From a bacterium (GTDB lineage: Bacteria; JAGOBX01), in the NCBI GenBank assembly GCA_036733285.1, contig DAINAU010000001.1, positions 18,954 to 82,953 of the forward strand: a DNA stretch of 64,000 nucleotides. Direction: 5' to 3'. Below are positions 1 through 64,000 of the stretch, piece by piece. How positions within the stretch are numbered: the first letter of the stretch is position 1; each line of letters opens with the position of its first letter. The position numbers were made by a program, and so were the translations under genes. Under the pieces are notes generated by a model, which was not told the DNA's origin, did not search any database, and worked only from the letters and a program-made list of their open reading frames with translations.

Positions 1-3000
1 ACACTCGGCAAAACTCTGTATGAACCCGGATTATAATTAATCATTGAATATCTTATGTCATTAATTTTTTGATTTGATTTATAAAAAAACGTAATTTTCG
101 GACCTTCGATTTTATAAAATGAAAAATTACCCGTTATAGTTTTTTCAAGTATTTTAGCGCCAGCCGGAATGAATTCTTCTATTATTGTAGAAGGGTATCT
201 GTATTCATTATCGATATCAATATAAACATCGCAATAATCTCCGAATTCAATTTCGTTGGTTATAAAAGAGCTTTGAGTTAATATTTTCCCTTTATATTTC
301 AAAGGAGAATGATAATAATTTTTAGAGCCAATAGAAAGCGCATCCGATTGATCCGAATTTATAAAATTATTTGAGAACCCTTCGAGAATAGCCGAATACG
401 TGAATTCGCCTATGCCGTTAAAATCAAAATAAATCTTATTTTCTCCTTGTTTTAAAAATGATTGAGGACAATCAATATAAACGCAGTCTTCAATTTGTTT
501 TGAATTAACAGTTTTTATTTTCTTATCGTTCGCATAAATATCAATGTAATAATTATTTTTTATATTAGCGAAATTGCCGAAATATTCGGACAAAGCAGCC
601 GCAACAGGTCCGACTGCTTTAGAAGGATAGTATCTCGAATAATATTTTCTGTTAAGCAAAAATTCCGCAGCTTTGCTTATATTCGGATTATCCGGAAGTA
701 TCTTTTGCAAAGCAAGCATTGAAAGAGCCGTTATTTCAACTTCGCTTGAAAACCAATTGTAAAGATAACCCTTGTGTTTCCAATAAGTCTCGTTTCCTTT
801 AATTGCGGCTTTTTCAGCAAGTAAAAGAGCTATATCTTTAGCGTAATCGAATCGTTGAAGATTATGAAACGTAAGTGCCGCAAAAGCAAGCGCGGCAGGA
901 GGAAGTTCTGAACGATCGCGGTAAAGACGGTTCGCATAACTGTAATCTGCGTCGCCGGAACAAGAAAGCGCAAACAGCAAAACCGATTTTATCAAATGAT
1001 TTTCCGGACTCGAGCGCCTGAAAGCTTGCTCAATATAAATTTTCGCTTTCGGCAATATTTGCCTGTCAATTTCTATGCCCGCGTTTTTAGCTGAAATCAA
1101 AGCCCAATACATAACCGCGATATTTATTTCTCCGCCTTCCCAGCTTCCGTCGTTTCTTTGAACTGAAGACGCTTGAGAAATAAGCCGTTTTGTATTTTCA
1201 AGAATCTCGTTTTTTTGTGTTTCATTTCCCCTGCTTTTCAAATATTTTAAAACCGAAGCCGATGCGAGAATTTGGGATTCAACGCTGTAAAAATCAGGAA
1301 TATTAACATATCTGCCTCTTAAATAAACCGGAAGATTTTCCTGTAAAACAAGCGAAATCAAATCATTGTTTATTCCGCTATTGATTTTAATCGACATCCA
1401 TTGAGAATTATATTTTATTGAATTATTAAGTTTTAAAAACAAAGTTTTTTTGTCGGATGATTTTCCGCTTTTTACTTCGTAATAATTCATTCCCCATGGT
1501 CTTACGACAATATCTTTAATTAATTTATCAAAAAGTTTTGAATTTTCCATCTCGGCGGAAATTTCCATAGAAACGTAAGACGCGCAAGGAACTAAAAATT
1601 CTTCAAAACAGTATTCGGCAGATTGACGGCTCTCTACTTTTAGCGAAGCCGTAAAAGTTTTTCCGTCAAAATTTTCCGTTTTAAAAGAAACTGACATTTT
1701 TACGATTCCCGCCGTATCTGTCAAATTATGAATTTTCACAAACGGTCTTGTTTTATCGCCTTCGTATAAAACGTCCGGAATCCTGCATTCAATAAAAAAA
1801 TTTTTTTGAACGGAAATATTTTTATTTGCCTGTCCCGCAAGCGTTTCTTTTGAAATTCCTTTTGCCGTAAATCTGTATTCCGAAAGATTTTCAGGCATTT
1901 TAATTTCAACCGTTGTTTCGCCTGTCCCGTCAATTTTTATTTTCGCAATCCACGCAGACGCGGAATCCAATTCTTTTCGCGAAACATATAATTCTACGTT
2001 CTCGTCGGAATCTTCGGCTTCGAATACTGTTCCGCTAATGGTTAAAGTTTTTTGTTGTTTGCTAAGTTTATAATTTTCTTCTTTTGTTTCGCTAAAATCC
2101 ATAGATTGCGGAGCGCTTAAATTGTCAACGGCTCCATAAGAAAAATCAGAATATGAATTTAAATTTTTTTTTGCTTTTCCGCTTCTCCGCAATTCGCCAG
2201 CCATTGCCGGTTTTGCCGAAAAACTATCTTTATATTTATCGCTTATACCTCCGGCTATTTGTTCTCTTCTTTCGCGTTCGGATTCTTCGATTATATCTTT
2301 GACTGTTTTCTTTGTTATTCCGGAATAACTAAACGATATGCTCGATGACAATCTTAACCCGCTTACACGTTCGGCGTCTTTTGAAAAATAATCGGATATA
2401 TTCATACTGTTGTCTTCAAACAAAGCAAATAACGCCTCATTAACGAGCGCTAACGAAAACTCAGCGGACGCAGGCTTATCAAGATGATTTAAAGATTTGA
2501 TTTTAATTTTCGCGGTTTCTCCGGGAAAATATTTTTCTTTGTCAGGCAGTATCGAAACTTTTAATTCTCTATCGACTTTAAAAGATAAATTTGAACTGTA
2601 TAATTTTGCCTTATTCATTGTTAGCGCCGATATTGTGAAATTCGGAAAAAATTCATTTTTAACGTTAAAATCTATCGTATATGAATTCAATTTCTGTCTT
2701 GGTTCTATTAAAATATAATCGATTATTTCTTCTCCTTCAAACGTTAATAAAACTTGAGATTTTTTTATTCCGCTAATCAATTCTATCTTATGGTTTTCTC
2801 CCTCTTTTAATTCCTTCAAATTCGACGCAAGCCTGAAATTATTGTAATCGGCGTCTTCCGAAACGTTTAATTTAATTTCATTAGAAATATTATTTCCAAA
2901 AATATCAACTCCTGAAATTCTAATTATATATTTTCCCGCCTCCGAAATGATGAGATTTTCAGAAGCCCCGCCTTTTTCCGAAGTTATGACCGGTCTTGTC

Positions 3001-6000
3001 TCAACGGTAATTTCAGTATATGCGTTTTTATTGTAATCTTTAAACCATTCGACTCTTGAAATTACAGGTTCGATTTTTGTCGTCTGAGTTTTTATTATCG
3101 ACATTATAATTTTTTTAGAAACCGGCTTTTGATTAGCTCCGTTTGTTTTTATAAAAACTCCTGCGTTTTCTCCGGTAAAAATCGAATCCGAACTTATGGA
3201 AACATCTATTGAAAATTCGTCCACCGCAAGAAATACGGAATTGGAAAATCTGAAATTGTCTTCAGGCAGAAATACTGAAAAACCAAGCGCCTGTTCGGAA
3301 GTCTGCGAAACTGTATTGAATTCAAAATTAAATTTACCCGAAGAATCCGTTCTGCCTTCAAGCTCTCGCCCGTCCGGCAAAGTATAATAAATTAATTTAT
3401 CCTGAACCGGAGAGCCGTAATAATAAAGGACTGACGCCTCCGCCTTGACAGTTTCGCCTCTGTAATAAACCTCTTTATCAAAAACTATCGAACCCTTGAT
3501 TTTTTCAAGTTTAAAATCAGATACTTTAAAATTAAAAGAATCCAATGTTTTGTTTTTTTCAGTTAAAACTATTATATTATAATCCCCTGTTTCGGCGTTC
3601 TCAGGTATGTCAAATTTCGTTGAGACGGTTCCGTAATCGCTGATTATTACTGTATCCTGTTTCATAAGTCTGTTTGACGGATTATAAATATTCATTAAAT
3701 AGACTGTAGCTTCCGGAACCGTATAAACGCCGTCTTTCACATCTCGTATCACCGCTTTAATATTTGCGGTTTCTCCTTGTTTATACGCCGGTTTATCCGT
3801 ATATATATAAGTTTTCTGAGTTAATCCGGAACTTACTTGAAGTCCGGTTAACATAAGATTATCCGAAGCCGCTGAATTATTATGAATAGCGAAAAAATTT
3901 ATGTTATCAGAACTTTTCAGATTATCATGTTTTATAACGGCTATACCGTCTTTATTAGTTTTTCCCTCCGCAAAAATCGATGTTCCGTCGCTTATAATAA
4001 CTTCTGCGTCCGGCTGCGGTTTTCCAGTCAGCATATTCTGAATATATACAAACGCTTGTTTTCTTGAAGCTTTTAAAATACCCTCTATGTCGCTCCTTAT
4101 CACAAGAGTAGCGGCTTCATAATCGTCTTCCGAAACCGTTACCGCGTAAACGCCTGCGTTTTCCATTGAAATATTGATTTTCATATCGTATAGTTTAAAC
4201 TTTTTGTAATCGTCTAAATTATAAACAAAAAAAGTATCCGGTTCGATTAATTGCAAATCAAGGGATTCGATGCCCTGAATGGATTTATATTTTTTGAAAT
4301 ACGCCGATAAATCAAGTTTATACAATTTGACCGTGAATTTTTCAATATTCCTGATTTTCAACGAAATATAAGGGTTTTCATTTGTTCTGAAAGTTCTATC
4401 TGTTTTTAGCGTCAATGATTTTTCAGTTAATTCATTTAATTTATTAAAAGCCGCCGGATTATTTCTGATTTTTTTCAATTCATCAACGGCGTCAGCGTAT
4501 CGTTCGAGATTATTTTCAAGTATTTCTGTAATCCGCAACCCCGCTTTGTTAGCTTGAGGAGACGCCGGATATTTTGAAATAAGTTGATTAAACAAATCAA
4601 TGGATTTTTCAAAACGCTTGTAAGCTGAATTCTTATTATTTTTTTCAAGTTCTAATTCGCCTTTTCTGAATTCCATTTCAGCGAAAACAAACATAATTAG
4701 AGGAGCTCTGGCGTCAAGCGGATATTTTTTTAAAAACAATTTCCATTGTTCTTCAGCCGCTTCATAATTTCCGTTTTCAAGAAAATCCATTCCTATTTTA
4801 AAATCAATATCTATTTTTTTTGCCTGCGCCGCAGACCATTCCCGTCCGTTGGGAAATTGATTTATATATTGCTCAAAATAAATCGCGGCCGTATCGTAAT
4901 TTTTTCTATTGAAATATAATTCGCCGGTTTGATATACCGCGCTTTGATTCAATCTTTCGAATTCTTTCATAGGTTCTTCTGAAACCTTTATCCCTTCCGG
5001 CGCCGGATTGATTTTAAAATTAGAACGGTTGATGAATTTTTTTAATTCTTCAAGCGCGCTTTCGATTCTGTTCATTCCAATATAAGCCGAACAAATTTCA
5101 TAATCAACTGAAACGGTTCTGTAATCGTCCGGACATTTTTCTAAAAAGGTTCTCGCCGACTTGATGAACAATTCAAACTCTCCGTCAGAATTATATTTCA
5201 AAAAATCATGTATTCTTGTCAAATTATAATACGCATCGTTTCTTATTAAAACTACAGTATCGTTTAAATAATTATTTTTCTCTACCAAACTTATTAAATT
5301 TTCAGTTAGTCTTTTTGATTCGGACAAATTATTGGATTCAAAATATTTTGAGGCGAGTCCAGACCTGCATTCAAGAACATATTTCCCCGCAAATTCTATT
5401 TTTTTTTCTACGCCTGATTTTTCAAAAGACCAATTAGAGTCAAACTCTTTCAGATAATTTTCAAATTCCTTTATCGCGAGATATTTATCGTTTGTCTTAG
5501 ACGCGTAAATCGCAGACATAAACGCCGAATAATCCTTGTTTTTCAATGGCAAATCAAATACAAGCGTTTTTTTCATTAAATTAAACGATTTGAAATAATA
5601 TTCGTTTTTAAGATTCTTATTATCTGAAACCGCCGCTTTTTCCGCAAAAGTTTTCGCTAAAGAATAATATATCTCAAGTATTTTATTTTTACGCTCTTCG
5701 CTCAATAAATTTTTGGAAACCAAATCGAATAATTCCGCGGCGCTCTTATAATTTTTTTGTTTTAAAAAAATATCGGTTTTCAGGTAAAGAGCTTTATTCG
5801 CCCATTCCTGATTTCCTGATTCCATTATTTTCTCAATCGTTTCAAGCGATTCGGAATATTTCTCAAGTTTGAATAGGCAAACAGATTTTAAATATTGCGG
5901 ATAACTTCCGCTATATTTTTTTAAGTCAAGATTATTCAGAGCGTTCAGAGCCGCTTCATAATTTCTTTGCCCCATCGCCAATTCAATAGATAAAATTTCT

Positions 6001-6083
6001 TTATCGGGTTTTTCAATAAGCGAACTAAACGCAACGCTTCTAATCAAAATCAATGTTAAAATGACTATTATTGTTTGTTTCAT
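1..6083 (-). CDS. Alpha-2-macroglobulin family protein (MG/A2M-type domains) with an N-terminal TPR-like region and a lipoprotein-like signal peptide. Partial: the 3' end runs past the window start.
   Basis: One minus-strand frame is open from the ATG at 6083-6081 (GGAGG 8 nt upstream) to position 1. It is absent from the ORF track only because no stop falls inside the window. My translation begins MKQTIIVILTLILIRSVAFSS. It contains TPR-like helical repeats, MG-domain-like segments (for example GETVKAEASVLYYYGSPV) and an alpha/alpha-toroid-like segment (GGEINIAVMYWALISAKNAGIEID). I saw no CGEQ thioester motif. The short plus-strand ORFs in 1736-5437 are antisense artefacts. Confidence 0.55.
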   Translation of the reverse strand, partial: MKQTIIVILTLILIRSVAFSSLIEKPDKEILSIELAMGQRNYEAALNALNNLDLKKYSGSYPQYLKSVCLFKLEKYSESLETIEKIMESGNQEWANKALYLKTDIFLKQKNYKSAAELFDLVSKNLLSEERKNKILEIYYSLAKTFAEKAAVSDNKNLKNEYYFKSFNLMKKTLVFDLPLKNKDYSAFMSAIYASKTNDKYLAIKEFENYLKEFDSNWSFEKSGVEKKIEFAGKYVLECRSGLASKYFESNNLSESKRLTENLISLVEKNNYLNDTVVLIRNDAYYNLTRIHDFLKYNSDGEFELFIKSARTFLEKCPDDYRTVSVDYEICSAYIGMNRIESALEELKKFINRSNFKINPAPEGIKVSEEPMKEFERLNQSAVYQTGELYFNRKNYDTAAIYFEQYINQFPNGREWSAAQAKKIDIDFKIGMDFLENGNYEAAEEQWKLFLKKYPLDARAPLIMFVFAEMEFRKGELELEKNNKNSAYKRFEKSIDLFNQLISKYPASPQANKAGLRITEILENNLERYADAVDELKKIRNNPAAFNKLNELTEKSLTLKTDRTFRTNENPYISLKIRNIEKFTVKLYKLDLSAYFKKYKSIQGIESLDLQLIEPDTFFVYNLDDYKKFKLYDMKINISMENAGVYAVTVSEDDYEAATLVIRSDIEGILKASRKQAFVYIQNMLTGKPQPDAEVIISDGTSIFAEGKTNKDGIAVIKHDNLKSSDNINFFAIHNNSAASDNLMLTGLQVSSGLTQKTYIYTDKPAYKQGETANIKAVIRDVKDGVYTVPEATVYLMNIYNPSNRLMKQDTVIISDYGTVSTKFDIPENAETGDYNIIVLTEKNKTLDSFNFKVSDFKLEKIKGSIVFDKEVYYRGETVKAEASVLYYYGSPVQDKLIYYTLPDGRELEGRTDSSGKFNFEFNTVSQTSEQALGFSVFLPEDNFRFSNSVFLAVDEFSIDVSISSDSIFTGENAGVFIKTNGANQKPVSKKIIMSIIKTQTTKIEPVISRVEWFKDYNKNAYTEITVETRPVITSEKGGASENLIISEAGKYIIRISGVDIFGNNISNEIKLNVSEDADYNNFRLASNLKELKEGENHKIELISGIKKSQVLLTFEGEEIIDYILIEPRQKLNSYTIDFNVKNEFFPNFTISALTMNKAKLYSSNLSFKVDRELKVSILPDKEKYFPGETAKIKIKSLNHLDKPASAEFSLALVNEALFALFEDNSMNISDYFSKDAERVSGLRLSSSISFSYSGITKKTVKDIIEESERERREQIAGGISDKYKDSFSAKPAMAGELRRSGKAKKNLNSYSDFSYGAVDNLSAPQSMDFSETKEENYKLSKQQKTLTISGTVFEAEDSDENVELYVSRKELDSASAWIAKIKIDGTGETTVEIKMPENLSEYRFTAKGISKETLAGQANKNISVQKNFFIECRIPDVLYEGDKTRPFVKIHNLTDTAGIVKMSVSFKTENFDGKTFTASLKVESRQSAEYCFEEFLVPCASYVSMEISAEMENSKLFDKLIKDIVVRPWGMNYYEVKSGKSSDKKTLFLKLNNSIKYNSQWMSIKINSGINNDLISLVLQENLPVYLRGRYVNIPDFYSVESQILASASVLKYLKSRGNETQKNEILENTKRLISQASSVQRNDGSWEGGEINIAVMYWALISAKNAGIEIDRQILPKAKIYIEQAFRRSSPENHLIKSVLLFALSCSGDADYSYANRLYRDRSELPPAALAFAALTFHNLQRFDYAKDIALLLAEKAAIKGNETYWKHKGYLYNWFSSEVEITALSMLALQKILPDNPNISKAAEFLLNRKYYSRYYPSKAVGPVAAALSEYFGNFANIKNNYYIDIYANDKKIKTVNSKQIEDCVYIDCPQSFLKQGENKIYFDFNGIGEFTYSAILEGFSNNFINSDQSDALSIGSKNYYHSPLKYKGKILTQSSFITNEIEFGDYCDVYIDIDNEYRYPSTIIEEFIPAGAKILEKTITGNFSFYKIEGPKITFFYKSNQKINDIRYSMINYNPGSYRVLPS

Positions 6084-6289
6084 TCAAAACGCCTCCGGTT
6101 TTATTACTACATATTTGAGTTAGACGCAATTTCACAAAAAATGTTCGTATGTTTTTTCGGATGATATGTTATCTTTTATTCTCATATGCCCCGCCATAAT
6201 ATATAGTTTACCGATTATACGGTTGCATTTAAACCCAAATAACTTTTTATTAGGGTTTAAATATAACATCTTTAACAGATAGACTTATA

Positions 6290-6320
6290 CTCGCGATACG
6301 CCGCGCTAAAGACGCGAGTT
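6290..6320 (-). terminator. GC-rich hairpin (ACTCGCG...CGCGAGT, 7-bp stem) between the 3' end of the endonuclease gene and the promoter region of the A2M gene. Possible terminator or insulator.
   Basis: The inverted repeat is seen directly. No clear U-tract follows on either strand, so confidence is low. Confidence 0.25.
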
Positions 6321-6352
6321 ATAAAATCAAATTTCCGGCTGCGAGACTTTCT

Positions 6353-7414
6353 TTATTCTTTGCTTGCTACAATAAAAAAATCTTTAGGCAAAGGAATTTG
6401 TAATTTCTTATTAATGACTTTCCCTTCAAATCTTGGAAAACGATCAAAAAACTTTTCTCCTGTTGTCAAATACATATTTGTCAATTTCACAGTATTATTA
6501 TTTATTTCAGCATAAAACACTAAATATCGGACATCGGAATGTCTTATTACAATATCATTTACGGCTGGAATTGGCAGCGGCGCGCGACTTGATGGAGCAA
6601 CAAGACCTAAATCAATTGTTGGCGACGACTGTAATTTCACTTCAATTAATTGATGTAATATATCAGGAAATCGCCCTGTATCTGAATAATCCTTATATCC
6701 CAAAGCACGACAAACTAATTTATATAAAACATCGCCCCGCGTACGTTCTCGCTCTTTTCCTGTATCTTCAAAACTTGTTCCAATTAAAGTTTTCATTTTT
6801 TCAAAAAGAAATGTTATAGGAATAATTTTGTTTATATCGGGAATCTCAGTTGGTTTATTATTTGTTAAATCTAAAATGATCAAAGTATTATGTACCAAAG
6901 TTAAAATATTATCAGTATCACTATTGGTAATTAATTCAGATTGTAAATCAGAGGCGCGGATTGTCGCTTGATATTTTTGTGTCAATGTTCCAGTCGTGTC
7001 AAGCTTGGCTAAAATATCGCCGGTTACTACTTTAACGCTCTCTATGATATTTTTCGATGACACTTTCATAATTACATATCTGCGGTTTACTGCAATATCT
7101 TCATTCCAAATTTGTAAATTATTAGATTTTTGAATATAGGTATCAAAATCTTGTCCAATAAATCGCGGATGAGTTTTTTTAAAAGTTTTTGGCAATGGAT
7201 ACCCTAATGTTTCACAAATTTTTTCTTTAACAACTTTCGATCGTGTTCTTAACGGCAAATCATTCAGGGATAAATTTTTTAATGTCCGATTTAAAATATA
7301 TTCTAATTGTTCAGATGCGTACCAACACTCAAAATGTCCATTTCTTATTTTATCGTAAATGGACAATTTATGTTTGTGAATGTTTTCTTTTACTTTTTCA
7401 ATTTCTTTTTCAAT
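6353..7414 (-). CDS. Putative Type II restriction endonuclease with a PD-(D/E)xK fold.
   Basis: The ORF-track frame 6353..7498 has a 5' extension that overlaps the upstream gene. The likely start is the internal ATG at 7414 (MDIEKEIEK...), which is preceded by AGAGGA. The motif GRFPDILHQLIEVKLQ matches PD...E-x-K. The gene lies immediately downstream of a methyltransferase gene. Confidence 0.5.
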   Translation of the reverse strand: MEKEIEKVKENIHKHKLSIYDKIRNGHFECWYASEQLEYILNRTLKNLSLNDLPLRTRSKVVKEKICETLGYPLPKTFKKTHPRFIGQDFDTYIQKSNNLQIWNEDIAVNRRYVIMKVSSKNIIESVKVVTGDILAKLDTTGTLTQKYQATIRASDLQSELITNSDTDNILTLVHNTLIILDLTNNKPTEIPDINKIIPITFLFEKMKTLIGTSFEDTGKERERTRGDVLYKLVCRALGYKDYSDTGRFPDILHQLIEVKLQSSPTIDLGLVAPSSRAPLPIPAVNDIVIRHSDVRYLVFYAEINNNTVKLTNMYLTTGEKFFDRFPRFEGKVINKKLQIPLPKDFFIVASKE

Positions 7415-7433
7415 ATCCATAATAGTCCTCTCG

Positions 7434-8420
7434 CTAAATACCATATACTTTGTATGCCAAAGCATTAATACGATTTTCAGTTTTGATTTTGTCGGCATTA
7501 TTATTAATTAACTCTTTTACTAATTTGATTATTTCTTTACATTCATTTTTACTTATATCGGGCAACGGATATTTTGCTACATATTGTGTAAAATATCGCC
7601 TTCTGCCTGAATATAATTTATTATTAAAACATAAGTCATGAAATTTTGTTAAAACTTCAGAATTCGACAAACCTAAAATTAAAAATAATAAATTTTCATC
7701 ATATTTATCATTGATAGTAATCCAATAACAATTCCCGTCAACAATAGAATTATTATTATCGAAAAAAAATTTTGGTTCGGGACTTATATCAGGAAAAATA
7801 ATTTTGGGTTCTTTCCAAGCATTAGGATTTTGAGGCACCCATATTTCATACCATTGCCGATTAGCTTGTATCAAATACGTTCTTTCTTCAAGTTTTTCTC
7901 GATACTGTTCTAAATATTTTTTTGCCTTTGGAAAATTTGATAATTCAATTGGCGTTCTTTTTCCGTTTTTATTGATATGAGTATATAATACATAACGTTT
8001 ATTCAATTTATTGGATTTACTTAACCACTTATTAGATTCATAACTTGACAAAATCGGTTTTAATAATTCCCTTTCGGGTCTAATTTCAGGCGGCAATTCA
8101 TCCCAATCATTTCTTATAAATACCGTATCTGCATTTGTCTTAATTCCTACTCTGACTTTTGCAACATCTGCAATTGTTTTGTTTGAATTATTTGTTATGG
8201 TTTCAATAAAATCATTTTCATTTTTTGTAACCAATTTCCAAGGTTCTTTGGATTTTGTTGATATATGAAAATGACCTGAATTAGCAACGTATATTGTTTG
8301 TCCAACTTGAAAACAACCTGTTTTTTCATTATGAATTATATCATAAATAGTATTTTCTTTTTCATATTTGGTAATGTTATTATCGCTATTTTTTTCATAT
8401 ATTCTATAAAAACGGGGCAT
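7434..8420 (-). CDS. C-terminal target-recognition part (TaqI_C-like TRD) of an N6-adenine DNA methyltransferase. It is encoded as a separate ORF from the catalytic part.
   Basis: The 328-aa product has TRD-like segments (VRVGIKTNADTVFI, GNCYWI) typical of M.TaqI/Eco57I-family C-terminal domains and no MTase catalytic motifs. It is 23 bp from the stop of the catalytic-domain ORF. The frame is restored by a 1-nt change in the A10 tract. Confidence 0.5.
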   Translation of the reverse strand: MPRFYRIYEKNSDNNITKYEKENTIYDIIHNEKTGCFQVGQTIYVANSGHFHISTKSKEPWKLVTKNENDFIETITNNSNKTIADVAKVRVGIKTNADTVFIRNDWDELPPEIRPERELLKPILSSYESNKWLSKSNKLNKRYVLYTHINKNGKRTPIELSNFPKAKKYLEQYREKLEERTYLIQANRQWYEIWVPQNPNAWKEPKIIFPDISPEPKFFFDNNNSIVDGNCYWITINDKYDENLLFLILGLSNSEVLTKFHDLCFNNKLYSGRRRYFTQYVAKYPLPDISKNECKEIIKLVKELINNNADKIKTENRINALAYKVYGI

Positions 8421-8443
8421 CTGTTTATCTTGTGTTTTATTTT

Positions 8444-9163
8444 TTAATATTTTTTTTTTCGGCCAAAAAAAATTGCCGGCAAAACTGCCGCTTCAAATAA
8501 TTTTGTATCGCCTAAATCAATAAGTTTAATAATTTCATAATTTGATTGCAAATAATTGCGTATGTTTTCACCGGCTCTGTTTGATATAAAACGATTAGAT
8601 GTGATAACACCGAGTAAACCATCATCTGATAAAATAGAAGTCATTGCAACTAAAAAAGCATGATACAAATCGACCCGGCCGGCAAGGTTAAATTTTTTAG
8701 ACAATTTCTGCGCTTTTTCAGAACCTAAAATTTGAGTTCTTACATATGGAGGATTTGCAATTATAACATCAATTTTATTTAAAATATCTAAATCAGAAGT
8801 TGTTTCTAAATCAAATAAACACGGCTGATTTTTTAATTTCCATTCGGGAATCATCTCCAAAAAATCAGCCGTGTTTAAATATAATTCTTTCAATTTAAAT
8901 TGTTTTAGCCGTTCGTTTGTTTTTTTTAGCGAATCTAAATCAAATTCAATTCCATAAATAGAAATATTTTTGTGAAATTTAACCGGAATATTATTTATAA
9001 ATGCAAGCAGTAATTCGCCATCGCCGCAAGAAGGGTCAAGAACATTTATTGTTTTATTACTATTTAATTCAATTTGATTTATAAGATTAATTGCAACATA
9101 ATTTGCTAATTGATTGGGAGTGAAATGAGCGCCTGACGTTTTTTGAGCAGAATATTTTTTCAT
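8444..9163 (-). CDS. Gamma-class N6-adenine DNA methyltransferase, catalytic domain (239 aa).
   Basis: GAHFTP (motif X), VLDPSCGDGELLL (motif I, AdoMet binding) and IIANPPYV (motif IV). The product ends ...AAVLPAIFFGRKKKY immediately before the A10 tract. Confidence 0.8.
   Translation of the reverse strand: MKKYSAQKTSGAHFTPNQLANYVAINLINQIELNSNKTINVLDPSCGDGELLLAFINNIPVKFHKNISIYGIEFDLDSLKKTNERLKQFKLKELYLNTADFLEMIPEWKLKNQPCLFDLETTSDLDILNKIDVIIANPPYVRTQILGSEKAQKLSKKFNLAGRVDLYHAFLVAMTSILSDDGLLGVITSNRFISNRAGENIRNYLQSNYEIIKLIDLGDTKLFEAAVLPAIFFGRKKKY
8450..8459. repeat. Homopolymeric T10 tract (A10 on the coding strand) at the junction of the two methyltransferase ORFs.
   Basis: Plus-strand positions 8450-8459 are ten consecutive T. 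They encode the KKK of the ...FFGRKKKY* C-terminus of the catalytic ORF. Confidence 0.9.
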
Positions 9164-9366
9164 AACTAAATAATAATATATAATATCATAATTAGCAAGT
9201 TAAAACCAATTATTGAAATCGGAGCGCCTATTTTTGTTAAGCCGCATTGAAAGTAACTGATATATATTTGTCAACTTTTCAATGACGATAAATATAGTTC
9301 TTTCGCCAATGATTCTACGCTTTTTATTTTACGCATTTTATGTTTTATTATTAGCGACAATTCTTT

Positions 9367-10908
9367 TTATTCTTTTATTCTTTTTACCGATACCATTAAA
9401 ATATCGTCGGATTGTTCAAAATCATTCACAAACTCTTTAACGTTATTATTAATATTTTCTATCAATTCTTGAGCCGTTGTATTATCGCCCGCATTTCTTA
9501 TAACTCTATGCAATCTATCAAATTCAAACATTTCTTTTTTTGCGTTAAACGCTTCTGTTACTCCGTCCGTATATTGAATTAGAATATCTCCGGCATTCAA
9601 AAAAATTTCGTTTTCTATTAATTTTTTATTAAAAATATTTTCGTTTAATATTCCAAGCGGAGATCCTTTGGTTTCATATATATCAATGTCTTTCAAATTT
9701 TTTCTATAGACAATTAACGGATTATGTCCGGCGTTCGCGTATCTAATATTCCCGCTGCGAATATCGAGTATTCCATACCACAGTGTTACAAACATCCCTT
9801 TTTTCATATCTTTTTTAAGAAGAGAATTTACCTTCTTTAAAAGTTCAGCCGGAGAAAGAATATTTGCCGCATACGACCTTAACACGCTTCTTGTAATAGC
9901 CATAACAAAAGCGCCCGGCACTCCCTTGCCGGAAACGTCCGCGCATACTATTCCAATATGATTTTCATCTACCGTAATCCAATCAAAATAATCTCCGCCC
10001 ACTTCCTTTGCCGAATAATATATGCTTCCGAATTCAAACTTTTCCATTTTGGGAGTCGATTCCGGCAGCAATGTCTGCTGAATTTGTTCGGCTATTCTTA
10101 GTTCCTGTTCAAACCTCTCGTTTTCAAGTTTCATTGATTCCGCTTCTTTCAGACTCTCAGCCATTTTATTTATGTCTCCGGACAAATCCACAAGTTCGTC
10201 TCTCAACGTCGCCTTTATTTTAATTCTGTGTAGAAAATCTCCCGAACCTATTATCTGCGCCGCAGATTTTATTATTTCAATTTTTTTGCTTACCTTTTCG
10301 CTGAAAAGAAATCCGAATAATACGCTTAATACGCTTATTCCGCTTCCAATCAATAAAAACCTTTCTTTTAAATCCTGAATTACTTTGTTTACAAAATTTT
10401 TTGAAATGGTCATAAAAATTTTGCGTTTAAAAGTTTCCTGTTTATAAACAAAATTAAAAACATAATAAATTTCGATAGAATCGGCGCTATTTTTCAAGAA
10501 TAATCTGCCATATCCAGAATTTTCATCTTCGGCAAAATCAAGTTTATCCTGCTTGAACGAATGTAAAAAATACGAGTGCTTTTTATTAATCTCCTCCGAA
10601 AAATTGCTTACCAGTATTTTATCCTCTGCGTCAGTAATTCTGAACGAAGTTATATTATTATAATAATTTACCTTTCTTGCGCTGTTGGCTAAAATTATAT
10701 CGTCGTCGAGTTTGACCGATAATATTATCATATCCTTGAAATTTGGTATCACGTATTGTTTTATATCCGATATGACAAGATTTATCAATCTTAATTCGAC
10801 AACTCGCTGAAGAATAGTTTGCGATAAAAGGATAGTTCCTACTCCTAATATAAAAAAAACTATCATCATCTGGTATTTGAATCTGAAATTGATTTGAACC
10901 TTTTTCAT
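9367..10908 (-). CDS. Membrane-anchored HAMP-domain PP2C-family serine phosphatase (SpoIIE/RsbU-like).
   Basis: N-terminal TM segment, HAMP-like linker, then a PP2C/SpoIIE core (GGDYFDWI...GIVCADVSGKGVPGAFVM...YTDGVTEA). Confidence 0.8.
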   Translation of the reverse strand: MKKVQINFRFKYQMMIVFFILGVGTILLSQTILQRVVELRLINLVISDIKQYVIPNFKDMIILSVKLDDDIILANSARKVNYYNNITSFRITDAEDKILVSNFSEEINKKHSYFLHSFKQDKLDFAEDENSGYGRLFLKNSADSIEIYYVFNFVYKQETFKRKIFMTISKNFVNKVIQDLKERFLLIGSGISVLSVLFGFLFSEKVSKKIEIIKSAAQIIGSGDFLHRIKIKATLRDELVDLSGDINKMAESLKEAESMKLENERFEQELRIAEQIQQTLLPESTPKMEKFEFGSIYYSAKEVGGDYFDWITVDENHIGIVCADVSGKGVPGAFVMAITRSVLRSYAANILSPAELLKKVNSLLKKDMKKGMFVTLWYGILDIRSGNIRYANAGHNPLIVYRKNLKDIDIYETKGSPLGILNENIFNKKLIENEIFLNAGDILIQYTDGVTEAFNAKKEMFEFDRLHRVIRNAGDNTTAQELIENINNNVKEFVNDFEQSDDILMVSVKRIKE

Positions 10909-11225
10909 TTTTTTAAATCCGCTGATTTTTGAACAATCGAATAAAAATCATTTTTTGAAATGCCGGTTATTTTAACTATTTTTATAGGATTAGCCGCGCC
11001 GCTCATAATTTCAACCGAATTTTTTTTTAATCCGGTTTTCTCCGCTAAAAAATCTATCAGTTCCTTGTTCGCTTTATTGTCAACCGCCGGAGATTTAATC
11101 TTTATTTTTAAAATCTCAGAATCAATAAATCCTATTATCAGATTTTTGTTTGCGTTCGCCTGAACCTTGATTTTTACCGTCGTCTGATTCGATTTGTTTT
11201 CCGGAAAAATTTTATGCGGTTTCAT
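10905..11225 (-). CDS. YggU/DUF167-family small protein.
   Basis: The 106-aa product has a KANKELIDFLAEKTG motif typical of UPF0235. Its start and stop overlap the neighbouring genes by 4 bp. Confidence 0.5.
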   Translation of the reverse strand: MKPHKIFPENKSNQTTVKIKVQANANKNLIIGFIDSEILKIKIKSPAVDNKANKELIDFLAEKTGLKKNSVEIMSGAANPIKIVKITGISKNDFYSIVQKSADLKK

Positions 11226-11692
11226 AATGCGTTATTGTTGGATTCAGTTTTTTCAAAAGCCTGAATTACTCCGGTTTCTTCCTGCAGTAAAAACTTGATT
11301 TTAGCTATGATTTTTCCTTTTTCAAGAAGCAGGTCGTTATATTCTTTTTTTAATTCTCCGACTCTTTTTTCAGCCTCTTTTATCATAACGTTGCACTGAA
11401 GCTTGGTTTCCGTAAGGAATTGTTCGGCGTCTTTTTTTGCCGACTCCTGAACCGATTGTTTAAAATCCCTTATTATCATTAAAGTGTCCTGAAGTTTATT
11501 TTCCATATCCCTGTAATCCCGTTGAACCTTCTGCAATTCGGCGATTTTATCTTTAAACTGGGAATTTTCTTTTATTATTCCGGCAATATCCTGAGAAATT
11601 TCATTGAGAAATCCGCGAACCTGTTTTTTATCGTATCCGAACAAAGAATTTTTAAATTCAATTTTTTCAATTTCAATCGGCGTAATTTTCAT
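11222..11692 (-). CDS. DivIVA-domain cell-division protein.
   Basis: Sequence from the internal start MKITPIEIEKIEFKNSLFGYDKKQV (DivIVA N-terminal signature) followed by a coiled coil. The ATG at 11692 overlaps the thiE stop as ATGA. The longer ORF-track frame 11222..11779 overlaps thiE and I reject it. Confidence 0.7.
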   Translation of the reverse strand: MKITPIEIEKIEFKNSLFGYDKKQVRGFLNEISQDIAGIIKENSQFKDKIAELQKVQRDYRDMENKLQDTLMIIRDFKQSVQESAKKDAEQFLTETKLQCNVMIKEAEKRVGELKKEYNDLLLEKGKIIAKIKFLLQEETGVIQAFEKTESNNNAL

Positions 11693-12333
11693 TTGAAGTC
11701 TCCAATAATTTTTTTTAAGGTTTTCACAGAACAGGAAATATTCTCCGAACACACTATATCCGACACAACGGCGAAACAATCTACGTTTAATCCCGCAAAC
11801 AATCCTATGTTCTTTGAATTTATTCCTCCGATAGCCGCCGTGAATTTTTTTTTGAACTTGAGTATTTCCGGAATCTTTTCTATTGAAACGACCGGAGCCG
11901 GATTTTCTTTAGTGGACGTCGCGAACACCGGACCTATCGCCGTATAATCGGCGCATCCGTTCTGTCCTTCGATATACTGACTTTCATTATGCGTCGATAA
12001 TCCGATTATTTTATCCTCGCCAAGAAGTTCGCGGCAGAGTTTCGCGTCAAGATCGTCCTGTCCAATATGAACGCCGTCGGCTCCGGAAAATTTCGCTATC
12101 GCAGGGTCGTCGTTGACTATGAATAATTTTCCGTATTTCAAAGTCAATTTTTTTATTTCCAGCGCAAGCGAATATTTTTCTTTGTCGCTCATATTCTTTT
12201 CGCGAAGCTGTATAATGTCGATTCCCGCTTTCAATTGCATTTCCACCACATCGAGAATTTTCCTGTTTTTCAAATATTTATCCGGCGTGAATCCGTATAA
12301 TTTGCTCGTTAATAATTGTTGCCTTGCGTTCAT
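11689..12333 (-). CDS. thiE: Thiamine-phosphate synthase.
   Basis: The 214-aa product has GADGVHIGQDD, GLSTH and AIGGI motifs typical of ThiE. Confidence 0.85.
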   Translation of the reverse strand: MNARQQLLTSKLYGFTPDKYLKNRKILDVVEMQLKAGIDIIQLREKNMSDKEKYSLALEIKKLTLKYGKLFIVNDDPAIAKFSGADGVHIGQDDLDAKLCRELLGEDKIIGLSTHNESQYIEGQNGCADYTAIGPVFATSTKENPAPVVSIEKIPEILKFKKKFTAAIGGINSKNIGLFAGLNVDCFAVVSDIVCSENISCSVKTLKKIIGDFK

Positions 12334-12335
12334 AT

Positions 12336-14114
12336 TTAAATAAATTCAGAAATCCTGTTTCTTCCATTTTCTTTTGACTGATACAAAGCTACGTCCGCGT
12401 TTTTAATTAGTTGAACCTGCGTCAATCCTTGTTTATACTCGGCTAAACCAAGACTAACCGTTACTCGCAAGGGTTTATCTTGCCCCGGAAATTCGTATTC
12501 CTGAACGTTCGCTCTTATTCTCTCAGCCACGGCTTTGGCTCCTTTTATATCCGTAAGCGGAAGTATTACGGCAAATTCTTCGCCTCCGTATCTTGCGACT
12601 ATATCCGAACGCCTGTCGCTTAACCGAAAATCGATTATTCTCGTTGAATTATGAAGTATTTTAGCAAGATGCTGTAAAACAATATCTCCTTGTTGATGTC
12701 CGTATTGGTCGTTAAACGTTTTGAAATGATCAATATCCAGCATTATTAAACATAATTTGCCGTTATTATTTTTATGATACTCTATTTCTTCCGCGAGTTT
12801 TTGCTGAAAATATCTGTGTATATATATTTTCGTCAATCCGTCGGTTATCGCAAGTTCGTATAAATTTGAATTTTCAATGGCTATCGCTGCGGATGAAGCC
12901 AGCGTTTGATATAATATTATTTCCGAAGAAGAATATTTGGAATCTCCCTCTTTGCCGGCTAAACATATAACGCCGGTCAGCTTGTCTTTTACAACCAGCG
13001 GAAGCGCGAGCATCTGTTTGTTTTCAATCTGAGTCAGTTCGTTAGGTTTGTAAAAAAGCAGATACTCGGGATATTCAGTAATGTTTTCCACGATTTTATA
13101 ATTGCATGATACTGCCGCCGCTCCAGCCGCGCCTTCCCCGAATTTGATGTTATATTTGACTGTGTTCAAATTATATCCTGACGCTAATTCAAGCGAATGT
13201 TTATCGTCGCTTGCAAGCAATAAAGCGCATTTCCCGCATTTCGCGTTTGTCGTATAAATCTTTATTATGTTTTGCAGCAAATCTTTTTTATTTAATTCCG
13301 AACTTATTTCCATTCCAAGTATCTGAATTGTCTGTAAATCTTTTATTCGTTCCTGAAGATTTTGCGTCATCAAATTAAACGCGTCGACTAAAACTCCGAC
13401 CTCATTGTTCACCTTGATGCTTATTATCTCCGGAGTCGTTTCTCCTTTTGAAATTTTATCCGCGGCTCCTATTAGTTTCTGAATTGGATTGACCACGTAG
13501 TTCACAGCGTAAGAAATAGCGAACAAAGAAATTATTATCAAAATTACCGCGAGTAAAATTGTGAAAAATACGCTCGACAGAACAATCTTGTTGAAATATT
13601 TGTTTGAAAATCCCATCTGCATATAGCCCGACAAAACAGTTTTATCCGCAAGGCGGTGTTTTACGTTCACGGTTTTTATCGTAAGTCCTCTGTGTGTTAT
13701 TATTTTTCCGTAAACAGACATATTTCTTATAACGTCTGGCTTTAAAACCGGCGGTTTGATTTTTGAACCCGAAAAATTTGCGAACCTTAAAATTTCAGAC
13801 GTCGACGAATTATAAAAAATTATATGATGTATGTAGTTGTCGTTTTTAAACATATTTTTGATATTTTGTGATAATTCATTTATCAATTTGTCTTCAAGAA
13901 TTCCGGTTTGATAATAATTTTTAAAAAGCTCGGATGAATAATTGGTTATAATCGACAAATCTTTCGTTATCAGCATATTCTTATAATTTTCGGCGTTTTT
14001 ATGGATTTGAACTATAATATAGCCGGAAGTTATTATCAGCGATAATGTATATACAAATATAAACGAAAAATTTATTATGAATTTTATACTTTGATATTTC
14101 ACTTTTAGTTTCAT
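12336..14114 (-). CDS. Membrane sensor diguanylate cyclase (HAMP-GAF-GGDEF).
   Basis: N-terminal TM segment, periplasmic region, second TM segment, HAMP, GAF-like region, then a C-terminal GGDEF domain (RYGGEEFAVILP). Confidence 0.8.
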   Translation of the reverse strand: MKLKVKYQSIKFIINFSFIFVYTLSLIITSGYIIVQIHKNAENYKNMLITKDLSIITNYSSELFKNYYQTGILEDKLINELSQNIKNMFKNDNYIHHIIFYNSSTSEILRFANFSGSKIKPPVLKPDVIRNMSVYGKIITHRGLTIKTVNVKHRLADKTVLSGYMQMGFSNKYFNKIVLSSVFFTILLAVILIIISLFAISYAVNYVVNPIQKLIGAADKISKGETTPEIISIKVNNEVGVLVDAFNLMTQNLQERIKDLQTIQILGMEISSELNKKDLLQNIIKIYTTNAKCGKCALLLASDDKHSLELASGYNLNTVKYNIKFGEGAAGAAAVSCNYKIVENITEYPEYLLFYKPNELTQIENKQMLALPLVVKDKLTGVICLAGKEGDSKYSSSEIILYQTLASSAAIAIENSNLYELAITDGLTKIYIHRYFQQKLAEEIEYHKNNNGKLCLIMLDIDHFKTFNDQYGHQQGDIVLQHLAKILHNSTRIIDFRLSDRRSDIVARYGGEEFAVILPLTDIKGAKAVAERIRANVQEYEFPGQDKPLRVTVSLGLAEYKQGLTQVQLIKNADVALYQSKENGRNRISEFI

Positions 14115-16342
14115 TTGCTCGTAGCGCTTTCAATATATTTTTTCTGACTGAACTTATAATTGAATCCGTCTATTTCTGTAATAACTACTTTTATCAAATC
14201 TCCTATCTTTACTAATTCTTCGGGTTTGGTGCGGCATCCGTTTCCGAGTTCCGATAAATATACAGGACCTTTCGCGCCGAATTCCGATTCCACAAAAATT
14301 CCGAAAGGCACAAGTTTTACAACCGTCGCCTCTACAATATCCCCGATTTTATAATCGCTTTGTTCAGACGGTTGTTTTGAATCTTTTTTCAATCTCGAAA
14401 ACATACTTTTGATTTTCCCTTCGACTTTTTCCGTTTCGTATCTTTCCGCTTTGGTTGAAATCTCAAGTATTCTTGTTTTTGCGGATTCTATGTTGCTGAA
14501 TTTATTCTTTGAACTTATTACTATTACTCCATCGTCTTCAATTACTATATCGCATGATGTGTTTTTCTTGATTTCATTTATATTGACAAAATTTTTTCCG
14601 GCAATTAATCCTATTTTATTCGGATTAACCTGCAATATCCTTGTCTCCGGAATTTTGGGATTTAAATTCGGATTTGGTTCCGGAAAAAATTCTTTTATTT
14701 TATTTATAACAAATGAAAGCGACTCGGTTTGCCTGTCAAGAATAGTTTCAAGCTGATTTACGGTTAATCCCCTTTTCCTCGATTTAAAAAGAATTCCGAT
14801 TATCCCTTTTGCGCTCGCCGTAATATTTATCTCCGCGTCGGCGCATACTCTCTCAAGCATTAAAGAATCGGTTAAAGAAAAAAAATCGTTTGATTTTCGA
14901 GAATAATATAACGCGCTGTCAACGCTTGCAAATTCTGATTTCGCCTTTATCCCCGCGTCTTTTAAAGCGAGATTGGCGCTGTTGACCGCCGCGGAAATCG
15001 TCCCTCCGTCAGTTGATATGATTTCATAGATTATTCTCTTTAAATATGGAAGTTCAGATAATCCGGGAATGATGTTTTTTAAAACGTTGTCGAGATAAAT
15101 ATTTATCGCGTCTTCAAATCTGTTGAATTTTATGGAGGAATCTATTTTTCCAACGCTGAACGGATATACGTAGACATTGTTTAAAAAAGTTTGACGCTTA
15201 TATCCGTCTATTCCAAACAACCATCTTGATTTATTGACGGTTCCAAGCGTAACTACTCCCATTACCTTTGTTTTGCCGAACCTGAAAATTCCGGAGCCAT
15301 GAGCCGACGGCAGCATTCCAGCCGAGCATTCTATTTCTCTGAATTCGTTAAATTGCCGCTTGTCAAGTCTTATGTGTTTCTCAATCAGATTTTCTTTTAT
15401 ATATTCGCCTATCGCCTCATAAAAATACTTTTTTAATATATAAGGCGATACCGTTCCTATCGCGTTTTTTACAGAAATAGTTTTATACAAATCGTCTTTT
15501 AATTCATTAATTTTTAATTCGGATTTTCCATCTGAATTCAATAAATTCTCGATTTCATTCTTGTTGTTTTCGTTAAACGCCGCTATTATCTCCGAATTAA
15601 AATCAGAGTATTCGATTTTTTGCTGCGGTTTTGTTATATCTTCAAGATTTTTCCAGAGTTCTATTGCTTTCTTCTGGAAATCTATTAATGGCTCAATCGT
15701 TGATTTTAAATAACCTACGGCTCCAATTATATAAGTCGGCGAAGCGTCTTTTACAGAACAAAACATATTTATTATCAATTCTTTTGATGACGCTATCAGC
15801 AAATCGAGATTGCTGAACTGTATAATGTCCATATCCGGATTTTTAATATATCTTCCCTCGACTTCTCCAAGTCTTAATGCCGCAAAGCTATCCGAATTGA
15901 AACAGGATAAAAATGAAATCAATAAAGACAATCCTATCGATGCGGGAAGTTCCGGCGAGCATCCTTCTTCGTAAGACGTCAGAAGAATGGAAATAATTAT
16001 TTCGTTGTCTATCGCCTTATTCAAAGATGTTATTGCGCACTCGGTAAAAAAATCCGTAAGTTGAATTTCGCGAGGCGTTCTCGATTCTTCTCTTTTATGA
16101 AAATTTGACGGAATCTCTCCAAAAGAATAAAAACGCTCGGAATAAAAAAGTTTTATCGGCGAATTTATGTATTCCCCGGCGTCTAATAATCTGCGCCCTA
16201 TTATCAGATTGCAATTAACAAGGGTTTTTCCATACGATGCCTCTATGATGTAATCTGACGTTCCATTATAATCGACTAATCTTGCTTTCAACGGCTTTCC
16301 GTCGTATATTGTTTCGAATATTCTATCGTTTTTACTTTTCAT
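14111..16342 (-). CDS. pnp: Polyribonucleotide nucleotidyltransferase (PNPase), highly divergent.
   Basis: The first PH domain has FYSFGEIPSNFHKREESRTPREI (compare ...AAGRIPGSFFRREGRPSE). The second PH domain has RLDKRQFNEFREIECSAGMLPSAHGSGIFRFGKTKVMGVVTLG. KH and S1 domains follow (GDIVEATVVKLVPFGIFVE). Confidence 0.75.
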   Translation of the reverse strand: MKSKNDRIFETIYDGKPLKARLVDYNGTSDYIIEASYGKTLVNCNLIIGRRLLDAGEYINSPIKLFYSERFYSFGEIPSNFHKREESRTPREIQLTDFFTECAITSLNKAIDNEIIISILLTSYEEGCSPELPASIGLSLLISFLSCFNSDSFAALRLGEVEGRYIKNPDMDIIQFSNLDLLIASSKELIINMFCSVKDASPTYIIGAVGYLKSTIEPLIDFQKKAIELWKNLEDITKPQQKIEYSDFNSEIIAAFNENNKNEIENLLNSDGKSELKINELKDDLYKTISVKNAIGTVSPYILKKYFYEAIGEYIKENLIEKHIRLDKRQFNEFREIECSAGMLPSAHGSGIFRFGKTKVMGVVTLGTVNKSRWLFGIDGYKRQTFLNNVYVYPFSVGKIDSSIKFNRFEDAINIYLDNVLKNIIPGLSELPYLKRIIYEIISTDGGTISAAVNSANLALKDAGIKAKSEFASVDSALYYSRKSNDFFSLTDSLMLERVCADAEINITASAKGIIGILFKSRKRGLTVNQLETILDRQTESLSFVINKIKEFFPEPNPNLNPKIPETRILQVNPNKIGLIAGKNFVNINEIKKNTSCDIVIEDDGVIVISSKNKFSNIESAKTRILEISTKAERYETEKVEGKIKSMFSRLKKDSKQPSEQSDYKIGDIVEATVVKLVPFGIFVESEFGAKGPVYLSELGNGCRTKPEELVKIGDLIKVVITEIDGFNYKFSQKKYIESATSK

Positions 16343-16346
16343 AATT

Positions 16347-18107
16347 TTAAAACCTGACGCTGAAGTTTAAATTATTTCTATTCTTGTTAACGCCGGATAT
16401 TAATGTCCTTAAAAAATTTTTTAAAATGGTTTTGCATTCTTTTATTGCTTTAATTAATTTGCCTGTTTCTACGCCCTGACAGTTTGATATGATATTCAGA
16501 TATTTTATATTGCGTTCGTCTCCGATTATGCATATCCGCAAATCCGCCGCCGCTTCTTCTATGAACACGGGCTCCAATATTAAATAATTCTGTTCTATCA
16601 AATATGCGAATTCAAGACATCCGGCATCCTCGTAAAACACGTTGTTAAAAGTCTCTTCAGGATGAAAATATTTCAAAATATTTATCGCGTTGATCGGAAC
16701 GCTTATTTCCGAACCGTCGCTCGATATGTATTCGGTTACCATTCTATGCGCGCTGTTTTGTTCCAATAATTTATTAAAATTTATTATCTTGTTCAACGCG
16801 GTTTCAATCTGACCTGACCTTAACGGCTTGTATTCGTCGGATAAAATTCTGTCTCCAAGAAGAACATTAATGTTGTTTCCAAAAAAATTCGATATATTGT
16901 AAAATTTAGATTCGCTTCTGAAATCAACGTCGTCATTAATCTTTACAAATTTTTCTATCTTATTTTTTGTTCTTTTTACCTGTTGTCCTTCTTCCGAATT
17001 TTCTTCTTTTTGTCGTAATGATGTTACTGAAACAATTGCGTCCGTAACTTTCCTGTTAATTCTGCAAACCGACGTATTCTTGTTTTTCGTTATTTCAATC
17101 TCAATATCTGTTATTTTATTGGCGTAATCGTCGTATAACCGCTTTTTCTGATTAAGATTTTCTTTCACAATATTTAATAAAATCCGGTAAAAACTATAAA
17201 AATAATAGTTCTTAAATTCATCGAAGTTTTTAATATTAATGTCGGTTGACAATTCGGCATTTTTTAACAGTATCGAAGAAAGCTTGGTTAATTCTTCGAT
17301 TCTTGTTTTATAAGAATCGTAAACATATATCCCTTCAATTAACTCTTTGTTTGCAAGAATTATATTTTCGATTGAACGCTTAATATCAAAATCCGCGTCT
17401 TCCGATAAAACGCCGTTCAATTTCAAATCTATTCCGGATTCATTTTTCAAATCTTTTAAAAATTCGAAATATCCGGATTGCCCAGTTTCTATTATTCGTT
17501 TGATATTTTCAATTTGATATTCGCTGAATTCTCTTCCGGACGCTTCCAGAAAAATTAATTTCTCTGAAGTCCAGCTTATTAAAACGGAAAATTTGGATCT
17601 GTTTATTTCTTTAAATCCCGGTTCTATCTGAATTCCGGATTGACCGGAGCAAAATCTCCCCGTATAATATGGAAAATCAATTATTCCCGAAATATAACTT
17701 AGTATCATTGCGCAGTTCATAGCGAGCGAGTCGGAAGGATAACCGGAATTGCCGGATTCCAGAAGCAGATTTAATTCTATGTCCATATTGAATTTGTTCA
17801 GTTTTAACAGCGGTGAAATCTGACGCGTTATTTTTTTTTCTATTATTGAATTCTTTTGCGAATGAACGTTTTCTTCAAGATTTGACGACCCCGGCAATTG
17901 ACCGGCCGCCGAATGCCGTTCAATATACTTTATTATTATTTTGGAATCCCTTAAATTTTTTATTTTGCCGGCGTTCAAAAAACCGAATATCACCGCGTTA
18001 TTTGATTTTAATTTTATTCCAAATAGCGAGGTAATATTATCTAAAATTTCTATTTCCAATCCGTCTTTAAATAATATTGCGTCTGTAAATTTTTTTTTTA
18101 TTTTCAT
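16347..18107 (-). CDS. PNPase-like paralogue with two degenerate RNase PH-like domains and no KH or S1 domains.
   Basis: The 586-aa product has IKYIERHSAAGQLPGSSNLEEN, which aligns to the PNPase motif YAAGRIPGGFFRREG. DSLAMNCAMILSYISGI and SKFSVLISWTSEKLIFLEASGREFSE align to the PNPase first PH domain. The C-terminus lacks an S1 domain. Confidence 0.5.
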   Translation of the reverse strand: MKIKKKFTDAILFKDGLEIEILDNITSLFGIKLKSNNAVIFGFLNAGKIKNLRDSKIIIKYIERHSAAGQLPGSSNLEENVHSQKNSIIEKKITRQISPLLKLNKFNMDIELNLLLESGNSGYPSDSLAMNCAMILSYISGIIDFPYYTGRFCSGQSGIQIEPGFKEINRSKFSVLISWTSEKLIFLEASGREFSEYQIENIKRIIETGQSGYFEFLKDLKNESGIDLKLNGVLSEDADFDIKRSIENIILANKELIEGIYVYDSYKTRIEELTKLSSILLKNAELSTDINIKNFDEFKNYYFYSFYRILLNIVKENLNQKKRLYDDYANKITDIEIEITKNKNTSVCRINRKVTDAIVSVTSLRQKEENSEEGQQVKRTKNKIEKFVKINDDVDFRSESKFYNISNFFGNNINVLLGDRILSDEYKPLRSGQIETALNKIINFNKLLEQNSAHRMVTEYISSDGSEISVPINAINILKYFHPEETFNNVFYEDAGCLEFAYLIEQNYLILEPVFIEEAAADLRICIIGDERNIKYLNIISNCQGVETGKLIKAIKECKTILKNFLRTLISGVNKNRNNLNFSVRF

Positions 18108-20195
18108 TTATGATTTATACACAAACCTCTTATCAACCGGCAATTCCACCGAAAATTTCACTCCGTTTTTTTCGTTTTTAAAATTAATTTTCCCGTTATG
18201 TTCTTCCATTATTTTTTGAGAGATTGTCAGACCAAGCCCGATTCCAGTGGATTTTGTCGTAAAAAAAGGATTGAAAATCTTGCTCTTTAAAGTCTCGTCG
18301 ATGTTTCCGCCGTTATTGAAAATTTCCACTATGCAAACCGTGTATTCGTTAGCCGTAAGATTATTGTCCTTAATCCTGACGTTTATTTCTATAAACGGAT
18401 CGCTTATTTCTTTCAAAGCGTCAACCGCGTTTAATAAAATATTTAAAAATACCCTGTTCAATTTATCCTCGTCGTAATTAACCAAAATTTTGTGCGCGCA
18501 ATATTTTCTTTCTAACTTAATGTTGTTGTCTTCCATTGATTTTCGAACGTATAACAGAGATTTTTCCAGCGTTTCAATTAAATTTTTGTTCTGTTTTTTT
18601 AATTGTATTTTATTAGTAAAATTCAAAAATTCCGTGACTATCTTATTTAAATCGTTAACTCCCTCGACTATTTTCGAGGCAATCTTGCTTTTTTCGGAAT
18701 CCGCCGAATCTGATAAATCTTTTTCAAGCAGAGACGCAAATCCCTCTATTGAACCGAGCGGATTGCGTATCTCGTGAGCGAGTCCGGCCGCCATTTCTCC
18801 TAACGAAGCGAGTTTGTCCCTGCGGTTCAATTCTTCTTCCATCTCCTTCATTTCAGTTATATCGTTGAATGACGCTATCATTCCTTTAATCAAACCGTAT
18901 TCGGTCTTAAGTTTTACAGTCGTCAATTCTATTTGCTTCACTTCAAGATTTTTTGCCACAAGCTGCGTCCTGTGATAAAACATATATTCTTCATTTTCTA
19001 TTTTTGTCTGTATCTGTTTATCGGGAAAAATATATATGTCCTGTCCGAGAGTTTTATCTAATAATTCGTTTTCATTATCGAATTTTAATAAAAGCAGAGC
19101 TTGCGTGTTTATGAATTTAATCTTTAATTCTTTGTCGAGAATCATAATTCCCAGCGGCAAATTTTTGAAAGTAAAATATAAATAATCTTTTATGCTTTCT
19201 ATTCTTTTATATAACGCCCTGTTTTTAAAAAGCAATTCAAGATATACTTTTACCGTTTTTATCAATTCGACGTCGCTAACGTTAAATGAATTTTTTTCAT
19301 AAAGTTTTGTCAAATAAATTATTAAATAACGTTCGTTTTCTATATGAACGTTTACCTTTAAAATATTCCTGATTTTTTTTAAATCCGCCGTTGATACCGC
19401 TTTATCCTTCGGACCAAACAATTCCGGTTCCTGAGATACTCTTATTATCCCTTTATTCAGCGCCGGAATATCTAAATCCTTTTCGTATTTATCGATTATT
19501 TCTCCCGTCATATTATCGTATACTATTCCGGCTCCGGCGTTGCAATTCATAATCTTAACTATTGAATTTGTCGTTACTTTTAATATTGATACAAGTTCGT
19601 AATCGAGTTTTAAACTATTTTTTATTTCATTTAATGTTACTATTTTTGACATCCTCTCGTATGCTCTTTGTTCCGCTTTCCTGTTTTCTTCGCTTGAAAA
19701 ACCGAGCATTATCGCGATTATCAATAAAGCTATAAATCTCGGCAGATGAGCTTGAACCTGCGGTCCGAATAAAATCACGTTTCTGGTTACCGGGTCAGGA
19801 CTTAAGTTATAAAGAATAAATATGAAAAGCGTGGTGCCGACGCTTCCGCGTATCCCGAAACTCATTGCTCCAGATATAATAGGTATGAAATATAAAAAGA
19901 AAAACGAAATGCTGTTATCGCCGGAATAGGTAACAGTAAAATGAACAAAAAAAACATAAATTTCAAGCAATAAAAGATTCGCTTTCGCGGATGGCAAAAT
20001 CGTTTTTAAAAACGGATCTATTATAAAAAATAAAAGCGCTATGATTAAAAACAAATAAAAATATTGAGTCGATAATCCGGTAAAAAAATTTAAAATTATA
20101 TAGAGAAGTATTACCGTCGCAAAAAGCGATATAAATAAAAATAAACCGCTTACTTCGCGGTTTTTCTTTAATATCCATTCTAAATATTTTTTCAT
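18108..20195 (-). CDS. Polytopic membrane sensor histidine kinase (PAS-HisKA-HATPase_c).
   Basis: Multiple N-terminal TM helices, a PAS-like region, an H-box (HEIRNPLGSIEGF), and N and G boxes (NAVDAL, GIGLGL). Confidence 0.8.
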   Translation of the reverse strand: MKKYLEWILKKNREVSGLFLFISLFATVILLYIILNFFTGLSTQYFYLFLIIALLFFIIDPFLKTILPSAKANLLLLEIYVFFVHFTVTYSGDNSISFFFLYFIPIISGAMSFGIRGSVGTTLFIFILYNLSPDPVTRNVILFGPQVQAHLPRFIALLIIAIMLGFSSEENRKAEQRAYERMSKIVTLNEIKNSLKLDYELVSILKVTTNSIVKIMNCNAGAGIVYDNMTGEIIDKYEKDLDIPALNKGIIRVSQEPELFGPKDKAVSTADLKKIRNILKVNVHIENERYLIIYLTKLYEKNSFNVSDVELIKTVKVYLELLFKNRALYKRIESIKDYLYFTFKNLPLGIMILDKELKIKFINTQALLLLKFDNENELLDKTLGQDIYIFPDKQIQTKIENEEYMFYHRTQLVAKNLEVKQIELTTVKLKTEYGLIKGMIASFNDITEMKEMEEELNRRDKLASLGEMAAGLAHEIRNPLGSIEGFASLLEKDLSDSADSEKSKIASKIVEGVNDLNKIVTEFLNFTNKIQLKKQNKNLIETLEKSLLYVRKSMEDNNIKLERKYCAHKILVNYDEDKLNRVFLNILLNAVDALKEISDPFIEINVRIKDNNLTANEYTVCIVEIFNNGGNIDETLKSKIFNPFFTTKSTGIGLGLTISQKIMEEHNGKINFKNEKNGVKFSVELPVDKRFVYKS

Positions 20196-21127
20196 TTGAA
20201 ATGTTTGTTAATCAAATCGATTTTCTCGCGCATTATATTATAATCGGAATCCTCCGCCGGGGCGTAACCTTCAAGTCCGCCCGCAAGCGAATTCAAAATA
20301 TTAGAGTTTTTCAAATTAATAAATGCGTCAAGCAATTTTTTTTTCAAATCCTTATTGTCTATAATATTTTTCCCTATCGCTATCGGGTCGCCGGGAATAT
20401 CGTCCGTTTCCTGTAATACCACTATATTTTTGACTTTATCGGGCGATAAATATTTTTCTACCGCGCCTTGATAACAAGCTCCTATTTCCGCGCCTTTCGA
20501 TGATATTATTTTCACAACGTTATCGTGTCCCTTTACAAATTTTACGCTTAAATTTTTTTCAATATCCGCCCCTGATTTGATTATGTCCGCAGCCGGAAAT
20601 AAAAAACCCGACGTCGAATATCTGTCCGTAAAAACCGTTTTAATTTTCTCTCTCTTCTTCAAATCCTCCAGTGATTTTATTCCAGAATCTTTATGCGTGA
20701 TTATTATTCCCTTATAAGAAGGTTTCCCGTTTCGTATTGATTTAACCAGCGGAAGCGTGTTGTTTTTTTTATGCGATTCCACGTATGAATAAGCCCCCAT
20801 TGACGCCAAATCATATTCGATTCCGGTTTTATCAACTATATTTTCGTAATTCGACGCAAATTTTAATATCACCGGCATTTCAATCTGAGCGTGAAGATAA
20901 CTGATTAATGGTTTCATTATGTTTTGTAAATCCATTGCGTTGCTCGAAGGAACAACGGCAAAATTAAGTTTCTGAATCCCCGTGTCGCTTTCAATTTGCT
21001 CCGTTGATTTTTTCGATGCGCCTACTGCGTCTGTTACGTTGTTATCGCCAACATTTCCCGAACAACCCCAAAAAAACAACATAGACAAAATTAACATATT
21101 TTTTTTTATATTTGATATGCCGGACAT
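20192..21127 (-). CDS. Lipoprotein of the PhnD/SsuA-like phosphonate/phosphate-binding family (periplasmic substrate-binding domain).
   Basis: Lipobox ...FFWGCSG. The TVFTDRYSTSGFLFP segment resembles the PhnD binding family. The stop overlaps the histidine-kinase start by 4 bp. Confidence 0.55.
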   Translation of the reverse strand: MSGISNIKKNMLILSMLFFWGCSGNVGDNNVTDAVGASKKSTEQIESDTGIQKLNFAVVPSSNAMDLQNIMKPLISYLHAQIEMPVILKFASNYENIVDKTGIEYDLASMGAYSYVESHKKNNTLPLVKSIRNGKPSYKGIIITHKDSGIKSLEDLKKREKIKTVFTDRYSTSGFLFPAADIIKSGADIEKNLSVKFVKGHDNVVKIISSKGAEIGACYQGAVEKYLSPDKVKNIVVLQETDDIPGDPIAIGKNIIDNKDLKKKLLDAFINLKNSNILNSLAGGLEGYAPAEDSDYNIMREKIDLINKHFK

Positions 21128-21455
21128 ATAATCGCCTCCGAATTAATTTTCTTTGATTATCTCAAATTTCAGTTCTTTTGTCAATATAATTTATCCCTTA
21201 GCCGAATTTCAAGCTCGGCCAGAAATTGTTTCAAAAATTTTAATAAACTTTTCTGGCGCCATTTCAGTTATTTATGTGGAAAGGAAATTTTAACATTAAC
21301 TTACAACGCTTTTTTTTAATGTAAAATATATAAAATTCAGATACCGTCGCTGAAAGTTGAATCAAGTTGCAAAGAGCGTCGAATTTCTCATTGCCGTAGA
21401 TAAAATCTATGGAAACAAAATGAAATAACGACGATTCGGAAAACAAACCTGAAAG

Positions 21456-21665
21456 GTTTGAATTTCACATAACCGTAGGTGAACTGCGCGCAGCGCAGGA
21501 AAACCTACGGAACGAAAAACACAAAATCGCTCGACCCTGAATAAGGGTCGAATTTCAAATTGTCTTAAAATTCAACCCCTTCAGGGTTGATAGATTTGGT
21601 TGGTTTTCTTCCCGCAGGTTGAATGCGCTCCGCGCAGGCTACCTGCGGTTATGTAAAATTCAACC
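21456..21665. repeat. Roughly 210-bp GC-rich imperfect palindromic (foldback, MITE-like) element with about 55-bp inverted arms and two internal mirrored hairpins.
   Basis: The left arm is ggtttgaatttcacataaccgtaggtgaactgcgcgcagcgcagg. The right arm reverse complement is ggttgaattttacataaccgcaggtagcctgcgcggagcgca, about 80% identical. Each arm folds on itself (CCGTAGGT...ACCTACGG and CCGCAGGT...ACCTGCGG). The inner hairpins CGACCCtgaataaGGGTCG and TCAACCCcttcAGGGTTGA are inverted copies of each other. Confidence 0.5.
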
Positions 21666-22004
21666 GCTTTCGCGGTTACAGATTATTAAAACTTTTTGTT
21701 TTTAAGCTCTCGGAAATTGTTTCAATAATTTTAATTTATTAGAACAATTTCTGACTGCGTCCCCGCGACTTGTTTTTGTCGTCTGAATTTGATTGACTTC
21801 TTGCCTTAATTAATATAACTTTTTATCAATTAGCTTTTATAAAAAATATATTAACAGTTTAATTTGATTATAATTAATCCCGAATAATTCATTAGAGGCA
21901 GCGAGAAGTTTCTTAAAAATTAAAATGTTATATTGCGATTGAAATTCGCAATTTATATGAAAACTTCAATTGCATTTTTTAGATTAATACAACAGGAAAA
22001 AAAT

Positions 22005-24227
22005 ATGAATACTAACAAACTAAAACCTTATATTAAATTCGACGATGATAAAAAAAATATTTTTTATATCGCGCAAAATAAAAAATACCGGTATGCCGAC
22101 CCTGAAGAACAAATACGAAGCAAGGCGTATCTTGAATTAATCAATTACGGTTACGAGCCGAAACGCATTGATTTTGAAGTCGGTATTCCGCATAGAACTC
22201 CGAATATACTTGCGGATATTGTCGTTTATAACGATGATGATTTGAAAGACCCGCATATTGTCGTTGAATGTAAAAAACCGGAAGTATCCGAAGGCGAATT
22301 CAAGCAGGCGGTTGAACAGGGATTCGGAAACGCAAATTCGCTCAAAGCAAATTATCTTTGGATTACTTCGGGAATCAAAAACGAATATTTTAACGTAAAA
22401 GATTTTCCGTCAATGGAACGCGATGCAAACCGTTTATCGGATATCCCGCGTTTTGGTCAAAAAAAAATCGATAAAGCGCAGTTTTACAAAGGCGGAATAA
22501 ACGATAAAAGCGAACAGCGTAAAGATTTAACGACTTTAAACGAAAACGAATTAACCCGAATTTTTAAGCAGGCGCACGATGCGCTTTGGGCTGGCGGCAA
22601 ACGCAATCCTTCGGAAGCGTTCGACGAATTCGATAAACTTATTTTTTGTAAAATTTGGGATGAAAAAAAATTGCGTAAAAACGGAGAACCCTACGATTTT
22701 CAGGTTTTTAGCGGCGAGAAAAACGAACTGCTTTTGAAACGCATTCAAACAATTTACGACAAAGGCAAGGAAAGGGACCCTGAAGTTTTTAAAGATAATA
22801 TCCGGCTGAATCCATACGAACTTGAAACAGTAGTAAGTTATCTTGCCGGAATAAATTTAAGCGATACCGACCTTGACAGCAAAGGCAGGGCGTTTGAAAC
22901 ATTTATGGGAAGTTTTTTCCGCGGCGATTTTGGCGCTTTTTTTACGCCGCGTCCTATTGTAAAGTTTATTATTGAAAGTTTGCCGGTAACTAACGAAGAT
23001 ATTGTTTTGGATCCGTCCTGCGGCAGCGGCGGCTTTTTGCTATACGCGCTTGATAAAGTCCGGCGCGCCGCTGATAAAATGTCTGATGACGGCTATTTTA
23101 AAAAAGACAGCTCTAAACACTATAATTTTTGGCATAATTTTGCCGAATCAAATTTATTTGGAATTGAAATTTCCGAAAGCATTGCCCGCACCGCTAAAAT
23201 GAATATGATAATTCACGACGACGGACATACAAATGTCGTATCGCACGATGGACTTGACAGTATTTACTGGATGCGCGAAAAAACAAAAAATAAGGGTTTT
23301 GCGAAAAATAAATTTGATTATATTATCACAAATCCGCCTTTTGGTTCGTCGATTCAGTCGTCGGCTAAAGCGTATGTTAAAGAATACGATTTGGGCAAAA
23401 AAAATTATGAATGGATAGAGTTAAAATTAAAAAATAAAAATCCGAATAAAGACGAAGTTCGGGAGAGGCAAAGCTCTGAAGTTTTGTTTATCGAGCAGTG
23501 CTATAATTTTCTTAAACCGGGCGGAATACTCGCAATGGTAATACCCGACGGCATTTTGACAAATTCAAGTTTACAGTATGTCCGCGGCTGGATTGAAGAG
23601 CATTACAGGATTATTGCGGTTGTGTCAATGCCCCAGTCAGCTTTTCAGGCGACTGGCGCGGGCGTTAAAAGCTCGGTTATTTTTCTTGAAAAATATGAAG
23701 AATCCGAGACCGCGGCTATCCAAAAAATAAAAATTGAATTGCAGGATAAACTATTTGAAAACAAAAAATACGGTCCCTCGATTGAAAAAATTGAACGCGA
23801 AAAAAAAGATACGCTGAAAAATAATTTTGCGAAAATTAAAGAAATTAACGAATCGCTTGATAATCATTTAAAAGCCCTTGAAAATCAAGGAAATATTGAT
23901 AAATCTAAAAAATGCGGACTCGAAAAAAATGCAAAAGATAAAATCAAACAAATTGAAAAATCTGAAGAATACGCCGATTGGCGATGCCGCATTACAGACG
24001 AATTCAACGAGCGGATAAACGCTATTAAAGAAAATCTTCAGGAAGAATTTATCGAATCCGTGAAAAAGAAAATTACGGATTATCCTGTGTTTATGGCGAT
24101 TGCGGAAGACATCGGCTATGACGCGGCAGGCAGACCGACAAATAAAAACGAACTCGAAGATATTGCTAAAGAACTTTTAGCTTTTATCGAATCTGTAAAA
24201 AAAGGAACTGATTCTTTTTTCGCATAA
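22005..24227 (+). CDS. Fused restriction endonuclease and N6-adenine DNA methyltransferase (HsdR_N/Mrr-like PD-(D/E)xK domain plus gamma-class MTase plus coiled-coil C-terminal extension). BcgI-A-like Type IIB/IIG R-M subunit.
   Basis: The likely start is the ATG at 22005 (AGGAAA upstream); the ORF-track frame begins at 21933. The N-terminus has ADIVVYNDD...HIVVECKKP (D...E-x-K). The MTase motif I is LDPSCGSGGFLLYA and motif IV is IITNPPFGSS. An approximately 170-aa Lys/Glu-rich helical tail follows. Confidence 0.7.
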   Translation: MNTNKLKPYIKFDDDKKNIFYIAQNKKYRYADPEEQIRSKAYLELINYGYEPKRIDFEVGIPHRTPNILADIVVYNDDDLKDPHIVVECKKPEVSEGEFKQAVEQGFGNANSLKANYLWITSGIKNEYFNVKDFPSMERDANRLSDIPRFGQKKIDKAQFYKGGINDKSEQRKDLTTLNENELTRIFKQAHDALWAGGKRNPSEAFDEFDKLIFCKIWDEKKLRKNGEPYDFQVFSGEKNELLLKRIQTIYDKGKERDPEVFKDNIRLNPYELETVVSYLAGINLSDTDLDSKGRAFETFMGSFFRGDFGAFFTPRPIVKFIIESLPVTNEDIVLDPSCGSGGFLLYALDKVRRAADKMSDDGYFKKDSSKHYNFWHNFAESNLFGIEISESIARTAKMNMIIHDDGHTNVVSHDGLDSIYWMREKTKNKGFAKNKFDYIITNPPFGSSIQSSAKAYVKEYDLGKKNYEWIELKLKNKNPNKDEVRERQSSEVLFIEQCYNFLKPGGILAMVIPDGILTNSSLQYVRGWIEEHYRIIAVVSMPQSAFQATGAGVKSSVIFLEKYEESETAAIQKIKIELQDKLFENKKYGPSIEKIEREKKDTLKNNFAKIKEINESLDNHLKALENQGNIDKSKKCGLEKNAKDKIKQIEKSEEYADWRCRITDEFNERINAIKENLQEEFIESVKKKITDYPVFMAIAEDIGYDAAGRPTNKNELEDIAKELLAFIESVKKGTDSFFA

Positions 24228-24274
24228 GCTCCGGGGCAGATAAAAATAAGATTTTTACCGCGAACCGGAGCGAA

Positions 24275-25654
24275 ATGAAAGATAGGTTTGATCCGCTGTT
24301 TTATTCCGGCTGGCTTCTTGGTTTTTTTAAAAAATTAAAATTTAAGACTGTCAAGTTAAAAGACTTGACATTGTATCTTAAAAATGGATTTGCGGCTGGA
24401 CATAATGATCAGTCTTTTAACGAAAACGATATTATTCAGATAAGACCAACTAACATTAATTCCGACAATATGCTTGTATTTGATAAAAATATTTATATCA
24501 GCCGTAAAACTTTAAATTTAAAAAAATCTGATGTTTTGATTAAAAATGAAATTTTATTTAATAATACAAACAGTCAAGAATTAGTTGGAAAAACTTCTTT
24601 TTTTGATTTTGATAGTATTAATTTTTGTTCAAATCATATTACGAGGATAATGTGCGGCAATAAAATATTGCCCAAATATCTTTGGATAATTTTAAATTTT
24701 TATCAAAAAAATAAAATATTTTTCAATCTATGCACTAACTGGAATAATCAATCCGGCGTTAATATTAATGTCCTTGCGAATCTTCTTATACCTTTACCGG
24801 AAAAAAACACGCAAGAAAAAATCATATCCATATTTGAGAAATCTATTATCAATAAACAATCCAAAGAATCAAAAGCCCAAAAAATGCTCGATGGAATTGA
24901 CGATTATCTTCTTTCTGAATTGGGAATAAAACTTCCTAAAGAAAAACCAAATATTTTAAAAAACCGTATTTTTAAAACAAGCGTTAAAAATATTTCTGGC
25001 GGCAGGTTCGATCCTATTTATAACGATATATATTACTTAAAATTTGAAGAAAGTATCAAACAATCAAAATATAAATTGAAAAAAATTTTTGAATTATGTT
25101 ATGGGAAATCAGGAGTTGTTTATTCGGTCAACGATGAAGCGAAAGATGGAAAAGGAATATTACGCGCAAATAACATTGATTTATCAACTAATGAACTAAA
25201 TTTGTCAGATATAAAATTTATTTCAAACAATATATTTATTAGCTCTGATTTATTATTAAAAAAAAATGATATTTTGATGTGTTCGGCAAGCGGTAGTAAA
25301 GAACATGTTGGAAAGGTAGCTTATATTTGCGAGGATTTGAATCTATATTTTGGCGGATTTATGATGGTTTTACGCGGAAAAACAAGTATGTTGTTATCTA
25401 AATATTTGTTTGAATTTTTACGGAGCCTTTTTTTTAGAAAATATTTATTTCGTCAATTAGGCGGAACAAATATTAATAATTTAAATTTTCATATGATTTC
25501 CAACTTATTCATTCCCCTGCCTCCAATAGATGTTCAAAATAAAATAGCTGAAGCGATAAAAAAAATACGCGAAGAAGCGAAACGCCTGCGATTTGAGGCG
25601 TCGTCGGAATTAGAAAATGCAAAAAAAGAAATAGAGCGAATGCTTTTAAAATAG
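24275..25654 (+). CDS. hsdS: Restriction-modification specificity (S) subunit with two target-recognition domains.
   Basis: The 459-aa product has an N-terminal RFDPLFY motif, two TRD-like halves separated by a conserved central helix, and a C-terminal conserved helix (IAEAIKKIREEAKRL). Confidence 0.8.
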   Translation: MKDRFDPLFYSGWLLGFFKKLKFKTVKLKDLTLYLKNGFAAGHNDQSFNENDIIQIRPTNINSDNMLVFDKNIYISRKTLNLKKSDVLIKNEILFNNTNSQELVGKTSFFDFDSINFCSNHITRIMCGNKILPKYLWIILNFYQKNKIFFNLCTNWNNQSGVNINVLANLLIPLPEKNTQEKIISIFEKSIINKQSKESKAQKMLDGIDDYLLSELGIKLPKEKPNILKNRIFKTSVKNISGGRFDPIYNDIYYLKFEESIKQSKYKLKKIFELCYGKSGVVYSVNDEAKDGKGILRANNIDLSTNELNLSDIKFISNNIFISSDLLLKKNDILMCSASGSKEHVGKVAYICEDLNLYFGGFMMVLRGKTSMLLSKYLFEFLRSLFFRKYLFRQLGGTNINNLNFHMISNLFIPLPPIDVQNKIAEAIKKIREEAKRLRFEASSELENAKKEIERMLLK

Positions 25655-25696
25655 ACCGCAGATTATGCGGATTTCACAATACGCAGATTTATAAAA

Positions 25697-27151
25697 ATGA
25701 AAAAAAAATCAAAAGCTATTATGTTTGTAGGAACGGGGTCGGATACCGGGAAAAGCATTATAACCGCCGCATTCTGCAGAATTTTAAAAAGACGCGGATT
25801 GAAAGTGGCGCCGTTCAAAGCGCAAAATATGGCGTTAAATTCGTATGTCTGCGATGGCGGCTATGAGATTGGCAGAGCTCAGGCTTATCAGGCGTTCGCA
25901 GCCGGAATTAAACCCGACTCGCGGATGAATCCGGTCTTATTAAAACCTTCAAGCGACTCTATGTCGCAGGTCATAATTAATGGCAAACCCCTTGATAACT
26001 TTACCGCTTCAAATTATTATAAACGCAGAAAAATTTTTAGAAACGCAAGCCGCGCAGCTTTTGATTCTTTGAGCGACGAATATGATTTTATTGTTATCGA
26101 GGGAGCCGGCAGTCCCGCCGAAATTAATTTGATGAAATACGATATTGTGAATATGTCAATGGCGGAATATGCCCAAGCTGACACTTATTTAATCGGCGAT
26201 ATTGATAAAGGCGGAGTATTTGCATCTTTGAAAGGAACAATTGATTTGCTTCCTGAAAAACACAAAAAATTGTTGAAAGGAATTATAATAAACAAATTCC
26301 GCGGAGATATGAATTTACTTATTCCGGCGTTTAAAATGTTCAGAAAATATTCTAAAATCCCTATAACCGGAGTTCTGCCTTATATTCATAACTTGACGGT
26401 TGACGAAGAGGATTCTCTGATGCGGGCAAACATCTCCGTAAATTCAGAAATTAATTCCGAAAACAAAATATGCGTCGGAATACTCGCATTGCCTCATACG
26501 TCGAATTTCACGGATTTCGACCCGTTTATTTATGAATCTGACGTTTTATTGAAATATATTTATAATCCTGAACATATTCAAGATTTTGATTGCGTTATCA
26601 TACCCGGCAGCAAATCGGTGGCTGCGGATTATCTTTTTTTGAAAGAAAGAAATTCTATTAAAACGCTCAGAAAATTTGCGGAAAATAAAAAAAAATTTCT
26701 ATTTGGCGTTTGCGGCGGTCTGCAAATGCTCGGTTCTAACATTACGGATTCCGACAATATCGAAGGTTCAATCAAAAAAACAAGGTTGTTAAATTTTTTT
26801 AATTTTAACACCGAACTGAAAAAAAATAAAATTTTAAGACAGGTTGATGATGCGATTAATTTCTGTAACCGTAAATTTAAAATTACCGGTTATGAGATTC
26901 ACAACGGGGTTAGCGATATAACGCAGGCGGATAAAAATTTTATGATGCGCGATAATATTGCGGCTTCGTATATTCACGGTTTATTTGACAACGATTCATT
27001 CAGACGCGCTTTTTTAAATCATCTTCGTTCAATTAAAGGATTAAAACCGGTCTGCAAAATAACAAATATAACTAAAATCAAAGAAAAAAACATTGATTGC
27101 CTTGCCCATATTGTTGAAACTAATCTTTCCTCGTTATCCCGAAAACTCTAA
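25697..27151 (+). CDS. cobQ: Cobyric acid synthase-like protein (CobQ/CbiP: ATPase domain plus class-I glutamine amidotransferase domain).
   Basis: GTGSDTGKS P-loop variant, MNP motif, and GATase catalytic FGVCGGLQMLG. The 484-aa length is typical of CobQ. I see no other cob/cbi genes in the window. Confidence 0.75.
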   Translation: MKKKSKAIMFVGTGSDTGKSIITAAFCRILKRRGLKVAPFKAQNMALNSYVCDGGYEIGRAQAYQAFAAGIKPDSRMNPVLLKPSSDSMSQVIINGKPLDNFTASNYYKRRKIFRNASRAAFDSLSDEYDFIVIEGAGSPAEINLMKYDIVNMSMAEYAQADTYLIGDIDKGGVFASLKGTIDLLPEKHKKLLKGIIINKFRGDMNLLIPAFKMFRKYSKIPITGVLPYIHNLTVDEEDSLMRANISVNSEINSENKICVGILALPHTSNFTDFDPFIYESDVLLKYIYNPEHIQDFDCVIIPGSKSVAADYLFLKERNSIKTLRKFAENKKKFLFGVCGGLQMLGSNITDSDNIEGSIKKTRLLNFFNFNTELKKNKILRQVDDAINFCNRKFKITGYEIHNGVSDITQADKNFMMRDNIAASYIHGLFDNDSFRRAFLNHLRSIKGLKPVCKITNITKIKEKNIDCLAHIVETNLSSLSRKL

Positions 27152-27209
27152 CTTTTTTGAAAATCTAAGCCGAATTTGACAAGATACCAAAAAAAACGCA
27201 AAGCTTTTT

Positions 27210-28505
27210 TTATTTTTTTCCGAGAAGTCTGAACATATTTTTTTTATAAGCTTCCACCCCGGGCTGGTCGAAGGGATTAACGTTCAGCAAATAACCGCTC
27301 AACGCGCACGCGCGCTCAAAGAAATATAATAATTGCCCGATATAATACTCGTTAAGCTGCGGCATACTTATTTTCAGATTCGGAACTTTTCCGGAAATAT
27401 GAGCTTCGATAGTTCCCTGCATTGCCTTTGAATTAACAAAATCAGTTTGTTTGCCCGCGATATAATTTAATTCGTCAAGGTCTTCATTTTCTTTTGGAAT
27501 AGGACAATTTACGTTCGCGTTTTCAATTTCCAGAACGGTTTCAAAAATATTTCTGACTCCGTCCTGAATCCATTGGCCCATTGAATGAAGGTCGGTTGTA
27601 AAATCGCATGACGCCGGAAATAGAGCTTTTCCGTTTTTCCCTTCGCTCTCTCCGTATAATTGTTTCCACCATTCTGAAATGTAATGAAGTTCCGGATTGT
27701 AATTGACAAGCAATTCTATATTTTTATTGTATTTTGAATACATAAGAAATCTTACAGCGGCGTATTGCATGGCTATGTTATTTTCTATTTTAAGATTTGT
27801 ATCAAGGATTTTTTTCATATCGCGGCTGCCCTGAATCAATTTTCTTATATCTATGCCTGCCGCCGCTATCGGCAGTAAGCCCACCGGAGTTAAAACTGAA
27901 AATCTTCCGCCTACGTCTTCGGGTATTACGAAAGACTGCCAACCTGCGGAATCCGCCATTTTTCTTAAAGCTCCTTTTGATTTGTCCGTTGTGGCAATGA
28001 TATGATTTTTAGAATTTTTTTTATATTTTTTCTCAAGAAGATTTTTTATAAATCTGAACGCTATCGCCGGCTCGGTTGTAGTTCCGGATTTTGATATTAC
28101 GTTCGCATAAATCTGTTTTTTTGATTCCAGTATTGTTAATAATTCAGTTAAATATCTGCCCGAAATATTATTGCCCGCAAAAAATATCTGCGGCTTTAAT
28201 TTCAATATGTTAAATGTTCCCGCTATCGCTTCAATTACCGCTTTCGCGCCAAGATAAGAACCTCCAATGCCTATCGATACAAACGCGTCGCCGTTTTTAC
28301 GTATTTTCGCCGCCAATGATTCTATTGAATCCAAATCTTTTTTTGTAACAGTATCGGGCAAATCCGTCCATCCGAGAAATTCCGAACCCGCGCCGGTTTT
28401 GGTCTTGACGGATTTTTCGATTTTAACGAGTTGTCCTGAAATTTTTTTTAAATCTCCGCTCTTTGCCAACAATGAATTTGAATAATCGAATTTTATTGAT
28501 TTCAT
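27210..28505 (-). CDS. pgi: Glucose-6-phosphate isomerase.
   Basis: The start is the internal ATG at 28505 (MKSIKFDYSN, GGAGG 8 nt upstream). GGRFSVLTPVGLLPIAAAGIDI and GESEGK motifs are present. Confidence 0.88.
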   Translation of the reverse strand: MKSIKFDYSNSLLAKSGDLKKISGQLVKIEKSVKTKTGAGSEFLGWTDLPDTVTKKDLDSIESLAAKIRKNGDAFVSIGIGGSYLGAKAVIEAIAGTFNILKLKPQIFFAGNNISGRYLTELLTILESKKQIYANVISKSGTTTEPAIAFRFIKNLLEKKYKKNSKNHIIATTDKSKGALRKMADSAGWQSFVIPEDVGGRFSVLTPVGLLPIAAAGIDIRKLIQGSRDMKKILDTNLKIENNIAMQYAAVRFLMYSKYNKNIELLVNYNPELHYISEWWKQLYGESEGKNGKALFPASCDFTTDLHSMGQWIQDGVRNIFETVLEIENANVNCPIPKENEDLDELNYIAGKQTDFVNSKAMQGTIEAHISGKVPNLKISMPQLNEYYIGQLLYFFERACALSGYLLNVNPFDQPGVEAYKKNMFRLLGKK

Positions 28506-28608
28506 TATTTTTACCTCCAAAGCGTTTTTTATATGCAATCCTGATTTCAGAAAAAAATAATTTTTTAGTAAAAACTATATTTCCTTTTCCGAAAAAATCC
28601 GGCTTAAG

Positions 28609-29247
28609 TTATTCTTCCTGAATATAAAAATGCGGAATAATGCCTTTTGATTCGAGACGTCTCGCTTCATAAACCGCATCGCGTCTTAATTTGAATTTAC
28701 CTATTCTTACTTTATACATATTGCCTGATTTTACAGCGTAAGCGTCGCAACCGCGGGTTTTTAAAATATCCCGGAAAGATTCCGCTTCTTTTGAAGTTTT
28801 ATACGAATAAACTTCAATTAAATAAGTTTTATTTTTTTTTGATGGTTTTGTTTTGAGATTATTTTTTTTCCCCGCCGGTTGTTTATTGTTTGGGTTTGCG
28901 GCGGCGTCAACATTTTTTGGAGGTTCTTCGGTTTTAGCGCCGCTTTTATTCTCGGCGTTTTCCGCGGCGGTTTGAGAATCGTTTCCCTTATTTGCGGCGG
29001 TCTGCTGTTTTCCTGAATCGGCAATTTGAAACGTTCCGTTTAATATCGATGTGTCCGGCTGCGTAATTTTATAAAGAACATTACTCTGATTTTCAACTCG
29101 CGAGTTTTTGAAAGATACGGTTTTTCCGGTAAAATATCCGGCGCCGAAAACAACCGCTAATATCGCCAAACATATAAAAATTATTATCTTTACGGCTTTT
29201 TGTTCAATATTTAAAATATATTTTTTTCCGCCGGAATCGTTTTTCAT
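28609..29247 (-). CDS. SPOR-domain membrane protein (cell-division-associated peptidoglycan binding).
   Basis: One TM helix, a low-complexity Lys/Asn/Pro-rich linker, and a C-terminal SPOR-like fold (YLIEVYSYKTSKEAESFRDILK...YKVRIGKF). Confidence 0.6.
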   Translation of the reverse strand: MKNDSGGKKYILNIEQKAVKIIIFICLAILAVVFGAGYFTGKTVSFKNSRVENQSNVLYKITQPDTSILNGTFQIADSGKQQTAANKGNDSQTAAENAENKSGAKTEEPPKNVDAAANPNNKQPAGKKNNLKTKPSKKNKTYLIEVYSYKTSKEAESFRDILKTRGCDAYAVKSGNMYKVRIGKFKLRRDAVYEARRLESKGIIPHFYIQEE

Positions 29248-29873
29248 TTATACAAATCCCCCGATTTTATATTTTCTTTATCATCATATATTTTTTTTAT
29301 GATATTGTCAATTTGTTTATGCAAATAAAGAAAATTTTTTTTATTATAAACCGTAAAATCCGAACGCTCGATTTTGTATTTCATCGGCAATTGCGAATTG
29401 ATTCGTTTCAACGCCTCGCTTTTTGAAAGATTGTTTCGTTTCATAAGTCTTTTTAACTGCAAGTATTTTGGACAGACGACTGTTATTATCATATCGGTTT
29501 CAGATTCAAGTCCGGTTTCAAATAATAATGGAATATCAATAAATATAATCGGATTATTCTTCAACGCTTTAATCTTTAAATTGATTTCTTTAATGATATG
29601 CGGATGCGTTATAGAATTTAATTTTTGCAATTTGCTTTTGTCGCTAAAAACAATAGCTCCCAATTGTTTTCTGTCAACGGTTCCGTTTTTTGAGGTTAGT
29701 TTAAATGCGGTCATTATTTTACGGTTTAACGCTTGGCGCGTATTCAATAAATGATGATATATCGCGTCGGAACAAATTACGGGAAAATTTTTCTTTCGCA
29801 AATATTCAAGCGTCTCGGATTTGCCTGAAGCTATGCCTCCGGTAATTCCTATTCTCAATGGTTTGACTTTCAT
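29244..29873 (-). CDS. coaE: Dephospho-CoA kinase.
   Basis: IGITGGIASGKSE P-loop and a 209-aa CoaE-like layout. Confidence 0.85.
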   Translation of the reverse strand: MKVKPLRIGITGGIASGKSETLEYLRKKNFPVICSDAIYHHLLNTRQALNRKIMTAFKLTSKNGTVDRKQLGAIVFSDKSKLQKLNSITHPHIIKEINLKIKALKNNPIIFIDIPLLFETGLESETDMIITVVCPKYLQLKRLMKRNNLSKSEALKRINSQLPMKYKIERSDFTVYNKKNFLYLHKQIDNIIKKIYDDKENIKSGDLYK

Positions 29874-31927
29874 ATTTCGATTTCTATAACAAATGGTTCT
29901 TTTCCTATTCCGAACACGCCGCTTTTCCCTTTTTTTATGACGCTATATTTTAATTTTGATTTTTCAACTTTATATTTCTGATATGCTTTTTTAACGCAAT
30001 CATCAAGCGTATCGCCAGAAATTTTTATTTTCTTCGATTCGTTGATTTCAGTTAAAACCGCATTGCGTTTAACAGGCAGCAGTTTGGATATTAATTCTAT
30101 TTTATCCTCTCCTTCTTTTAATTGCGCGGCGAATATTCTGCATTTGGTTTTTGATTCGCATAGTTTTTCGACAGCGCATTTTTCTTCTCCCGAATCAAGA
30201 AATCTCATAGCCGTTTCTACAGCTTTTTTTTCAATGCTTCCTTCAATAATTATTGATTTTCTGATATTTAACGGATCGATTTGCTCGCTTGTCGCCGAAC
30301 TTGTTTTTATATTCGCCGACGTTTCTCCGGTTATTTTTCCGGAACTGAATCTTGATACGGTTATTCCTGATTTTGTATAAATTACTGAAACGTCGGTCAG
30401 TTCTTCATTGATTTCTTTTGGCAAACCGTTGAACTTAATCATAACTTTAGGCGATATTTTTTTTCTCGCAGAAACTCTCATAGTTCCGGCGTCAGCCGAT
30501 TTGAACTTATCGAGTTCTTCAATCTTACCGTTTATGTAATCTATATTTTTTTCAAGTTTTATCCTGAACTGAATACAATTCTTGATTTTTAAATCAAGTT
30601 CTTTTGAGGTGTCGCCAATATCTCTTTTTTCCGTAAGTTCTTTAAACGTCTGATTTATTTTTTTCAGTTCGCGGTCGGCTTCGTTTTTTGAATTGATTAA
30701 TTTTGATTTTTCGATGTTCTCTTTTGAAACTGTTTTCAATGAAATTTCAGTCTGCGTTTCTCCGTCTCCGATTATTCCGCATACCACGCTTTTCCCTGAT
30801 TCTATCAATCCGCCGCAAATTAGTTGTTTGTTTCCGTCGAGTATTATATCGCCCGTTGCGGAAATGGAACTTGAAATTATTTCTTCCGAAACAAGTATAT
30901 TGGATTCCGAGGTCAGTTTGGAATTATATATTCCCGAAGTTATAATATTTCCGGTTACTATAAACGGTTTGGAATCGCAATTTGAAATTTTTCCGGAAAC
31001 GTATAAATCGCCTTTCACGCTCACTCCGGTATTTACAAGATCTCCAATTATATATAAATCTTTCCCGGTCTTTAAATATCCGCAGTTTGAAACCGAACCG
31101 TTCACAATCAACGAGTTTTCGCATATAATATCTTTCGGATAATTTGACACGGATTTATCTATGCTTTGAATTGCGGAAACTTCCAATTTTTCATCAATCC
31201 ATCTTACCCTTCCGTTAATCTTTGAAAAATAAGAATTACGGTTTTTGGATATTAAAATATTTTCTCCGGGTTCCAAACTTTTAAATTGCTTGCTTTTCAA
31301 TACGGGCAGCAAAGTAGCGGAGATTATTTGTCCGGGTATTACTCTTCTGTAATAATATAAGTTCGATAATATTTCCGACGAATTAGCGTCAAATAAAAAA
31401 CGGTCAAAACAATAAAAATTTAATTTGTCAATGTTTCTTAACTGATTTATTATTTTTTCGGCTTCAGCGGGATTTAACCCTACAAACGAATCGTCTATTG
31501 TTTCGCTTGATTTTACTTCGGAAGATTTTATATCTTTAAGAACCCCCGACAATTGACTGTCGAACTCTTCGTCAATAACATAAAGATATTTTGATAAAGT
31601 AAGTTTTTTAGTTGATTCGTCGTAGCCGATTTTTCCGATGTGTTTTTTTAAAACCGCAAATTGCTCTTTTTTGGTTTTTAGATATTCGGGCGGAATATTC
31701 GATAATTCCACGATTACGGTCGTATTGTCGATTTTACAAACGCCCGGAACCTGAGTTTTATCGTCGATTATATCGTAAAGAATATTATCCGTAAAATAAT
31801 ATAATCCGGCTACAAGTTCGGATATGTCGCCCGCTTGACTGGCGTTCTTTATATTTTTTACCGCATACGCCGTGATCTGTTCAATAAACGAATAATCGAG
31901 TTCAGCCGAAAATCTGATTTCATTCAT
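29870..31927 (-). CDS. FapA/DUF342-family protein (beta-solenoid repeats plus coiled coil).
   Basis: Repetitive GD/GN-rich beta-helix segment (GDLYIIGDLVNTGVSVKGDLYVSGKISN...ATGDIILDG), then a coiled coil and a C-terminal small domain. Confidence 0.45.
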   Translation of the reverse strand: MNEIRFSAELDYSFIEQITAYAVKNIKNASQAGDISELVAGLYYFTDNILYDIIDDKTQVPGVCKIDNTTVIVELSNIPPEYLKTKKEQFAVLKKHIGKIGYDESTKKLTLSKYLYVIDEEFDSQLSGVLKDIKSSEVKSSETIDDSFVGLNPAEAEKIINQLRNIDKLNFYCFDRFLFDANSSEILSNLYYYRRVIPGQIISATLLPVLKSKQFKSLEPGENILISKNRNSYFSKINGRVRWIDEKLEVSAIQSIDKSVSNYPKDIICENSLIVNGSVSNCGYLKTGKDLYIIGDLVNTGVSVKGDLYVSGKISNCDSKPFIVTGNIITSGIYNSKLTSESNILVSEEIISSSISATGDIILDGNKQLICGGLIESGKSVVCGIIGDGETQTEISLKTVSKENIEKSKLINSKNEADRELKKINQTFKELTEKRDIGDTSKELDLKIKNCIQFRIKLEKNIDYINGKIEELDKFKSADAGTMRVSARKKISPKVMIKFNGLPKEINEELTDVSVIYTKSGITVSRFSSGKITGETSANIKTSSATSEQIDPLNIRKSIIIEGSIEKKAVETAMRFLDSGEEKCAVEKLCESKTKCRIFAAQLKEGEDKIELISKLLPVKRNAVLTEINESKKIKISGDTLDDCVKKAYQKYKVEKSKLKYSVIKKGKSGVFGIGKEPFVIEIEI

Positions 31928-31954
31928 TTTGATGATTTATCCCGAATTTCAAAG

Positions 31955-33013
31955 TTATTCAGCGGCGACTTCGTCTTTAGCGTTTAAATCGAAATTCTGA
32001 AAAATTTTATTTTTTATTTCTTCAAGCAATTCCGGATTTTCAGCAAGCGTCTGTTTTGCCATTTCTTTTCCCTGTCCGAGTTTGGTTTCATTATATGAAA
32101 ACCACGCGCCGCTTTTATTTATGATTTTTAAATCTATCGCCGAGTCCACTATGCATCCAATTTTTGAAATTCCTTCAGAATATATTAAATCAAACTCCGC
32201 GCTTTTAAACGGCGACGCCATCTTGTTTTTCACAATTTTAACGCGCGATTTTATTCCTATCATTTCGTCGCCTTTTTTCAAGGTTTCGGCTTTTCTTATT
32301 TCCATACGCATTGAAGCGTAAAATTTTAATGCGTTGCCGCCAGTGGTTGTTTCCGGATTTCCATACATTACTCCGATTTTCATTCTGACCTGATTGATGA
32401 ATATCATTGTCGTATTCGATTTGCTTAAAACGCCGGTTAATTTTCTGAGCGCTTGAGACATTAAACGGGCTTGAAGTCCCATATGCGAATCGCCCATTTC
32501 CCCTTCAATCTCCGCCCTCGGAGTTAACGCCGCAACCGAATCCACAACTATAACGTCGAGCGCGCCCGACCTTACAAGTTGTTCCGCTATTTCAAGCGCC
32601 TGCTCTCCGTCGTCCGGCTGCGAGATATATAAATCAGAAGTGTTCACGCCAAGCAATTCCGCGTATGTCGGATCAAACGCGTGTTCTGCGTCTATAAACG
32701 CGGCTATGCCTCCCTGTTTCTGAGCTTCGGCTATTATGCTTAAAGTTAATGTCGTTTTTCCGGAGGATTCCGGTCCGTAGATTTCTATTATTCTGCCGCG
32801 CGGAACTCCGCCTATTCCCGTAGCTACGTCAAGCGTTAGTATTCCGCTTGGTATAACGGGCAATTTCTGATGCTCTGAATCGCCAAGTTTCATTATTGCG
32901 CCTTTGCCGTATTTCTTTTCTATCCCTGAAATCGCGCTGTCCAGCACCTTTAATTTATCTTTGTTTGAATCTGCCGCTGGTTTTGTCTCTTGTTCCGGTT
33001 TTGCTTTTGCCAT
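31955..33013 (-). CDS. recA: Recombinase A.
   Basis: [13 protein letters not shown] Walker [27 protein letters not shown]. The 352-aa product has an AGGAGA RBS. Confidence 0.97.
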
Positions 33014-33325
33014 TTTTTTGTCTCCTGTTTTTTTATTTTTTTTACGCGAAAATAATCTTTCCGATTTTTCCGCTCCTTTATTTTTAATACAATTTTATGA
33101 ATAAATATATTTTAAATCTTTTATATGAAAAATGCAATAAACTTTTTAACGTTTAATTTTTGTGAGGTCGAGTTCACAAAAATGGAAAACCCGACTTCGA
33201 ACAACAAATAACAAAATTAATAAAAAATTAAAAATCTGCGCAAATCTGTTAAATCTGTAATCAATCAGTGTTAAAAAAAATCTTAACACATATGTAGACT
33301 GATTAAACTGATTTAACGGATGCGG

Positions 33326-34306
33326 TTATTTTATATTTTCAATTAATTCTTTAAAAATAACGCTATTAACGACATATTTGGAAGTATTATTCGGCTCCTT
33401 AACATCGGAATAAATCGCTTCCCAATGTCTGCCGGTTCTAATTTCCGAATAAGTATCATAAATAATAACATATAATATTTTTTCAATATTAAATTTTTTC
33501 TTTAATAAATTTTCATCGGCAGTTTCTTTTAACATAAAAATTCTTTTAGCGTCTATTGCTTGGTTATCCTGCCCGCCGCCAGCCATATTCTGTTCTTTAT
33601 GCGCGCCAATAATTAATGTATTTTTAATTTTACATATTACATCGGGATATTTTAATTCGGTAACGCCCAAAATATTAAGTATTCCGTCAATTTTTTTTAC
33701 TTCTTTTTCGTCAATAAGCCAATCCCCGCTATTTGATATTTCTTTTTGTAATAAAAGTTTTTTGGAAAGCAAATCAAAAACAATTTTATCAAACATTCCC
33801 TTTCTTCGAGTAGGCGATTTAAGAATATATTTTGATTCTAAATTACTTAACATTATAGCAAAAAAATGATAATCAATATTTTTTATTATTTCAAATAATT
33901 GTAATGATTTTAACTGGGTTAATAATAATTCTTCATCTTTAAGCAATGAGTCTATTTGATTTAAACCTGAAATATTTAAAAGTAACCAACAAAATGATTC
34001 GATACCATTAACATTATTTCTTTTTTCTTTTATTTCTTTTAAAACAAGTTTTATATTTTCAATTGCAATATTTAATATTTTCTCGTCAATATTATCAATT
34101 GATAATTCATCTTTTTTTTTCAAATCATATAAATAAACGATATAATTTTTTATTTTATTTATTGCGTTTTTGTATTCTTCGCTGTAACGAAATTCAAATC
34201 CCATATCTTTAAAAATTTCTTGATAAACTGGATTTAGAAAAGCAATATTATTTATTCTATATTGTTTATTATTAAATTTATCAAAACATTCTTGCGGCAG
34301 TAGCAT
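33326..34306 (-). CDS. Hypothetical protein. Candidate restriction endonuclease of the two-MTase R-M module.
   Basis: The 326-aa product has no motif I recognise. It lies 10 bp downstream of, and in the same orientation as, two DNA MTase genes. Confidence 0.3.
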   Translation of the reverse strand: MLLPQECFDKFNNKQYRINNIAFLNPVYQEIFKDMGFEFRYSEEYKNAINKIKNYIVYLYDLKKKDELSIDNIDEKILNIAIENIKLVLKEIKEKRNNVNGIESFCWLLLNISGLNQIDSLLKDEELLLTQLKSLQLFEIIKNIDYHFFAIMLSNLESKYILKSPTRRKGMFDKIVFDLLSKKLLLQKEISNSGDWLIDEKEVKKIDGILNILGVTELKYPDVICKIKNTLIIGAHKEQNMAGGGQDNQAIDAKRIFMLKETADENLLKKKFNIEKILYVIIYDTYSEIRTGRHWEAIYSDVKEPNNTSKYVVNSVIFKELIENIK

Positions 34307-34316
34307 AAGGACACCT

Positions 34317-35768
34317 CTAATTAAAACTTAACTCTAATTGATTTGATTTTTCACCAATACAGTTTGTATTTAAAAAGTCTAAAACTTTATTTGCATTTTT
34401 TTCTGTTATTAGTTTAGAAAATCGAACTTTCATTTTTGGGGATAATTTTATCGGATATGTTTCTAATATTTTTTTAGCCTGCGTTAATCCTAAATATTTT
34501 CTCACATATTCGCTATTAGAATATTTATATGAAGTCATAAATTCACTGTCCGTAATTTCACGAAGATATTCTAAAATCAAATTAAAATAATCTTTAATTA
34601 TTTTTTGCTCGTCGATTAAAATATTTTCTTCAAAAAATATCTGAATTGGGTGAGTTCTAAATTTGCTTTTAGTTACTAAAATTCCATCGCAATCAAAAAT
34701 CTGTTTTGTAATATACAATCCAGCGCGTCCATCTTGAGAACCGGTATCGACAGTTCTAATAAATAAAATATTATTTTTGATTGTATTATAAATCAAATCA
34801 TTTACTTTTCTTTCTGTCTTTACATATTGTCCATTTTCAAATTTATTAGCGTCTAATAAATCAATAATTTTATTGCCGTTTATTATTGTTTTTTCTTCAA
34901 GATAAAACGAAAATTTAATTTTTTCGTTTTGAGTATATAAATCTAAAAAATCTGACAGTTCGTTACCTGCCCTATATGAATTTTTATATTTTAAAATATA
35001 TTTCTTTTCTACAGTTTTACAGTTAATTTTAACGCCATTAAAAATAATATCTTTTTTGTTTGTTTCATTTTTTCGTGTAAAATTACAAACCACAACATTT
35101 GTTCCAGTAAATTCAAAAATTTCTTTTTCAAATATTATTGCTTTATTCATAGTATAATACTGAAAGAAATCTTTCCGTATTTTATTTGAAACAGATGCGC
35201 CAAATAAAAAATTTGATGGAATTATATAAATCATTTTATATATTTTATTCCTTAAATCATTAATTAAAGCCAATTGATATAAATCTTGATATCCTTCATT
35301 AGATTTATCATTAAAATATTCAAAATTGGTTTTGAATCTTTCTTTGTTTTTTACAATATATCCTAAATATAAATATGGTGGATTTGTTATATGAAAAACC
35401 GGCTTCTGGAATTTTTTTAAAAATTTAATTGGATAATTTTTGATAGTATCATTTAAAAAAATATTTTTTTTTGCAATATCTTCCGGTATTCCTTTCGCCA
35501 TAGTATTTAATAATAGTTTATCAAAATTTTCTTTTTGAATTTCAAACATATAAATATTGTTTTTGAAAAATTCTATTTTTTTTTCAGGTTCTATATAATC
35601 TAAAATTGGCAGTATGAGATTTCCTTCTCCGGCATAAAGATCAATCCATACATACTCATTTATATTATCTTTTATCCAAGGAAAAATATATTCTTTAAAT
35701 AATTCAATTGGAGTAAAGTGTTCTCCATAAAATCGTTTGGTTTCTTTATTATTTAAAATTTCGTTCAT
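34317..35768 (-). CDS. Gamma-class N6-adenine DNA methyltransferase with a C-terminal recognition region.
   Basis: GEHFTP (motif X), IDLYAGEGNL (motif I) and HITNPPYL (motif IV). The 483-aa product overlaps the upstream MTase stop as ATGA. Confidence 0.75.
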   Translation of the reverse strand: MNEILNNKETKRFYGEHFTPIELFKEYIFPWIKDNINEYVWIDLYAGEGNLILPILDYIEPEKKIEFFKNNIYMFEIQKENFDKLLLNTMAKGIPEDIAKKNIFLNDTIKNYPIKFLKKFQKPVFHITNPPYLYLGYIVKNKERFKTNFEYFNDKSNEGYQDLYQLALINDLRNKIYKMIYIIPSNFLFGASVSNKIRKDFFQYYTMNKAIIFEKEIFEFTGTNVVVCNFTRKNETNKKDIIFNGVKINCKTVEKKYILKYKNSYRAGNELSDFLDLYTQNEKIKFSFYLEEKTIINGNKIIDLLDANKFENGQYVKTERKVNDLIYNTIKNNILFIRTVDTGSQDGRAGLYITKQIFDCDGILVTKSKFRTHPIQIFFEENILIDEQKIIKDYFNLILEYLREITDSEFMTSYKYSNSEYVRKYLGLTQAKKILETYPIKLSPKMKVRFSKLITEKNANKVLDFLNTNCIGEKSNQLELSFN

Positions 35769-36454
35769 TTTATTTCTTTTAAGCGTATTTTCGTTATTTT
35801 ACAAAAATCTGAATCAATTTCAATCCCGATATACTTTCTGTTTAATTTTTTACAAGCGACAAGCGTTGTTCCGACTCCGGCAAAACAATCCAATACATTA
35901 TTGTTTTCTTGTGAAGCAATTTGTATGATATTTTCAATTAATTTAATTGGTTTTTGAGTAATATGCTGTTTCTTATCTTTTTTAAAATTTGATTGCGGTT
36001 GCGCAAATTCCCAAACATCGTTATATAATAATTTTTCTGAATTATTTTGTTCCCAAATGTTTAATTTGTTTTTTCCTTTTGCAAACATCAACAATCCTTC
36101 CCAATTATTTCTTAATCTGTCAAAAGGAGTAAATTTGTAATAATTTTTTTTATACCATACAATAAAATTTTTGTAGGCAAAACAATTTTTTTCTCCAATA
36201 TCTATGATATAACTGCTTAGTCTTACATCGCAAAAGCAAAAAAAAAATCCTTTATGAATTTTTTCTGAAAGTATAGCAAAGATATCAGATAACCAATTAA
36301 TATAATCATTTAGTGTTTTCCATTGATTATCCCATTTTATTGATTTTAGGTTGTTATAATACGGTGGATCAATTATAATTAAGTCAATAGAATTATCGTC
36401 AATTTTTTTTAACAATTTCTGGCAATCGCCGCAATACAAAATATTTGTTTTCAT
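35765..36454 (-). CDS. Beta-class DNA methyltransferase (N4-cytosine or N6-adenine; the DPPY motif precedes the FxGxG motif).
   Basis: LIIIDPPYY (motif IV) lies N-terminal and LDCFAGVGTTLVA (motif I) lies C-terminal, which is the beta-class permutation. The product is 229 aa. Confidence 0.8.
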   Translation of the reverse strand: MKTNILYCGDCQKLLKKIDDNSIDLIIIDPPYYNNLKSIKWDNQWKTLNDYINWLSDIFAILSEKIHKGFFFCFCDVRLSSYIIDIGEKNCFAYKNFIVWYKKNYYKFTPFDRLRNNWEGLLMFAKGKNKLNIWEQNNSEKLLYNDVWEFAQPQSNFKKDKKQHITQKPIKLIENIIQIASQENNNVLDCFAGVGTTLVACKKLNRKYIGIEIDSDFCKITKIRLKEIK

Positions 36455-36530
36455 ATACTATCAAATTATAAATTTTATTACGATTAAAGAATTCGTTTTA
36501 TACCTGCTTCTCTTTTCAGGATCAATTATT

Positions 36531-37118
36531 TTATTCCGCTTTTTTTGATAAGAATTTTAATCTGCGGAATTTTTTGAATTTAAGATTTTTTTTATATTTA
36601 ATAAACCATCTTTCAATAAGAATTACGCATTTATATGAAACTATCGCGCCAATGATTCCAATAATAAATCCGCCTATTTCAGTTGCCCAGAAAAAACCTT
36701 TTATGCGGTTCCAAAAATGTAAAAAGCCTTCTTGAGTGGTAAAATAATAAAGAGAAAGATTAACCGGGTCTCCGGCAAATTTCACTAAAAATCGCGTTAT
36801 TTCATTATAACTTATCGGATTGACCGGCAAGTCAAATATTTGAAAAAGCTGTTTGCCGAAAATATAAGAAACATAATACCAAAACGGAGTTGTTATGAAA
36901 GGTCCCACTACCCACGCCCCGATAATTGCGGCTAGTATATTGCCGCCGAACAATGGCGCTAAAAATGAAAGCAGCGTATTGAAAGGATAAGAAGGAAATA
37001 TCGCTAAAAAAGTTCCCCACGCGAATCCTCTGGCTATACGCTCCAGTTTATCCTGAATGCGCATTAACTTAATGAATTTTAATTTTATTATCCTTTGCAG
37101 TCGATTAATTGAAATCAT
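36531..37118 (-). CDS. DUF2062-family membrane protein.
   Basis: ARGFAWGTFLAIFPSYPFNTLLSFLAPLFGGN signature. The true start may be the internal Met (MRIQDKLERIARG). Confidence 0.5.
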   Translation of the reverse strand: MISINRLQRIIKLKFIKLMRIQDKLERIARGFAWGTFLAIFPSYPFNTLLSFLAPLFGGNILAAIIGAWVVGPFITTPFWYYVSYIFGKQLFQIFDLPVNPISYNEITRFLVKFAGDPVNLSLYYFTTQEGFLHFWNRIKGFFWATEIGGFIIGIIGAIVSYKCVILIERWFIKYKKNLKFKKFRRLKFLSKKAE

Positions 37119-37132
37119 ATTTGTTTGGAAGT

Positions 37133-38371
37133 TTAATTTTGTTTTTCAATAAAATCAATGATTTTTTTTAAAATTACATTTCTACGATTGTTTTTCTGTT
37201 GTAGAAAAATTATTATTTTCAGCTCTCCGAATCTTGGCGAATCATAATATCCCGCTATTGAATATACGCCGGACAATGTTCCGGTTTTAAAATTTCCTTC
37301 GTTTTTGGTTCTCATCAGATTTTTGTATTTTTGAAATAAATTCAATATAAAATTCATTTCTAAACAGTTTATTTTGTTTTCTCTCGATAATCCCGACGCT
37401 TCTTTAATTTTTATTTCGGAAACGCCGGTAAAATATTTAATAAAATTATTGAAGGATTCCACGCTTTTATCAAGCGTAGCCGGCTCTCCGAAATCCCTCG
37501 CTCCTATGTGCAGAAAAATCTGGTTTATCATAAAATTATTTGAAGAAATCATAATTTTATTTATAATATCGGCAAGATTCGTCCGGTTATAATGTCTGAA
37601 TAAAAAGTTTTGATTTATCGCCTTTTTTTTCCAGACTCTTCCCTTTACTTCTACGCCGGTTTCTTTTAAAAAATAACTTAGTAAAGAACCAAAATATTTT
37701 TCAGGAAGATCCGCGGAACCTTTAAGATTTATTCTCGACGAACCTCTAAATTTTATTTTTTTTAAATATTCGGCTGAAAAATCAGTTATTGGAGTTTCGC
37801 GTTCTATCGATTGATATATTTTTTTTCGGTTGTTGTATTTTGCGGCGATAGTGTTAAAGTTGGCGCTTAAAGCTCCGTTGGGACTATCGTAAGGATTTAA
37901 TGTTTTACCTTTTCCCGGGATTATAAGTCTGTCTTCAAAATATGAATCGTCAACGTAAATATTTCTTACGGTTTTTATTTGATTGCCGATTTGTTCAGCC
38001 ATGCTTTTTATTTCTTCTGATACAAGAAAAGGATCTCCGTATCCTTTTACGTATAAATCATTATTTACGGAATCAAAAAAAACATCCGTGTAAAATCTGT
38101 AATTTTCTCCGAGTTTGGATAGCGCAAAATACGAAGTTATAATTTTAATTGTCGACGCGGGAGTAAATGGTTCGTTTTCATTGTATTTCAATAAAATATT
38201 ATCGTATCTATCCGTAACAAGAACCGCGCCGTTTTGAATTAAGCTCAAAATTGCATCCGGCAATTCAAAAGCGGCTTTGTTTGAAATCAAAGGTATTCCG
38301 GCAAGTTTTAATTCGAATATTATTAATAATAAAGTAATCGCTGAAAATTTTTTTAGAAATAGATTGAGCAT
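37133..38371 (-). CDS. dacB: D-alanyl-D-alanine carboxypeptidase/endopeptidase (PBP4/DacB family, peptidase S13).
   Basis: Signal peptide, SxxK motif FTPASTIKIITSYFAL, and a PBP4-like length (412 aa). Confidence 0.65.
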   Translation of the reverse strand: MLNLFLKKFSAITLLLIIFELKLAGIPLISNKAAFELPDAILSLIQNGAVLVTDRYDNILLKYNENEPFTPASTIKIITSYFALSKLGENYRFYTDVFFDSVNNDLYVKGYGDPFLVSEEIKSMAEQIGNQIKTVRNIYVDDSYFEDRLIIPGKGKTLNPYDSPNGALSANFNTIAAKYNNRKKIYQSIERETPITDFSAEYLKKIKFRGSSRINLKGSADLPEKYFGSLLSYFLKETGVEVKGRVWKKKAINQNFLFRHYNRTNLADIINKIMISSNNFMINQIFLHIGARDFGEPATLDKSVESFNNFIKYFTGVSEIKIKEASGLSRENKINCLEMNFILNLFQKYKNLMRTKNEGNFKTGTLSGVYSIAGYYDSPRFGELKIIIFLQQKNNRRNVILKKIIDFIEKQN

Positions 38372-38526
38372 AAATCAAAACAAATCATAATCGTAACAAT
38401 ATTTTTGAAAGCGGTTTAAGAATAAACTCCTCCCGCGAAAGCGATAGAATTTCAAAAAATAATCTCGTTTTATTGTTCAGATGTTGTAATCAAACTGTTA
38501 AAACGGTTTGAAAAAGGCGTATTTTT

Positions 38527-38550
38527 TTATTAACCCCGCAATTGATTGCG
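38527..38550. promoter_or_regulatory. Perfect GC-rich 11-bp inverted repeat (AACCCCGCAAT tg ATTGCGGGGTT) in the AT-rich intergenic region upstream of dacB. Candidate operator or structural hairpin.
   Basis: The palindrome is seen directly. No U-tract follows on either strand, so I do not call it a terminator. Confidence 0.3.
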
Positions 38551-38621
38551 GGGTTAATGATAGAATATCCATAAAATAAACCGTTTTAACGGTTTTAAAA
38601 ATGTTCCTGAATAGTAACGTT

Positions 38622-39020
38622 TTATTCCGCATTATTCCGAACAACTTTTATTCCCGGACAATCGTTCGTTACATAATCAAGATACTCGCTGTCCTCAAGA
38701 ATTTTTTTCCAGTAAGGATAAGTTATGCATTGGCTTGGTCGGCGCTCGTAAATTTCGCATCTGTTGTCATTCTTTAAAAACACGCATCTGAAATCCTCAT
38801 AGGATTTTTTAATTTCTTTCAATGAAATTTTACCGTTGACTTTTCTGGCGAATTTTTTTATGAAAACGTTTAACGGTATTTTTAAAAATTCCGCGATTCT
38901 TATTTGCTCTTCTTTTGTCAGCCATACGTATCCGGTAACGCCGGAACAGCAATTTCCGCATTGAACGCACTTGAAAATTATTTTGTCGCTCTCTATAGAT
39001 TCGATGATTTCTTTTTTCAT
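38622..39020 (-). CDS. YkgJ/UPF0153-family Cys-rich Fe-S or Zn protein.
   Basis: CVQCGNCC CxxCxxCC motif plus additional Cys residues. The product is 132 aa. Confidence 0.6.
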   Translation of the reverse strand: MKKEIIESIESDKIIFKCVQCGNCCSGVTGYVWLTKEEQIRIAEFLKIPLNVFIKKFARKVNGKISLKEIKKSYEDFRCVFLKNDNRCEIYERRPSQCITYPYWKKILEDSEYLDYVTNDCPGIKVVRNNAE

Positions 39021-39055
39021 AATATATTATAACGATACAATGTTATCCTTAAAAT

Positions 39056-40030
39056 TCATCTTATTATCGTATCGGCTTTATTCATTACCGATTCCGGAAA
39101 AGATATGTTTTGTTCCTTGCAGCTTTTTTCATTAATTGCAAGCCGATAAGCGTTATAAGAAATAAGTGTTCCGTTTTTTTTGTTTCCCGACAAAATATCA
39201 GCGGCTAATTTTCCGCTTTGAAAACCCCAGTCATAATAATCGATTCCGTAACCTATTGACGCTCCGTTTTTCACTATTGACGGGTCGGTCACAAATATTG
39301 GAATATTAAACTCTTTTGCTATTCTCATAAGACCCGTGATTCCTGCATATACGGTATTATCAGCCGCTACGACAAAAGCGTCGATTTTATTCATTGCAAG
39401 CGCTTGCGCCGCGTTCGGAATATCGTTTATGGAAATTATTGGAGATTCAAAAACCTCAATATTATTTTCTTTGCAGATGATTTTTATTTTACCGGCTGCA
39501 AACTGAGCGTTCACTTCGGCGGAATTATAGGGAAGCCCGATTTTTTTTATTGCAGGGATACATTCCTGCATAAGGGAAACAAAACTCGTTAAATCGTAAG
39601 GATCGTAATAACCTGATAAATTTGAAGGCGGATTAGCTAAGCCTATGTCTTGAGGCGAAAAAGAAACCGTGAAAACCACTGGAATTTTTTTAATTAATTT
39701 TGCAGCCGCAGCCATACAGGGAGTAGTGTTTGTTATTATCAAATCAATATTTTCAGATTCAAATGTTTTTAGAATTAAAGAAATATTAGCTAAATCTCCT
39801 TGAGCGTTTTTTTTTATTATTTTAATGTTTTGCCCGTCAACAAAACCCGACTGTTTTAACCCTTCGAATACGCCTGACGCCGCAATATCCAATTGTTCTT
39901 CTTCAATTAGTTGTATAAAACCCACTTTAAAAATTTTTGTTTCTTTGCTGTTGCAAGATACAATAAAAAATAGCGAGAATGCTAAAATTGCAACAGACCT
40001 CAAAAATAATTTAAAAAACATTTTAATCAT
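39056..40030 (-). CDS. ABC-transporter substrate-binding lipoprotein (ABC_sub_bind/BMP-like family). Orphan, with no permease or ATPase nearby.
   Basis: Lipobox FIVSCNS and an overall periplasmic binding-protein-like pattern (VGFIQL...DLIITNTTP...GIDYYDWG). Confidence 0.5.
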   Translation of the reverse strand: MIKMFFKLFLRSVAILAFSLFFIVSCNSKETKIFKVGFIQLIEEEQLDIAASGVFEGLKQSGFVDGQNIKIIKKNAQGDLANISLILKTFESENIDLIITNTTPCMAAAAKLIKKIPVVFTVSFSPQDIGLANPPSNLSGYYDPYDLTSFVSLMQECIPAIKKIGLPYNSAEVNAQFAAGKIKIICKENNIEVFESPIISINDIPNAAQALAMNKIDAFVVAADNTVYAGITGLMRIAKEFNIPIFVTDPSIVKNGASIGYGIDYYDWGFQSGKLAADILSGNKKNGTLISYNAYRLAINEKSCKEQNISFPESVMNKADTIIR

Positions 40031-40123
40031 ACTCCTTTAAAATTTTGCGTCTTATCAAAAATATTCTTGGAGTTTCAGCAAGAATATTTTTGATAAGATT
40101 AATAGCTTTTCCGCAAATGCGGC

Positions 40124-41425
40124 TTATGTTTTTAATTTTTTTTGTTTAGCCGCAGGAAACAGTATATTGTTAAGAATTAATCTGTATCCCTGCGAATTTT
40201 TGTGAAAACTAAGATTCGTATGCTCGGCTCCGACTCTATGCGCGTAGTCTTCCGGGTCGTGTCCGCCCAAATAAGTTATAGTTCCTTTCCCGAATTTTCT
40301 ATGGAGATATTTAACGCATTTATTTCCTATTGTTTTTCCCATTATGATACATTCTTTTTTTATTTTTTCTTCGCGGAACGCTGTTGTCAATCCGAAAAAT
40401 CCTTTTACTATTCTATTATGATTTTGAGTGAGCATAGTCGGAACCTGGTCGAATTTTGCCGAAAAATCAAATAACTCAAAAGGCTGATCTTCGATTCTTT
40501 TCGGAGTATTGACCCAATTGTAATCTATATCTGATTTGGGATTAAAATTAGGATCGCTTATAACCGTAAAATTTTCAAAAACAAGACATTTTGAATAATC
40601 GATTTTTTTCATATAATCCGGATCGAATGGAGTGCCGTCGATTTCCTGCGCTATATAATCCGTTCCTTCGAGCGACAACGCTATGTCAAGAGCTTCCGGC
40701 GCCGAACACATTGCAAATAAAAATCCTCCGTTTGAAACGTAATTTTTTATCGCTTTTGAAACCGAAGTTTTTTCTTCGCAAACAGAATTGAACCCTTGCG
40801 TTATCGCAAATTTTCTGTATTCCGCTACGCGCGTCATATACCATGGAGAGTTTTGAAATGATCTGTAGAACTTATCGTATTGTCCGGTAAAATCCTCGTG
40901 ATGCAGATGAAGCCAGTCATAATCGCTTAGACCCGACTTCAATATCTTGTCATCCCATATTTTATCGTAAGGAACTTCCGCATACGTAAGCGCGAGAGTA
41001 ACCGCGTCATCCCACGGATTATTAGTCGAAGGAGCATAGACCGCGATTTTCGGAGCTTTTTCAAGCTCAATCTTATCCATATTTTCTTCTTGAATCGTCA
41101 ATTCGATTTGATTCAATTGTTTGTCGTCGATTATTTCGTAATATACGCCTGATATTTTAAGGTTTTTTACGGCTTCATCGGAATACGGCAGAAGAAACGA
41201 ACCGTCTCTGTAATTCAAAAGCCAGTAAATTTTTCCGGCGGAATTTTTTTCCGCTAATGATTTATACGCGGCTCCGTATGCTTTCAAATGATCCGTTTGT
41301 TTTTCGTCCATCGGAACAAGTATGTTGTTTGAAAAAACAATCGAATTATATAAGAATAAAAATACCGCCGAAAATATTGTTTTTATCAGAATCTTTTTTT
41401 TTTCTATTAACATTAATATTAACAT
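40124..41425 (-). CDS. Secreted hypothetical protein, possibly with a class-I glutamine-amidotransferase-like fold.
   Basis: N-terminal hydrophobic segment. The GGFLFAMCSAPEALD segment is reminiscent of a GATase1/DJ-1 nucleophile elbow. The match is weak. Confidence 0.35.
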   Translation of the reverse strand: MLILMLIEKKKILIKTIFSAVFLFLYNSIVFSNNILVPMDEKQTDHLKAYGAAYKSLAEKNSAGKIYWLLNYRDGSFLLPYSDEAVKNLKISGVYYEIIDDKQLNQIELTIQEENMDKIELEKAPKIAVYAPSTNNPWDDAVTLALTYAEVPYDKIWDDKILKSGLSDYDWLHLHHEDFTGQYDKFYRSFQNSPWYMTRVAEYRKFAITQGFNSVCEEKTSVSKAIKNYVSNGGFLFAMCSAPEALDIALSLEGTDYIAQEIDGTPFDPDYMKKIDYSKCLVFENFTVISDPNFNPKSDIDYNWVNTPKRIEDQPFELFDFSAKFDQVPTMLTQNHNRIVKGFFGLTTAFREEKIKKECIIMGKTIGNKCVKYLHRKFGKGTITYLGGHDPEDYAHRVGAEHTNLSFHKNSQGYRLILNNILFPAAKQKKLKT

Positions 41426-41439
41426 TATGCGGTTATATT

Positions 41440-42930
41440 TTATTTATGCGCTCCGGTGCCTTTAATCTCTTTCGCGGTTTTTCTGTATGCTACCATCAAT
41501 TCCGATAATTCCAGCGCTTCTTCTTTTATTTTTTTAGCGTTTAATGTTTTGAAACTATAGTTTTCTTTCAAGATTTTTCCGTTTGCAACAACATCGCTTA
41601 CTTCGCTTCCGTCCGCAGCCCAGATTATATTATCAATTACGTTGTCTTTTCTTGTCGGAACCATATTAGGTCTTTCAAGGTCGATTAAAATAACGTCGGC
41701 GTCTTTGCCTGATTCTATCGAACCCGTATTCATTCGCAAAAATTTCGCCGGTTCGATTGTTATCATTTCAAGAGTTTTTTGCGCCGGCAACAGAGTCGCG
41801 TCTTGATGAAGCGCCTTTTGATATTGAGATGCAAGACGGGCCGCGTTTATAATTGATTGATTATCCGCGCTGCCTGAACCGTCGGTCGATATTACTACGG
41901 GGATTCCCATTTCCATCATTTTTATTACAGGCGGCATTCCCGAACCGAGTATTGTATTAGCAAGCGGATTATGAACGACTTTCGCTTTTGTTTTTTTTAG
42001 GATTTTTAAATCGTTTTCCGTACAGTTGACCTGATGCGCAAGTATGGTGTTCTCATCAAGAAATTTTATCGAGTTGAATAATTCAACCGGAGTCATTTTA
42101 TTATTTTTTGTGAACCACTTTGTAGTGTTCGGTTCTTCCGAACTATGAATGTGAATCAGCGTTTTGTGAGAATTAGCCCAGTTTTTAAGTTTTTTTAATA
42201 ATTCGGGCGTATTGGAAAAATCCTGGTCGGGTCCCGGAATAATTTGAGTTCGTTCCGCGTTTCCATATAATTTTATATAATCGTCCAGTCTTTTTACAGC
42301 TATGCCCGCAGGAATATCAAGTATCCTCGGATCATAATGCTGGTCTTGACTTCCTACCGCCACTATCATTTTTGTTCCGGCGTCGATATTCGCTTTAACA
42401 ATTTCGCCAACCCTGTATTTGTTGTGGTTGCAGTGATGAACCATTGAAGCTGTTATACCGTAATGTATATCGTCGAGTCGGGCTTTTATATAAGTTACAT
42501 AATTTGGAGATTTCCCGAATCTTTTTTCCAGCATACCGCGTTTTTCATTCATAAATCCCGTAAATAAATTTACCGCCTTGTCAAGCCACGGAGTTAACGG
42601 CATATCTTTGGCTATCCCAATTATCGGAGATTCGTGGTCGTGTCCGTGAGCTTTTACAAACCCAGGCAGAATTATTTTGTTCAAACATTTAATATCGCTT
42701 GATTTAAAACCCGATTTTTTTGAACATCCTAATATCTTCAAATTATTTCTGTATTTCTCAATTATTGATTTGCCTAATGATTCGCCGTATTTTCCAGAGC
42801 GTAATATTTTCCCGTCTTTTATCAATACGTAACCGTCTTCTATTACCGCGTTCCTTCCGAGTTTATCGCTAATCGGAACTAAAAATTTTCCCCTGATAAA
42901 AATATTTTTTTCCGTTTTTGTTTCACTCAT
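41440..42930 (-). CDS. Metal-dependent amidohydrolase-family protein (cytosine/guanine/MTA deaminase-like superfamily).
   Basis: The start is the ATG at 42930 (MSETK, GGAGG 9 nt upstream). HGHDHESP and HIHSSEE metal-binding motifs are present. Confidence 0.7.
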   Translation of the reverse strand: MSETKTEKNIFIRGKFLVPISDKLGRNAVIEDGYVLIKDGKILRSGKYGESLGKSIIEKYRNNLKILGCSKKSGFKSSDIKCLNKIILPGFVKAHGHDHESPIIGIAKDMPLTPWLDKAVNLFTGFMNEKRGMLEKRFGKSPNYVTYIKARLDDIHYGITASMVHHCNHNKYRVGEIVKANIDAGTKMIVAVGSQDQHYDPRILDIPAGIAVKRLDDYIKLYGNAERTQIIPGPDQDFSNTPELLKKLKNWANSHKTLIHIHSSEEPNTTKWFTKNNKMTPVELFNSIKFLDENTILAHQVNCTENDLKILKKTKAKVVHNPLANTILGSGMPPVIKMMEMGIPVVISTDGSGSADNQSIINAARLASQYQKALHQDATLLPAQKTLEMITIEPAKFLRMNTGSIESGKDADVILIDLERPNMVPTRKDNVIDNIIWAADGSEVSDVVANGKILKENYSFKTLNAKKIKEEALELSELMVAYRKTAKEIKGTGAHK

Positions 42931-43140
42931 TTCAATCCGCCTCCGCGTTTGCAATTTTTAAAGTTTAATATTTTTAGGCGATATTATATTACAAAAATTT
43001 GAAAAATGCAAATGTTATATTGAAAGGCAAAAAAAAGAGAGCGTTCAGAAATTGTTCCAACAATACTAAATCCGGATAACGCGTTATTAAACTCGGATAC
43101 TGCATTCGATGTAAAGTGAAGTTTTTCAAAACATAGATGA

Positions 43141-45057
43141 TTAAAACTTATTGTTATTAACTTTTCCGCTCTCGATTTTATATATAGTATTTCCTCTGAA
43201 TTTTTTTATTGCTGAAATCTTTTTTTCATTTTCCAGCCGAAGAATCAATTCGGAAATATTATAACAAAACCGTCTTGCGTATTTTTCAGAATAAAAAATA
43301 TAAGAAACGCCGTTTTCTTTTAGTTTTTCAATCAAATCATCCGCGGATTTTACAGAATCATTATTTATTGGACTTAAAGTCGTATTCGGCGAATATCCAA
43401 GCAAAAATTCGCGGGTAAAATAAAAAGACTGCTGATGCGTAATATAAATTTTTTTAGAAGAATCAATATGTTCGTTCGACCATTTTACAGCTTTATAAAA
43501 TTCTCCGTCCGCATAAAACCGTTCTTCGAGATATTCGTCAACGGATTGAATTCCGGCAAGCGTCTTGTATCTATTGATATGTTGCGCTGCGAGCAGCGGA
43601 TAATTTATTAAAACCATTCCTATAAATATAAACAAATTAAAATTAACAAACGCCTTCCATTTGCCGTTCATCAAATACAATTTGTAAAAAAAATAAGTTC
43701 CTGTTATACACAAAACCGGATACGCAGGAAGTATATATCTCGACCTCGGCGCGTTAAAATATATGAGATATATAAAAATTACGGAATAAAGCGCGGCGTA
43801 TAAAATTTTATGCGCTTCGTTTTTTTTTAAAAAAAATATCATAATCCATAAACAACAATAAAAAATAAAAAACATCGGCGAAATCGAGTATTTCCAAAAA
43901 TCATACGTCTGAAATTTAATTGAAACTTGATACGGAAATTTAAGAAAATTTATTGCCGGATTATGATTCAATTTTGTTTCTTTAAAATGACGCACCATAT
44001 TTTTAGTGTTTGTTTGAAAATGTTCGCCGGAGGAAACATTTTTGTCCCCGGCTTGTTTTATTTTAAAAATTTCGGTTAAAAAAGGATACGCGGGATTTCC
44101 TATGTAAATATAATTGCGAATATAAAAAGGCGAACTCAAAATTATGAATACTCCGAAAAAAATAATAAATTTAAAAATTTGCGAATATCTTCTTGAAATT
44201 ATGAAATATAAAGCAAATAGAAAAATTATTATGATGGAATTGATTATTCCGTGATATTTAATGTTGTTTGAAACCGCGCAGAAAACAAGCGAAATCGCCA
44301 TCCATTTATTATTATTTTCCAAAACATATTTATAAAAAAAATATAACGACGCGATAAAATAGAATATCATAAAAAATTCGTTTTTAGTATAACCCGTAAG
44401 ACGGTTGATTGCAGGCGCCGCTGAAAAAAATAATGCGGGCAATAGAGCGAAAAAATCGTTTTCAATGAATATTTTCGAGGTTTTACAAATCATAAGTAAA
44501 GTCAAAAAATAAAAATACCAGTGGAATAACTGCGAAAAAACCGCATTGTCAAAATATATTCCATACATAAAAAAAATCTCGGCAAACTGCGGAAAAAAAG
44601 AATAAAATAAAAAGTTTATTATTGATATTTTCCCCGTCTCAAAATATATTTTTGACAAAGGAAGGTGATATGTCAGTCCGTCTAGTCCGGCTACGGGCGC
44701 CAATGAACCGGGCAAATGCAAAATCAGATTTATAATAATCAGAGCTAATACTATTTTGCTTCCTATGCCGATTCGCAATATTTTTCCTATTAAATATTCA
44801 AATAGTAATGCTGTGTTCGAAACGTTTATTAAACAGAACAATATCTGAATTGAAACGAGCGATATAAAAAAATTTTTCGACAAACAACCCGCAAACCCGA
44901 AAATAAGAATAACGTAAAATATTAATCCGAATCCGGCGGCAGTATGAAAAATATAATCTTCTGCCGGCGATGCAATTCGGATTTTTTTTAATAATACTTT
45001 TGAAACCGAATAAAAAGAGATGGATACGAACATTAAAAAAAATATTGCAGAAATCAT
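43141..45057 (-). CDS. Large polytopic membrane protein, possibly a GT-C-type glycosyltransferase.
   Basis: About 14 hydrophobic helices over 450 aa, then a roughly 150-aa soluble C-terminal domain. The functional assignment is weak. Confidence 0.4.
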   Translation of the reverse strand: MISAIFFLMFVSISFYSVSKVLLKKIRIASPAEDYIFHTAAGFGLIFYVILIFGFAGCLSKNFFISLVSIQILFCLINVSNTALLFEYLIGKILRIGIGSKIVLALIIINLILHLPGSLAPVAGLDGLTYHLPLSKIYFETGKISIINFLFYSFFPQFAEIFFMYGIYFDNAVFSQLFHWYFYFLTLLMICKTSKIFIENDFFALLPALFFSAAPAINRLTGYTKNEFFMIFYFIASLYFFYKYVLENNNKWMAISLVFCAVSNNIKYHGIINSIIIIFLFALYFIISRRYSQIFKFIIFFGVFIILSSPFYIRNYIYIGNPAYPFLTEIFKIKQAGDKNVSSGEHFQTNTKNMVRHFKETKLNHNPAINFLKFPYQVSIKFQTYDFWKYSISPMFFIFYCCLWIMIFFLKKNEAHKILYAALYSVIFIYLIYFNAPRSRYILPAYPVLCITGTYFFYKLYLMNGKWKAFVNFNLFIFIGMVLINYPLLAAQHINRYKTLAGIQSVDEYLEERFYADGEFYKAVKWSNEHIDSSKKIYITHQQSFYFTREFLLGYSPNTTLSPINNDSVKSADDLIEKLKENGVSYIFYSEKYARRFCYNISELILRLENEKKISAIKKFRGNTIYKIESGKVNNNKF

Positions 45058-45284
45058 TTTATAAACAAACCTATTTTAGATAAAACCGCATTGATTCCGG
45101 TTTTGTTTTCATAAAGGAAAGATTTAAAAAAAGTCGAATAAAAAATAATTGAACTTGAAATAATAATAATTTGTAATATAATCAACGCTAATATTTTTAA
45201 ATTTTTCATTTAGTTCAATTATACTTTTATTTTAATAAAATTCAATTTGTTTATTTTATGTTTTATTAGGGAGACGATTTTGTT

Positions 45285-46052
45285 ATGAAAGAAAAAAATA
45301 ATGTTAAAACAGTTATAGCGGGCGGATTATTTTTTTTATTGAGTATTTCCATTATTATAGGCGCTGCGGTTCTGATTGTTTCAGCGTTCGCCAATATGAA
45401 TTCCGCTTCCCTTGAAAGCGTAGGAAAACTTTTTTTAGGAAACGAATATTCTATAAAAATTTTAGCTGTAAAATTTGTCGGATTAGTCTTTATCCCTATT
45501 TTAATAGCGTCTATAATATCGTATTATGCGGCTTATTATTATGTTTTTTGCGGAAATATTATTTGTTTCAGTTCGAGTCTTATGAAAATTATCAATGATT
45601 TTCTTACAAGATTTCCGGCTTTGCTTATCGGCGTGCTCGGTTTCTTTATTTTTATTTTTCAGTTGAACGTTGCATGGAATTTTTATTCGCAATGCGGATT
45701 GCTTGTTATAATGCTGCTTCCGTCGCTCTTTGACGCTTTTATTATAGCGATGAAAAACAATAACAGCATTATAGACGGAATTATTTTAAGCGCAATTCGC
45801 GTTTGGCTTGAAATCATTATTCTCATCTATTCTTTGATTTTTATAACCGCGTCCATATCTCTTGAAATTCTTTCCAAATCTTCTAATATTTCGGAGTTTA
45901 TTTCGCAAATTATGGAGAATGGTCTTTCAATGAGTTCAAACTCAAATATTCCGAATATTATTATTCTGCTTTTGATTATAAGCGTTCTTAACGCAATAAT
46001 TAACTGGTTTTATAAAAATTACGCGTTAAGACAATTTAAAAAAAATAAATAA
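45285..46052 (+). CDS. Hypothetical polytopic membrane protein.
   Basis: The 255-aa product has about 6 TM helices. Confidence 0.5.
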   Translation: MKEKNNVKTVIAGGLFFLLSISIIIGAAVLIVSAFANMNSASLESVGKLFLGNEYSIKILAVKFVGLVFIPILIASIISYYAAYYYVFCGNIICFSSSLMKIINDFLTRFPALLIGVLGFFIFIFQLNVAWNFYSQCGLLVIMLLPSLFDAFIIAMKNNNSIIDGIILSAIRVWLEIIILIYSLIFITASISLEILSKSSNISEFISQIMENGLSMSSNSNIPNIIILLLIISVLNAIINWFYKNYALRQFKKNK

Positions 46053-46091
46053 CCGTATTTCAATCTAATATCAGCGGTCAGTCTAATAATT

Positions 46092-46835
46092 GTGAAAAAA
46101 AATATCATTTCGAATGATTTGCAATGTAAAAGCATCGGAGTTCAAAAAGAACGGTCGCTTCACTGCTCGATTAAAAAAGCATACTTCAAATCCGGCGATT
46201 TGATTGAACATAAAATCGGAAAATATATAACAGATATTTTTAGAAACGGATTGATTATAGAAATTCAAACTGCCGGTTTTTCCTCTTTGAAAAAAAAACT
46301 TGCCGATTTATTGCCTGATTATAAAATTAAAATCGTTTATCCTATGGCTTCCCATAAATCCATAGTTAAAATTTCAGAATCCGGAGAAATCTTGTCTTCC
46401 CGAAAATCTCCTAAAAAATTTTCGTTATATGACGCGTTTGACGAATTGATTAATATAAGAAAATTTTTGAATCATCCGAATCTGTCCGTGGAATTTCTTG
46501 TGTTTTCAGAAGAACAAATTAGAAAAAACGACGGCAAAGGCAGTTGGCGCAGAAAAGGCGTTAGCATCGTAGATAGAAAACTGGTCAAAATAAATAAGAA
46601 AATTTTATTATCATCTCTAAAAGATTATATTTGTTTCATTCCTAAAACCTTGAAATTTCCTTATTCAAACAAAACATTCGCAAAAAAATCCGGCGTTTCA
46701 ATTTATAAAAGCAGAAAAATAAATTACGTTTTAAAATCCATAGGTTTGATTAAAGTCGAAAGTAAAAACGGAAAGGAATTTTTATTTGGATTAAATTCTT
46801 TTTTTAACCCGTTTAAATGCAGCAAAAAAAATTAA
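46092..46835 (+). CDS. Hypothetical soluble protein with a possible PD-(D/E)xK-like nuclease core.
   Basis: ERSLHCSIKK...YITDIFRNGLIIEIQTAGF reads as E...D...E-x-Q, which resembles CoiA/NERD-type nuclease motifs. The match is weak. Confidence 0.35.
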   Translation: MKKNIISNDLQCKSIGVQKERSLHCSIKKAYFKSGDLIEHKIGKYITDIFRNGLIIEIQTAGFSSLKKKLADLLPDYKIKIVYPMASHKSIVKISESGEILSSRKSPKKFSLYDAFDELINIRKFLNHPNLSVEFLVFSEEQIRKNDGKGSWRRKGVSIVDRKLVKINKKILLSSLKDYICFIPKTLKFPYSNKTFAKKSGVSIYKSRKINYVLKSIGLIKVESKNGKEFLFGLNSFFNPFKCSKKN

Positions 46836-47157
46836 AGTTTTCCAAAACAAAGCAAATTCAACGCCGCAATGAAAAGTAACCATAACTTAAACGTTGAATA
46901 TCTCGCTTCTTAGTATCTTATCAAAAAAATTCTTGCAATTTAAACAAGAAATTATTTATTAAAACTCAGATTCGGTATGATAAAAAATTCTTTAATCTTT
47001 TGAGCTGTTGCGATAACTTGTCTGCCTAAAGCAGTTAAGTAATATTAATATGTTTCCGGTATTTTTCTAACAATCCCATGAATGAGCAATCGTTTTATCA
47101 TACGAGATATTTGGCCAGAATTTTTATCTGACAGAATCTTGCGCAAAATGAACTACC

Positions 47158-47215
47158 TCGCAGCAAGCTGCGAGGTATCAAAGAAATTAAGAAATATGGA
47201 ATCGAAGCAAGCTTC
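47158..47215. repeat. Two adjacent palindromic hairpins that share an AGCAAGCT core (CCTCGCAGCaaGCTGCGAGG and CGAAGCaaGCTTCG) within a 530-bp noncoding gap between convergent genes.
   Basis: Seen directly. The first hairpin is followed on the minus strand by a modestly U-rich stretch (UAGUUCAUUUUGCG). It may be a distal terminator for the ATPase gene. Confidence 0.4.
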
Positions 47216-47364
47216 GGGGAATTAACCCTAATCTCTTATTGAAAATAACTCGTATTTTCTTTAGAAAACTAAAAAATCAGCTTTCTGTTTTTCATTGACC
47301 GTTCCGTCTGATTGTTCCTTAAAAAAGTGGAACTTTTTGAAAGCGCGCTCTACTAATCCGAATT

Positions 47365-49992
47365 TCAAACTTTAGTTTTAGCGTCAATTATTCTTACGAA
47401 TAATTTATATATCTCGGATAAAATAAAAATAATAACCGCTATAGCCAAAGCAGAAAATAATTGAATTGGAGACAGCGGAACGGTTTTAAAAACCGCGTTT
47501 AACGGAGCGATATATACTACGGCGAGTTGGAGAGCCACCGTTATTATAACCGCGTAAATCAAAGGCATATTTGAAAAAAATTTTATTCCAAAAATACTAT
47601 TTTTTAAAGACCGCGCCGCAATCGTAACAGCCATTCTGCCAAAAATAAAAGCTGTAAAAACAATAGTTATGCTCTGATTTTTTGGGATAGAAAAATATTT
47701 TTCTGACAGCCATTGAAAAATAATCATTACGATTCCGATTATAAAACCGAACGAAAGAATAAAACCTCCTACCCCGTTTGAAAATATAGTTTCATCTGTT
47801 TTTCTCGGCGGTCTGCTCATAATATTTTTTTCCGCTGGTTCGGAAGTAAGGGATAATCCCGGAAGTCCGTCGCATAAAAGATTCATCCAAAGAATCTGAA
47901 CCGGTTTTAGAATATCAAGTCCTATAAAAGGCGCTATAAACACAGCCCATAAAGTTCCTGCGTTGCATGTCATTGTATAAGCGATATATTTTATTATGTT
48001 ATCGTAAATTTTTCTTCCTTCTTTAACAGCTTTGACTATAGTCGCAAAGTTATCGTCAAGCAGAATTATATGAGCCGCTTCTTTAGACACGGCGGTTCCC
48101 GTTATGCCCATAGCCACGCCGATATTAGAATTTTTTAAAGCTGGCGCATCGTTCACGCCATCGCCGGTCATAGCGGCAAAATGATTTTTTTCTTGAAGGG
48201 CTTTAACAATTTTCAGTTTTTGTTCAGGCGCCACGCGCGCGTAAATTTGAATGGATTCGACTTTATTTTTGAATTCCGATTCGGAAAATTTGTCAAGCTC
48301 TATTCCTGTTACCGCGTCTTCAAAATTCCCGTCCAGCATATTTAAACTTTTCGCGATAGTTTTCGCTGTCAAAGGATGGTCGCCCGTTATCATTACAGGT
48401 TTTATACCGGCGGTTTTGCATAAGGCAATAGCGTCTTTTACTTCCGCTCTCGCGGGATCTATCAAAGCCGTCAAACCAATAAAAACAAGGTTTCTTTCAA
48501 AAACTTCTGATTCTATTTTCAAAGGCGTTTCATCAATAAATTTCATAGCAAAACATATAGTTCTTTTTCCTTCGCCTGCAAATTTATCGTTGATTCTGGA
48601 AAGTTCTTTTATATCGATATCTTCAATCTTTCCGTTCTTATAAATTTTTGTAAGATGATCGGACATCACGTCAAAAGCGCCTTTTGTGAATGAAATATAA
48701 GCGTTATCCGAAACAGATTGATGGACGGTAGTCATACATTTTCTATCGGAATCAAAAGGAAGCTCAAATTTTCTCGGATACTTTTTTTCAATATTATTTT
48801 TATCGAAGCTATGAATTAAAGCGAAATTATTCAATCCGATTTCAGTTGCTTCTCCAATCATTTCGCCGCCCGCGCCAGTTTTGACGTCATTGTTCAAAGC
48901 GACCGCATTAAAAAACATTTCAGAATCGGATTTGTCTGTTTCTTCCGCGTTATAAAATTTTCCGTTGGTGTAATAATCGGTTACTGTCATTTTGTTCACG
49001 GTCAAAGTGCCGGTCTTATCCGAACAAATATAGGTTACGGAACCGAGAGTTTCCACGGCGGATAATTTGCGTATCAAAACGTTTTTCTTAACGAGTTGTT
49101 TTGCGCCGAGAGCAAGCGAAATAGTGATGACTGCGGGAAGCGCTTCCGGAATCGCGGCGACAGCCAAACTTACGGCGGTAAGAAACATATCTTTAAGATT
49201 TTCGCCGCGGACCGCGCCAGCGATAAAAAAAACAATGCAGATAACGAATATGGCTACGGATAATTTTTTTCCAAACGAAGTCAAACGAATCTGAAGCGGC
49301 GTTTTTATTTCATCTCCTGATTGAATCATTGAAGCGATTTTCCCGAGTTCCGTATTCATACCGGTATTAACGACAATGCCGGTTCCCCTGCCGTAAGTTA
49401 CAGCCGAACCGGCGTATATCATATTTTTACGGTCTCCGAGAGGAATATCAGTTTCATTAATTTTTTTGGAAAACTTCAATATTTCTTCCGATTCGCCTGT
49501 CAAGGCGGATTCGTTGGATTTCAAATTAAATGATTCGATTATCCTTATATCGGCGGGAGCTATGTTTCCGGCTTCCAAAACTACGATATCGCCCGGAACA
49601 AGGTCTTCGGCGCTTATATTAGTATGCGTTCCGTTTCTTATTGCGGCGCAAGAAGGCGTAGCCATTTTTTTTAGCGCTTCCATAGCTTTTTCAGCTCTGT
49701 ATTCCTGAATAAAACCTATTATCGCATTTATAACCACAATAATAACAATAGGCAATGAATCGTTTAATTCGCCAATAACCGCGGAAATTACTGCGGAAAT
49801 AATAAGTATGATAATCAAAAAATCAGTAAATTGATTTAAAAATAATACGACGGGATGTTTACGTTTTTTTTCGATTAAAATGTTTTTCCCGAATTTTTCA
49901 GTTTGAGTTTCAACCGAAATATCGTCAAGACCGTTTGACGAACTGTTAAATTTTGCGTAAATTTCTTCTATATCAAGATTATGCCATATCAT
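47365..49992 (-). CDS. Calcium-transporting P-type ATPase (P2-type).
   Basis: ICSDKTGTLT phosphorylation motif, TGDGVNDAPAL hinge motif, 10 TM helices, 875 aa. Confidence 0.9.
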   Translation of the reverse strand: MIWHNLDIEEIYAKFNSSSNGLDDISVETQTEKFGKNILIEKKRKHPVVLFLNQFTDFLIIILIISAVISAVIGELNDSLPIVIIVVINAIIGFIQEYRAEKAMEALKKMATPSCAAIRNGTHTNISAEDLVPGDIVVLEAGNIAPADIRIIESFNLKSNESALTGESEEILKFSKKINETDIPLGDRKNMIYAGSAVTYGRGTGIVVNTGMNTELGKIASMIQSGDEIKTPLQIRLTSFGKKLSVAIFVICIVFFIAGAVRGENLKDMFLTAVSLAVAAIPEALPAVITISLALGAKQLVKKNVLIRKLSAVETLGSVTYICSDKTGTLTVNKMTVTDYYTNGKFYNAEETDKSDSEMFFNAVALNNDVKTGAGGEMIGEATEIGLNNFALIHSFDKNNIEKKYPRKFELPFDSDRKCMTTVHQSVSDNAYISFTKGAFDVMSDHLTKIYKNGKIEDIDIKELSRINDKFAGEGKRTICFAMKFIDETPLKIESEVFERNLVFIGLTALIDPARAEVKDAIALCKTAGIKPVMITGDHPLTAKTIAKSLNMLDGNFEDAVTGIELDKFSESEFKNKVESIQIYARVAPEQKLKIVKALQEKNHFAAMTGDGVNDAPALKNSNIGVAMGITGTAVSKEAAHIILLDDNFATIVKAVKEGRKIYDNIIKYIAYTMTCNAGTLWAVFIAPFIGLDILKPVQILWMNLLCDGLPGLSLTSEPAEKNIMSRPPRKTDETIFSNGVGGFILSFGFIIGIVMIIFQWLSEKYFSIPKNQSITIVFTAFIFGRMAVTIAARSLKNSIFGIKFFSNMPLIYAVIITVALQLAVVYIAPLNAVFKTVPLSPIQLFSALAIAVIIFILSEIYKLFVRIIDAKTKV

Positions 49993-50025
49993 AAAATGTT
50001 AAACCTTCTTATTATTAAAATTTTT

Positions 50026-50691
50026 TTAATCTATATATTCAATATCATTTTCAAATTTTTTTATCAGGTAAGGAACTCCGAGTTCTTTGCGGGTCGATAA
50101 GAAATACTTTTTATACTTGATGGAAAATGAAACCGGATGCGACGGTTTATTGTTTTTTTGTTTAATAACAATTCCTTTCGAACTTGACGCGGCTTTTTGA
50201 GCCGTTTCAATCAAATCAGATTTCAATGTTATTCTTGATAAAAACGTTAAAACGAAAAAATCTTCGTTTAATAATCCGCTCATAGCCCGTTTAATAGAGG
50301 TTATAAGCGGAAGATTATATTTTTCATTTTCAACGGCATAGACGAAATCGCAATTTATCTTTGATAAATAATCTTCGGTTTTTTCTCCGTAGACAAAGAT
50401 AATTTTAGAATACGGATTTTCAACTGAAGCTATGACGTCATTGATTTCTCTTAGCGCCTTTAGCGCGGTTCGGTTGTCGCATTCTTTAGCCGCGACAATA
50501 ATCAAAGCCGAATTGCGGCGAATATTTATTTTTCTGTTCAAAAATATATTTTTTTCAAAATCGCCGATACTCGAAACAACCGCGACAGGCGAATTGTCTT
50601 TAGTCAAAATAATATTCTCGCCTTTTTTCAAATTTTCCGTTATTTTCAATAATTCTTTTCGCGCAAAAGTGATATTTAATATTTTTTTCAT
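50026..50691 (-). CDS. Hypothetical protein whose N-terminus resembles Phd/YefM antitoxins, fused to a roughly 170-aa unknown domain.
   Basis: ITFARKELLKITENLKKGENIILTKDNSPVAVVSSI resembles the Phd/YefM N-terminal fold. It is the last gene of the chemosensory-like operon. Confidence 0.4.
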   Translation of the reverse strand: MKKILNITFARKELLKITENLKKGENIILTKDNSPVAVVSSIGDFEKNIFLNRKINIRRNSALIIVAAKECDNRTALKALREINDVIASVENPYSKIIFVYGEKTEDYLSKINCDFVYAVENEKYNLPLITSIKRAMSGLLNEDFFVLTFLSRITLKSDLIETAQKAASSSKGIVIKQKNNKPSHPVSFSIKYKKYFLSTRKELGVPYLIKKFENDIEYID

Positions 50692-50786
50692 ATAAAGAAT
50701 TTAAAAACTTTATTACTATACATTGTTATACGCCGTTGCATTTAAATGGGCTGAATAGTAAGGAAACTTTGCCTTTTTTATCCGTG

Positions 50787-51983
50787 TCAAGATTCAAATT
50801 TCAATTTAATTATCTCAGACTGCAAATCCTCGACTGTTTTCGATAATGTGTTCAACTTCAAGTTTATATTTTTTATATTTTCATTTCCGCCGTTTATTCT
50901 GTCGAAAACTTTTGACAATTGCAGAGAATCCCGTTGCATTGTGTTTCTTATATTGTCGTCGATTTCAAAAAACCCGGATATAAACGCCGGAATCTGAATC
51001 AAATAAGAGTTCAATTGTTTAAAAATATCGGCGTTTTTTTCAAATTCAGTTTCAAAAGTTTTCGATGATTCAAACACAACCATCAGCGTATTCTTAATCT
51101 GCATTACTTCGTTTTTAATCGAATCGTTCATATTCTTTATGTTTTGCAAATTTTCTTCCCGCTCAAATTCGGAAGAATGTTCCGCCCCTTCCGCAGCGAT
51201 GTTTTCCTGATTGGAAAAAATATATGCGTTTAAAATATTAATCGACTGCCGTTCAAGATTGGTTATGATATTTGTGATTTTAGCTATTACTGATTCTTCC
51301 TTAGATTTGAAATCATTTTCAAAACTAACTATGTTGTCAAATATTTTATCAAAATCTTTTGAAATCAAAATTAATTTATTTAAATGTTCGGACAATTTGG
51401 TTTTATTTTTAAATTTACTTTCAATATGATTGTTAGAATTAGTAAAATTAATCTGAATCGTTTTTAAAATCGTCTCGGTCTCAAATAAAAAATCAGCCAC
51501 TTCTCCTGCTTTTTTCAGAATAAAACCGTTGTTGGTTTGACCGTTTTTCAAATCAGTGACTGATGCAACCTTAAATGATTCGAGTTCGGCTCTGAAGTCG
51601 TTTGCCGTTTTATCAAATTCTTTAAGCTTTTGTTCGGCGGTAGAATTTTCGGATTTTATTTTTTTTATATCCGAATACATTTGATTTAGAAGCATATTGA
51701 AATCCCGGGAATCAACAATATTAATATTATCATTTTTTTTAAGAGAATAATTTTTAACATAATCGTCTGAAATATCCTGAAATTTTAATTTCAAACATTT
51801 TTCATAAACATAATCAAAACTTAACGAACACGCTAACACCGTAATAACAGGCGAAATAATGATAAACAAATTCAGAAACGGCGAATAATTCAAGGAAATA
51901 TAATAATAGCAACCGAAATTAATTCCTAAAGATACGACGGCAAGAACTAAAAATAAATATAATTTTATGCGTTTATTAATCAT
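50787..51983 (-). CDS. Membrane-anchored coiled-coil protein.
   Basis: Two N-terminal TM helices, then about 330 aa that are heavily helical and coiled-coil-rich. Confidence 0.45.
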   Translation of the reverse strand: MINKRIKLYLFLVLAVVSLGINFGCYYYISLNYSPFLNLFIIISPVITVLACSLSFDYVYEKCLKLKFQDISDDYVKNYSLKKNDNINIVDSRDFNMLLNQMYSDIKKIKSENSTAEQKLKEFDKTANDFRAELESFKVASVTDLKNGQTNNGFILKKAGEVADFLFETETILKTIQINFTNSNNHIESKFKNKTKLSEHLNKLILISKDFDKIFDNIVSFENDFKSKEESVIAKITNIITNLERQSINILNAYIFSNQENIAAEGAEHSSEFEREENLQNIKNMNDSIKNEVMQIKNTLMVVFESSKTFETEFEKNADIFKQLNSYLIQIPAFISGFFEIDDNIRNTMQRDSLQLSKVFDRINGGNENIKNINLKLNTLSKTVEDLQSEIIKLKFES

Positions 51984-52010
51984 AATAATTTCAAAAAACC
52001 TCCGAAAAAA

Positions 52011-53603
52011 TCAAGCGCTGAAATCAGGTTCCAGAACCGGAGTCAATTCGTCGTCGAATATGGTATAACCAATAAAATAATCCGGCATCTTATTTTTCAA
52101 GTCGCGGACCGCGAAATTTTTTACAATAGCGTCTGTTTGCTCGATTATTTCATATACAGGCATAGCCAATTTCGCCGAACTGTTTGAAAATAAAATCGCC
52201 CTTTTGTATTCGTTTAAATTCTCGTATTTATGACCAAGACACTGCCAGATTGGAATTTTATCGTTTTTATTATTAAAAAACAATTTATTATTTTCGGATA
52301 TTTCAAAATTATCCGATTTTCCGCTCTCATAATAAATAATATCTTCAATATAATCAAGCGTGAACGCAAGCAGACTTCCGTTTTTGCAGAGTCTCGCGAA
52401 CACAAGCTGAGTCAAAATAATCTGAAACGGTATTCTGATAATAACGGTAGTTCCTTTGCCGGATTCGGATTTTAAAGCTAAAGTCCCTCCGATTTTTTCA
52501 ATATTGTTTTTTACGGCGTCCATACCTACGCCGCGTCCGGACGTATCGCTTACTTTTTCGGCGGTGCTGAATCCGGGCATAAATATCAGAGCGTAAATTT
52601 CTTCCTGACTCATTTTGCCCGCGTCAGACTCTTCGATAATTTTTTTTTCCAACGCCTTTTTCAGTATTTTTTCCGAATCAAGTCCTTTCCCGTCGTCAAT
52701 CATTTTTATAACGACATAATTTCCCGTTTGCTGAGCGCGAATCTCTATATTTCCAGTCTCGTTTTTATTTTTTGATTTTCTTATATCCGGCTCTTCTATG
52801 CCGTGATCGACTGAATTTTTTATCAAATGAATAAAAACCTCTCCTACGGTATCGGCTATTTTTTTGTCGATAACGACATTGTTGTCGTTTATAGTAAATA
52901 CGATTTTTTTTCCGAGTTTTGCCGCAAGGTCTCCGACTATGGAAGGAAATCTGTTAAATACCTGTATTAAAGGCATAAATGTAATTTTTGACAAACTGCC
53001 GTTTATCCGGTTGACTATATTGCTGATATTTCCAGAAATTTCCGTAAGCGAATCGTCAAGACCGCTTTTTTCTGAAAGCTTCAGAAGTTTATTTTTGTTT
53101 ATTGAAAGTTCGGTTATAATAGCCGCAAGCTGGTCGATTATGGCGCTGTCGATTTTGATAAACTCATTTATTTTTTTTTGTTTTGCAATAATGAAATCCT
53201 TATTTTTTTGGATTGACAAAATAAATCTTCTTAAATTAGAATAAGCCGGAGAAGAAATTTTTTCCGAATATTTATCAGCTTCTTCAATAAATTCAATTTC
53301 AGAATATATTACCCAGTTATTAGGTTCGACTCCATTGGCAAGATTAATTTCAGCGGCTAAATCCTGAAATAACAGCGAAAGCGAATCGAAATCAGAATCG
53401 CTTGAAATTCCGTTTTCCAGTAAAGAAACGAGAAGATGAATTTTATTTAACGCGCGCGAAGCTCCTGATTTGATTGAATCCGGAAATCTCAACAATGATT
53501 TATAAATATTCTCTTCTTTCTGAAAATATTCCGGCAGCGTAACGGAAGCGTCTAAATTATTTATAAACGAAGAATTTACAATCCGTTCCAGTTTTTTATT
53601 CAT
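52011..53603 (-). CDS. cheA: CheA-type histidine kinase core lacking the Hpt domain (P3 dimerisation, P4 HATPase_c and P5 CheW-like domains).
   Basis: HLIKNSVDHGIEEPDIRK...FMPGFSTAEKVSDTSGRGVGMDAVK...GKGTTVIIRIPF (CheA N, G1, F and G2 boxes). The segment just before it, ITFMPLIQVFNRFPSIVGDLA, resembles the region upstream of the CheA ATP lid. A CheW-like C-terminal domain follows. No HTIKG-containing Hpt domain is present. Confidence 0.8.
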   Translation of the reverse strand: MNKKLERIVNSSFINNLDASVTLPEYFQKEENIYKSLLRFPDSIKSGASRALNKIHLLVSLLENGISSDSDFDSLSLLFQDLAAEINLANGVEPNNWVIYSEIEFIEEADKYSEKISSPAYSNLRRFILSIQKNKDFIIAKQKKINEFIKIDSAIIDQLAAIITELSINKNKLLKLSEKSGLDDSLTEISGNISNIVNRINGSLSKITFMPLIQVFNRFPSIVGDLAAKLGKKIVFTINDNNVVIDKKIADTVGEVFIHLIKNSVDHGIEEPDIRKSKNKNETGNIEIRAQQTGNYVVIKMIDDGKGLDSEKILKKALEKKIIEESDAGKMSQEEIYALIFMPGFSTAEKVSDTSGRGVGMDAVKNNIEKIGGTLALKSESGKGTTVIIRIPFQIILTQLVFARLCKNGSLLAFTLDYIEDIIYYESGKSDNFEISENNKLFFNNKNDKIPIWQCLGHKYENLNEYKRAILFSNSSAKLAMPVYEIIEQTDAIVKNFAVRDLKNKMPDYFIGYTIFDDELTPVLEPDFSA

Positions 53604-55605
53604 TTATGGTAAAATCCTGCATTTTGATTCTTAACGAATCAGCAATATCCTTTAATTTATTAACTGAAATATTCAATTGTTTTATAGTTTCGCGCTCTTC
53701 ATAAATCGCTTTAGCGGTAGACGTGATTAAATTCGACATTTGCGAAGTAACCTGACTGATATTTTCCGTAGAAGCGAAAATCGTTTTACTTTCCTTATCG
53801 ATATCTGAAATCATATTCGATATATCATTAATCATAACCTTATCCGTATTAACCTTCTCGACGATTTCATTCATCGAGTTCATTAAAATATTCGAAGTCA
53901 TTATTCCGGATTCGATATTTTTCAAACCGGCTTTTGTGGAATTGAATATTTTCTCAATTAACACGTTGTTGTTATCCATCAGTTTCATTATATTGGACGA
54001 ATAATCGGATATGAATTTGCTTAAATTGCGGACCTCGACCGCTATGTTTGTAATTGATTTATCCTGTTGTCCGCCTTTTTGGGCTATGACGTTTACGCTG
54101 TAAGCGAGCATCCGCGTTCTTGTGGCTATGTCTTCAATAACCTTTATAATATCCTTGATTTCAAAAGAAAACTTATTCAATTCGGTAACTAACGCGTCGG
54201 TCTGTTTAAATCCGTCTTCGATATTTTCCATTTTTGACAATAAATTATTGAACGAGTCTTTTCCTTCGGTAGTCACATTCTCGGTCGTTTTCGCGTTTTG
54301 ATTCAAGGTAACCACGTTTTGAGTCATTTGTCCAAGCGTATCGACAAAACGTTTCAATCTGTCAGCGGTAGCGTTGACGTCCATAGAATTATTTAAAACT
54401 CCGACTTCGATTTCATTTATGTTTCCGGAAATCGTGTCTATCGTAGTGGTGGTGTGCCTTGAAAAATTCAACAAATTATGATTTTCATTTGTGATGGATT
54501 TTATTATTCCGTTTATTGTCGAAATAATATTGTTGAGTTCGTCCACCATTGTGTCGATTCCATCGCCGAGAATCTTAATTTCATCGTTTCTACGCATTTT
54601 TATTTTCTCGGTCAAAATTCCTTTGGAAATCTTTTGGAGAGCCGGAACCATTGAAATAATAGGTTTGGCAATATTTTTTCCGAATAAAAAAGCGAGTATT
54701 AAACCAGGTATTGAGAATCCGATAAAATAATAGTAAGCGTTTTCCTTTACGTCGTTTTTTATGTTTTTCTGAATTACTATAAGATTTTGTTTGATTTTGT
54801 CTATTTCTTCGGTTTTCTGTTTTATTGATTCCTCTTGAAGCCGGTTTTTTTCAAGAACTATTTTCTGTTTAAAATTCGCCTGCATTGTATCTATTTCTTT
54901 ATATAAATTTTCAAGCGAAAATCCTAAAACAACAACGCCCCATAATTCGTTGTTTATTACAATAGGTTGAACTATTTTATAAATATTTATTTTAAACTTC
55001 GCGTCTAAATAATCTTCGCCCTGGATTTTTTTTGTTTTAAAAGATTTATCCACTAACCCGTCGGATATGTTCTTGCCTTCAAATTCGGAATTTTTATAAT
55101 AAGTCTCATCGCCGGATTTTTTCTTTTTTTCCGTAAAATAAATCGACGTTTTATAAAACATAGCGCTCTTCTGATTATCAATCAAAGCCGCGTATACGAC
55201 CGTATTGTCGTTTTTAAAAATTTCGTTGAACGCGGTAACTCCGAAACCGAAATCATAATTTGAAATCGCATTTCCAAGCTGTCCGGAAAGATTTGTTATT
55301 ATGGCTTTTCCTTTTTCCATAGTGGCTTGAGTCAAATTATTTTTTAAAAGCTCGGTTGTCTCCGTGAACTGTTTGTTTAACAGCGTGTCGATTTGATCAA
55401 TAGTGTATTTGAAATTCTTGTTGATTAAATTTTCGCTGTTTCCAATAAAAGATTTATTTTGATTATTTACAATATTCATGCTGCCGCGGAAATTAAACCA
55501 GATAAGCAGCGAAATAATTATCATTACAAGACCGAGAATAAATATGGTAAATTTTCCGGCTAATGTGCGCGTTAAAAAAGTGAAAAATTTCTTAAATATT
55601 TTCAT
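53596..55605 (-). CDS. Methyl-accepting chemotaxis protein (two TM helices, periplasmic sensor, HAMP, MCP signalling domain).
   Basis: TM1, a roughly 260-aa periplasmic region, TM2, HAMP, then a signalling domain with a degenerate highly-conserved-domain motif (RMLAYSVNVIAQKGGQQDKSITNIAVEVRNLSKF). Confidence 0.8.
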   Translation of the reverse strand: MKIFKKFFTFLTRTLAGKFTIFILGLVMIIISLLIWFNFRGSMNIVNNQNKSFIGNSENLINKNFKYTIDQIDTLLNKQFTETTELLKNNLTQATMEKGKAIITNLSGQLGNAISNYDFGFGVTAFNEIFKNDNTVVYAALIDNQKSAMFYKTSIYFTEKKKKSGDETYYKNSEFEGKNISDGLVDKSFKTKKIQGEDYLDAKFKINIYKIVQPIVINNELWGVVVLGFSLENLYKEIDTMQANFKQKIVLEKNRLQEESIKQKTEEIDKIKQNLIVIQKNIKNDVKENAYYYFIGFSIPGLILAFLFGKNIAKPIISMVPALQKISKGILTEKIKMRRNDEIKILGDGIDTMVDELNNIISTINGIIKSITNENHNLLNFSRHTTTTIDTISGNINEIEVGVLNNSMDVNATADRLKRFVDTLGQMTQNVVTLNQNAKTTENVTTEGKDSFNNLLSKMENIEDGFKQTDALVTELNKFSFEIKDIIKVIEDIATRTRMLAYSVNVIAQKGGQQDKSITNIAVEVRNLSKFISDYSSNIMKLMDNNNVLIEKIFNSTKAGLKNIESGIMTSNILMNSMNEIVEKVNTDKVMINDISNMISDIDKESKTIFASTENISQVTSQMSNLITSTAKAIYEERETIKQLNISVNKLKDIADSLRIKMQDFTINE

Positions 55606-56791
55606 AATTTATCAAATTGTTTCCGTCGATGATTTTAATTTTTTCCGATTTATACAAATATACCATATCCTTAACCGTTAAATCAAGAAAAATATCGTCC
55701 GGATTAATTTTTTTAATTTCAATAATCTCGTCGATAAACAAACCAGCGATTCCATTTGCCGTGTTCAACAAAAGAATCTTATTCTGATTATCGCAATGTT
55801 TTGATATTTTTACTACTGGCGCGGCTCTGTCAAGATATCTTATCAATCCAATGTTGCGTTTAAACGGATGCCAGAAAATTTTCTCGCTTAATTCGACTAT
55901 TTTAATGATATTAAGACAAACTACGGCGAATAATTCTCCGCTTTTTTTTACAACCACGGATAAAAGATATTTTTCCGGCAATGTGACGGCGTCGGTCTTT
56001 TTCTTTTTTTCGGAATAATCGCGCAAATCTACGTTATCAACCCTGTAATCCTGAACCGCGTCAATATTCAATTCTATGGCTTTTTTCAAAGCCGTTTCTG
56101 TCTGTTTGTCGGAATCCAAAAAGAATTCGAGTTTATAATCGCATAGTTCCGCGGTAAAATCCTCTTTGCCAAGATAATCCCTGTCCGGTATCATTCTGAT
56201 AATTTGAACGCCGGATTGGTCGATAGACATAAGAAACTGAAACATTTTTATATCCGCGAACATATTGGTCTTATCAAAAATAACCGCGACTTTTCTACAA
56301 GTGAAATTTTTAAATTTCTTTTTATACTCGTCTATTTCCTTTTCGGTAAAAACAATTTTATCCGGAATTTTATATTTGGATTTTTGAACGCCGGATTTAC
56401 CCTCGATGATTTCAGTCAATCTGGTTTTGTAATCGTCAAAATTAAATGTTTCATCAATATCCGGGTCCGCTTTAATTTTTTCTATGCTTTCCGCGACAAG
56501 ATAAATTCCCTCGTTCAAACATTGTTTTAATTTATCCTCGAAAGATATTTTCCCGTCCCTCAAAGCTCCGAACGCGTTTTCCAAAGAATGAGTCAGCTTT
56601 GACAGATTGGTCAAACCGCATGACCCCGAATTTCCTTTTATCGTATGAACGTATCTGAAAATCGTATGTATCGGCTCGATATTCGAACTGTCGCTTTCGT
56701 ATTCTTTCATACAGGCGGCGGTTCCGGCAAGCTGGTCTTCAACCTCGTTAAGAAATATTGATAAATACTGTTTTCTTTTCGCGGGATCCAT
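55592..56791 (-). CDS. Hpt (CheA P1) domain protein fused to a middle domain and a C-terminal CheW-like domain (CheA3-like).
   Basis: IHTIFRYVHTIKGNSGSCGL (phospho-accepting His in HTIKG) and a C-terminal CheW-like region (YLLSVVVKKSGELFAV...GLFIDEIIEI). Its stop overlaps the MCP start. Confidence 0.75.
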   Translation of the reverse strand: MDPAKRKQYLSIFLNEVEDQLAGTAACMKEYESDSSNIEPIHTIFRYVHTIKGNSGSCGLTNLSKLTHSLENAFGALRDGKISFEDKLKQCLNEGIYLVAESIEKIKADPDIDETFNFDDYKTRLTEIIEGKSGVQKSKYKIPDKIVFTEKEIDEYKKKFKNFTCRKVAVIFDKTNMFADIKMFQFLMSIDQSGVQIIRMIPDRDYLGKEDFTAELCDYKLEFFLDSDKQTETALKKAIELNIDAVQDYRVDNVDLRDYSEKKKKTDAVTLPEKYLLSVVVKKSGELFAVVCLNIIKIVELSEKIFWHPFKRNIGLIRYLDRAAPVVKISKHCDNQNKILLLNTANGIAGLFIDEIIEIKKINPDDIFLDLTVKDMVYLYKSEKIKIIDGNNLINYENI

Positions 56792-56902
56792 AATTTGTTA
56801 TTCTATAAAATATTTATTAAAAAATCAATTAAAAGGTTATATTTTAAAAATCCGAAAAAAGAAATGAAAAAATATTTTTTTGAAAATTTAAAATTTAAAC
56901 TT

Positions 56903-56930
56903 GACTTATCGGATTTTTTTTATATAATTG
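56903..56930 (+). promoter_or_regulatory. Sigma70-like promoter for acpP (TTGACT, 16-bp spacer, TATAAT).
   Basis: TTGACT at 56903-56908 and TATAAT at 56925-56930. An AGGAGG RBS precedes the acpP ATG. Confidence 0.45.
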
Positions 56931-56973
56931 CGCTTGAATTAAAAAAAATGTTTTTTTTAGCAGGAGGTTAATA

Positions 56974-57210
56974 ATGAGCGAAATCGCTGATAAAGTTAAA
57001 AAAATTATTCAAGAACAATTAGACGTAGAAGAATCTCAAATCACCGAAGAAGCTTCTTTTATTGAAGATTTAGGCGCGGACTCGCTTGATCAGGCTGAAC
57101 TTATAATGGCTCTTGAAGAAGAACTCGATATCGATATTCCGGATGAAGAAGCCGAAAAACTTACCACAGTCGGCTCTGCAATCAAATATATCGAAGAAAA
57201 ATTAGCGTAA
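56974..57210 (+). CDS. acpP: Acyl carrier protein.
   Basis: The 78-aa product has [18 protein letters not shown], including the phosphopantetheine-attachment Ser. Confidence 0.92.
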
Positions 57211-57271
57211 AACATTTTTTCATTTTTTGAAAATCGTAGATTTTTGAAAACATTTTAAATTACCATAATAA

Positions 57272-57334
57272 GCGGAAGGCAATCAAATATAAATCAAACA
57301 GATTATATTGATTTAACTTCCGCTTTTATTTTTT
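57272..57334 (+). terminator. Rho-independent terminator after acpP.
   Basis: GCGGAAG...CTTCCGC outer stem with an extended AU-rich inner stem, then TTTTATTTTTT. Confidence 0.55.
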
Positions 57335-57351
57335 AAGGGAGTTTTGAAAAA

Positions 57352-58647
57352 ATGCGGGATTTCTTTAACGGTTCATTATTGAGTTTTACAGTAAAAGATT
57401 TAATCATAGCTTTTTCCATTATCGTAATTTCTGCGGTATTATCAAAAATTTTCAGATATTTGATGATTCATAAATTCGCCAAATTAGCCGATTTCACTGA
57501 AACCGATTTTGACAATCAATTAATAGAACGTCTTGAAAAACCTTTAGGAAACTATATCGTATTATTCGGAATTACTTTTGCCAAAACTTTTATCGTATTT
57601 CCGGTATCATACGACTCTTTTATAGCTAATGCCATAACATCTCTCTTAATAGCGAACACTGCGTATCTTTTAATAAAAATTTGCGGATTATTCTCGCGGC
57701 TGCTTATCCCGATAGTCAATAAAACAAAAATTAAACTCGACGACGATATTTTACAATTCGTCGACAAATCAATTAAAACATTCATAATAATAATAACCTG
57801 CCTGATTGTCATTAATAATTTTTTCATTTTTTCAGATAAAACAAACGATGTTTTGAATAAAATCGTTATTATGTTCATCACTTTAAACGTCATTTATATT
57901 TTATTCAAATTAACCGACGTTCTGATAAAACTGATGATTCCGCTTGTGGAAAAAACTCATTCAAAACTTGACGACCAGCTTCTGCCGGTTTTAAGCAAAA
58001 TTATAAAAACTTCGATTATTATTCTCGGAGTATTAACGATTTTAAAAAATTTCGGATACGATATTTCAGCTCTGCTCGCGGGACTCGGCATCGGCGGTCT
58101 CGCTTTTGCTCTCGCGGCTAAAGATACGCTTGCGAATTTTTTTGGTTCGATAGTCGTTTTTACTGACCAGCCCTTTCAAATCGGAGACAGAATTTCTATT
58201 AATAATAACGACGGAGAAGTGCTCGACGTAGGATTGCGCAGCACTAAATTAAAAACGGCGAAAGGAACCGAGATTACTATACCAAACAACGAAATTGCGA
58301 ATTCAAGCATTGAAAATTATTCAAGAAACTCGTCGAGAAAAATCACGCTAAAAATTGGAGTTACATACTCTACTTCTACGGAAAAAATTGACAAAGCAAT
58401 AGAAATTATTAAAACAATTCTCGGCGAAAATTCTAAAATCGATCCGGGGTTTGCGGTATATTTTTCCGAATTCGGAGATTTTTCTTTAAACATTGCCGTT
58501 ATTTACTGGTGTTTGGAACCCGATTTCAAATTATACTCGGAAACTCTGACGTCAATAAATCGCCTGATAAAAATTAAATTTGAAGAAAATAGAATTGATT
58601 TCGCGTTTCCAACTCAAACTCTTTATGTGGAAAAAAATAAGCTTTAA
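57352..58647 (+). CDS. MscS-family mechanosensitive channel.
   Basis: Several TM helices, then the conserved MscS core (LAGLGIGGLAFALAAKDTLANFFG...FQIGDRI). Confidence 0.85.
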   Translation: MRDFFNGSLLSFTVKDLIIAFSIIVISAVLSKIFRYLMIHKFAKLADFTETDFDNQLIERLEKPLGNYIVLFGITFAKTFIVFPVSYDSFIANAITSLLIANTAYLLIKICGLFSRLLIPIVNKTKIKLDDDILQFVDKSIKTFIIIITCLIVINNFFIFSDKTNDVLNKIVIMFITLNVIYILFKLTDVLIKLMIPLVEKTHSKLDDQLLPVLSKIIKTSIIILGVLTILKNFGYDISALLAGLGIGGLAFALAAKDTLANFFGSIVVFTDQPFQIGDRISINNNDGEVLDVGLRSTKLKTAKGTEITIPNNEIANSSIENYSRNSSRKITLKIGVTYSTSTEKIDKAIEIIKTILGENSKIDPGFAVYFSEFGDFSLNIAVIYWCLEPDFKLYSETLTSINRLIKIKFEENRIDFAFPTQTLYVEKNKL

Positions 58648-58695
58648 ATTATTTGCCTATTAATAATAAGTTGATTTTTGCAGGCTTGGTGATAT

Positions 58696-59817
58696 ATGAC
58701 AGCCAAAGATGAAAAATTTATGCGCATTGCGCTTAAAGCCGCCTCGGACTTAAAAGGATTAACCTATCCCAATCCGGCGGTCGGCGCCGTAATAGTCAAA
58801 AACGGGAAAATTCTGTCAATCGGAGCTCACAAAAAAGCGGGATTGCCGCACGCCGAAGTCGAAGCTATAAAATCTTTAAACTTTAAAATTCCGAAAAATT
58901 CCGATATTTATGTGACTTTAGAGCCTTGCAGCCATTTTGGTAAAACGCCGCCCTGCGCCGATTTGTTAACTAAATATAAATTTAAAAGAGCAATAATTGG
59001 AATTCTCGACCCTAACCCGCTTGTCAATGGAAACGGAAAAAAAATATTGGAAAAATCAGGCGTCAGGGTTTTATCAGGAATACTCGAACCGGAATGTTTC
59101 AGTCTTAACGAGGATTTTTTTTATTCCATAAAAAATAAGACTCCTTTCGTTACAGTCAAATGCGCGGTTACGCTCGACGGAAAAATCGCTTCTGCGACAG
59201 GCGATTCAAAATGGATTTCAAATGAAAAAAGCAGAGAGTTCGCTCATTATTTAAGAAAAATTAATTCTGCGGTTATGGCGGGAATCAATACAGTTAAAAT
59301 AGATAACCCGTCTTTAAACGTCAGATTATATAAAAATAAATTCAAACTTAATTCCAACGTTATAATAATCGACCCGAATTTTGAAACTCCGGAAAATTGC
59401 AACATTATAAAAAATAATCCCCCCGATAATATTTATATTATTATTAACGAATCGTCTAAACATAATAAAAAAATCAAATTATTTTCGTCAAAAAATATCA
59501 ATATTCTAAAATTTCCTGTAAAATCCGATAAACGATTCGATATGAAAACGGTCTTAAAAAAATTATATGATATAGGTTTAAACTCGATTCTTGTCGAAGG
59601 CGGAGGAAAATTAATACATTCGTTTTTTAAATCAAAACTTGTCAATAAAATTCATTTTATCTACGCTCCAAAAATTCTCGGGACGGGAATCCAATGCGTT
59701 GACGGTCAACTTTCCAAAACTATCGAGTCAAGCGTAAGAGTCGACGGTTTATCGTTAAAAAAATTCGACGAAAACTTAATGATTACCGGTTATCCGGTTT
59801 TTAAGGAAGGCGATTAG
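58696..59817 (+). CDS. ribD: Riboflavin biosynthesis bifunctional deaminase/reductase.
   Basis: HAEVEAI and EPCSHFGKTPPCAD deaminase zinc motifs, plus a C-terminal reductase domain (EGGGKL). Confidence 0.9.
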   Translation: MTAKDEKFMRIALKAASDLKGLTYPNPAVGAVIVKNGKILSIGAHKKAGLPHAEVEAIKSLNFKIPKNSDIYVTLEPCSHFGKTPPCADLLTKYKFKRAIIGILDPNPLVNGNGKKILEKSGVRVLSGILEPECFSLNEDFFYSIKNKTPFVTVKCAVTLDGKIASATGDSKWISNEKSREFAHYLRKINSAVMAGINTVKIDNPSLNVRLYKNKFKLNSNVIIIDPNFETPENCNIIKNNPPDNIYIIINESSKHNKKIKLFSSKNINILKFPVKSDKRFDMKTVLKKLYDIGLNSILVEGGGKLIHSFFKSKLVNKIHFIYAPKILGTGIQCVDGQLSKTIESSVRVDGLSLKKFDENLMITGYPVFKEGD

Positions 59818-59818
59818 T

Positions 59819-60187
59819 ATGTATTTAATAACTAAAATTTTTAAATTCGATTCCGCTCATAATTTAACCGATTATAAAGGTTTGTGCGAAAATTTGCACG
59901 GACACACTTATACCCTTGAAGTAACGCTTGAAGGAGAAAAAAAATCAAACGGAATGGCGATAGATTTCAACATAATAAAAAAAATAGTTCAAACTGAAAT
60001 AATCGAAATCATCGATCACAAATATATAAATAATATTCTGCCGGTTTCAACCGCCGAGAACATAGCCGAATGGATATGGAATAAATTGTCGTCGAAATTC
60101 GACGAATACGGAGTAAGACTATTTGAAATAAAAATTCACGAAGGGATTAATTCGAAAATTTCTTATAGAGGCGGAAACGTTTTTTGA
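59819..60187 (+). CDS. queD: 6-carboxy-5,6,7,8-tetrahydropterin synthase.
   Basis: CENLHGHTY motif, 122 aa. Confidence 0.85.
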   Translation: MYLITKIFKFDSAHNLTDYKGLCENLHGHTYTLEVTLEGEKKSNGMAIDFNIIKKIVQTEIIEIIDHKYINNILPVSTAENIAEWIWNKLSSKFDEYGVRLFEIKIHEGINSKISYRGGNVF

Positions 60188-60939
60188 CTATGAACCCGGA
60201 TTTGAACAATTCCTCATACGCTTACATTTCGGAAATTTTTTTCTCGATTCAAGGCGAAGGTTTATTCGCCGGACTTCCGCAATTATTCGCGAGATTCTGC
60301 GGTTGCAATCTTAGTTGTTCATACTGCGATACGAAAAAACGATTTTCGAATTTTTGTAAAATATCGCGTTTTGATTTTAAAAAAAATTCCGGCCGCGATA
60401 AAATTGAAAATCCGGTTTCAATTAATGCTCTGCTAAAAATAATCGACGATTTCAACCTCGCGAAATATCATTCGATTTCTTTAACCGGAAACGAACCGCT
60501 TATGTCCGCGGAGTTCCTGAAAAATTTTCTTCCAAAACTTAAATCAAAAAAAATTTTTCTTGAAACTAACGGAACTCTGCCAGGTCAACTCGAAAAGATA
60601 ATAGAATACATCGATATAATATCTATGGATTTTAAACCGAATTCCGTAACCAAAAATAATATTGATTATTCCGTTTATAAAGAATTTATAAAAATTTCCA
60701 AAACCATATTTTTATACGTTAAAATTGTAATTGACAATAATTTTTCAGAATACGATTATAACGAATTTCTAAAATTAAATATTAAAAAAAATATTCCTAT
60801 AATCTTACAGCCGGTTTGGCATGACGGTTTAAAAGATATTGAACTATCAATTTTGCTGAAATTACAATCGCGACTGCTCGACCGTTTTTCCGACGTTAGA
60901 ATAATTCCGCAAATTCATAAATTTCTAAAACTCAAATAA
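60184..60939 (+). CDS. queE: 7-carboxy-7-deazaguanine synthase (radical SAM).
   Basis: CGCNLSCSYCDT radical-SAM cluster motif. The start overlaps the queD stop. Confidence 0.85.
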   Translation: MTMNPDLNNSSYAYISEIFFSIQGEGLFAGLPQLFARFCGCNLSCSYCDTKKRFSNFCKISRFDFKKNSGRDKIENPVSINALLKIIDDFNLAKYHSISLTGNEPLMSAEFLKNFLPKLKSKKIFLETNGTLPGQLEKIIEYIDIISMDFKPNSVTKNNIDYSVYKEFIKISKTIFLYVKIVIDNNFSEYDYNEFLKLNIKKNIPIILQPVWHDGLKDIELSILLKLQSRLLDRFSDVRIIPQIHKFLKLK

Positions 60940-60987
60940 AATTTTTCTTGATTTTTTTTATAAGTTTAATTTGTTATACGATAATTA

Positions 60988-61458
60988 ATGTTTGAAAAAT
61001 TTTTGAATCTTCAAAAATTTTTTATTTGTTTTTCATCATTTGTTTTGCTTATAATAATTGATAATACGCTTACGAAAAAAAATTACGTATTTTCGGAAAA
61101 CTTAAATATTTCAATTTTTTTAGCTTTAAATAACGCAAGAAATTCGCCTGAAATTCTTGCGCTTCAAAATAGCAAAGGTAATCTTGAAAATATTATCGCC
61201 GGAATTGAATCTGATTTTGGATTAAAAAAAGTATTAGACGTAGAACCGTTTTACATTCAAGGAAATAAAATGAATATATACGGAAAATACGACGATGCTT
61301 ATTTTTGCAGGGAAGATTTGCGGCGGTCCGGATTTTATAGCCGAATGTATCTTGAAAAAAATTATTTGAATAATTTTTCAATTGCCGCAGGTTCGGGTTT
61401 TAAAAAATCCGCAGTTTCTCCAATTTATAATTCCGCCCTCAAGATATCTAATATTTGA
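60988..61458 (+). CDS. Hypothetical secreted or membrane-anchored protein.
   Basis: The 156-aa product has an N-terminal hydrophobic helix. Its 3' end overlaps the convergent rhodanese gene by about 80 bp, which lowers my confidence. Confidence 0.3.
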   Translation: MFEKFLNLQKFFICFSSFVLLIIIDNTLTKKNYVFSENLNISIFLALNNARNSPEILALQNSKGNLENIIAGIESDFGLKKVLDVEPFYIQGNKMNIYGKYDDAYFCREDLRRSGFYSRMYLEKNYLNNFSIAAGSGFKKSAVSPIYNSALKISNI

Positions 61459-62184
61459 AACGTCAAATCCTTTAACCAACAGATATTTAACCGCTAAAAC
61501 AGCGTTTTTTGAATTCAGATAATATAAGACTATTTCCTTATCGCGGGGCAATTCATTGTATCTAAAATAGAATTCATTTATCGGCATAGAAATGCAATTA
61601 GGAATAGTTCCTATTTCTGTGTCGTCTATTAAGTTCACTAAAAAAACTTTATCTAAAATTTTATTTAAATCTCCCGGTTTAATGGAATTAATTGCCGGTT
61701 CTTTTTCTAATTTCCCAATAATCCCTTTTTCTATTCTGCAATTATTTTTTTTCCAGCCCGCAAAACCTTCAGAATAAATCGAAACGTCGAAATAACCCGC
61801 GTCGAGAGCTATTTGGGAAACCATTTCAGCATCCGGACAATATTGAGTTGAACAATAAAAAATCAGCCGTTTTTTTTTATCATTAACTTTATCTTCAAGT
61901 ATTTTCTTCGAGTTTTTACAGGGAATACAAAGGGAATAAGGCAGCCGTTCATTTTCGTATTCAAGATAATTTCTAACGTCAATAATATTGATTTTTTCTT
62001 TTAATTTAGGCGTTTTATCAATTGCATTTATTATTTTAAGCATTTCCCTCGATTTTATTCGTTTGATTTTTATTTCATTGGTTTTTCCAAATAATTCGCG
62101 GGAATACGCGAGCATTAAAAAATAAATAAAAACAAATACAAATACAAATGATACCTTTTTAAATACTGAAAAATAATATTTCAT
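61378..62184 (-). CDS. Tandem rhodanese-domain sulfurtransferase-like protein with a signal peptide or membrane anchor.
   Basis: Two rhodanese-like halves (IIDVRNYLEYENERLP...CSTQYC, and ...YYLNSKNAVLAVKYL...GGIINW). Confidence 0.6.
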   Translation of the reverse strand: MKYYFSVFKKVSFVFVFVFIYFLMLAYSRELFGKTNEIKIKRIKSREMLKIINAIDKTPKLKEKINIIDVRNYLEYENERLPYSLCIPCKNSKKILEDKVNDKKKRLIFYCSTQYCPDAEMVSQIALDAGYFDVSIYSEGFAGWKKNNCRIEKGIIGKLEKEPAINSIKPGDLNKILDKVFLVNLIDDTEIGTIPNCISMPINEFYFRYNELPRDKEIVLYYLNSKNAVLAVKYLLVKGFDVSNIRYLEGGIINWRNCGFFKTRTCGN

Positions 62185-62187
62185 CTT

Positions 62188-63027
62188 CTACTCGTCATTT
62201 ATTTTTTTTAATAAAGCAATTGCATTCAAATGATTCGGATCTTCTTCTTCGGGAGTTTCAACTATGCCCGGGAGCCCTGAAAAATATTTACATTTAATTA
62301 TATTCGTCAAACCTTTTATGCCGATTTTACCCCTGTCTATATAAAAATGCCTATCCACATTACTGCCAAGATTTACAGTAGTATCGTTAAGATGAAACGC
62401 TTTCACAAAACTTATATCGAAATTTGATTTTAATTCTTTCAGCATTTTATCAAGATTAGTTTTGTTGGAAAAATCATAACCCGCTCCAAACAAATGCGCA
62501 GTATCAAGACATATTCCGCATCTTTTTTTATTTTTAATCCTGTCAAGCATAGCGCCAAGTTGAAAAAAAGTGAACCCGAGTTCGCTTCCCTGACCAGCCG
62601 TGTTTTCAATTAAAACCGGAATCCGTTTAGTGTTTGATATGAGAATATTAACGGCGTCAGCTACTCTTTTAATAGCTTTATCAGTATCAGAACCCATTGA
62701 TTTACCGGGATGAATTATATAAAAATCAGCGCCGATTGATTCCGCGGCGTCGATATTTTTTTTTAAATGCGCAATGGATTTTCTGTAAACAATTTTTTCA
62801 GGCGAAGCCGTATTCGGAAGATACGGCATATGAACCGCTACGCCGCATATAGCCGAAGTTTTTTTTTTCTCTATAAAAAGTTCCGCTTCTTCTTCAGAAA
62901 TTTTAGCGTCAGCCCAAGCGCGCGGATTGCTTATAAAAATTTGAACATATTCAGCTCCGGCTTTTTCAGCTAAATTAATAGAATTTGAAATTCCGCCGGA
63001 AATAGAAAAATGAGCTCCGATTTTCAT
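62188..63027 (-). CDS. nfo: Endonuclease IV (AP endonuclease, TIM barrel).
   Basis: GAHFSISGG, HMPYLPN, IHPG, ENTAGQG and LDTAHLFGAGYD metal-binding motifs. Confidence 0.88.
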   Translation of the reverse strand: MKIGAHFSISGGISNSINLAEKAGAEYVQIFISNPRAWADAKISEEEAELFIEKKKTSAICGVAVHMPYLPNTASPEKIVYRKSIAHLKKNIDAAESIGADFYIIHPGKSMGSDTDKAIKRVADAVNILISNTKRIPVLIENTAGQGSELGFTFFQLGAMLDRIKNKKRCGICLDTAHLFGAGYDFSNKTNLDKMLKELKSNFDISFVKAFHLNDTTVNLGSNVDRHFYIDRGKIGIKGLTNIIKCKYFSGLPGIVETPEEEDPNHLNAIALLKKINDE

Positions 63028-63028
63028 T

Positions 63029-64000
63029 TCACTTTTTAAGTTTATCCAAAGTTTCCGTAAATTCTTTTATAACTTTTTCAAACTCTTCTTTTTTTCTTGT
63101 TTCTTTTTCAATAACCTGTTTCGGCGCTTTGGAAACAAAATCCTGATTATCAAGTTTTTTCAATGTTTTTTCAAGTTCAATCTTATTTTTTTCAATAAGT
63201 TTAGAAATACGCTCGATTTCCGATTTAACGTCAATATTGGATTTTACTTCAACATAAATCATAATATAAGGAAGAACCACCGAGCCATAATTATCCGCAT
63301 TATCAATATTAATTTTATTTGACGAATCGAATATCTCAAGCTTTCCGGTTTTGGCAAGCAAAGAAATATAATTTTCATAATTCTCCAATAGCTTTTTGAT
63401 TTCAGCATTATCAGTAAAAAATTTAACGTCGACTTTCTGCGACGGAGGAATATTGTTTTGACTGCATATATTTCTTACATTAGTAACAATCTCAATAATA
63501 TAATCCATATTTTCGCAACTTTGATCATTAATGATTTCATCGTCGCTTATTGGCCAATCGGAAATCATAATATGATTTGCGGTTCTGTATTTTTCAGGAA
63601 GCTTCTGCCAAATTTCTTCGGTTATGAAAGGTATTATAGGATGTAATAATTTCAATACGCCGTTCAAAACATCAAAAAGCAAAGTGATTTTGAGGTTTTT
63701 AGTTTCTTGAGTTCCTTTAAACAAATCAGGTTTGACAATTTCAATATACCAGTCGCAGAATTTTTTCCAGATAAAATCATAAAGACAAGCGGCCGCGTCG
63801 TTAAATCTATACTTGTCAAAATTATCAGTAACATTTTTTATAGTCAAATTCAATTCTTTAAGAATCCATTTGTCCGCAAGCTGCAATTCACTGTAATCAA
63901 ATTTTTCTAAAATTTTTGTTTCGCCGGAATAATTCATAAAAATAAACCGCGTTGCATTCCATATTTTATTCAAAAAATGCTTATATCCTTCAAGTCGGTT
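63029..64000 (-). CDS. valS: Valyl-tRNA synthetase, C-terminal anticodon-binding and coiled-coil part. Partial: the 5' end lies beyond the window end.
   Basis: KIWNATRF, DKWILKELN and FCDWYIE motifs, plus a terminal coiled coil. The frame stays open to position 64000. Confidence 0.85.
   Translation of the reverse strand, partial: NRLEGYKHFLNKIWNATRFIFMNYSGETKILEKFDYSELQLADKWILKELNLTIKNVTDNFDKYRFNDAAACLYDFIWKKFCDWYIEIVKPDLFKGTQETKNLKITLLFDVLNGVLKLLHPIIPFITEEIWQKLPEKYRTANHIMISDWPISDDEIINDQSCENMDYIIEIVTNVRNICSQNNIPPSQKVDVKFFTDNAEIKKLLENYENYISLLAKTGKLEIFDSSNKINIDNADNYGSVVLPYIMIYVEVKSNIDVKSEIERISKLIEKNKIELEKTLKKLDNQDFVSKAPKQVIEKETRKKEEFEKVIKEFTETLDKLKK

Follow-up and report, generated by a model that had tools for sequence, protein, structure and literature searches.

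A fixed one-base frameshift at a run of ten A's in the methylase gene of a ClaI/BseCI-type restriction-modification operon

The window, by which we mean the whole 64-kb stretch of DNA analysed here, carries on its minus strand a methylase gene (M) that is split into two reading frames at a run of ten A's, and directly behind it an endonuclease gene (R). For such a restriction-modification (R-M) pair, breakage of M before R is the supposedly lethal order, yet the cell survives, and so the locus raises the question of what kind of event the split represents and how it is tolerated. The reading we favour, with a probability of roughly 0.55, is that of a fixed frameshift in a recently acquired and now decaying M-to-R operon of the ClaI/BseCI type, whose bearer would survive by leaky decoding of the tract, by polarity on R, or by both.

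One methylase gene in two reading frames

The features of the methylase gene are as follows:

7434..9163, minus strand: the whole frameshifted M gene, which with 11 A's would encode a 576-aa methyltransferase of the M.BseCI/ClaI family
8444..9163, minus strand: M N-terminal ORF, 239 aa, AdoMet-binding and catalytic region with motif I (DPSCGDG) and motif IV (NPPY), ending GRKKKY*
8450..8459, minus strand (T10 on the plus strand): A10 homopolymer, site of the frameshift, encoding Lys-Lys-Lys of ...FFG-R-K-K-K
7434..8420, minus strand: M C-terminal ORF, 328 aa from its first ATG, TaqI_C-type target-recognition part

Read on the minus strand, the junction runs ...GGC CGA AAA AAA AAA TAT TAA, with exactly ten A's (8459..8450). 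The N-terminal ORF (NCBI HPN29332.1) matches Pfam Eco57I and N6_Mtase as well as positions 10-236 of the 579-position PADLOC profile MTase_II (PDLC03226), and the C-terminal ORF (HPN29331.1) matches Pfam TaqI_C and positions 246-571 of the same profile, such that the two ORFs cover consecutive parts of one methylase. With respect to the first ORF the second is in the -1 frame, which is open from 8492, and its ATG is found 23 nt past the first ORF's stop codon; in the genomic sequence a TaqI_C-type domain is hence present, but not on the same polypeptide as the catalytic part. Adding one A to the tract produced a single ORF of 576 aa (...GRKKKILKNKTQDKQMPRFY...), while with nine A's the frame ended after GRKKNIKK*. 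The frame is restored by tract lengths of A8, A11 and A14 and is lost at A10, and the length of this repeat within the coding region therefore sets the reading frame. An earlier note on this DNA had placed the split exactly at the A10 run, had described both ORFs with their motifs, ends and spacing, and had stated that one further A would fuse them into a methyltransferase of about 580 aa and that nine would stop the frame at once; the minus-strand read, the translations and the Pfam match of the second ORF agree with it throughout. In annotation, HPN29332.1 and HPN29331.1 should accordingly be handled as one frameshifted gene and not as two proteins.

Aligned with M.BseCI (PDB 7qw5), the repaired protein matched over nearly its whole length (E 2.2e-171, residues 4-574 against 10-572, ~49% identity), and the alignment passed unbroken through the frameshift junction, where the repaired protein reads PAIFFGRKKKILKNKTQDKQMPRFYRIYE. 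Pfam Eco57I, N6_Mtase and TaqI_C domains were all found in it. Once one A is added, full-length colinear homology, motif I and NPPY are thus all present in one chain, and by its sequence the gene codes for a Type II gamma-class N6-adenine methyltransferase with a TaqI_C specificity domain, belonging to the M.BseCI/ClaI family. This upholds the earlier assignment to the N6-adenine methyltransferases of Type II R-M pairs, on the strength of M.BseCI, Pfam and PADLOC alike. M.BseCI recognises and methylates ATCGAT (PMC5502580), and from the ~49% identity we predict the same specificity (m6A, at the second adenine) for the present enzyme. In comparison with M.BseCI of Bacillus stearothermophilus and the ClaI- and BanIII-type ATCGAT systems, the gene product is colinear over 570 residues, has the same Pfam architecture, carries the ...AAVLPAIFFG-basic patch at the junction and is partnered by an endonuclease of the family found beside these methylases; unlike them, it is broken by a frameshift, and its ATCGAT specificity is a prediction from sequence.

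The search returned ~5000 homologues of M, the nearest of those found being only 58% identical, and the best 120 were all single chains of 554-633 aa, except for the window's own 328-aa half. In an alignment of 34 family members, both halves of M kept all of the invariant columns (111/111), and the consensus at the junction ran from a conserved strand (AAVLPAIFxGRKK) through a variable-length linker to FxRIYE. The nearest homologue (58% identity, 29% GC; locus L010) reads AGG AAA AAA AAC at the same site, that is, an in-frame A8. Judged from these sequences, the A10 tract is a by-product of coding, being what the conserved Arg-Lys-Lys(-Lys) patch of the family looks like in an AT-rich gene. 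An AlphaFold (AF2) model of the repaired protein (pLDDT 83, pTM 0.81) placed the frameshift in a loop (residues 237-250) that joins strand 229-236 to strand 251-258 and whose pLDDT falls below 50 at residues 241-244. The lesion would most simply be a change from A11 to A10, located in a flexible loop just past the final conserved strand of the catalytic region.

A break in a flexible loop of variable length, followed at a short distance by an ATG in the right frame, raises the possibility that the two ORFs work as a two-subunit methylase, in which a catalytic fragment pairs with a specificity fragment, translation of the latter re-initiating at the ATG 23 nt past the stop. No SD motif was found upstream of this ATG, which is not decisive since only ~1/4 of the genes here have one. 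On the other hand, the relatives have Val, Pro, Ala or other residues in the place of this ATG, which is thus a chance Met, no split homologue was found among the best 120 of the ~5000, and strand 251-258, which belongs to the C-terminal ORF, is modelled beside strand 229-236, so that the N-terminal fragment would be short of a part of its sheet. With neither a conserved split nor a start signal of its own for the second ORF, we consider a two-subunit enzyme very improbable.

Recurrence of the A10 allele

Homopolymers are classic sites of sequencing error, and an eleventh A would give a perfectly normal gene, such that an error of sequencing or assembly in a genome that truly has A11, which the earlier note had named as the alternative to a switch, had to be weighed. 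A collection of metagenome contigs, scanned once by protein and once by a DNA pattern that allowed a variable number of A's, gave no match and evidently lacks these contigs. We therefore gathered variants of the locus by look-ups of the exact protein sequences, and fetched contigs across the tract (ERZ27257428, a 104-kb contig; SRR5007225; JGI 3300025871; JGI 3300009783; and ERZ27257483); contigs L005-L007 were too short to offer flanks that could be compared. Exact copies of the 239-aa and 328-aa products turned up on 8-9 contigs, with ENA, JGI, Logan and NCBI as sources, and the A10 tract was identical in all six loci that cover it (L001-L006), which come from several samples and represent at least four sequence variants.

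Products of other tract lengths were sought as well. Neither the fused 576-aa protein nor the products of A8, A9 and A11-A14 occurred in a collection of 15 billion proteins, the homology search contained no near-identical full-length M, which would have ranked first there, and a search of genome contigs with the fused protein gave no match. Searched with the PNPase of the window, the same contigs yielded only a relative of 71% identity, whose genome lacks the R-M pair.

The window itself offers a second measure of reliability. At 33% GC, its 64 kb hold 27 A/T runs of at least 9 bases (five of them of length 10), or about one per 2.4 kb, and nearly all are coding-strand poly(A). Only at the methylase A10 is the frame broken; the other 26 lie within intact long ORFs. 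Runs of A9-A10 are thus routine Lys-codon features of this genome. Given that A10 recurs in every covering assembly, across ENA k141 contigs, JGI, Logan and NCBI MAGs and in variants distinguished by SNPs, that the other 26 runs are in frame and that no fused product was found anywhere in the searches, a homopolymer-calling error is extremely improbable and the frameshift is real. The A10 allele is fixed in every sampled population, and the genomic state of the methylase is OFF.

The same observations bear on whether the tract is a switch. The earlier note had taken the locus for a classic phase-variable mod gene controlled by slipped-strand mispairing. In its full form, this reading would have the tract flip M, and R through polarity, between ON (A11 or A8) and OFF (A10), the samples being mostly OFF. 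An A10 tract in a coding region is inherently hypermutable, a single step restores the frame, both halves of M are undamaged, and in a tandem M-to-R arrangement lacking a controller (C) protein one tract could silence both genes. Moreover, R-M genes under homopolymer control, among them Type II genes, have been amply described from Helicobacter, Neisseria, Campylobacter and Mycoplasma. The present locus resembles those of Helicobacter pylori, Neisseria, Campylobacter and Mycoplasma agalactiae in having a mononucleotide run within an R-M coding sequence, where slippage by one step shifts the frame. It differs from them in that the run is an ordinary mid-gene Lys-codon run with no length variation: all assemblies, in at least four variants, have A10, all six loci agree and no product of variant length is in the collection, although these are consensus assemblies, in which a minority ON subpopulation is possible. 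Nor does the tract stand out from the genomic background or exceed what coding needs, being one of 27 such runs, all the others in frame, and encoding conserved residues in mid-gene where a switch would be expected to have a dedicated repeat. A T10 run in another methyltransferase gene of the window (36238-36247) is in frame and likewise has no length variants. Finally, the sister variants gather damaging changes in R (see below), which is not predicted for a maintained switch. Beyond the slippery tract itself, then, the claim of phase variation found no support, and we consider it unlikely; an on/off switch is not demonstrated, and the locus is probably an ordinary decaying defence gene that leaks, a well-known type of event. 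We also asked whether homopolymers are a special feature of methyltransferase genes here and rejected the idea, as the share of 10-mers located in such genes (2 of 5) is not significant.

The endonuclease gene, its operon and its origin

Downstream and upstream of M, the operon comprises the following features:

6353..7420, minus strand: restriction endonuclease gene R, 355 aa (MDIEKE...), NCBI HPN29330.1
9164..9366, minus strand: intergenic region upstream of M, 203 bp, AT-rich, the only obvious place for an operon promoter
6222..6267, minus strand: imperfect 21-nt inverted repeat, ~90 nt downstream of the R stop

The ORF of R spans 6353..7498, and we put its true start at 7420, as in HPN29330.1; this ATG lies 13 nt past the M stop codon (7434) and is preceded by an SD-like GAGAGGA (7426-7432). 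A separate endonuclease gene thus adjoins the methylase gene, as in Type II R-M systems. Searches of R against Pfam, NCBIfam and PDB sequences gave no match, and its identification comes from PADLOC, where it had a full-length match to REase_II (profile positions 19-357 of 359, E 2.4e-136), and from the names of its homologues. These number 3594, are ~350 aa long and 53-62% identical to R, and some are named restriction endonuclease; several share genomes with M.BseCI homologues, for example in Aneurinibacillus and Alicyclobacillus. In a 30-sequence alignment, R of the window strain kept every family-invariant column (88/88). The earlier statement that the downstream endonuclease gene is intact therefore stands for the window strain.

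Regulatory elements of the operon were sought on both sides of M. The upstream region (9164..9366) contains no C gene, and its promoter-like hexamers are no commoner than in shuffled sequence; R likewise has no controller gene, and no promoter signal of its own above chance. The inverted repeat behind R is a possible end of the transcription unit. Among the relatives, Aneurinibacillus and one MAG, both Bacillales-type, have an HTH C gene adjoining R, on the strand opposite M; unlike these two, the window locus is a tandem M-to-R pair with no controller, as is that of the nearest relative, L010. A perfect 19-bp hairpin was also seen inside the M coding sequence (8816-8877); when sought in the relatives, it was not conserved, and an Rfam scan of the whole window returned no known RNA family.

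As for where the operon came from, the GC content of the R-M segment is 27-28%, compared to 32-36% in the flanks. In the closest genome found (L008, labelled Ca. Dependentiae, from a sludge digester; PNPase 71% identical), gene order is shared up to a SpoIIE-type phosphatase gene, after which aroA stands in place of the R-M pair. CTAG, GTAC, GGCC, GATC and CATG are strongly avoided in the genome, and TCGA and ATCGAT are not. The low GC, the lack of the pair in L008 and the unavoided TCGA and ATCGAT together fit a recent acquisition, and a search for direct repeats or marks of mobility flanking the pair gave only short AT-rich chance matches. The operon was probably acquired horizontally by this uncultured AT-rich bacterium.

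The variants gathered above indicate what followed. Over the 59.3 kb compared, the window and an ENA contig differed by three SNPs, two of which are in R (Y34H and L39S; they lie 16 nt apart and may be a single event). Other samples add Y115H in R, K65T and S12R in M (the latter in C-terminal ORF numbering) and one silent change. Although the counts are small, six of the seven SNP positions seen cluster in the 2.8-kb R-M locus, and five of these six change an amino acid, with one silent. In the R family, L39 is nearly invariant and Y115 invariant, and the window allele has the family residue at both. From this pattern the locus appears to be under relaxed constraint and to be decaying, the direction of decay being what we infer. 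Since both halves of M and the R of the window strain keep every family-invariant residue, any such decay would be very recent; the intact residues are also compatible with a functional, recoded system, as considered below.

Taken in order, the operon would have been acquired, M broken at its poly(A) run and the A10 allele fixed, and R would have begun to collect changes in a cell that survived. The locus would then be a natural example of how a Type II R-M system fails in an AT-rich genome, where a mutational hot spot of poly(A) arises from a conserved Lys-Lys patch.

Survival beside an intact endonuclease

Loss of M would be harmless if the genome avoided the target of R, but this explanation was ruled out: the window contains 20 ATCGAT sites, where base composition predicts 21.5 and a Markov model 31. 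Because ATCGAT is not avoided, an active R with no M to match would be harmful, and the earlier note's argument that an OFF methylase should be lethal unless R is regulated was a fair point. Lethality itself does not hold, however. All variants share A10, so the frameshift preceded the changes in R and was not lethal. The data suggest three answers, namely that A10 is decoded leakily, that R depends on transcripts which run through M, and that the R alleles of the sister variants are damaged at conserved residues.

Regarding leakiness, the frame would be corrected by one A added to the mRNA or by a ribosomal shift of -1, and the A10 run forms an A_AAA_AAA heptamer in the zero frame, such that the slippery run is long enough and the needed shift is in the favoured direction. 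In A/T runs, single-base insertions dominate transcriptional slippage and become exponentially more frequent as the run lengthens (PMC5574713), runs of A also make ribosomes slide (PMC5009743), and in Citrobacter rodentium the A11 tract of tssM1 allows ~20% frame restoration by transcriptional slippage (PMC4256274). RNA polymerase adding an A and ribosomes sliding on the AAA repeats could accordingly both bring about the -1 correction and yield some full-length M.

With regard to polarity, R lies 13 nt behind M, has no controller gene and shows no promoter signal above chance, on which grounds premature termination in M would be expected to lower R expression; polarity has been reported for a frameshifted mboIIM2 methylase gene (PMC6260861). 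We therefore think that the cell probably survives because slippage on A10 is leaky, because R is subject to polarity, or for both reasons, and the locus bears on the degree of protection that a slippery frameshift allele leaves.

Known cases resemble the locus in part. Poly(A) frameshifts in Buchnera and Blochmannia are rescued by transcriptional slippage, and these cases share with tssM1 and with the present gene a split at 10-11 A's and a full-length product that becomes possible if the polymerase adds an A; here, in distinction from them, slippage is our inference, relatives do not share the split and the R gene beside it shows signs of decay and not of maintained function. The engineered mboIIM2 deltaA356 (Koscielniak et al. 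2018, PMC6260861) is also a methylase with a one-base deletion in an A/T run; slippage of the polymerase rescues it in part, and intracistronic polarity was seen. It differs in being a laboratory construct in E. coli, transcribed by T7 or host RNA polymerase, and in that study, with one reporter, the E. coli polymerase showed poor slippage on poly(A) runs no longer than 8 bases, so that rescue by the host enzyme was poor at 8 A's or fewer.

Leakiness could also have been selected, in which case the out-of-frame A10 would yield a fixed low share of full-length M next to a truncated catalytic fragment, and the R-M system would be fully functional. The needed correction is of the type that predominates on A runs, tssM1 sets a precedent, and an allele fixed across variants, with R intact and ATCGAT not depleted, seems to require some protection. 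Yet the out-of-frame arrangement is not conserved among orthologues, 119 of the best 120 homologues (of ~5000) being single chains and the nearest having an in-frame A8. A stimulatory element was sought around the tract, and none was found: folding of 8380-8500 gave z = -0.3 relative to shuffled sequence, and nothing stable formed 3' of the run. On its 5' side there is a small hairpin with U8 behind it, a type of site that is no commoner than chance. The changes at conserved R residues and the ratio of five amino-acid changes to one silent point, moreover, to relaxed constraint, and we regard selected recoding as decidedly unlikely.

Protection could instead come from elsewhere. If another methyltransferase, for instance one specific for TCGA, modified the same adenine, or if R were silent, M would be dispensable and its frameshift a neutral pseudogenisation; a leak would likewise be unnecessary if another methyltransferase of the window, or one elsewhere in the genome, protected ATCGAT. 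Apart from M, the window does contain three DNA methyltransferase genes, of which one belongs to a Type I-like M+S pair (21957-25654), one is an N6_N4_Mtase (35765-36454) and one an N6_Mtase (34317-35768). In addition, TCGA is not avoided, and the SNP pattern fits relaxed constraint. Against this, nothing ties those three to ATCGAT or TCGA, and R of the window strain keeps all 88 family-invariant residues; the chance that M is dispensable seems to us slim. Phase variation, selected recoding, protection by another methyltransferase and a two-subunit enzyme each drew no positive evidence and are less likely, and we retain the fixed, probably leaky frameshift in a decaying operon as the preferred reading.

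A further idea, which we put forward as speculative and improbable, is that the A10 tract itself regulates this operon, which has no C protein: slippage by polymerase and ribosome would set a low and noisy level of full-length M, and premature termination within M would throttle R via polarity. If this were true, one homopolymer would tune the M:R balance with no change in DNA, and the 19-bp hairpin within M (8816-8877) might add a second layer of attenuation.

Synteny and contig ends at the R-M locus

We compared the surroundings of the R-M pair, the frameshifted methylase gene M and the endonuclease gene R, with L008, a relative labelled Ca. Dependentiae that lacks the pair and is the closest genome available for synteny comparison. 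Synteny stops exactly after the SpoIIE/HAMP phosphatase gene (window 9164-9366 versus L008 12330-13363). Next in L008 comes aroA (EPSP synthase); in the window the R-M pair comes next, along with a gene for an alpha-2-macroglobulin-like protein of 2638 aa.

In three assemblies a contig ends inside the R-M locus, L007 (1497 bp) ending at window position 8657 and both L005 (2112 bp) and L006 (1241 bp) starting at 8638; in other assemblies the locus is unbroken. Low coverage of the locus, or heterogeneity among strains there, may account for these breaks. Outside it, the sole SNP that separates the window from the ENA and JGI 3300009780 contigs, over ~59 kb compared, is an A>G change at 40901 (+ strand).

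Hairpins in the methylase gene

Two hairpins were found on the coding strand of M, one of them lying next to its A10 tract:

8816-8877, minus strand: perfect inverted repeat, its 19-nt arms enclosing a loop of 24 nt, within the N-terminal M ORF (codons ~96-116)
8465-8490, minus strand: small GC-rich hairpin CGGCAGTTTTGCCG, then GCAA and T8, directly 5' of the GGCCG-A10 tract

The larger repeat, folded as RNA, reaches -30.3 kcal/mol (z = -7.8 against shuffled sequences) and is followed by UUUAUUUGAUUU; M thus contains, within its coding sequence, a hairpin that resembles a terminator. Its second arm encodes a variable part of the protein that has low pLDDT in the predicted structure, and the relatives compared carry no counterpart of the hairpin at the equivalent position. 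Only one other perfect hairpin of such size occurs in the 64 kb, and it is intergenic.

As for the smaller hairpin, the U8 that follows CGGCAGTTTTGCCG could, in the folding models, alternatively pair with the A10 run, a pairing that is present in the MFE fold and absent from the centroid. Terminator-like sites of this kind are as numerous in the region as expected by chance.

Other methyltransferase genes and homopolymers

Pfam and PADLOC searches placed further methyltransferase genes at two sites of the window, the second of which also holds a long homopolymer:

21957-25654, plus strand: 756-aa fusion of an N-terminal HSDR_N_2 domain to N6_Mtase, then a 459-aa HsdS-like specificity subunit
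33326-36454, minus strand: second methylase cluster, upstream of recA, encoding N6_N4_Mtase (229 aa), N6_Mtase (483 aa) and a 326-aa protein
36238-36247: T10 run on the coding strand, in frame within the N6_N4_Mtase gene, encoding GFFFCF

The fusion protein matches the PADLOC MTase_I model with an E value of 3e-160; no HsdR gene adjoins the pair, the next gene being cobQ-like. In the second cluster, the start of the N6_Mtase gene overlaps the end of the N6_N4_Mtase gene by 4 nt, and the 326-aa protein encoded last, which has neither a Pfam nor a PADLOC match, is possibly the endonuclease. No truncated variants of the T10-bearing N6_N4_Mtase were found in its protein cluster.

Across the window, A/T homopolymers of at least 9 bases number 27 (five of length 10), against roughly 8 expected from base composition by our own estimate. 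Almost all are coding-strand poly(A), lying within genes or at gene 5' ends (ATGAAAAAAAAA...).

Palindromes, further repeats and RNA signals

Several tetranucleotide palindromes are avoided to an extreme degree in the window (observed/expected: CTAG 0.06, GTAC 0.08, GGCC 0.14, GATC 0.22, CATG 0.28), and ACTAGT, AGTACT, TCTAGA and TGTACA are among the hexamers with 0 occurrences against ~21 expected. Neither TCGA (observed/expected 1.08) nor ATCGAT is avoided there. Two inverted repeats were located elsewhere in the window:

40050-40098: perfect inverted repeat of 20 nt around a 9-nt loop, intergenic, with a minus-strand gene on either side
38492-38595: imperfect 51-nt inverted repeat, 76% complementary, ~1.5 kb from the repeat at 40050-40098

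No Rfam family was found across the 64-kb window. Of the 39 long ORFs, only 9 have GGAG, GAGG or AGGA as an SD-like motif upstream, the background being 7%.

Follow-up and report, generated by a model that had tools for sequence, protein, structure and literature searches.

Two adjoining genes in a bacterial 64-kb window (the whole stretch of DNA that was analysed) encode the highly divergent PNPase-like proteins A586 and B743, and on the best reading of their alignments both have lost the phosphorolytic centre, so that neither would be a working PNPase. We lean towards the explanation that the two proteins form a non-catalytic PNPase-like assembly, derived from inactive tandem duplicates, which serves as the output of a kinase/cyclase signalling module. 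PNPase is regarded as a catalytically active RNase that nearly all bacteria have in a single copy, and in the open literature searched we found neither bacterial pseudo-enzymes of the PNPase type nor PNPase paralogues in tandem described.

A first-pass annotation had described the locus as a tandem pair of PNPase homologues. This was borne out, as two adjoining open reading frames, both encoding PNPase homologues, occupy exactly positions 16347-18107 and 14111-16342. The operon and its surroundings contain the following features, all on the minus strand.

21156..21184, minus strand: sigma-70-like promoter match, the best in the region, upstream of the binding-protein gene
20192..21127, minus strand: PhnD-family periplasmic binding protein, first gene of the operon (open reading frame and Pfam)
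18108..20195, minus strand: membrane sensor histidine kinase with PAS, HisKA and HATPase_c domains (open reading frame and Pfam)
16347..18107, minus strand: A586, PNPase-core paralogue of 586 aa with PH1, helical domain and PH2 (open reading frame call)
14111..16342, minus strand: B743, PNPase-like protein of 743 aa with PH1, helical domain, PH2, KH and S1 (open reading frame call)
12336..14114, minus strand: HAMP-GAF-GGDEF diguanylate cyclase with a GGEEF motif and an RxxD site (open reading frame and Pfam)
11689..12333, minus strand: thiamine-phosphate synthase gene, separated by 2 nt from the cyclase gene upstream and co-linear in the related lineage L001

The operon order is binding protein, histidine kinase, A586, B743 and diguanylate cyclase, and neighbouring genes either share 4 nt or are at most 4 nt apart: the binding-protein and kinase genes have an overlap of 4 nt, the A586 start codon follows the kinase stop codon without a gap, 4 nt separate A586 from B743, and the last 4 nt of B743 also belong to the cyclase gene. 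Junctions of this kind suggest translational coupling, and A586 and B743 are probably both co-transcribed with the operon and coupled in translation. The promoter-like site (TTGACA, a 17-nt spacer and TG-GATAAT), which lies upstream of the first gene only, agrees with the consensus at 11 of 12 positions and is as such a consensus match only. Directly after the kinase gene, where a two-component system would have its receiver regulator, stands A586; none of the six operon proteins contained the REC domain of a classical two-component receiver. When the five operon proteins were compared with the PADLOC-DB defence models, there were no matches at E <= 0.01.

Profile searches showed that A586 is related to PNPase, as had been proposed. 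It matched the NCBIfam PNPase equivalogs (TIGR03591 and NF008805, EC 2.7.7.8) with E 4e-15, at scores (54.4 and 55.3 bits) below the respective cut-offs of 471 and 525, and PDB PNPases with E 7e-5 alone and 4.6e-11 as a family profile. In hhalign comparison with canonical PNPases (99.5% probability, E 3.6e-22), residues 30-560 were collinear with PNPase residues 32-533 over 483 columns, spanning PH1, the helical domain and PH2. The AF2 model (pLDDT 81, pTM 0.84) was built from an alignment that included canonical PNPases and therefore leans towards the PNPase fold; with this model, the top 50 PDB matches in Foldseek were all PNPases (TM 0.76-0.83, E 1e-32 against the cores). According to the first-pass annotation, a recognisable second PH domain is kept in B743 but not in A586; this is true at the Pfam level alone, where A586 gave no match, since hhalign and the AF2 model place a PH2 domain in A586 as well. 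The RNase PH fold is thus found twice per chain in A586 (hhalign, Foldseek) and in B743 (PF01138, PDB alignment). The absence of KH and S1 domains from A586 was correctly noted, the chain stopping approximately 25 residues past PH2. By profile alignment and predicted structure, A586 is a complete PNPase core that is missing just KH and S1. It also carries a Lys/Glu-rich insertion of approximately 20 residues (365-383) at the site of the beta-ribbon formed by PNPase residues 362-375. The peptide SAAGQLPGSSNLEEN, quoted earlier as a sign of homology, is present as residues 66-80.

B743 displays the five-domain PNPase architecture (PH1, helical domain, PH2, KH and S1), whereas A586 has the core alone. 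It matched NCBIfam PNPase with E 9e-91 and PDB entry 5yjj with E 1e-62, the alignment to PDB PNPases running end to end and covering PH1. The Pfam matches were RNase_PH at residues 333-465 (PF01138, 72 bits, PH2), KH_1 at 569-626 and S1 at 665-725. Two further peptides quoted in the first-pass annotation were found in this protein, SFGEIPSNFHKREESRTPRE at residues 73-92 and LPSAHGSG at 344-351. The segments of both proteins that bear on RNA binding are listed here.

17874..17885, minus strand: A586 residues 75-78, S-N-L-E, at the FFRR-loop position (multiple alignment, E. coli numbering)
16091..16102, minus strand: B743 residues 81-84, F-H-K-R, the FFRR-equivalent channel loop (alignment)
14465..14638, minus strand: B743 KH domain (Pfam KH_1, 29 bits)
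14168..14350, minus strand: B743 S1 domain (Pfam S1, 43.5 bits)

The FFRR loop forms the RNA channel of PNPase (PMC2723993). In the alignment, it is lost in the A family, which has SNLE, ANLE or YNLQ at this position, and is partly kept in the B family as FHKR or FYKR (FYKR in L003) with its aromatic/basic character intact. The S1 domain of B743 retains the aromatic RNA-binding residues (PFGIF), with H650 changed to Tyr. In its KH domain, the GXXG loop is replaced by A-G-K-N (residues 581-584, aligned with the canonical G-x-G-G), and any RNA binding by B743 would therefore be mediated mainly by S1 and the channel loop.

We compared the catalytic residues of 15 canonical PNPases, three B orthologues and three A orthologues in E. 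coli numbering. In the E. coli enzyme, Mn2+ is bound by D486, D492 and K494, phosphate by S438 and S439, and the transition state by H403; the D492G mutation alone kills activity, and H403A cuts it at least 10-fold (PMC2723993). The remnants of the PH2 active site were located by alignment.

16530..16847, minus strand: A586 PH2 active-site remnants
14825..15121, minus strand: B743 PH2 active-site remnants

All 15 canonical sequences had Asp, Asp and Lys at positions 486, 492 and 494. B743 has R498, E504 and N506 in their place, with RFEDAIN (residues 408-414) instead of RREIGHG and G-T-I (447-449) instead of S437-S439. The three B orthologues uniformly replace D486 (R/K), D492 (E, E and L), K494 (N, N and S), H403 (I/L), R399 (F) and S439 (I/L), and the phosphate and transition-state motifs of the family read [RK]FED..N and G/S-T-I/L; the non-catalytic substitutions of B743 are conserved in the P0004 and L003 orthologues. 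In A586, Glu, Arg and Cys (residues 518, 524 and 526), which are also the residues of the A family, occupy the positions of D486, D492 and K494, ILSDEYK (421-427) stands for RREIGHG, and S-E-I (466-468) for S437-S439. A586 and its L001 and L003 orthologues have equal or similarly non-catalytic substitutions (I-[LK]-S/P-D-E-Y/F-K and S/C-E-I/V). Among the 61 near-invariant PH2 columns, B743 keeps 25 and A586 keeps 12.

The results agree with the proposed catalytic degeneracy of A586, as all three A orthologues have substitutions at the metal, phosphate and transition-state positions. The same annotation had taken the downstream gene to be pnp, which could not be upheld: B743 reaches 305.3 and 300.8 bits where NCBIfam sets cut-offs of 471 and 525, and in all three B orthologues other residues stand at the PH2 catalytic positions. 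Since catalytic residues are lost in both proteins, the locus would encode a pair of pseudo-PNPases rather than a pseudo-enzyme beside an enzyme. Some acidic residues do persist, namely E485 and D490 in both families and a glutamate for D492 in two of the three B orthologues, and the B family keeps Thr at the S438 position, like Streptomyces PNPase, which leaves room for residual or altered catalysis in A or B.

These persisting residues, together with an Arg at the R398 position, would suit the model of the first-pass annotation, in which B743 is the functional, divergent PNPase of the organism and A586 its dead regulatory or ring partner. The five-domain architecture and the end-to-end alignment with solved PNPases also speak for this model, and no other PNPase gene was found within the 64-kb window. 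However, the replacement of D486, K494, H403, R399 and S439 throughout the B family, with Leu for D492 in one orthologue, is difficult to reconcile with activity in view of the E. coli mutants cited above. The profile score lies far below the cut-off, the NCBI name is merely 'S1 RNA-binding domain-containing protein', and rpsO is not adjacent to B743. We therefore regard this model as very improbable.

A further argument against a functional B743 comes from residues derived in common with A586, which point to an inactivation preceding the duplication. The two proteins both deviate from consensus at 67 canonically conserved columns and have the identical derived residue in 19 of these, whereas shuffling gave an expectation of 5.5 +/- 2.2 and none of 10,000 shuffles reached 19. 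The common changes include the pocket positions I401D, S439I, M440S and C444N. Joint derived residues in the former active site suggest duplication of an already inactive ancestor, and A586 and B743 are thus probably sister paralogues that arose by tandem duplication of such a PNPase-derived protein.

Both open reading frames are intact in L001 at 60% (A) and 71% (B) identity. The dN values (0.28 for A and 0.20 for B, with dS saturated) are similar to those of neighbouring housekeeping-type genes, and these substitution rates indicate purifying selection on both. The loops of the former active site rank with the best-conserved segments of each family, with the motif FGNxIN...DEYKPLR in A, conserved down to 33% identity, and FEDx[IL]NI[YF] in B. 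These findings could also mean that the remodelled pocket of A, B or both runs a different reaction, such as metal-independent catalysis with Arg/Lys in place of the metal, or the making or cleaving of a nucleotide signal tied to the cyclase. The basic residue at metal ligand D486 in every B orthologue and the adjoining nucleotide cyclase gene are consistent with this, and database molecule names show that Streptomyces PNPase was once described as guanosine pentaphosphate synthetase. On the other hand, no RNase PH-fold enzyme is known to function in the absence of the acidic pair, ligand binding or structural roles would explain the conserved motifs equally well, and no specific chemistry is indicated; a new enzymatic function thus appears unlikely.

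Relatives that keep both copies do exist, as A and B genes stand in tandem in L001 and L003. The whole operon order (binding protein, kinase, A, B and cyclase) is repeated in L001, and the order kinase, A, B is kept in L003, where A identity is 33%. An orthologous kinase gene (56-82% identity) lies directly upstream of A in all five lineages in which A was detected, including L043 and L044-L046. The conserved operon context is absent from the first-pass annotation, and we rate it as the strongest contextual clue.

It might be argued that A and B have no joint function and are independent duplication relics: B could, for example, simply be an S1-type protein that binds RNA, A could be a scaffold that is decaying or unrelated, and the kinase could be adjacent by historical accident. 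A diverges faster than B (33-60% versus 40-71% identity), the L043 homologue of A is reduced to PH1 (191 aa, followed by a convergent gene), so that the full A/B pair is not universal, and the L003 orthologue of B is frameshifted at an A7 run. This frameshift is probably an assembly error, since the site is a homopolymer and the contig comes from a metagenome with low coverage. The orthologous kinase before A in five lineages, the persistence of the kinase, A, B order at 33% A identity, the coupling suggested by the junctions and the housekeeping-like dN of A all argue against unconnected relics, and we consider that explanation improbable.

The dead catalytic residues and the fixed place after the same sensor kinase gene instead point to a non-enzymatic signalling or RNA-binding module, which is the explanation we favour. 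After the duplication, A would have lost KH, S1 and the RNA-channel loop, and B would have retained a loop resembling FFRR and, in its S1 domain, the aromatic RNA-binding residues. Each protein appears to have kept all of the core that forms the ring in PNPase (PH1, helical domain and PH2), and the two may assemble into a PNPase-like ring, either as two homotrimers or as a hetero-oligomer, the latter, which the first-pass annotation had suggested, being plausible. Such a ring could hold RNA through B without degrading it. The remodelled but family-conserved pockets of the former active sites might act as ligand-binding or regulatory sites, c-di-GMP being one candidate ligand, and the pair would then be the output of the kinase and cyclase module.

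The closest known system is bacterial PNPase, with structures such as PDB 3GCM, 5YJJ and 4AM3. Like bacterial PNPase, A586 and B743 have a duplicated RNase-PH core with a helical domain in between and are collinear with it over their whole length, and B743 shares the C-terminal KH and S1 domains and the FFRR-like channel loop. They differ in their low identity (approximately 15-25%, with scores far under the family cut-offs), in the replaced catalytic residues of both, in the KH, S1 and FFRR loop missing from A586 and its insertion, in the presence of two tandem copies and in having kinase and cyclase genes rather than rpsO as neighbours. In canonical PNPase, PH1 alone is vestigial and PH2 is catalytic, whereas both PH domains appear vestigial in A586 and B743. 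In E. coli PNPase, the vestigial active site of PH1 serves as an allosteric pocket for citrate, a precedent for a degenerate RNase-PH pocket kept as a ligand-binding regulatory site, and inactive PH sites have been likened to exosome subunits (PMC3077632).

A PNPase-type protein is coupled to a sensor diguanylate cyclase in the 'oxydegradosome' of E. coli (DosC/DgcO, DosP/PdeO and PNPase), where PNPase is associated with the cyclase and phosphodiesterase pair and activated by c-di-GMP (PMC8846402). The likeness here is at the gene level, known from the adjacency of the GGDEF cyclase gene that overlaps the end of B743. The oxydegradosome PNPase is active, encoded elsewhere and coupled through RNase E, whereas A586 and B743 are predicted to be inactive and share an operon with the cyclase.

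The exosome core (Exo9) and archaeal Rrp41/Rrp42 are rings of diverged RNase-PH-fold paralogues that serve as an RNA-binding channel or scaffold, in which some subunits (archaeal exosome) or all of them (yeast and human) are phosphorolytically inactive. The proposed A/B ring would likewise consist of inactive RNase-PH-fold paralogues and would give Bacteria an equivalent of the catalytically inert exosome ring of eukaryotes. Exosome subunits have a single PH domain and separate S1/KH caps, while A586 and B743 are fused two-PH chains of the PNPase type; no hydrolytic nuclease partner is encoded nearby, and the origin would be independent, from within bacterial PNPase. Taken to its full extent, the comparison yields a doubtful reading in which a fully inactive, exosome-like ring of the two paralogues replaces a response regulator as the direct output of the sensor kinase and diguanylate cyclase pair and binds RNA or a nucleotide second messenger instead of degrading RNA. 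As part of this doubtful whole, the S1 cap and the channel loop would belong to one paralogue, and the second would have a remodelled pocket and no cap. The inert Exo9 principle would then have been invented a second time, independently and in Bacteria, and tied into signal transduction.

If the pair does form an inert ring, then a hallmark of the eukaryotic exosome, in which phosphorolysis is lost and the RNase-PH ring stays on as a scaffold, would also have arisen inside Bacteria. An orthologous kinase gene immediately before the pair and a diguanylate cyclase gene after it suggest signalling output of a new type, which would connect two-component or c-di-GMP sensing with RNA. The immediate reach is limited, since the family is very rare (approximately four clusters among 1.84 billion representatives) and restricted to a few uncultured, low-GC lineages. 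The NCBI labels are 'hypothetical' and, for B743, the S1-domain name given above; automatic annotation overlooks these proteins or risks calling B pnp.

The analysis concerned A586 and B743, the upstream 586-aa and downstream 743-aa PNPase-like proteins. An ORF and Pfam search placed their genes among six tightly packed minus-strand ORFs with gaps of 0–4 nt or 4-nt overlaps. The ATG of A586 directly follows the kinase stop codon, and 4 nt separate A586 from B743. The peptides quoted for both proteins in the first-pass annotation were located at their places in these two ORFs.

Operon genes and candidate promoter in the window (A586 and B743 genes called as ORFs; other genes by ORF and Pfam search)
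21184-21156, minus: best sigma-70-like site of the minus strand, a candidate promoter just upstream of the first gene
20192-21127, minus: PhnD-family binding protein
18108-20195, minus: membrane histidine kinase with PAS, HisKA and HATPase_c domains
16347-18107, minus: A586
14111-16342, minus: B743
12336-14114, minus: HAMP-GAF-GGDEF diguanylate cyclase with GGEEF and RxxD motifs
11689-12333, minus: thiamine-phosphate synthase

The first-pass annotation had credited A586 with the first RNase PH domain (PH1) only. A586 gave no Pfam match. Its residues 58–377 hit the PNPase equivalogs of NCBIfam with an E-value of 4e-15, and PDB PNPases were matched at E 7e-5 with the single sequence and at E 4.6e-11 with the family profile. 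When the profile of the A family (three orthologous sequences) was aligned by hhalign with a profile of 14 canonical PNPases, the probability was 99.5% (E 3.6e-22, 483 columns), and A residues 30–560 corresponded to PNPase residues 32–533, i.e., PH1, the helical domain, and the second RNase PH domain (PH2). The AF2 model of A586 reached a pLDDT of only 33 from the single sequence and a pLDDT of 81 with a pTM of 0.84 when an alignment was supplied; the model, unlike the hhalign result, depends on the canonical PNPases that this alignment contained along with A and B. In a Foldseek search of the PDB with this model, the best 50 matches were all PNPases (TM 0.76–0.83, E down to 2.5e-32). As judged by profile alignment and model, A586 is a whole PNPase core and not a lone PH1 domain. 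The protein ends approximately 25 residues past PH2 and is devoid of KH and S1 domains, as had been proposed. Residues 365–383 (window 17007-16959) form a Lys/Glu-rich, A-family-specific insertion of low pLDDT at the site of the beta-ribbon of E. coli PNPase (residues 362–375), which has been linked to the control of RNA entry (PMC3077632).

B743 aligned end to end with solved PNPases (PDB 5yjj, E 1e-62) and contains RNase_PH (333-465), KH_1, and S1 domains according to Pfam. Against the PNPase equivalogs of NCBIfam its E-value was 9e-91, yet its scores of 305 and 301 bits were below the respective cut-offs of 471 and 525. The channel loop at the FFRR position reads FHKR or FYKR in the B family and SNLE, ANLE, or YNLQ in the A family. 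The GXXG loop of the B743 KH domain is lost (AGKN instead), and the S1 domain keeps its aromatic residues (PFGIF), with H650 replaced by tyrosine.

We compared the catalytic centers in an alignment of both families (three orthologues each), E. coli PNPase, and 14 canonical PNPases that the searches had returned. In the E. coli reference (711 aa), the landmark residues fall at their published numbers and residues 59–201 agree with PDB alignments. Nurmohamed et al. 2009 (PMC2723993) assign the PNPase residues D486, D492, and K494 to the catalytic metal, S438 and S439 to phosphate binding, and H403 to a contact with the transition state; the D492G mutant has no activity and that of H403A is at least 10-fold lower (PMC2723993). 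The motifs RREIGHG, NGS[ST]S, and ED...GD(M)DFK were present in 15/15 canonical sequences.

Residues at PNPase catalytic positions (E. coli numbering) in the B and A families
R399: B, F; A, L or K
H403: B, I or L; A, Y or F
S437-S439: B, G/S, T, I/L; A, S/C, E, I/V
D486: B, R or K; A, E
D492: B, E, E, L; A, R
K494: B, N or S; A, C

The metal, phosphate, and transition-state residues were thus replaced in all three A orthologues, bearing out the suspicion that the catalytic center of A586 is degenerate. The same was true of the three B orthologues, and the HMMER alignment between B743 and 5yjj independently gave the same B substitutions. B743 kept 25/61 of the near-invariant PH2 columns and 8/22 of those in PH1, and A586 kept 12/61 and 11/22, respectively. 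In the former active-site loops, each family has conserved motifs of its own. Given the state of the catalytic residues, B743 is not a credible pnp, which is what the first-pass annotation took it to be, and the two proteins are, on the evidence of these alignments, a pair of pseudo-PNPases. That B743 still works as an active PNPase is unlikely in view of the substitutions at its catalytic residues. The remodelled pockets of A586 and B743 might instead perform a new chemistry, since each B orthologue has Arg or Lys in place of D486, and E485 and D490 are still there; we regard this as rather improbable.

Direct BLASTP between A586 and B743 was insignificant (E 0.066), and hhalign aligned the two families at 96% probability (E 2e-9) over 509 collinear columns. 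Their kinship is visible only at the profile level and through common derived residues. A586 and B743 both depart from the consensus at 67 columns with at least 80% conservation in canonical cores; at 19 of these their derived residue is identical, against a shuffled expectation of 5.5 ± 2.2; none of the 10,000 shuffles attained 19. The non-conservative common changes are A24N, Q26T, D96T, I401D, S439I, M440S, C444N, and R530L, four of them in active-site loops; several others are conservative and could reflect convergence in a low-GC genome. The common derived residues suggest a sister relationship between the paralogues A and B, with an already inactive ancestor and a later loss of KH and S1 in A, although long-branch effects may contribute.

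The family is rare. In an exhaustive search with A586 among 1.84 billion representatives, only about four clusters belonged to the A family; the matches after these were canonical PNPases, at E 1e-6 or weaker. A word-indexed homologue search returned only A586 itself and a chimeric fragment. The latter (P0002 on contig L002, 397 aa) is probably an assembly chimera (source contig 1.4 kb, coverage about 2): its last 330 aa are the C-terminal part of an A protein of the type found in the related contig L001, and the ~68 aa at its N-terminus are unrelated and membrane-protein-like. With B743 as the query, a single relative (71% identity) came ahead of the canonical PNPases (25%). When GTDB representative genomes were scanned with the A alignment, the sole related genome was GCA_017999075.1 (L001), labelled Ca. 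Dependentiae; the same scan of JGI metagenomes found nothing. The corresponding B scan of JGI metagenomes gave 36 loci, all just 23–27% identical to B743; NGS[ST]S was present in the 32/36 that cover PH2 (27 also with RRE[IV]GHG), and 4/36 were too short for PH2. With canonical motifs and such identities, these loci add no new B members.

Both copies, A then B, are kept in L001 and in a second related contig, L003. The gene order in L001 is binding protein, kinase, A (60% identity), B (71–72%), cyclase, and ThiE, and that in L003 is kinase, A (P0018, 33%) and B (40–55%). The L003 B orthologue is frameshifted at a run of seven A's (GATAAAGAAAAAAATAATTAA, 3020-3045), most likely through an error of assembly or sequencing; less probably, this marks a real pseudogene or a slippage site. 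The A fragments P0019 (contig L043) and P0020 (contigs L044–L046) each directly follow a kinase. In L043, a marine or sediment contig with a GC content of 23.5%, the A gene (970-1545) stops at 191 aa, after PH1, and the next gene is convergent to it; this short form could be either a relic of truncation or a variant consisting of PH1 alone. The kinases preceding A are orthologues of the window kinase (82% identity in L001, 56–66% elsewhere in the visible parts). The A–kinase linkage is invariable, and the link to B and the diguanylate cyclase is found wherever the visible sequence suffices.

Between the window and L001, dN was 0.28 for A, 0.20 for B, and 0.11–0.25 for flanking genes, with dS saturated for A and B. 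The low dN beside saturated dS indicates that selection maintains A and B, and with ORFs intact at 33–71% identity we rejected the reading of the genes as pseudogenes.

RecA of the window genome is 93% identical to that of a 'Dependentiae'-labelled MAG and 82% to that of another MAG; the next values, 66–70% to many phyla, are taxonomically uninformative. The 'Candidatus Dependentiae' label of the closest genome fits awkwardly with the gene content of the window and L001, which includes chemotaxis-like genes (MCP, Hpt, and kinase; 52011-56791), several sensor kinases, GGDEF, SpoIIE, DivIVA, and FapA/Jag_N, as well as thiamine, riboflavin, CoA, and cobyric-acid genes.

A586 and B743 are two PNPase-fold proteins under selection that lack the catalytic residues, B743 having an S1 domain and a channel loop. 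We infer that they could form a PNPase-like ring that would bind RNA or a nucleotide ligand, carry out no phosphorolysis, and serve as the output of the kinase/cyclase signalling module. The eukaryotic exosome core, an inactive RNase-PH ring, is a precedent for such a ring. In E. coli PNPase, the vestigial PH1 site is an allosteric pocket (PMC3077632), a precedent for a ligand role of the inactive A586 and B743 pockets; the enzyme also responds to c-di-GMP, in association with a cyclase/phosphodiesterase pair (PMC8846402), a precedent for the coupling of a PNPase-type protein to a diguanylate cyclase. The alternative that A586 and B743 act independently we consider very improbable. No receiver-domain protein was detected by Pfam among the proteins encoded by the operon. 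In the full text of open-access papers we found no account of pseudo-PNPases in bacteria or of PNPase paralogues in tandem; the pair would be a moderate surprise to a specialist in RNA decay, and the rarity of the family limits its weight.

Canonical pnp and rpsO were not found within the 64-kb window, and an Rfam scan of it, directed at a riboswitch or other RNA element near the operon, gave 0 families at the gathering score. Many restriction-modification methylases lie nearby, which raised the idea of a defence system; this was rejected, as the operon proteins did not match any PADLOC defence-system model and the operon of L001 lies in a conserved core context without these methylases. On one side of the operon, 21933-25654 (plus) contains a 764-aa HSDR_N/N6_Mtase fusion and an HsdS-like gene. 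On the other, 6353-9163 (minus) contains an Eco57I-type methylase, a TaqI_C specificity protein, and a 381-aa ORF of unknown kind; this block looks like an insertion, since L001 has EPSP synthase after the SpoIIE gene instead. The GC content falls to 0.23 in the bin 34001-36000, and 33326-36454, with N6_Mtase (34317-35768) and N6_N4_Mtase (35765-36454) genes by Pfam and a 326-aa ORF without a Pfam family (33326-34306), is probably a horizontally acquired restriction-modification island. Pfam assigned no family (E up to 1e-5) to six further ORFs of 221–638 aa (40124-41425, 43141-46835, and 50026-51983). A giant ORF of >2027 aa (3-6083, minus) runs past the window start; with a signal-peptide-like N-terminus, TPR/YfiO-like repeats, and the alpha-2-macroglobulin domains MG2, A2M_BRD, and A2M, it seems to be a bacterial relative of alpha-2-macroglobulin whose TPR-bearing front part is unusual.

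Follow-up and report, generated by a model that had tools for sequence, protein, structure and literature searches.

The conspicuous foldback in the 64-kb stretch of DNA that we analyzed (the window) is probably a cluster of the REPIN/BIME type, composed of two full inverted units and one decayed unit of a REP-like family whose single-copy Y1 transposase gene sits in a REPtron. A first-pass annotation of this DNA had proposed a REP or MITE family among other readings. The REP part of that proposal was borne out: the family occupies approximately 22 sites and is tied to a Y1 transposase gene bracketed by inverted units. The MITE part, taken in the strict sense, did not hold, as no target-site duplications were seen.

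An inverted doublet and a decayed unit

The window is part of a 104-kb metagenome contig, and its host is an uncultured anaerobic-digester bacterium with 33% GC. The inverted pair of units (the doublet) lies in a divergent intergenic region of 878 bp (21128-22004) whose sequence is the same in seven contigs obtained from several digester samples. On the minus strand, the neighboring gene (20192-21127) encodes a phosphonate-type substrate-binding protein and is followed by a gene for a PAS/HisKA histidine kinase; a promoter-like site for this operon, matching 11 of 12 consensus positions, runs from 21184 to 21156 on the same strand. On the plus strand, the neighbor (22005-24227) encodes a fused HSDR_N/N6_Mtase/Eco57I-type restriction-modification protein and is followed by a specificity subunit. 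These flanking genes are as guessed at first pass, when the element was placed between a sensor-kinase operon and restriction-modification genes.

The dyad is approximately 235 bp long (21444-21678) and imperfect. A repeat search gave arms of 84 nt each (21458-21541 and 21580-21663) that are 73% complementary, a value that rises to 85% over a 40-nt core alone. The first-pass annotation had described a near-perfect dyad at 21456-21665 with arms of roughly 55 bp and about 80% identity; the dyad itself stands, and its claimed perfection and arm dimensions do not. The description "GC-rich" was right in direction and overstated the degree, the GC content being 0.39-0.42 in the dyad versus 0.33 across the whole window. 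All of the hairpins that had been named were found where they had been placed.

The symmetry was far above the level expected by chance. Folded as RNA, a 251-nt stretch gave -116 kcal/mol on the plus strand (z = -12.8) and -127 kcal/mol on the minus strand (z = -14.6), compared to approximately -60 for dinucleotide-preserving shuffles. Folded as DNA, it gave -66.7 versus -29 for the shuffles (z = -10.5).

The dyad consists of two inverted copies of a unit of approximately 120 nt, and the copies are about 73% identical when the arms are aligned in the same sense. Each unit has, in order, a small hairpin (hpS1), a linker GAATTTYACATAA, a large hairpin (hp2), an A-rich spacer, a second small hairpin (hpS2, CRACCC..GGGTYG), and the tail AATTTYA. 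The linker between hpS1 and hp2 reads (G)AATTTYACATAA. The large hairpin combines an outer stem of 8 bp (CCGYAGGT/ACCTRCGG) with an inner GC stem. The two small hairpins have the same orientation within a unit, and a GAATTTYA tail follows each of them. The features of the locus are:

21218-21257, no strand: left flanking palindrome, outside the repeat family; direct-repeat copy at 21221-21244
21346-21443, plus strand: unit C, decayed variant (nhmmer E=0.009 against the family profile)
21346-21380, plus strand: unit C small hairpin GTCGCT..AGCGTC, with an enlarged loop
21381-21393, plus strand: unit C tail GAATTTCTCATTG
21394-21412, plus strand: unit C short large hairpin CCGTAGAT-AAA-ATCTATGG
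21444-21557, plus strand: unit B, left arm (nhmmer E=1e-33)
21444-21460, plus strand: unit B hpS1, CAAACC-TGAAA-GGTTTG
21461-21472, plus strand: unit B linker AATTTCACATAA
21473-21510, plus strand: unit B hp2, outer stem CCGTAGGT/ACCTACGG
21484-21498, plus strand: unit B hp2, inner stem CTGCGC-GCA-GCGCAG
21511-21531, plus strand: unit B spacer
21532-21550, plus strand: unit B hpS2, CGACCC-TGAATAA-GGGTCG
21551-21557, plus strand: unit B tail, AATTTCA
21558-21565, no strand: doublet centre AATTGTCT, the same in L009, L038, L054 and L036
21566-21678, minus strand: unit A, right arm (nhmmer E=1e-31)
21678-21661, minus strand: unit A hpS1, TAACCGC-GAAA-GCGGTTG
21660-21649, minus strand: unit A linker AATTTTACATAA
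21648-21612, minus strand: unit A hp2, CCGCAGGT..ACCTGCGG
21611-21590, minus strand: unit A spacer
21589-21573, minus strand: unit A hpS2, CAACCC-TGAAG-GGGTTG
21572-21566, minus strand: unit A tail, AATTTTA
21710-21754, no strand: right flanking palindrome, outside the repeat family; direct-repeat copy at 21712-21735

Units A and B are separated by compensatory changes in every stem, and their tails face each other across the 8-nt centre (21558-21565). Unit B, folded alone as single-stranded DNA, formed exactly the three hairpins hpS1, hp2 and hpS2 (z = -8.2), and unit A likewise formed exactly three hairpins (z = -5.9). Unit C, whose DNA fold was weakly better than that of shuffles (z = -2.5), directly adjoins the left arm, its A-rich spacer reaching unit B. 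It includes a fragment that had been noticed near 21374-21375 and that proved to be part of a real third unit (21375-21398 in the profile match). The same short-hairpin variant, again placed ahead of type-B units, recurs in the arrays of loci L019 and L047, described below.

There were no further copies in the 64-kb window beyond units A, B and C, as assessed by sequence search and by the family profile. Words of the CGAATTTCAAA type had been reported at 21205, 38445 and 47359, and these are at the level expected by chance: a 13-mer scan for such words gave six matches versus 2.5 expected, four of the six being inside the element, and the segment 38428-38455 scored E=0.2 against the family profile (nhmmer). 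Words of the form GAATTTCAAA elsewhere in the window were also considered as extra copies and were rejected, being at chance level.

A dispersed extragenic family with maintained stems

We scanned metagenome contigs with one degenerate 21-mer covering the linker together with the hp2 foot. The scan returned 48 loci, and 24 of these were confirmed by profile search. All 24 true loci came from one group of anaerobic-digester metagenomes; the others were chance matches from unrelated environments. Once overlapping contigs had been merged, the true loci came to approximately 22 distinct sites that together hold more than 50 units, numbers that are lower bounds from a single exact 21-mer seed and that, like the assignment to a single genome, are based on metagenome contigs, composition and coverage. 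Uniqueness of the element, which the first-pass annotation had set as its refuting result, was therefore not observed: dispersed copies exist.

Because their tetranucleotide frequencies match those of the window, we attribute the true loci to the same or a very close organism. The correlation with the window was 0.975-0.993 for true loci of at least 10 kb and 0.913 for the repeat-rich 6.7-kb contig of locus L047. Chance loci had correlations of 0.91 or less, except for L029 (0.995), which is probably from the same organism as the window.

Every site is extragenic. The sites lie between tandem, convergent or divergent gene pairs, and the units are found in either orientation. They occur as singlets (L055, L011, L016, L038 and others), as inverted doublets (intact in the window and in L009, decayed in L054, L036 and L038), and as arrays of mixed orientation with 7 to 13 or more units (L019/L022 and L047). 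No target-site duplications were found at the flanks of the singlets L055, L011, L016 and L038.

This distribution bears on a regulatory reading of the dyad, in which it would be a palindrome specific to this locus, serving as a protein-binding site or cruciform to control the divergent sensor-kinase and restriction-modification promoters. The position of the dyad in the 878-bp divergent region, between the promoter-like site of the operon and the restriction-modification gene, would suit such a role. We nevertheless regard it as highly improbable, since the same units are present at approximately 22 unrelated sites, a copy number that largely refutes it, and they are missing from the orthologous operon of the nearest relative. 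The repeats that are specific to this locus are instead the separate 24-nt repeats and palindromes at 21218-21257 and 21710-21754. The two copies of the 24-nt direct repeat AGAAATTGTTTCAAAAATTTTAAT (21221-21244 and 21712-21735) are identical at 23 of 24 bases, and, among all of the loci retrieved, the repeat and the flanking palindromes are confined to the window locus. The doublet itself may secondarily, through co-option, affect the two divergent promoters.

The nearest relative is a MAG labelled Candidatus Dependentiae bacterium by NCBI (GCA_017999075.1), in which the operon has the same gene order as in the window, with 68-71% protein identity. Upstream of its substrate-binding-protein gene (L106) we found neither a unit nor the restriction-modification genes. 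A rubredoxin-like gene occupies that position; the neighbor differs, so there is no clean empty site, and no clean pair of filled and empty sites was found among the loci compared. The absence of a unit in this genome is consistent with gain in the window lineage.

There were no matches to the seed in viral contigs and no blastn matches to the element in plasmids and phages. A scan of species-representative genomes, the host genome not being among them, gave 31 matches, nearly all of them due to chance. Related arrays were found in L075 and L083 only, both Bacteroidetes MAGs. The four tandem units of the array in L075 share the architecture of the family, and their stems, different in sequence, are compensated; no Y1 gene was found near it within 8 kb of sequence.

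Comparison of the units defined what is conserved in them. Near-identical copies of hpS1, the linker and the hp2 foot of unit A are present in L055, L037, L009, L036, L038 and L047. The foot of hp2 reads CCGTAGG, CCGCAGG, CCATAGG or CCACAGG, with the variable bases paired within the stem, and the canonical 5' GT[AG]G foot was absent from the family units examined. Among the unpaired bases, it is the word GAATTTYA(C)ATAA that is conserved. In an alignment of 38 units, the apex of hp2 varied widely, from absent to an insert of 45 nt, and the hp2 loop (GCA, GGA, GAA or GTA) is not conserved.

To measure maintenance of the stems, we used an alignment (A2) of 38 distinct units covering four stems and 25 pairs. 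Paired cells made up 94.4% of the four stems versus 24-36% when partner columns were slid, and 13 of the 25 pairs had changed on both sides. The observed values were reached by none of 500 shuffles on four of five measures and by one of 500 on the fifth; this significance is overstated because the copies are related, and stronger support comes from the slid control and from the double changes that distinguish subtypes. All four stems are maintained by compensatory changes, and the structure is under selection.

Selection on structure could reflect an RNA, as the first-pass annotation had also suggested. The units might be convergent small RNAs, or hairpins acting in cis as stabilizers or terminators, and together form an RNA gene family. 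The folds are very stable, the stems covary, and a consensus scan called two terminator-like hairpins on the minus strand. REPs in other bacteria affect mRNA stability and termination when co-transcribed. Several observations go against an RNA family. The stem mismatches G·T (22) and A·C (27) are equally frequent, and we therefore see no sign of selection specific to RNA or of G·U wobble being tolerated on one strand. Rfam 15 gave no match in the window at the gathering score, and at permissive thresholds the only matches were to sub-threshold long-hairpin microRNA models, which are meaningless. The units lie in both orientations to neighboring genes and in every intergenic context, and across lineages they remain physically linked to a gene for a DNA transposase. 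We consider the RNA alternative unsupported and very unlikely.

Three other kinds of repeat were considered and rejected. A CRISPR array does not fit: the sequences between repeats are themselves structured and conserved, the period varies (78-91 nt), the repeats point in both directions, and no cas genes were found close to the arrays. Integron attC sites (GTTGAAT/ATTCAAC) were rejected because the motif occurs on a single strand, the spacing does not fit and cassettes are absent. A CsrA/RsmA sponge based on GGA in the loops was rejected because the loop varies.

A Y1 transposase gene between inverted units

No Y1 transposase gene was found in the 64-kb window, but the family is associated with one in locus L047, where a 147-amino acid open reading frame (positions 756-1198) lies inside a repeat cluster. 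The protein matches Pfam Y1_Tnp (E=7e-22) and contains the motifs DHIH, WQ and YIKNQEEHH. A plus-strand unit ends 11 nt upstream of its start codon and its stop codon marks the start of a minus-strand unit, so that each unit has its 3' end toward the gene. There is no tnpB gene alongside. The window doublet has the arrangement of the two flanks of the gene, with the gene replaced by the 8-nt centre.

The exact 147-amino acid protein and the window contig come from the same samples, the protein being on one contig per sample. The gene is always on short contigs broken within repeats, except for the 6.7-kb L047 contig. Coverage of that contig is 10.6x, compared to 7-14x for other contigs of the organism in the same assembly, and because of this resemblance we argue that the gene is single-copy.

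Homologues of the protein number more than 1000; the nearest are 60-65% identical and, where named, mostly from Bacteroidota. The closest (L101, 65% identity) has one full unit on each side, in inverted orientation and with 3' ends toward the gene; its unit consists of hpS1, AAATTCAATTAA, hp2, a spacer, hpS2 and a tail. Six further homologues with approximately 60% identity, mostly from Bacteroidota (L093 from Pedobacter, L096, L097/L098, L099/L100 and L103), are flanked by arrays and inverted copies of a small GC hairpin with an A/T tail (GAACATGAATAA, TAAATATGAATAA or AACTTGATTAA). A large hairpin starting with CC follows the tail in two of these six. In several homologues the start codon is in or just after the tail. 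Several homologues, in several Bacteroidota, adjoin Omp85/Ddl genes at a conserved chromosomal position, and only two of 72,556 plasmid records carry a homologue. The distribution of homologues is thus like that of a housekeeping gene and of RAYTs.

These data also allow a comparison with an alternative in which the Y1 gene belongs to an active, self-mobilizing IS200/IS605 element, the units are its miniature derivatives, like PATEs (palindrome-associated transposable elements), and hpS1 and hpS2 of each minimal element are the hairpins of the left and right ends on one strand. The protein passes the NCBIfam cut-off for IS200/IS605 transposases (transpos_IS200, 60.9 bits; cut-off 55) and falls below that for REP_Tyr_transpos (24.2 bits; cut-off 80), and its best matches among solved structures are the TnpA proteins of ISDra2 and IS608. 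The direct orientation of hpS1 and hpS2, each followed by the same GAATTTYA tail, resembles subterminal ends with a cleavage or target word, and the lack of visible target-site duplications is what Y1 elements predict. However, the gene is flanked by inverted rather than direct units, it is found in one genomic context at single-copy-like coverage, and its homologues are syntenic beside Omp85/Ddl in several Bacteroidota and almost never plasmid-borne. The corresponding subclass of enzymes, 1.2, is low-copy and without the properties of insertion sequences (PMC6006769). On balance we judge an active insertion sequence of this kind unlikely, and favor a REP-like family with a REPtron.

The window and L009 provide evidence for how the REP-like family spreads. 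Their doublets are 82% identical and collinear over approximately 240 bp, with the same order of subtypes (B forward, A reverse), the same centre, and unrelated flanks. The centre, GAATTT[C/A]AAATTGTCTT[A/G]AAATTC, is common to the L009 doublet and to the decayed doublets in L038, L054 and L036. Identity between the two doublets (82%) exceeds that between arms (73%), so the doublet has been copied as a unit, a case that is based on two intact doublets. Such copying is the defining pattern of REPINs.

The paradigms for how an enzyme of this type acts are TnpA of IS608 and ISDra2 and TnpA-REP of E. coli. By analogy with these proteins, the family is probably mobilized by the Y1 enzyme of L047. 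The enzyme would bind the hairpins in single-stranded DNA and would cut and rejoin at the linker or tail, within conserved A/T-rich sequence (GAATTTYA / CATAA). Units and doublets could then be copied to new intergenic sites. Copies could also be inserted beside existing units or tails, giving rise to arrays; insertion beside existing tails would account for the observed arrays, where CATAACCG-hp2 comes directly after each hpS-GAATTTYA.

Comparison with known systems

As a feature of a genome, the element is ordinary: the conspicuous foldback is accounted for by its membership in a repeat family that is selfish or domesticated. It also cautions annotators against labelling such a foldback as an RNA gene or operator, and the repeats account for breaks in assembly at these sites in this organism.

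The enzyme is less ordinary when compared to known classes of TnpAY1. Subclass 1.2 has a signature of approximately 148 amino acids with DH[IV]H, WQ and YIKNQKEHH, and is listed as "REP: no" and generally without terminal hairpins (Quentin et al. 2018, PMC6006769). Judged by its size and motifs, the 147-amino acid protein belongs to this subclass: it has DHIH, WQ and YIKNQEEHH, it is low-copy, and its closest homologues are mostly from Bacteroidota. In contrast to what is described for the subclass, the gene here and seven homologues are embedded in hairpin-repeat units, and the units here are dispersed in the genome. In addition, the host is outside the Bacteroidetes and Cyanobacteria, its nearest named relative being the Candidatus Dependentiae MAG. 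A limited full-text search of the literature found no later paper revisiting the "REP: no" entry for the subclass.

Extending these observations to subclass 1.2 in general, on the basis of eight inspected loci, we regard it as evenly balanced whether its enzymes are the RAYT equivalents of a distinct, widespread class of REP, with the window doublet as the gene-less image of a REPtron. The recognition element of that class may be a bi- or tripartite unit composed of a small GC hairpin, an A/T-rich tag of 11-13 nt ending in TAA, and a large hairpin starting with CC, and the class may form doublets resembling REPINs, as well as arrays, both in Bacteroidota and in one or more unrelated candidate lineages. 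If the association is true, an "orphan" subclass of HUH Y1 enzymes gains a substrate and a probable function, and REP/REPIN biology reaches past the GTAG repeats of Proteobacteria to lineages of the Bacteroidota type, with a differently organized recognition element. It would also offer a compact new system for hairpin-guided cutting and joining of single-stranded DNA.

Among other mobile elements, the system resembles IS200/IS605 and its miniature derivatives in having a Y1 HUH transposase and subterminal hairpins of the kind recognized in single-stranded DNA, and in the absence of both DDE-type inverted-repeat ends and target-site duplication. It differs in that the gene is seemingly single-copy, has inverted flanks and no tnpB, and is far outnumbered by the repeats. 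Classical MITEs derived from DDE elements are, like the element described here, small, non-coding, foldback-forming and multi-copy. The element here has no target-site duplication and no DDE parent, and what would be its "terminal inverted repeats" are complete structured units, which can also be found singly and in direct arrays.

The closest parallels are REP, BIME and REPIN sequences and their RAYT (TnpA-REP) genes, which form REPtrons in E. coli and Pseudomonas (Nunvar 2010; Bertels and Rainey 2011; Ton-Hoang 2012; all as summarized in PMC6006769 and PMC5581495). The family described here differs from these in three ways. The unit is approximately 120 nt with three hairpins, whereas a REP is a single hairpin of 20-40 nt. 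There is no 5' GT[AG]G foot, and an A/T-rich word (GAATTTYA / CATAA) 3' of the small hairpin is found instead. The enzyme is not a class-2 TnpA-REP, having YIKNQEEHH rather than YI..NP and failing the REP_Tyr_transpos model. The likenesses are in the organization of the family: short extragenic palindromes, probably in tens of copies or more; singlets, inverted doublets that form long hairpins, and clusters of mixed orientation; doublets that behave as a copied unit, with target-site duplications absent; and an apparently single-copy Y1 HUH gene between inverted repeats of its own family.

Palindromes on either side of the repeat cluster

The repeat cluster (window 21346-21678) lies between two related palindromes:

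21218-21257, left palindrome of about 40 bp, on one side of the cluster
21710-21754, right palindrome of about 40 bp, on the other side of the cluster

Common to both palindromes is a 24-nt direct repeat, AGAAATTGTTTCAAAAATTTTAAT, found at 21221-21244 and again at 21712-21735. The two copies are 491 bp apart and identical at 23 of the 24 bases. In all the sequences fetched, no other locus carries a copy of the repeat. Of the promoter-like sites for the operon encoding the substrate-binding protein and kinase, the best has the left palindrome directly upstream of it. One possibility is that the palindromes are operator sites, duplicated so as to flank the cluster; another is that they are the footprint left by arrival of the cluster or of the restriction-modification genes.

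At the corresponding locus of the nearest relative (L106, 1-485; 'Candidatus Dependentiae bacterium', GCA_017999075.1), the operon order is kept (substrate-binding protein, kinase, PNPase, and onward), and the proteins are 68-71% identical to their window counterparts. Neither the restriction-modification genes nor repeat units are present at this locus, and the divergent neighbor of the operon is a rubredoxin-like gene.

Variation among repeat units

The apex of the large hairpin tolerates both insertion and deletion: in two units on fetched loci (L049:1794-1946 and L010:855-1008) an AT-rich stretch of about 45 nt is inserted there, and other units lack the apex entirely. Two further loci, L009:510-874 and L024:2293-2659, have in common a 367-bp flank plus arm A, with 94% identity. 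L024 departs from L009 within the loop of the second small hairpin (hpS2) and is without arm B. This difference reflects either polymorphism between strains or a paralogous site whose breakpoint falls at the hairpin. Elsewhere in the window, a weak solo small hairpin with a tail (CCCGCGAAAGCGATAGAATTTCAA; 38428-38455) is located within a 685-bp intergenic region; its match to the family profile (E=0.2) is not separable from chance.

Surroundings of the Y1 transposase genes

Some Y1 genes are accompanied by repeats of other types. Upstream of the Pedobacter Y1 gene (L093:2590-2720) are five 33-nt tandem repeats, each with the hairpin CTAGGT-TGC-ACCTAG, so that this REPtron-like region has repeats of two types. 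A more distant Y1 gene of the Y---Q--HH type (45% identity), on a Bernardetia chromid (NZ_CP147018.1; L107:19700-19990), is preceded by four copies, as long inverted repeats, of a different hairpin, GTTGC-AGA-GCAAC. Sequences related to the 23S rRNA-intervening-sequence protein (PF05635) were found twice: a fragment adjoining the L019 repeat cluster (L019:167-292; E=7e-4, below the Pfam cut-off) and a full gene 2 kb upstream of the L097 Y1 gene (L097:1-354). Their proximity may be coincidental.

In several Bacteroidota (L096, L099, L100, and L103), the subclass-1.2 Y1 gene occupies a conserved spot directly upstream of genes for an Omp85-family protein and D-Ala-D-Ala ligase. The Pedobacter Y1 gene is in the same neighborhood, but two genes away. 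This conserved position suggests that these Y1 genes are inherited vertically, and not by transposition.

Follow-up and report, generated by a model that had tools for sequence, protein, structure and literature searches.

A two-gene locus probably encoding a self-contained, BsaXI-like Type IIB restriction-modification enzyme without the paddle

Two neighbouring genes, RM and S, in the window analysed here (64,000 nucleotides of the bacterial contig DAINAU010000001.1) probably encode a self-contained, ATP-independent Type IIB restriction-modification enzyme that resembles BsaXI without its paddle. We consider the pair most likely to be an uncharacterised member of a known, rare Type IIB kind and not a new kind, BsaXI being the only relative whose structure has been solved. 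This assignment is based on the match of RM to BsaXI, on the invariant catalytic residues of its nuclease domain and on the lack of an HsdR in the window and around 74 related loci. On the same grounds we side with an earlier, sequence-only reading of this DNA, which had preferred Type IIB to a Type I system deprived of its hsdR gene. Coordinates of all the features are given in Table 1.

The RM product is identical to an NCBI protein (P0001) named 'N-6 DNA methylase'. An in-frame TTG at 21933 is an alternative start that would potentially add 24 aa, while the NCBI protein starts at 22005. The ORF itself had been recognised by the sequence-only reading, with a length of 741 aa that counted the stop codon. 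From the N-terminus, the protein consists of a PD-(D/E)xK nuclease, a helical connector and a gamma-class N6-adenine methyltransferase carrying an inserted knob; nuclease and methyltransferase thus share one ORF, as in Type IIB enzymes. In addition to HSDR_N_2, Pfam matched N6_Mtase at residues 291-598 (E 1e-33) and also Eco57I, while no HsdM_N domain was matched in the protein, whose N-terminus is the nuclease domain instead. Both methyltransferase motifs are intact, as quoted in support of a complete gamma-class enzyme by the sequence-only reading, and are invariant or nearly so in an alignment of 34 homologues. The connector is as conserved as the methyltransferase core in the family alignment (67% identity). 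Structural statements on RM refer to an AF2 model with a pLDDT of 83.8.

Table 1. Coordinates of the RM and S genes and of their features in the window
Feature	Position	Strand	Details
RM gene	22005..24227	+	ATG 22005 to TAA 24227; 740 aa; ORF, Pfam, PDB match, Foldseek
PD-(D/E)xK nuclease domain	residues 33-148, 22101..22448	+	Pfam HSDR_N_2, E 3.5e-14
Putative catalytic residues	E58 22176-22178; D71 22215-22217; E88 22266-22268; K90 22272-22274	+	
Multi-helical connector	residues ~180-305, 22542..22919	+	helices 180-304 in model; aligns from BsaXI chain residue 200
Gamma-class N6-adenine methyltransferase core	residues 306-564, 22920..23696	+	Pfam N6_Mtase
Methyltransferase motif I DPSCGSGGFLL	residues 336-346, 23010-23042	+	exact motif location
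Methyltransferase motif IV NPPFG	residues 443-447, 23331-23345	+	exact motif location
Knob	residues 565-691, 23697..24077	+	five-helix insertion, last two methyltransferase strands either side
Return to methyltransferase sheet	24078..24224	+	strands 696-715, then C-terminal helix 716-733 (model)
S gene	24275..25654	+	ATG 24275 to TAG 25654; 459 aa; Pfam Methylase_S, two stretches
S layout	TRD1 ~1-171; CR1 ~172-240; TRD2 ~241-412; CR2 ~413-459		

The nuclease domain had been described from the letters as an N-terminal PD-(D/E)xK domain of the HsdR_N/Mrr type, in agreement with the Pfam match and with the motif IVVECKKP, found as quoted at residues 85-92. The model shows the alpha-beta-beta-beta-alpha-beta core. 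In the comparison with BsaXI, residues E58, D71, E88 and K90 of RM match E73, D90, E105 and K107, with the D...ExK motif aligned to D90/E105/K107, and alanine at any of these four BsaXI positions abolishes cleavage (PMC11997821). On alignment, none of the catalytic D/E/K residues is missing from RM. Moreover, E58, D71, E88 and K90 are all invariant in 34 homologues that have diverged to 55-64% identity, and this speaks for a nuclease under selection.

The closest PDB relative of RM is RM.BsaXI (8w0p, E 4.4e-38), matched over query residues 171-720, a range that includes the tail; after it come HsdM proteins, none of them better than E 4e-17. Foldseek gave the same picture, with three BsaXI RM chains on top (E 1e-27 to 1.8e-29 over 834-873 columns) and the best HsdM at 1e-15. 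BsaXI is a Type IIB enzyme made of a 916-aa RM and a 476-aa S subunit (PDB 8w0p, 8w2p, 8w2q; PMC11997821, PMC9159934), and the likeness extends to the RM-then-S gene order (PMC9159934), to the succession of nuclease, multi-helical connector, gamma N6A methyltransferase and helical knob ahead of the last strand, and to a separate S subunit with two TRDs and no translocase. Identity in the Foldseek alignment is 21-22%, so the RM family is far more distant from BsaXI than the set of homologues, more than 50% identical to it, considered in the BsaXI paper. Knob-only short forms have been predicted among the members of that set (PMC11997821).

The C-terminal part of RM is where the sequence-only reading needs to be corrected. 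A Lys/Glu-rich helical stretch of 170 aa had been seen there and taken for an unusual coiled-coil tail. The composition and the helices are confirmed (K 19% and E 17% within residues 565-691; model helices at 566-584, 590-606, 609-628, 633-651 and 654-689). We rejected the tail reading because the chain returns to the last methyltransferase strand after residues 565-691, so that the stretch is an internal five-helix insertion. Nor is it unusual, being normal for the class: it has an equivalent in BsaXI and is kept in 34 of 34 aligned family members, with 36% identity within the family. The HMMER alignment sets RM 535-720 against BsaXI 594-773 and places RM 565-691 opposite BsaXI ~626-742, where residues 626-742 form the BsaXI knob, which sits between methyltransferase strands 7 and 8 and docks the S subunit (PMC11997821). 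As in BsaXI, the model leads from the helices (566-689) back into strands of the sheet, and the octapeptide AEDIGYDA at 24102-24125, invariant or nearly so, has its BsaXI counterpart in 'FMAEAENVGY'.

What RM does not share with BsaXI is the paddle, a long antiparallel two-helix extension of ~140 aa. The RM chain ends 49 residues past the knob (692-740), with a single 18-residue helix in the model, and BsaXI from ~775 onward finds no counterpart in the alignment. Because the paddle is missing and its residues D816 and E823 are required for cleavage by BsaXI (PMC11997821), the geometry of cutting, and even the competence to cleave, could differ in RM.

The S gene follows after exactly 47 nt, with GGAG 8 nt upstream of its ATG. 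Its ORF, this gap and two Methylase_S stretches agree with the 459-aa, two-TRD HsdS that had been proposed 47 bp downstream. The two-TRD, HsdS-like module expected of a Type IIB enzyme is also visible as an internal repeat, with RFDP at residues 4 and 244 and IPLP..Q.KI at 172 and 413. S aligns collinearly with the S module at the C-terminus of a naturally fused RMS protein (P0045), and two relatives have a TRD2 that shares 48-52% identity with TRD1 of S. No similarity to BsaXI S was detected by phmmer; in the structural databases S is most like Type I HsdS (EcoKI S, E 1e-15). A prediction of the target was dropped, as TRD2 of S is weakly like EcoKI TRD1 and too distant from it for specificity to be transferable.

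Other Type IIB enzymes were compared by their published descriptions. BcgI and BaeI, the archetypes, combine an RM of 626-637 aa with an S subunit (PMC11997821), as (RM)2S in the case of BcgI (PMC9159934), and share with our pair the fusion of nuclease and N6A methyltransferase (PE...ExK in BcgI) and the separate HsdS-like subunit. Their RM proteins have been modelled with a lone Type I-like C-terminal helical tail and without knob (PMC11997821), which sets them apart from RM. The label 'BcgI-like' of the sequence-only reading is therefore right for the Type IIB fusion with a separate S, while the closest architecture is that of BsaXI and of single-chain AloI/CjeI, with the knob. The single-chain RMS enzymes AloI, CjeI, CjePI and HsoII span 1262-1303 aa (AloI/CjeI 1262-1296 aa) and are predicted to carry a knob followed by TRD1-CR1-TRD2-CR2 (PMC11997821). 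Fused forms within the RM family mirror this layout, whereas RM and S are separate genes in the window.

The family to which RM belongs is large: it comprises over 7,900 database proteins and occurs in at least 581 species. We found no biochemistry in the literature for any of its members. We sampled 80 loci from other species, of which 74 were informative and six too short to tell. In all the 74 informative loci the S module is adjacent or fused: it is the next gene downstream in 63, follows one gene later in 4 and forms part of a fused RMS chain in 7. The fused forms span 1023-1233 aa and include P0045 (1225 aa), P0072 (1223 aa) and the Microcystis and Thiocystis loci (1186-1233 aa). A tblastn search of plasmids returned distant relatives (27-34% identity) without knob and one partial match at 64%, all annotated as 'N-6 DNA methylase'. 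A third gene, encoding a DGQHR domain, is present in 31 of the 63 related loci whose sequence reaches far enough downstream, either directly after S, with a 4-bp overlap in 22 loci, or within ~1.3 kb. Aeromonas veronii (CP110364.1) is one of these three-gene relatives.

As the DGQHR gene is translationally coupled to S in half of the loci, the two-gene form may be an incomplete story. It is conceivable, although we regard it as rather improbable, that the family is a distinct and unexplored branch of ATP-independent RM + S enzymes, paddle-less and possibly cleaving in a non-canonical way (one-sided, nicking or two-site), about half of them with a coupled DGQHR/DndB-like protein, the locus in the window being the minimal two-gene form.

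A second alternative, which we judge unlikely, is that RM and S are an orphan, Type I-like M + S pair devoted to modification, with the nuclease-like domain binding DNA or vestigial, or that they belong to a Type I system with HsdR elsewhere. Database names point in this direction ('N-6 DNA methylase' or 'type I restriction enzyme M protein'), as do the best PADLOC model, PDLC03030 (E 2.8e-160), labelled as a Type I methyltransferase, and the closeness of S to Type I HsdS. Indeed, the pair has in common with EcoKI an HsdM-related methyltransferase core and, in S, the HsdS pattern of two conserved helices and two TRDs. The surroundings of the pair are also compatible with a domesticated methylase, since the flanking genes are housekeeping, with a phosphonate-binding protein, a histidine kinase, CobQ and PGI among the neighbours.

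On the contrary, the invariance of the catalytic E, D, E and K in 34 diverged homologues speaks against a modification-only pair, and the BsaXI match is far better than that to any HsdM. RM also differs from Type I M subunits in having the nuclease fused to the methyltransferase and, in place of the HsdM N-terminal domain and helical C-terminal tail, a nuclease and a knob. Moreover, neither HsdR nor any other helicase was found among the 26 ORFs scanned with Pfam, which include every ORF of 398 aa or more except one, as the sequence-only reading had noted for HsdR. This absence refers to the 64-kb window, and an unlinked hsdR elsewhere in the genome is possible. Only four ORFs in the window reach 700 aa, namely RM, a PNPase-like RNase PH/KH/S1 protein, a P-type ATPase and, cut off by the left window end, a secreted TPR protein longer than 2027 aa. 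No SF2 translocase is conserved near the relatives either: among 47 neighbouring ORFs of 700-1300 aa in the 80 loci, ResIII matched 2 and DEAD matched 3, and virtually no HsdR-type helicase occurs in the flanks. The lack of an ATP-dependent translocase that characterises Type IIB therefore holds for the scanned ORFs of the window and for the flanks of the related loci.

Still less probable is that the pair is the relic or the minimal version of a larger defence system based on methylation, either MADS or an RM-S-DGQHR operon, with an effector or regulator lost or partners needed. MADS, the methylation-associated defence system, has MAD2 as methyltransferase and MAD5 as S subunit (Maestri et al. 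2024, as cited in 10.64898/2026.09.23.753747), and MAD2 resembles RM in its nuclease-like N-terminus joined to a methyltransferase, with the model matching RM 57-573. The NCBIfam matches to MADS2 (E 8.4e-93) and MADS5 (E 1.3e-23) are partial, and PADLOC mad2 and mad5 match as well. However, these NCBIfam scores are less than half the curated cut-offs (311.8 vs 720 for MADS2, 83.6 vs 400 for MADS5) and no other mad genes or ATPases flank RM-S, so we rejected membership in MADS. PADLOC gave a single weak match among eight neighbours, to PD-Lambda-5_A (E 2e-4), and no recognised defence component. As for the operon, the DGQHR gene that follows S in about half of the related loci has no homologue in the window even at E 10, and the other half, including the closest relatives (L001-L003), is also without the third gene, while RM and S are both intact here.

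Further observations concern the surroundings of the pair. The 212-aa ORF responsible for the PD-Lambda-5_A match sits 3 kb downstream, at 28609-29247. Two 23-nt direct repeats are found at 21222 and 21713; both are upstream of the RM gene and do not bracket RM-S, so we rejected them as an island boundary. The 64-kb window is free of tRNA genes, and an Rfam scan of 20900-25800 gave matches at chance level only. A scan for promoters and terminators, uninformative in this AT-rich DNA, returned 25 sites against 17.6 expected. Phase variation was dropped as an idea, considering that homopolymer tracts are about as dense in RM + S (2.2 per kb) as window-wide (1.6 per kb).

If the Type IIB assignment is correct, BsaXI and BcgI suggest by analogy how the enzyme would work. 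A single S subunit would bind two RM subunits at its two TRDs, the contacts being made by the base of the knob and the last methyltransferase strand. The resulting (RM)2S complex would read a bipartite target made asymmetric by two unlike TRDs, and would use SAM to methylate one adenine per half-site of the host DNA. Incoming DNA that is unmethylated would be cut at fixed distances by the N-terminal nuclease domains, probably on both sides of the site, with Mg2+ present and no need for ATP; double-strand cuts on either side of a bipartite site, which release a short fragment, are the hallmark of Type IIB enzymes.

For the source genome, RM-S is an ordinary defence gene pair; the wider meaning lies in the family. 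The labels 'N-6 DNA methylase' and 'Type I M subunit', given by annotation pipelines to thousands of relatives, hide a probable self-contained restriction enzyme, and recognising it as BsaXI-like Type IIB corrects defence inventories in which the family is otherwise missed or scored as an orphan Type I methylase. The family is also a source of candidate enzymes with exchangeable TRDs for the excision of short fragments, and it supplies natural knob-only variants for separating the roles of the BsaXI knob and paddle in cleavage.

Two open reading frames 47 nt apart, with the motifs quoted in the sequence-only reading, were confirmed by ORF and Pfam analysis. The first encodes a nuclease-methyltransferase fusion (RM) with matches to HSDR_N_2 (residues 33-148, E 3.5e-14) and N6_Mtase (residues 291-598, E 1e-33), and carries IVVECKKP at residues 85-92, DPSCGSGGFLL at 336-346 and NPPFG at 443-447. 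The second encodes a specificity protein (S) with two Methylase_S stretches, and GGAG lies 8 nt 5' of its ATG. An in-frame TTG at 21933 would lengthen RM by 24 residues, while the identical NCBI protein (P0001) begins at 22005. In the 877-bp intergenic region upstream of RM we also observed an imperfect hairpin of about 205 nt, with arms of 84 nt that are 73% complementary (DNA fold -67 kcal/mol, z -10.5) and bracketed by 23-nt direct repeats; no second copy was found in the window and no match in Rfam, and the hairpin may represent a MITE-like or REP-like element.

Features of the window and of related loci (third-gene coordinates are those of the locus named)
Feature	Coordinates	Strand	Remarks
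RM	22005-24227	+	ATG to TAA, 740 aa
S	24275-25654	+	ATG to TAG, 459 aa
S, TRD1	24275-24799	+
Upstream neighbours		-	phosphonate-binding protein, PAS histidine kinase, unknown 586-aa protein, RNase PH/KH/S1 protein
Downstream neighbour cobQ		+	begins 42 nt after S
Downstream neighbour pgi		-
Intergenic region	21128-22004
Hairpin	21458-21663
Direct repeats	21222 and 21713		23 nt each
ORF with weak PADLOC match	28609-29247		212 aa
TPR-like repeat ORF	1-6083	-	>2027 aa
recA	31955-33013
Second R-M-like island	33326-36454	-
N6_N4_Mtase	35765-36454	-	229 aa, E 2e-42
N6_Mtase	34317-35768	-	483 aa, E 1.5e-12
Protein of second island	33326-34306	-	326 aa, no Pfam match
Third gene, L010	13641-15131
Third gene, L015	13617-15170
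Third gene, L004	13668-15230		Aeromonas veronii CP110364.1

Among solved structures, RM is closest to the RM subunit of BsaXI, a Type IIB enzyme (8w0p_A). This was the best PDB sequence match (E 4.4e-38; query 171-720 against chain 200-773), the next matches being HsdM proteins at E 4e-17 or weaker; identity to BsaXI is just 21-22%. An AlphaFold2 model built from 34 sequences (mean pLDDT 83.8) and compared with the PDB by Foldseek placed three BsaXI RM chains on top (E 1e-27 to 2e-29, 834-873 aligned columns), followed by the best HsdM at 1e-15 and by Type IIG/IIL enzymes (DrdV, BpuSI) at about 1e-10.

In this model the N-terminal domain shows the alpha-beta-beta-beta-alpha-beta core known from PD-(D/E)xK nucleases. 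Residues E58, D71, E88 and K90 do not vary among 34 aligned homologues (55-64% identity), and HMMER aligned D71...E88-x-K90 opposite D90...E105-x-K107 of BsaXI, in which changing E73, D90, E105 or K107 to alanine abolishes cleavage (PMC11997821). Absence of the catalytic D/E/K residues, which would have counted against the earlier reading, was checked for, and all four residues are present, invariant and aligned with BsaXI residues needed for cleavage. Judged from its sequence, the RM nuclease looks functional.

The same reading described an unusual 170-aa coiled-coil tail, and it was right about the Lys/Glu-rich helical composition (19% K and 17% E in residues 565-691) but wrong about the topology, as the model shows an internal five-helix insertion. 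The helices (566-584, 590-606, 609-628, 633-651 and 654-689) are followed by three short strands (696-715) and an 18-residue helix (716-733). The segment beyond the five helices includes AEDIGYDA, a motif that is wholly or almost invariant in the family and whose BsaXI counterpart is FMAEAENVGY. In BsaXI a multi-helical insertion, the knob (residues 626-742), separates the seventh strand of the methyltransferase sheet from the eighth, and the knob base together with the eighth strand makes a hydrophobic cradle in which each TRD of the S subunit is held (PMC11997821). Because residues 565-691 of RM are placed opposite this knob, they are, by analogy, probably the S-docking, DNA-proximal insertion typical of a branch of these enzymes and not an odd appendage. 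The knob is found in 34 of 34 aligned family members, where it is the least conserved part (36% identity versus 55-67% elsewhere). Beyond the eighth strand BsaXI carries a long paddle of two helices, which is absent from the window RM; for BsaXI homologues of fewer than 800 residues a knob but no paddle is predicted, and the single-chain Type IIB enzymes AloI, CjeI, CjePI and HsoII also carry the knob, while the RM subunits of BcgI, BaeI and Bve1B23I (614-637 aa) have a Type I-like C-terminal tail instead (PMC11997821). Therefore, with a knob and no Type I-like tail, the window RM resembles, by these published descriptions, BsaXI and AloI more closely in build than it does BcgI, so that the proposal of a BcgI-like Type IIB system holds for the type and not for the model enzyme.

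The pair is flanked by housekeeping genes on both sides. No helicase domain was found in 26 scanned ORFs, including all but one of those of at least 398 aa, and thus the 22 kb upstream and the 38 kb downstream of the pair contain no HsdR, bearing out the earlier claim that the window has no such gene. Only four ORFs reach 700 aa: RM, the RNase PH/KH/S1 protein, a P-type ATPase and a secreted TPR protein with a signal peptide, which continues past the left end of the window. Seven of eight scanned neighbour ORFs gave no PADLOC match, and the remaining one matched PD-Lambda-5_A weakly (E 2e-4, 18.5 bits). A second, unrelated R-M-like island (GC 0.24 versus 0.33 for the window) directly adjoins recA, and its 326-aa protein could be a candidate endonuclease.

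A protein search (E <= 1e-10) returned at least 7,946 proteins, and the best 120 of them, P0001 excepted, are 55-63% identical to RM over 98-100% of its length; most have 731-763 aa and three are longer (971-1225 aa), including RMS fusions. Scanning one genome per species, we found a relative in at least 581 species of Proteobacteria, Bacteroidota, Cyanobacteria, Chlorobiota, Acidobacteriota, Deinococcota and other phyla. Among 80 loci examined with 10-kb flanks, S is directly downstream of RM in 63 (gap -20 to +362 nt), one gene further downstream in four and fused to RM in a single chain of 903-1233 aa in seven, the contig being too short to place S in the other six. ResIII was found in two and DEAD in three of 47 non-overlapping neighbour ORFs of 700-1300 aa, and three individually examined relatives have RM then S and no HsdR. 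As S is adjacent or fused and HsdR nearly absent, the RM-S pair, or single RMS chain, is a conserved unit, and the fusion or fission of the two is independent evidence that both work together.

These data bear on the possibility that the pair is modification-only, or a Type I-like M and S pair dependent on HsdR, as suggested by the database names for RM and by its best PADLOC model, a Type I methyltransferase (PDLC03030, E 2.8e-160). We consider this unlikely, given that the nuclease tetrad is invariant, that HsdR is lacking around the 74 informative loci and that RM has no HsdM-specific termini.

When neighbour ORFs were clustered, a third recurrent partner gene emerged, roughly 500-520 aa long. 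Present in 32 of the 80 loci (31 of the 63 with enough downstream sequence), it may act in this family as a third component. In 22 loci there is a 4-bp overlap with the S stop codon; elsewhere the gene follows within 50 nt or lies 0.8-1.3 kb downstream or in an overlap of about 100 nt with S, or, in three loci, between RM and S. Its sub-threshold matches are to a DGQHR domain at the N-terminus (TIGR03187, E 1e-11 to 6e-10) and to DndB, with faint CARF/TIR-like matches at the C-terminus. Even at E 10 the window yields no homologue of this gene, and cobQ follows S closely; the window therefore has the minimal form of two genes, which is also that of the closest relatives found (L001-L003). We regard it as improbable that the pair is what is left of MADS or of the three-gene operon, as MADS2 and MADS5 scored below half of their curated cut-offs and partner genes are lacking. 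In contrast to the housekeeping context of the window, several relatives lie in defence islands. GmrSD-type (Type IV) restriction genes adjoin the RM-S(-DGQHR) operon in L010, L014, L020 and L023 (about 15140-17050) and, upstream and divergent, in L001-L003; a YhcG/DUF1016 nuclease follows S in about seven loci.

The internal duplication of S fits TRD1-CR1-TRD2-CR2, with RFDP at residues 4 and 244 and IPLP..Q.KI at 172 and 413. Residues 4-458 align collinearly with 770-1220 of P0045. That protein is a naturally fused chain of 1225 aa, and over its first 740 residues it shares 58% identity with the window RM. TRD1 of the window is 52% identical to TRD2 of P0045 (residues 1004-1188) and 48% identical to TRD2 of the L001 S protein (12343-13626); as it matches TRD2 of two unrelated relatives, one recognition module is found in swapped positions, evidence that TRDs have been reshuffled within this family. 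Among solved structures, S comes closest to Type I HsdS proteins (EcoKI S, E 1e-15), and BsaXI S was not detected in this comparison.

By directly observed architecture (its domain content, intact conserved catalytic and SAM-binding motifs, an adjacent two-TRD S gene and no translocase) and by its nearest solved relative, BsaXI, the pair is a Type IIB-style system with those defining features that a genome can show; the class itself is defined biochemically, by double-sided cleavage. Among Type IIB systems it fits the branch with a knob, which comprises BsaXI and the single-chain RMS enzymes, and in this branch it is a form of RM and S that has the knob only. By analogy with BsaXI and BcgI (PMC11997821, PMC9159934), an (RM)2S complex, in which each TRD docks at a knob base, would recognise an asymmetric bipartite site and methylate one adenine per half-site, and unmodified sites would be cut at fixed distances, probably on both sides, in a Mg2+-dependent and ATP-independent manner. 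The cleavage geometry is the weakest step, because BsaXI needs paddle residues that the window RM lacks. Although these results will not surprise specialists, the RM-S pair of the window deserves a corrected annotation and the family deserves one biochemical characterisation.
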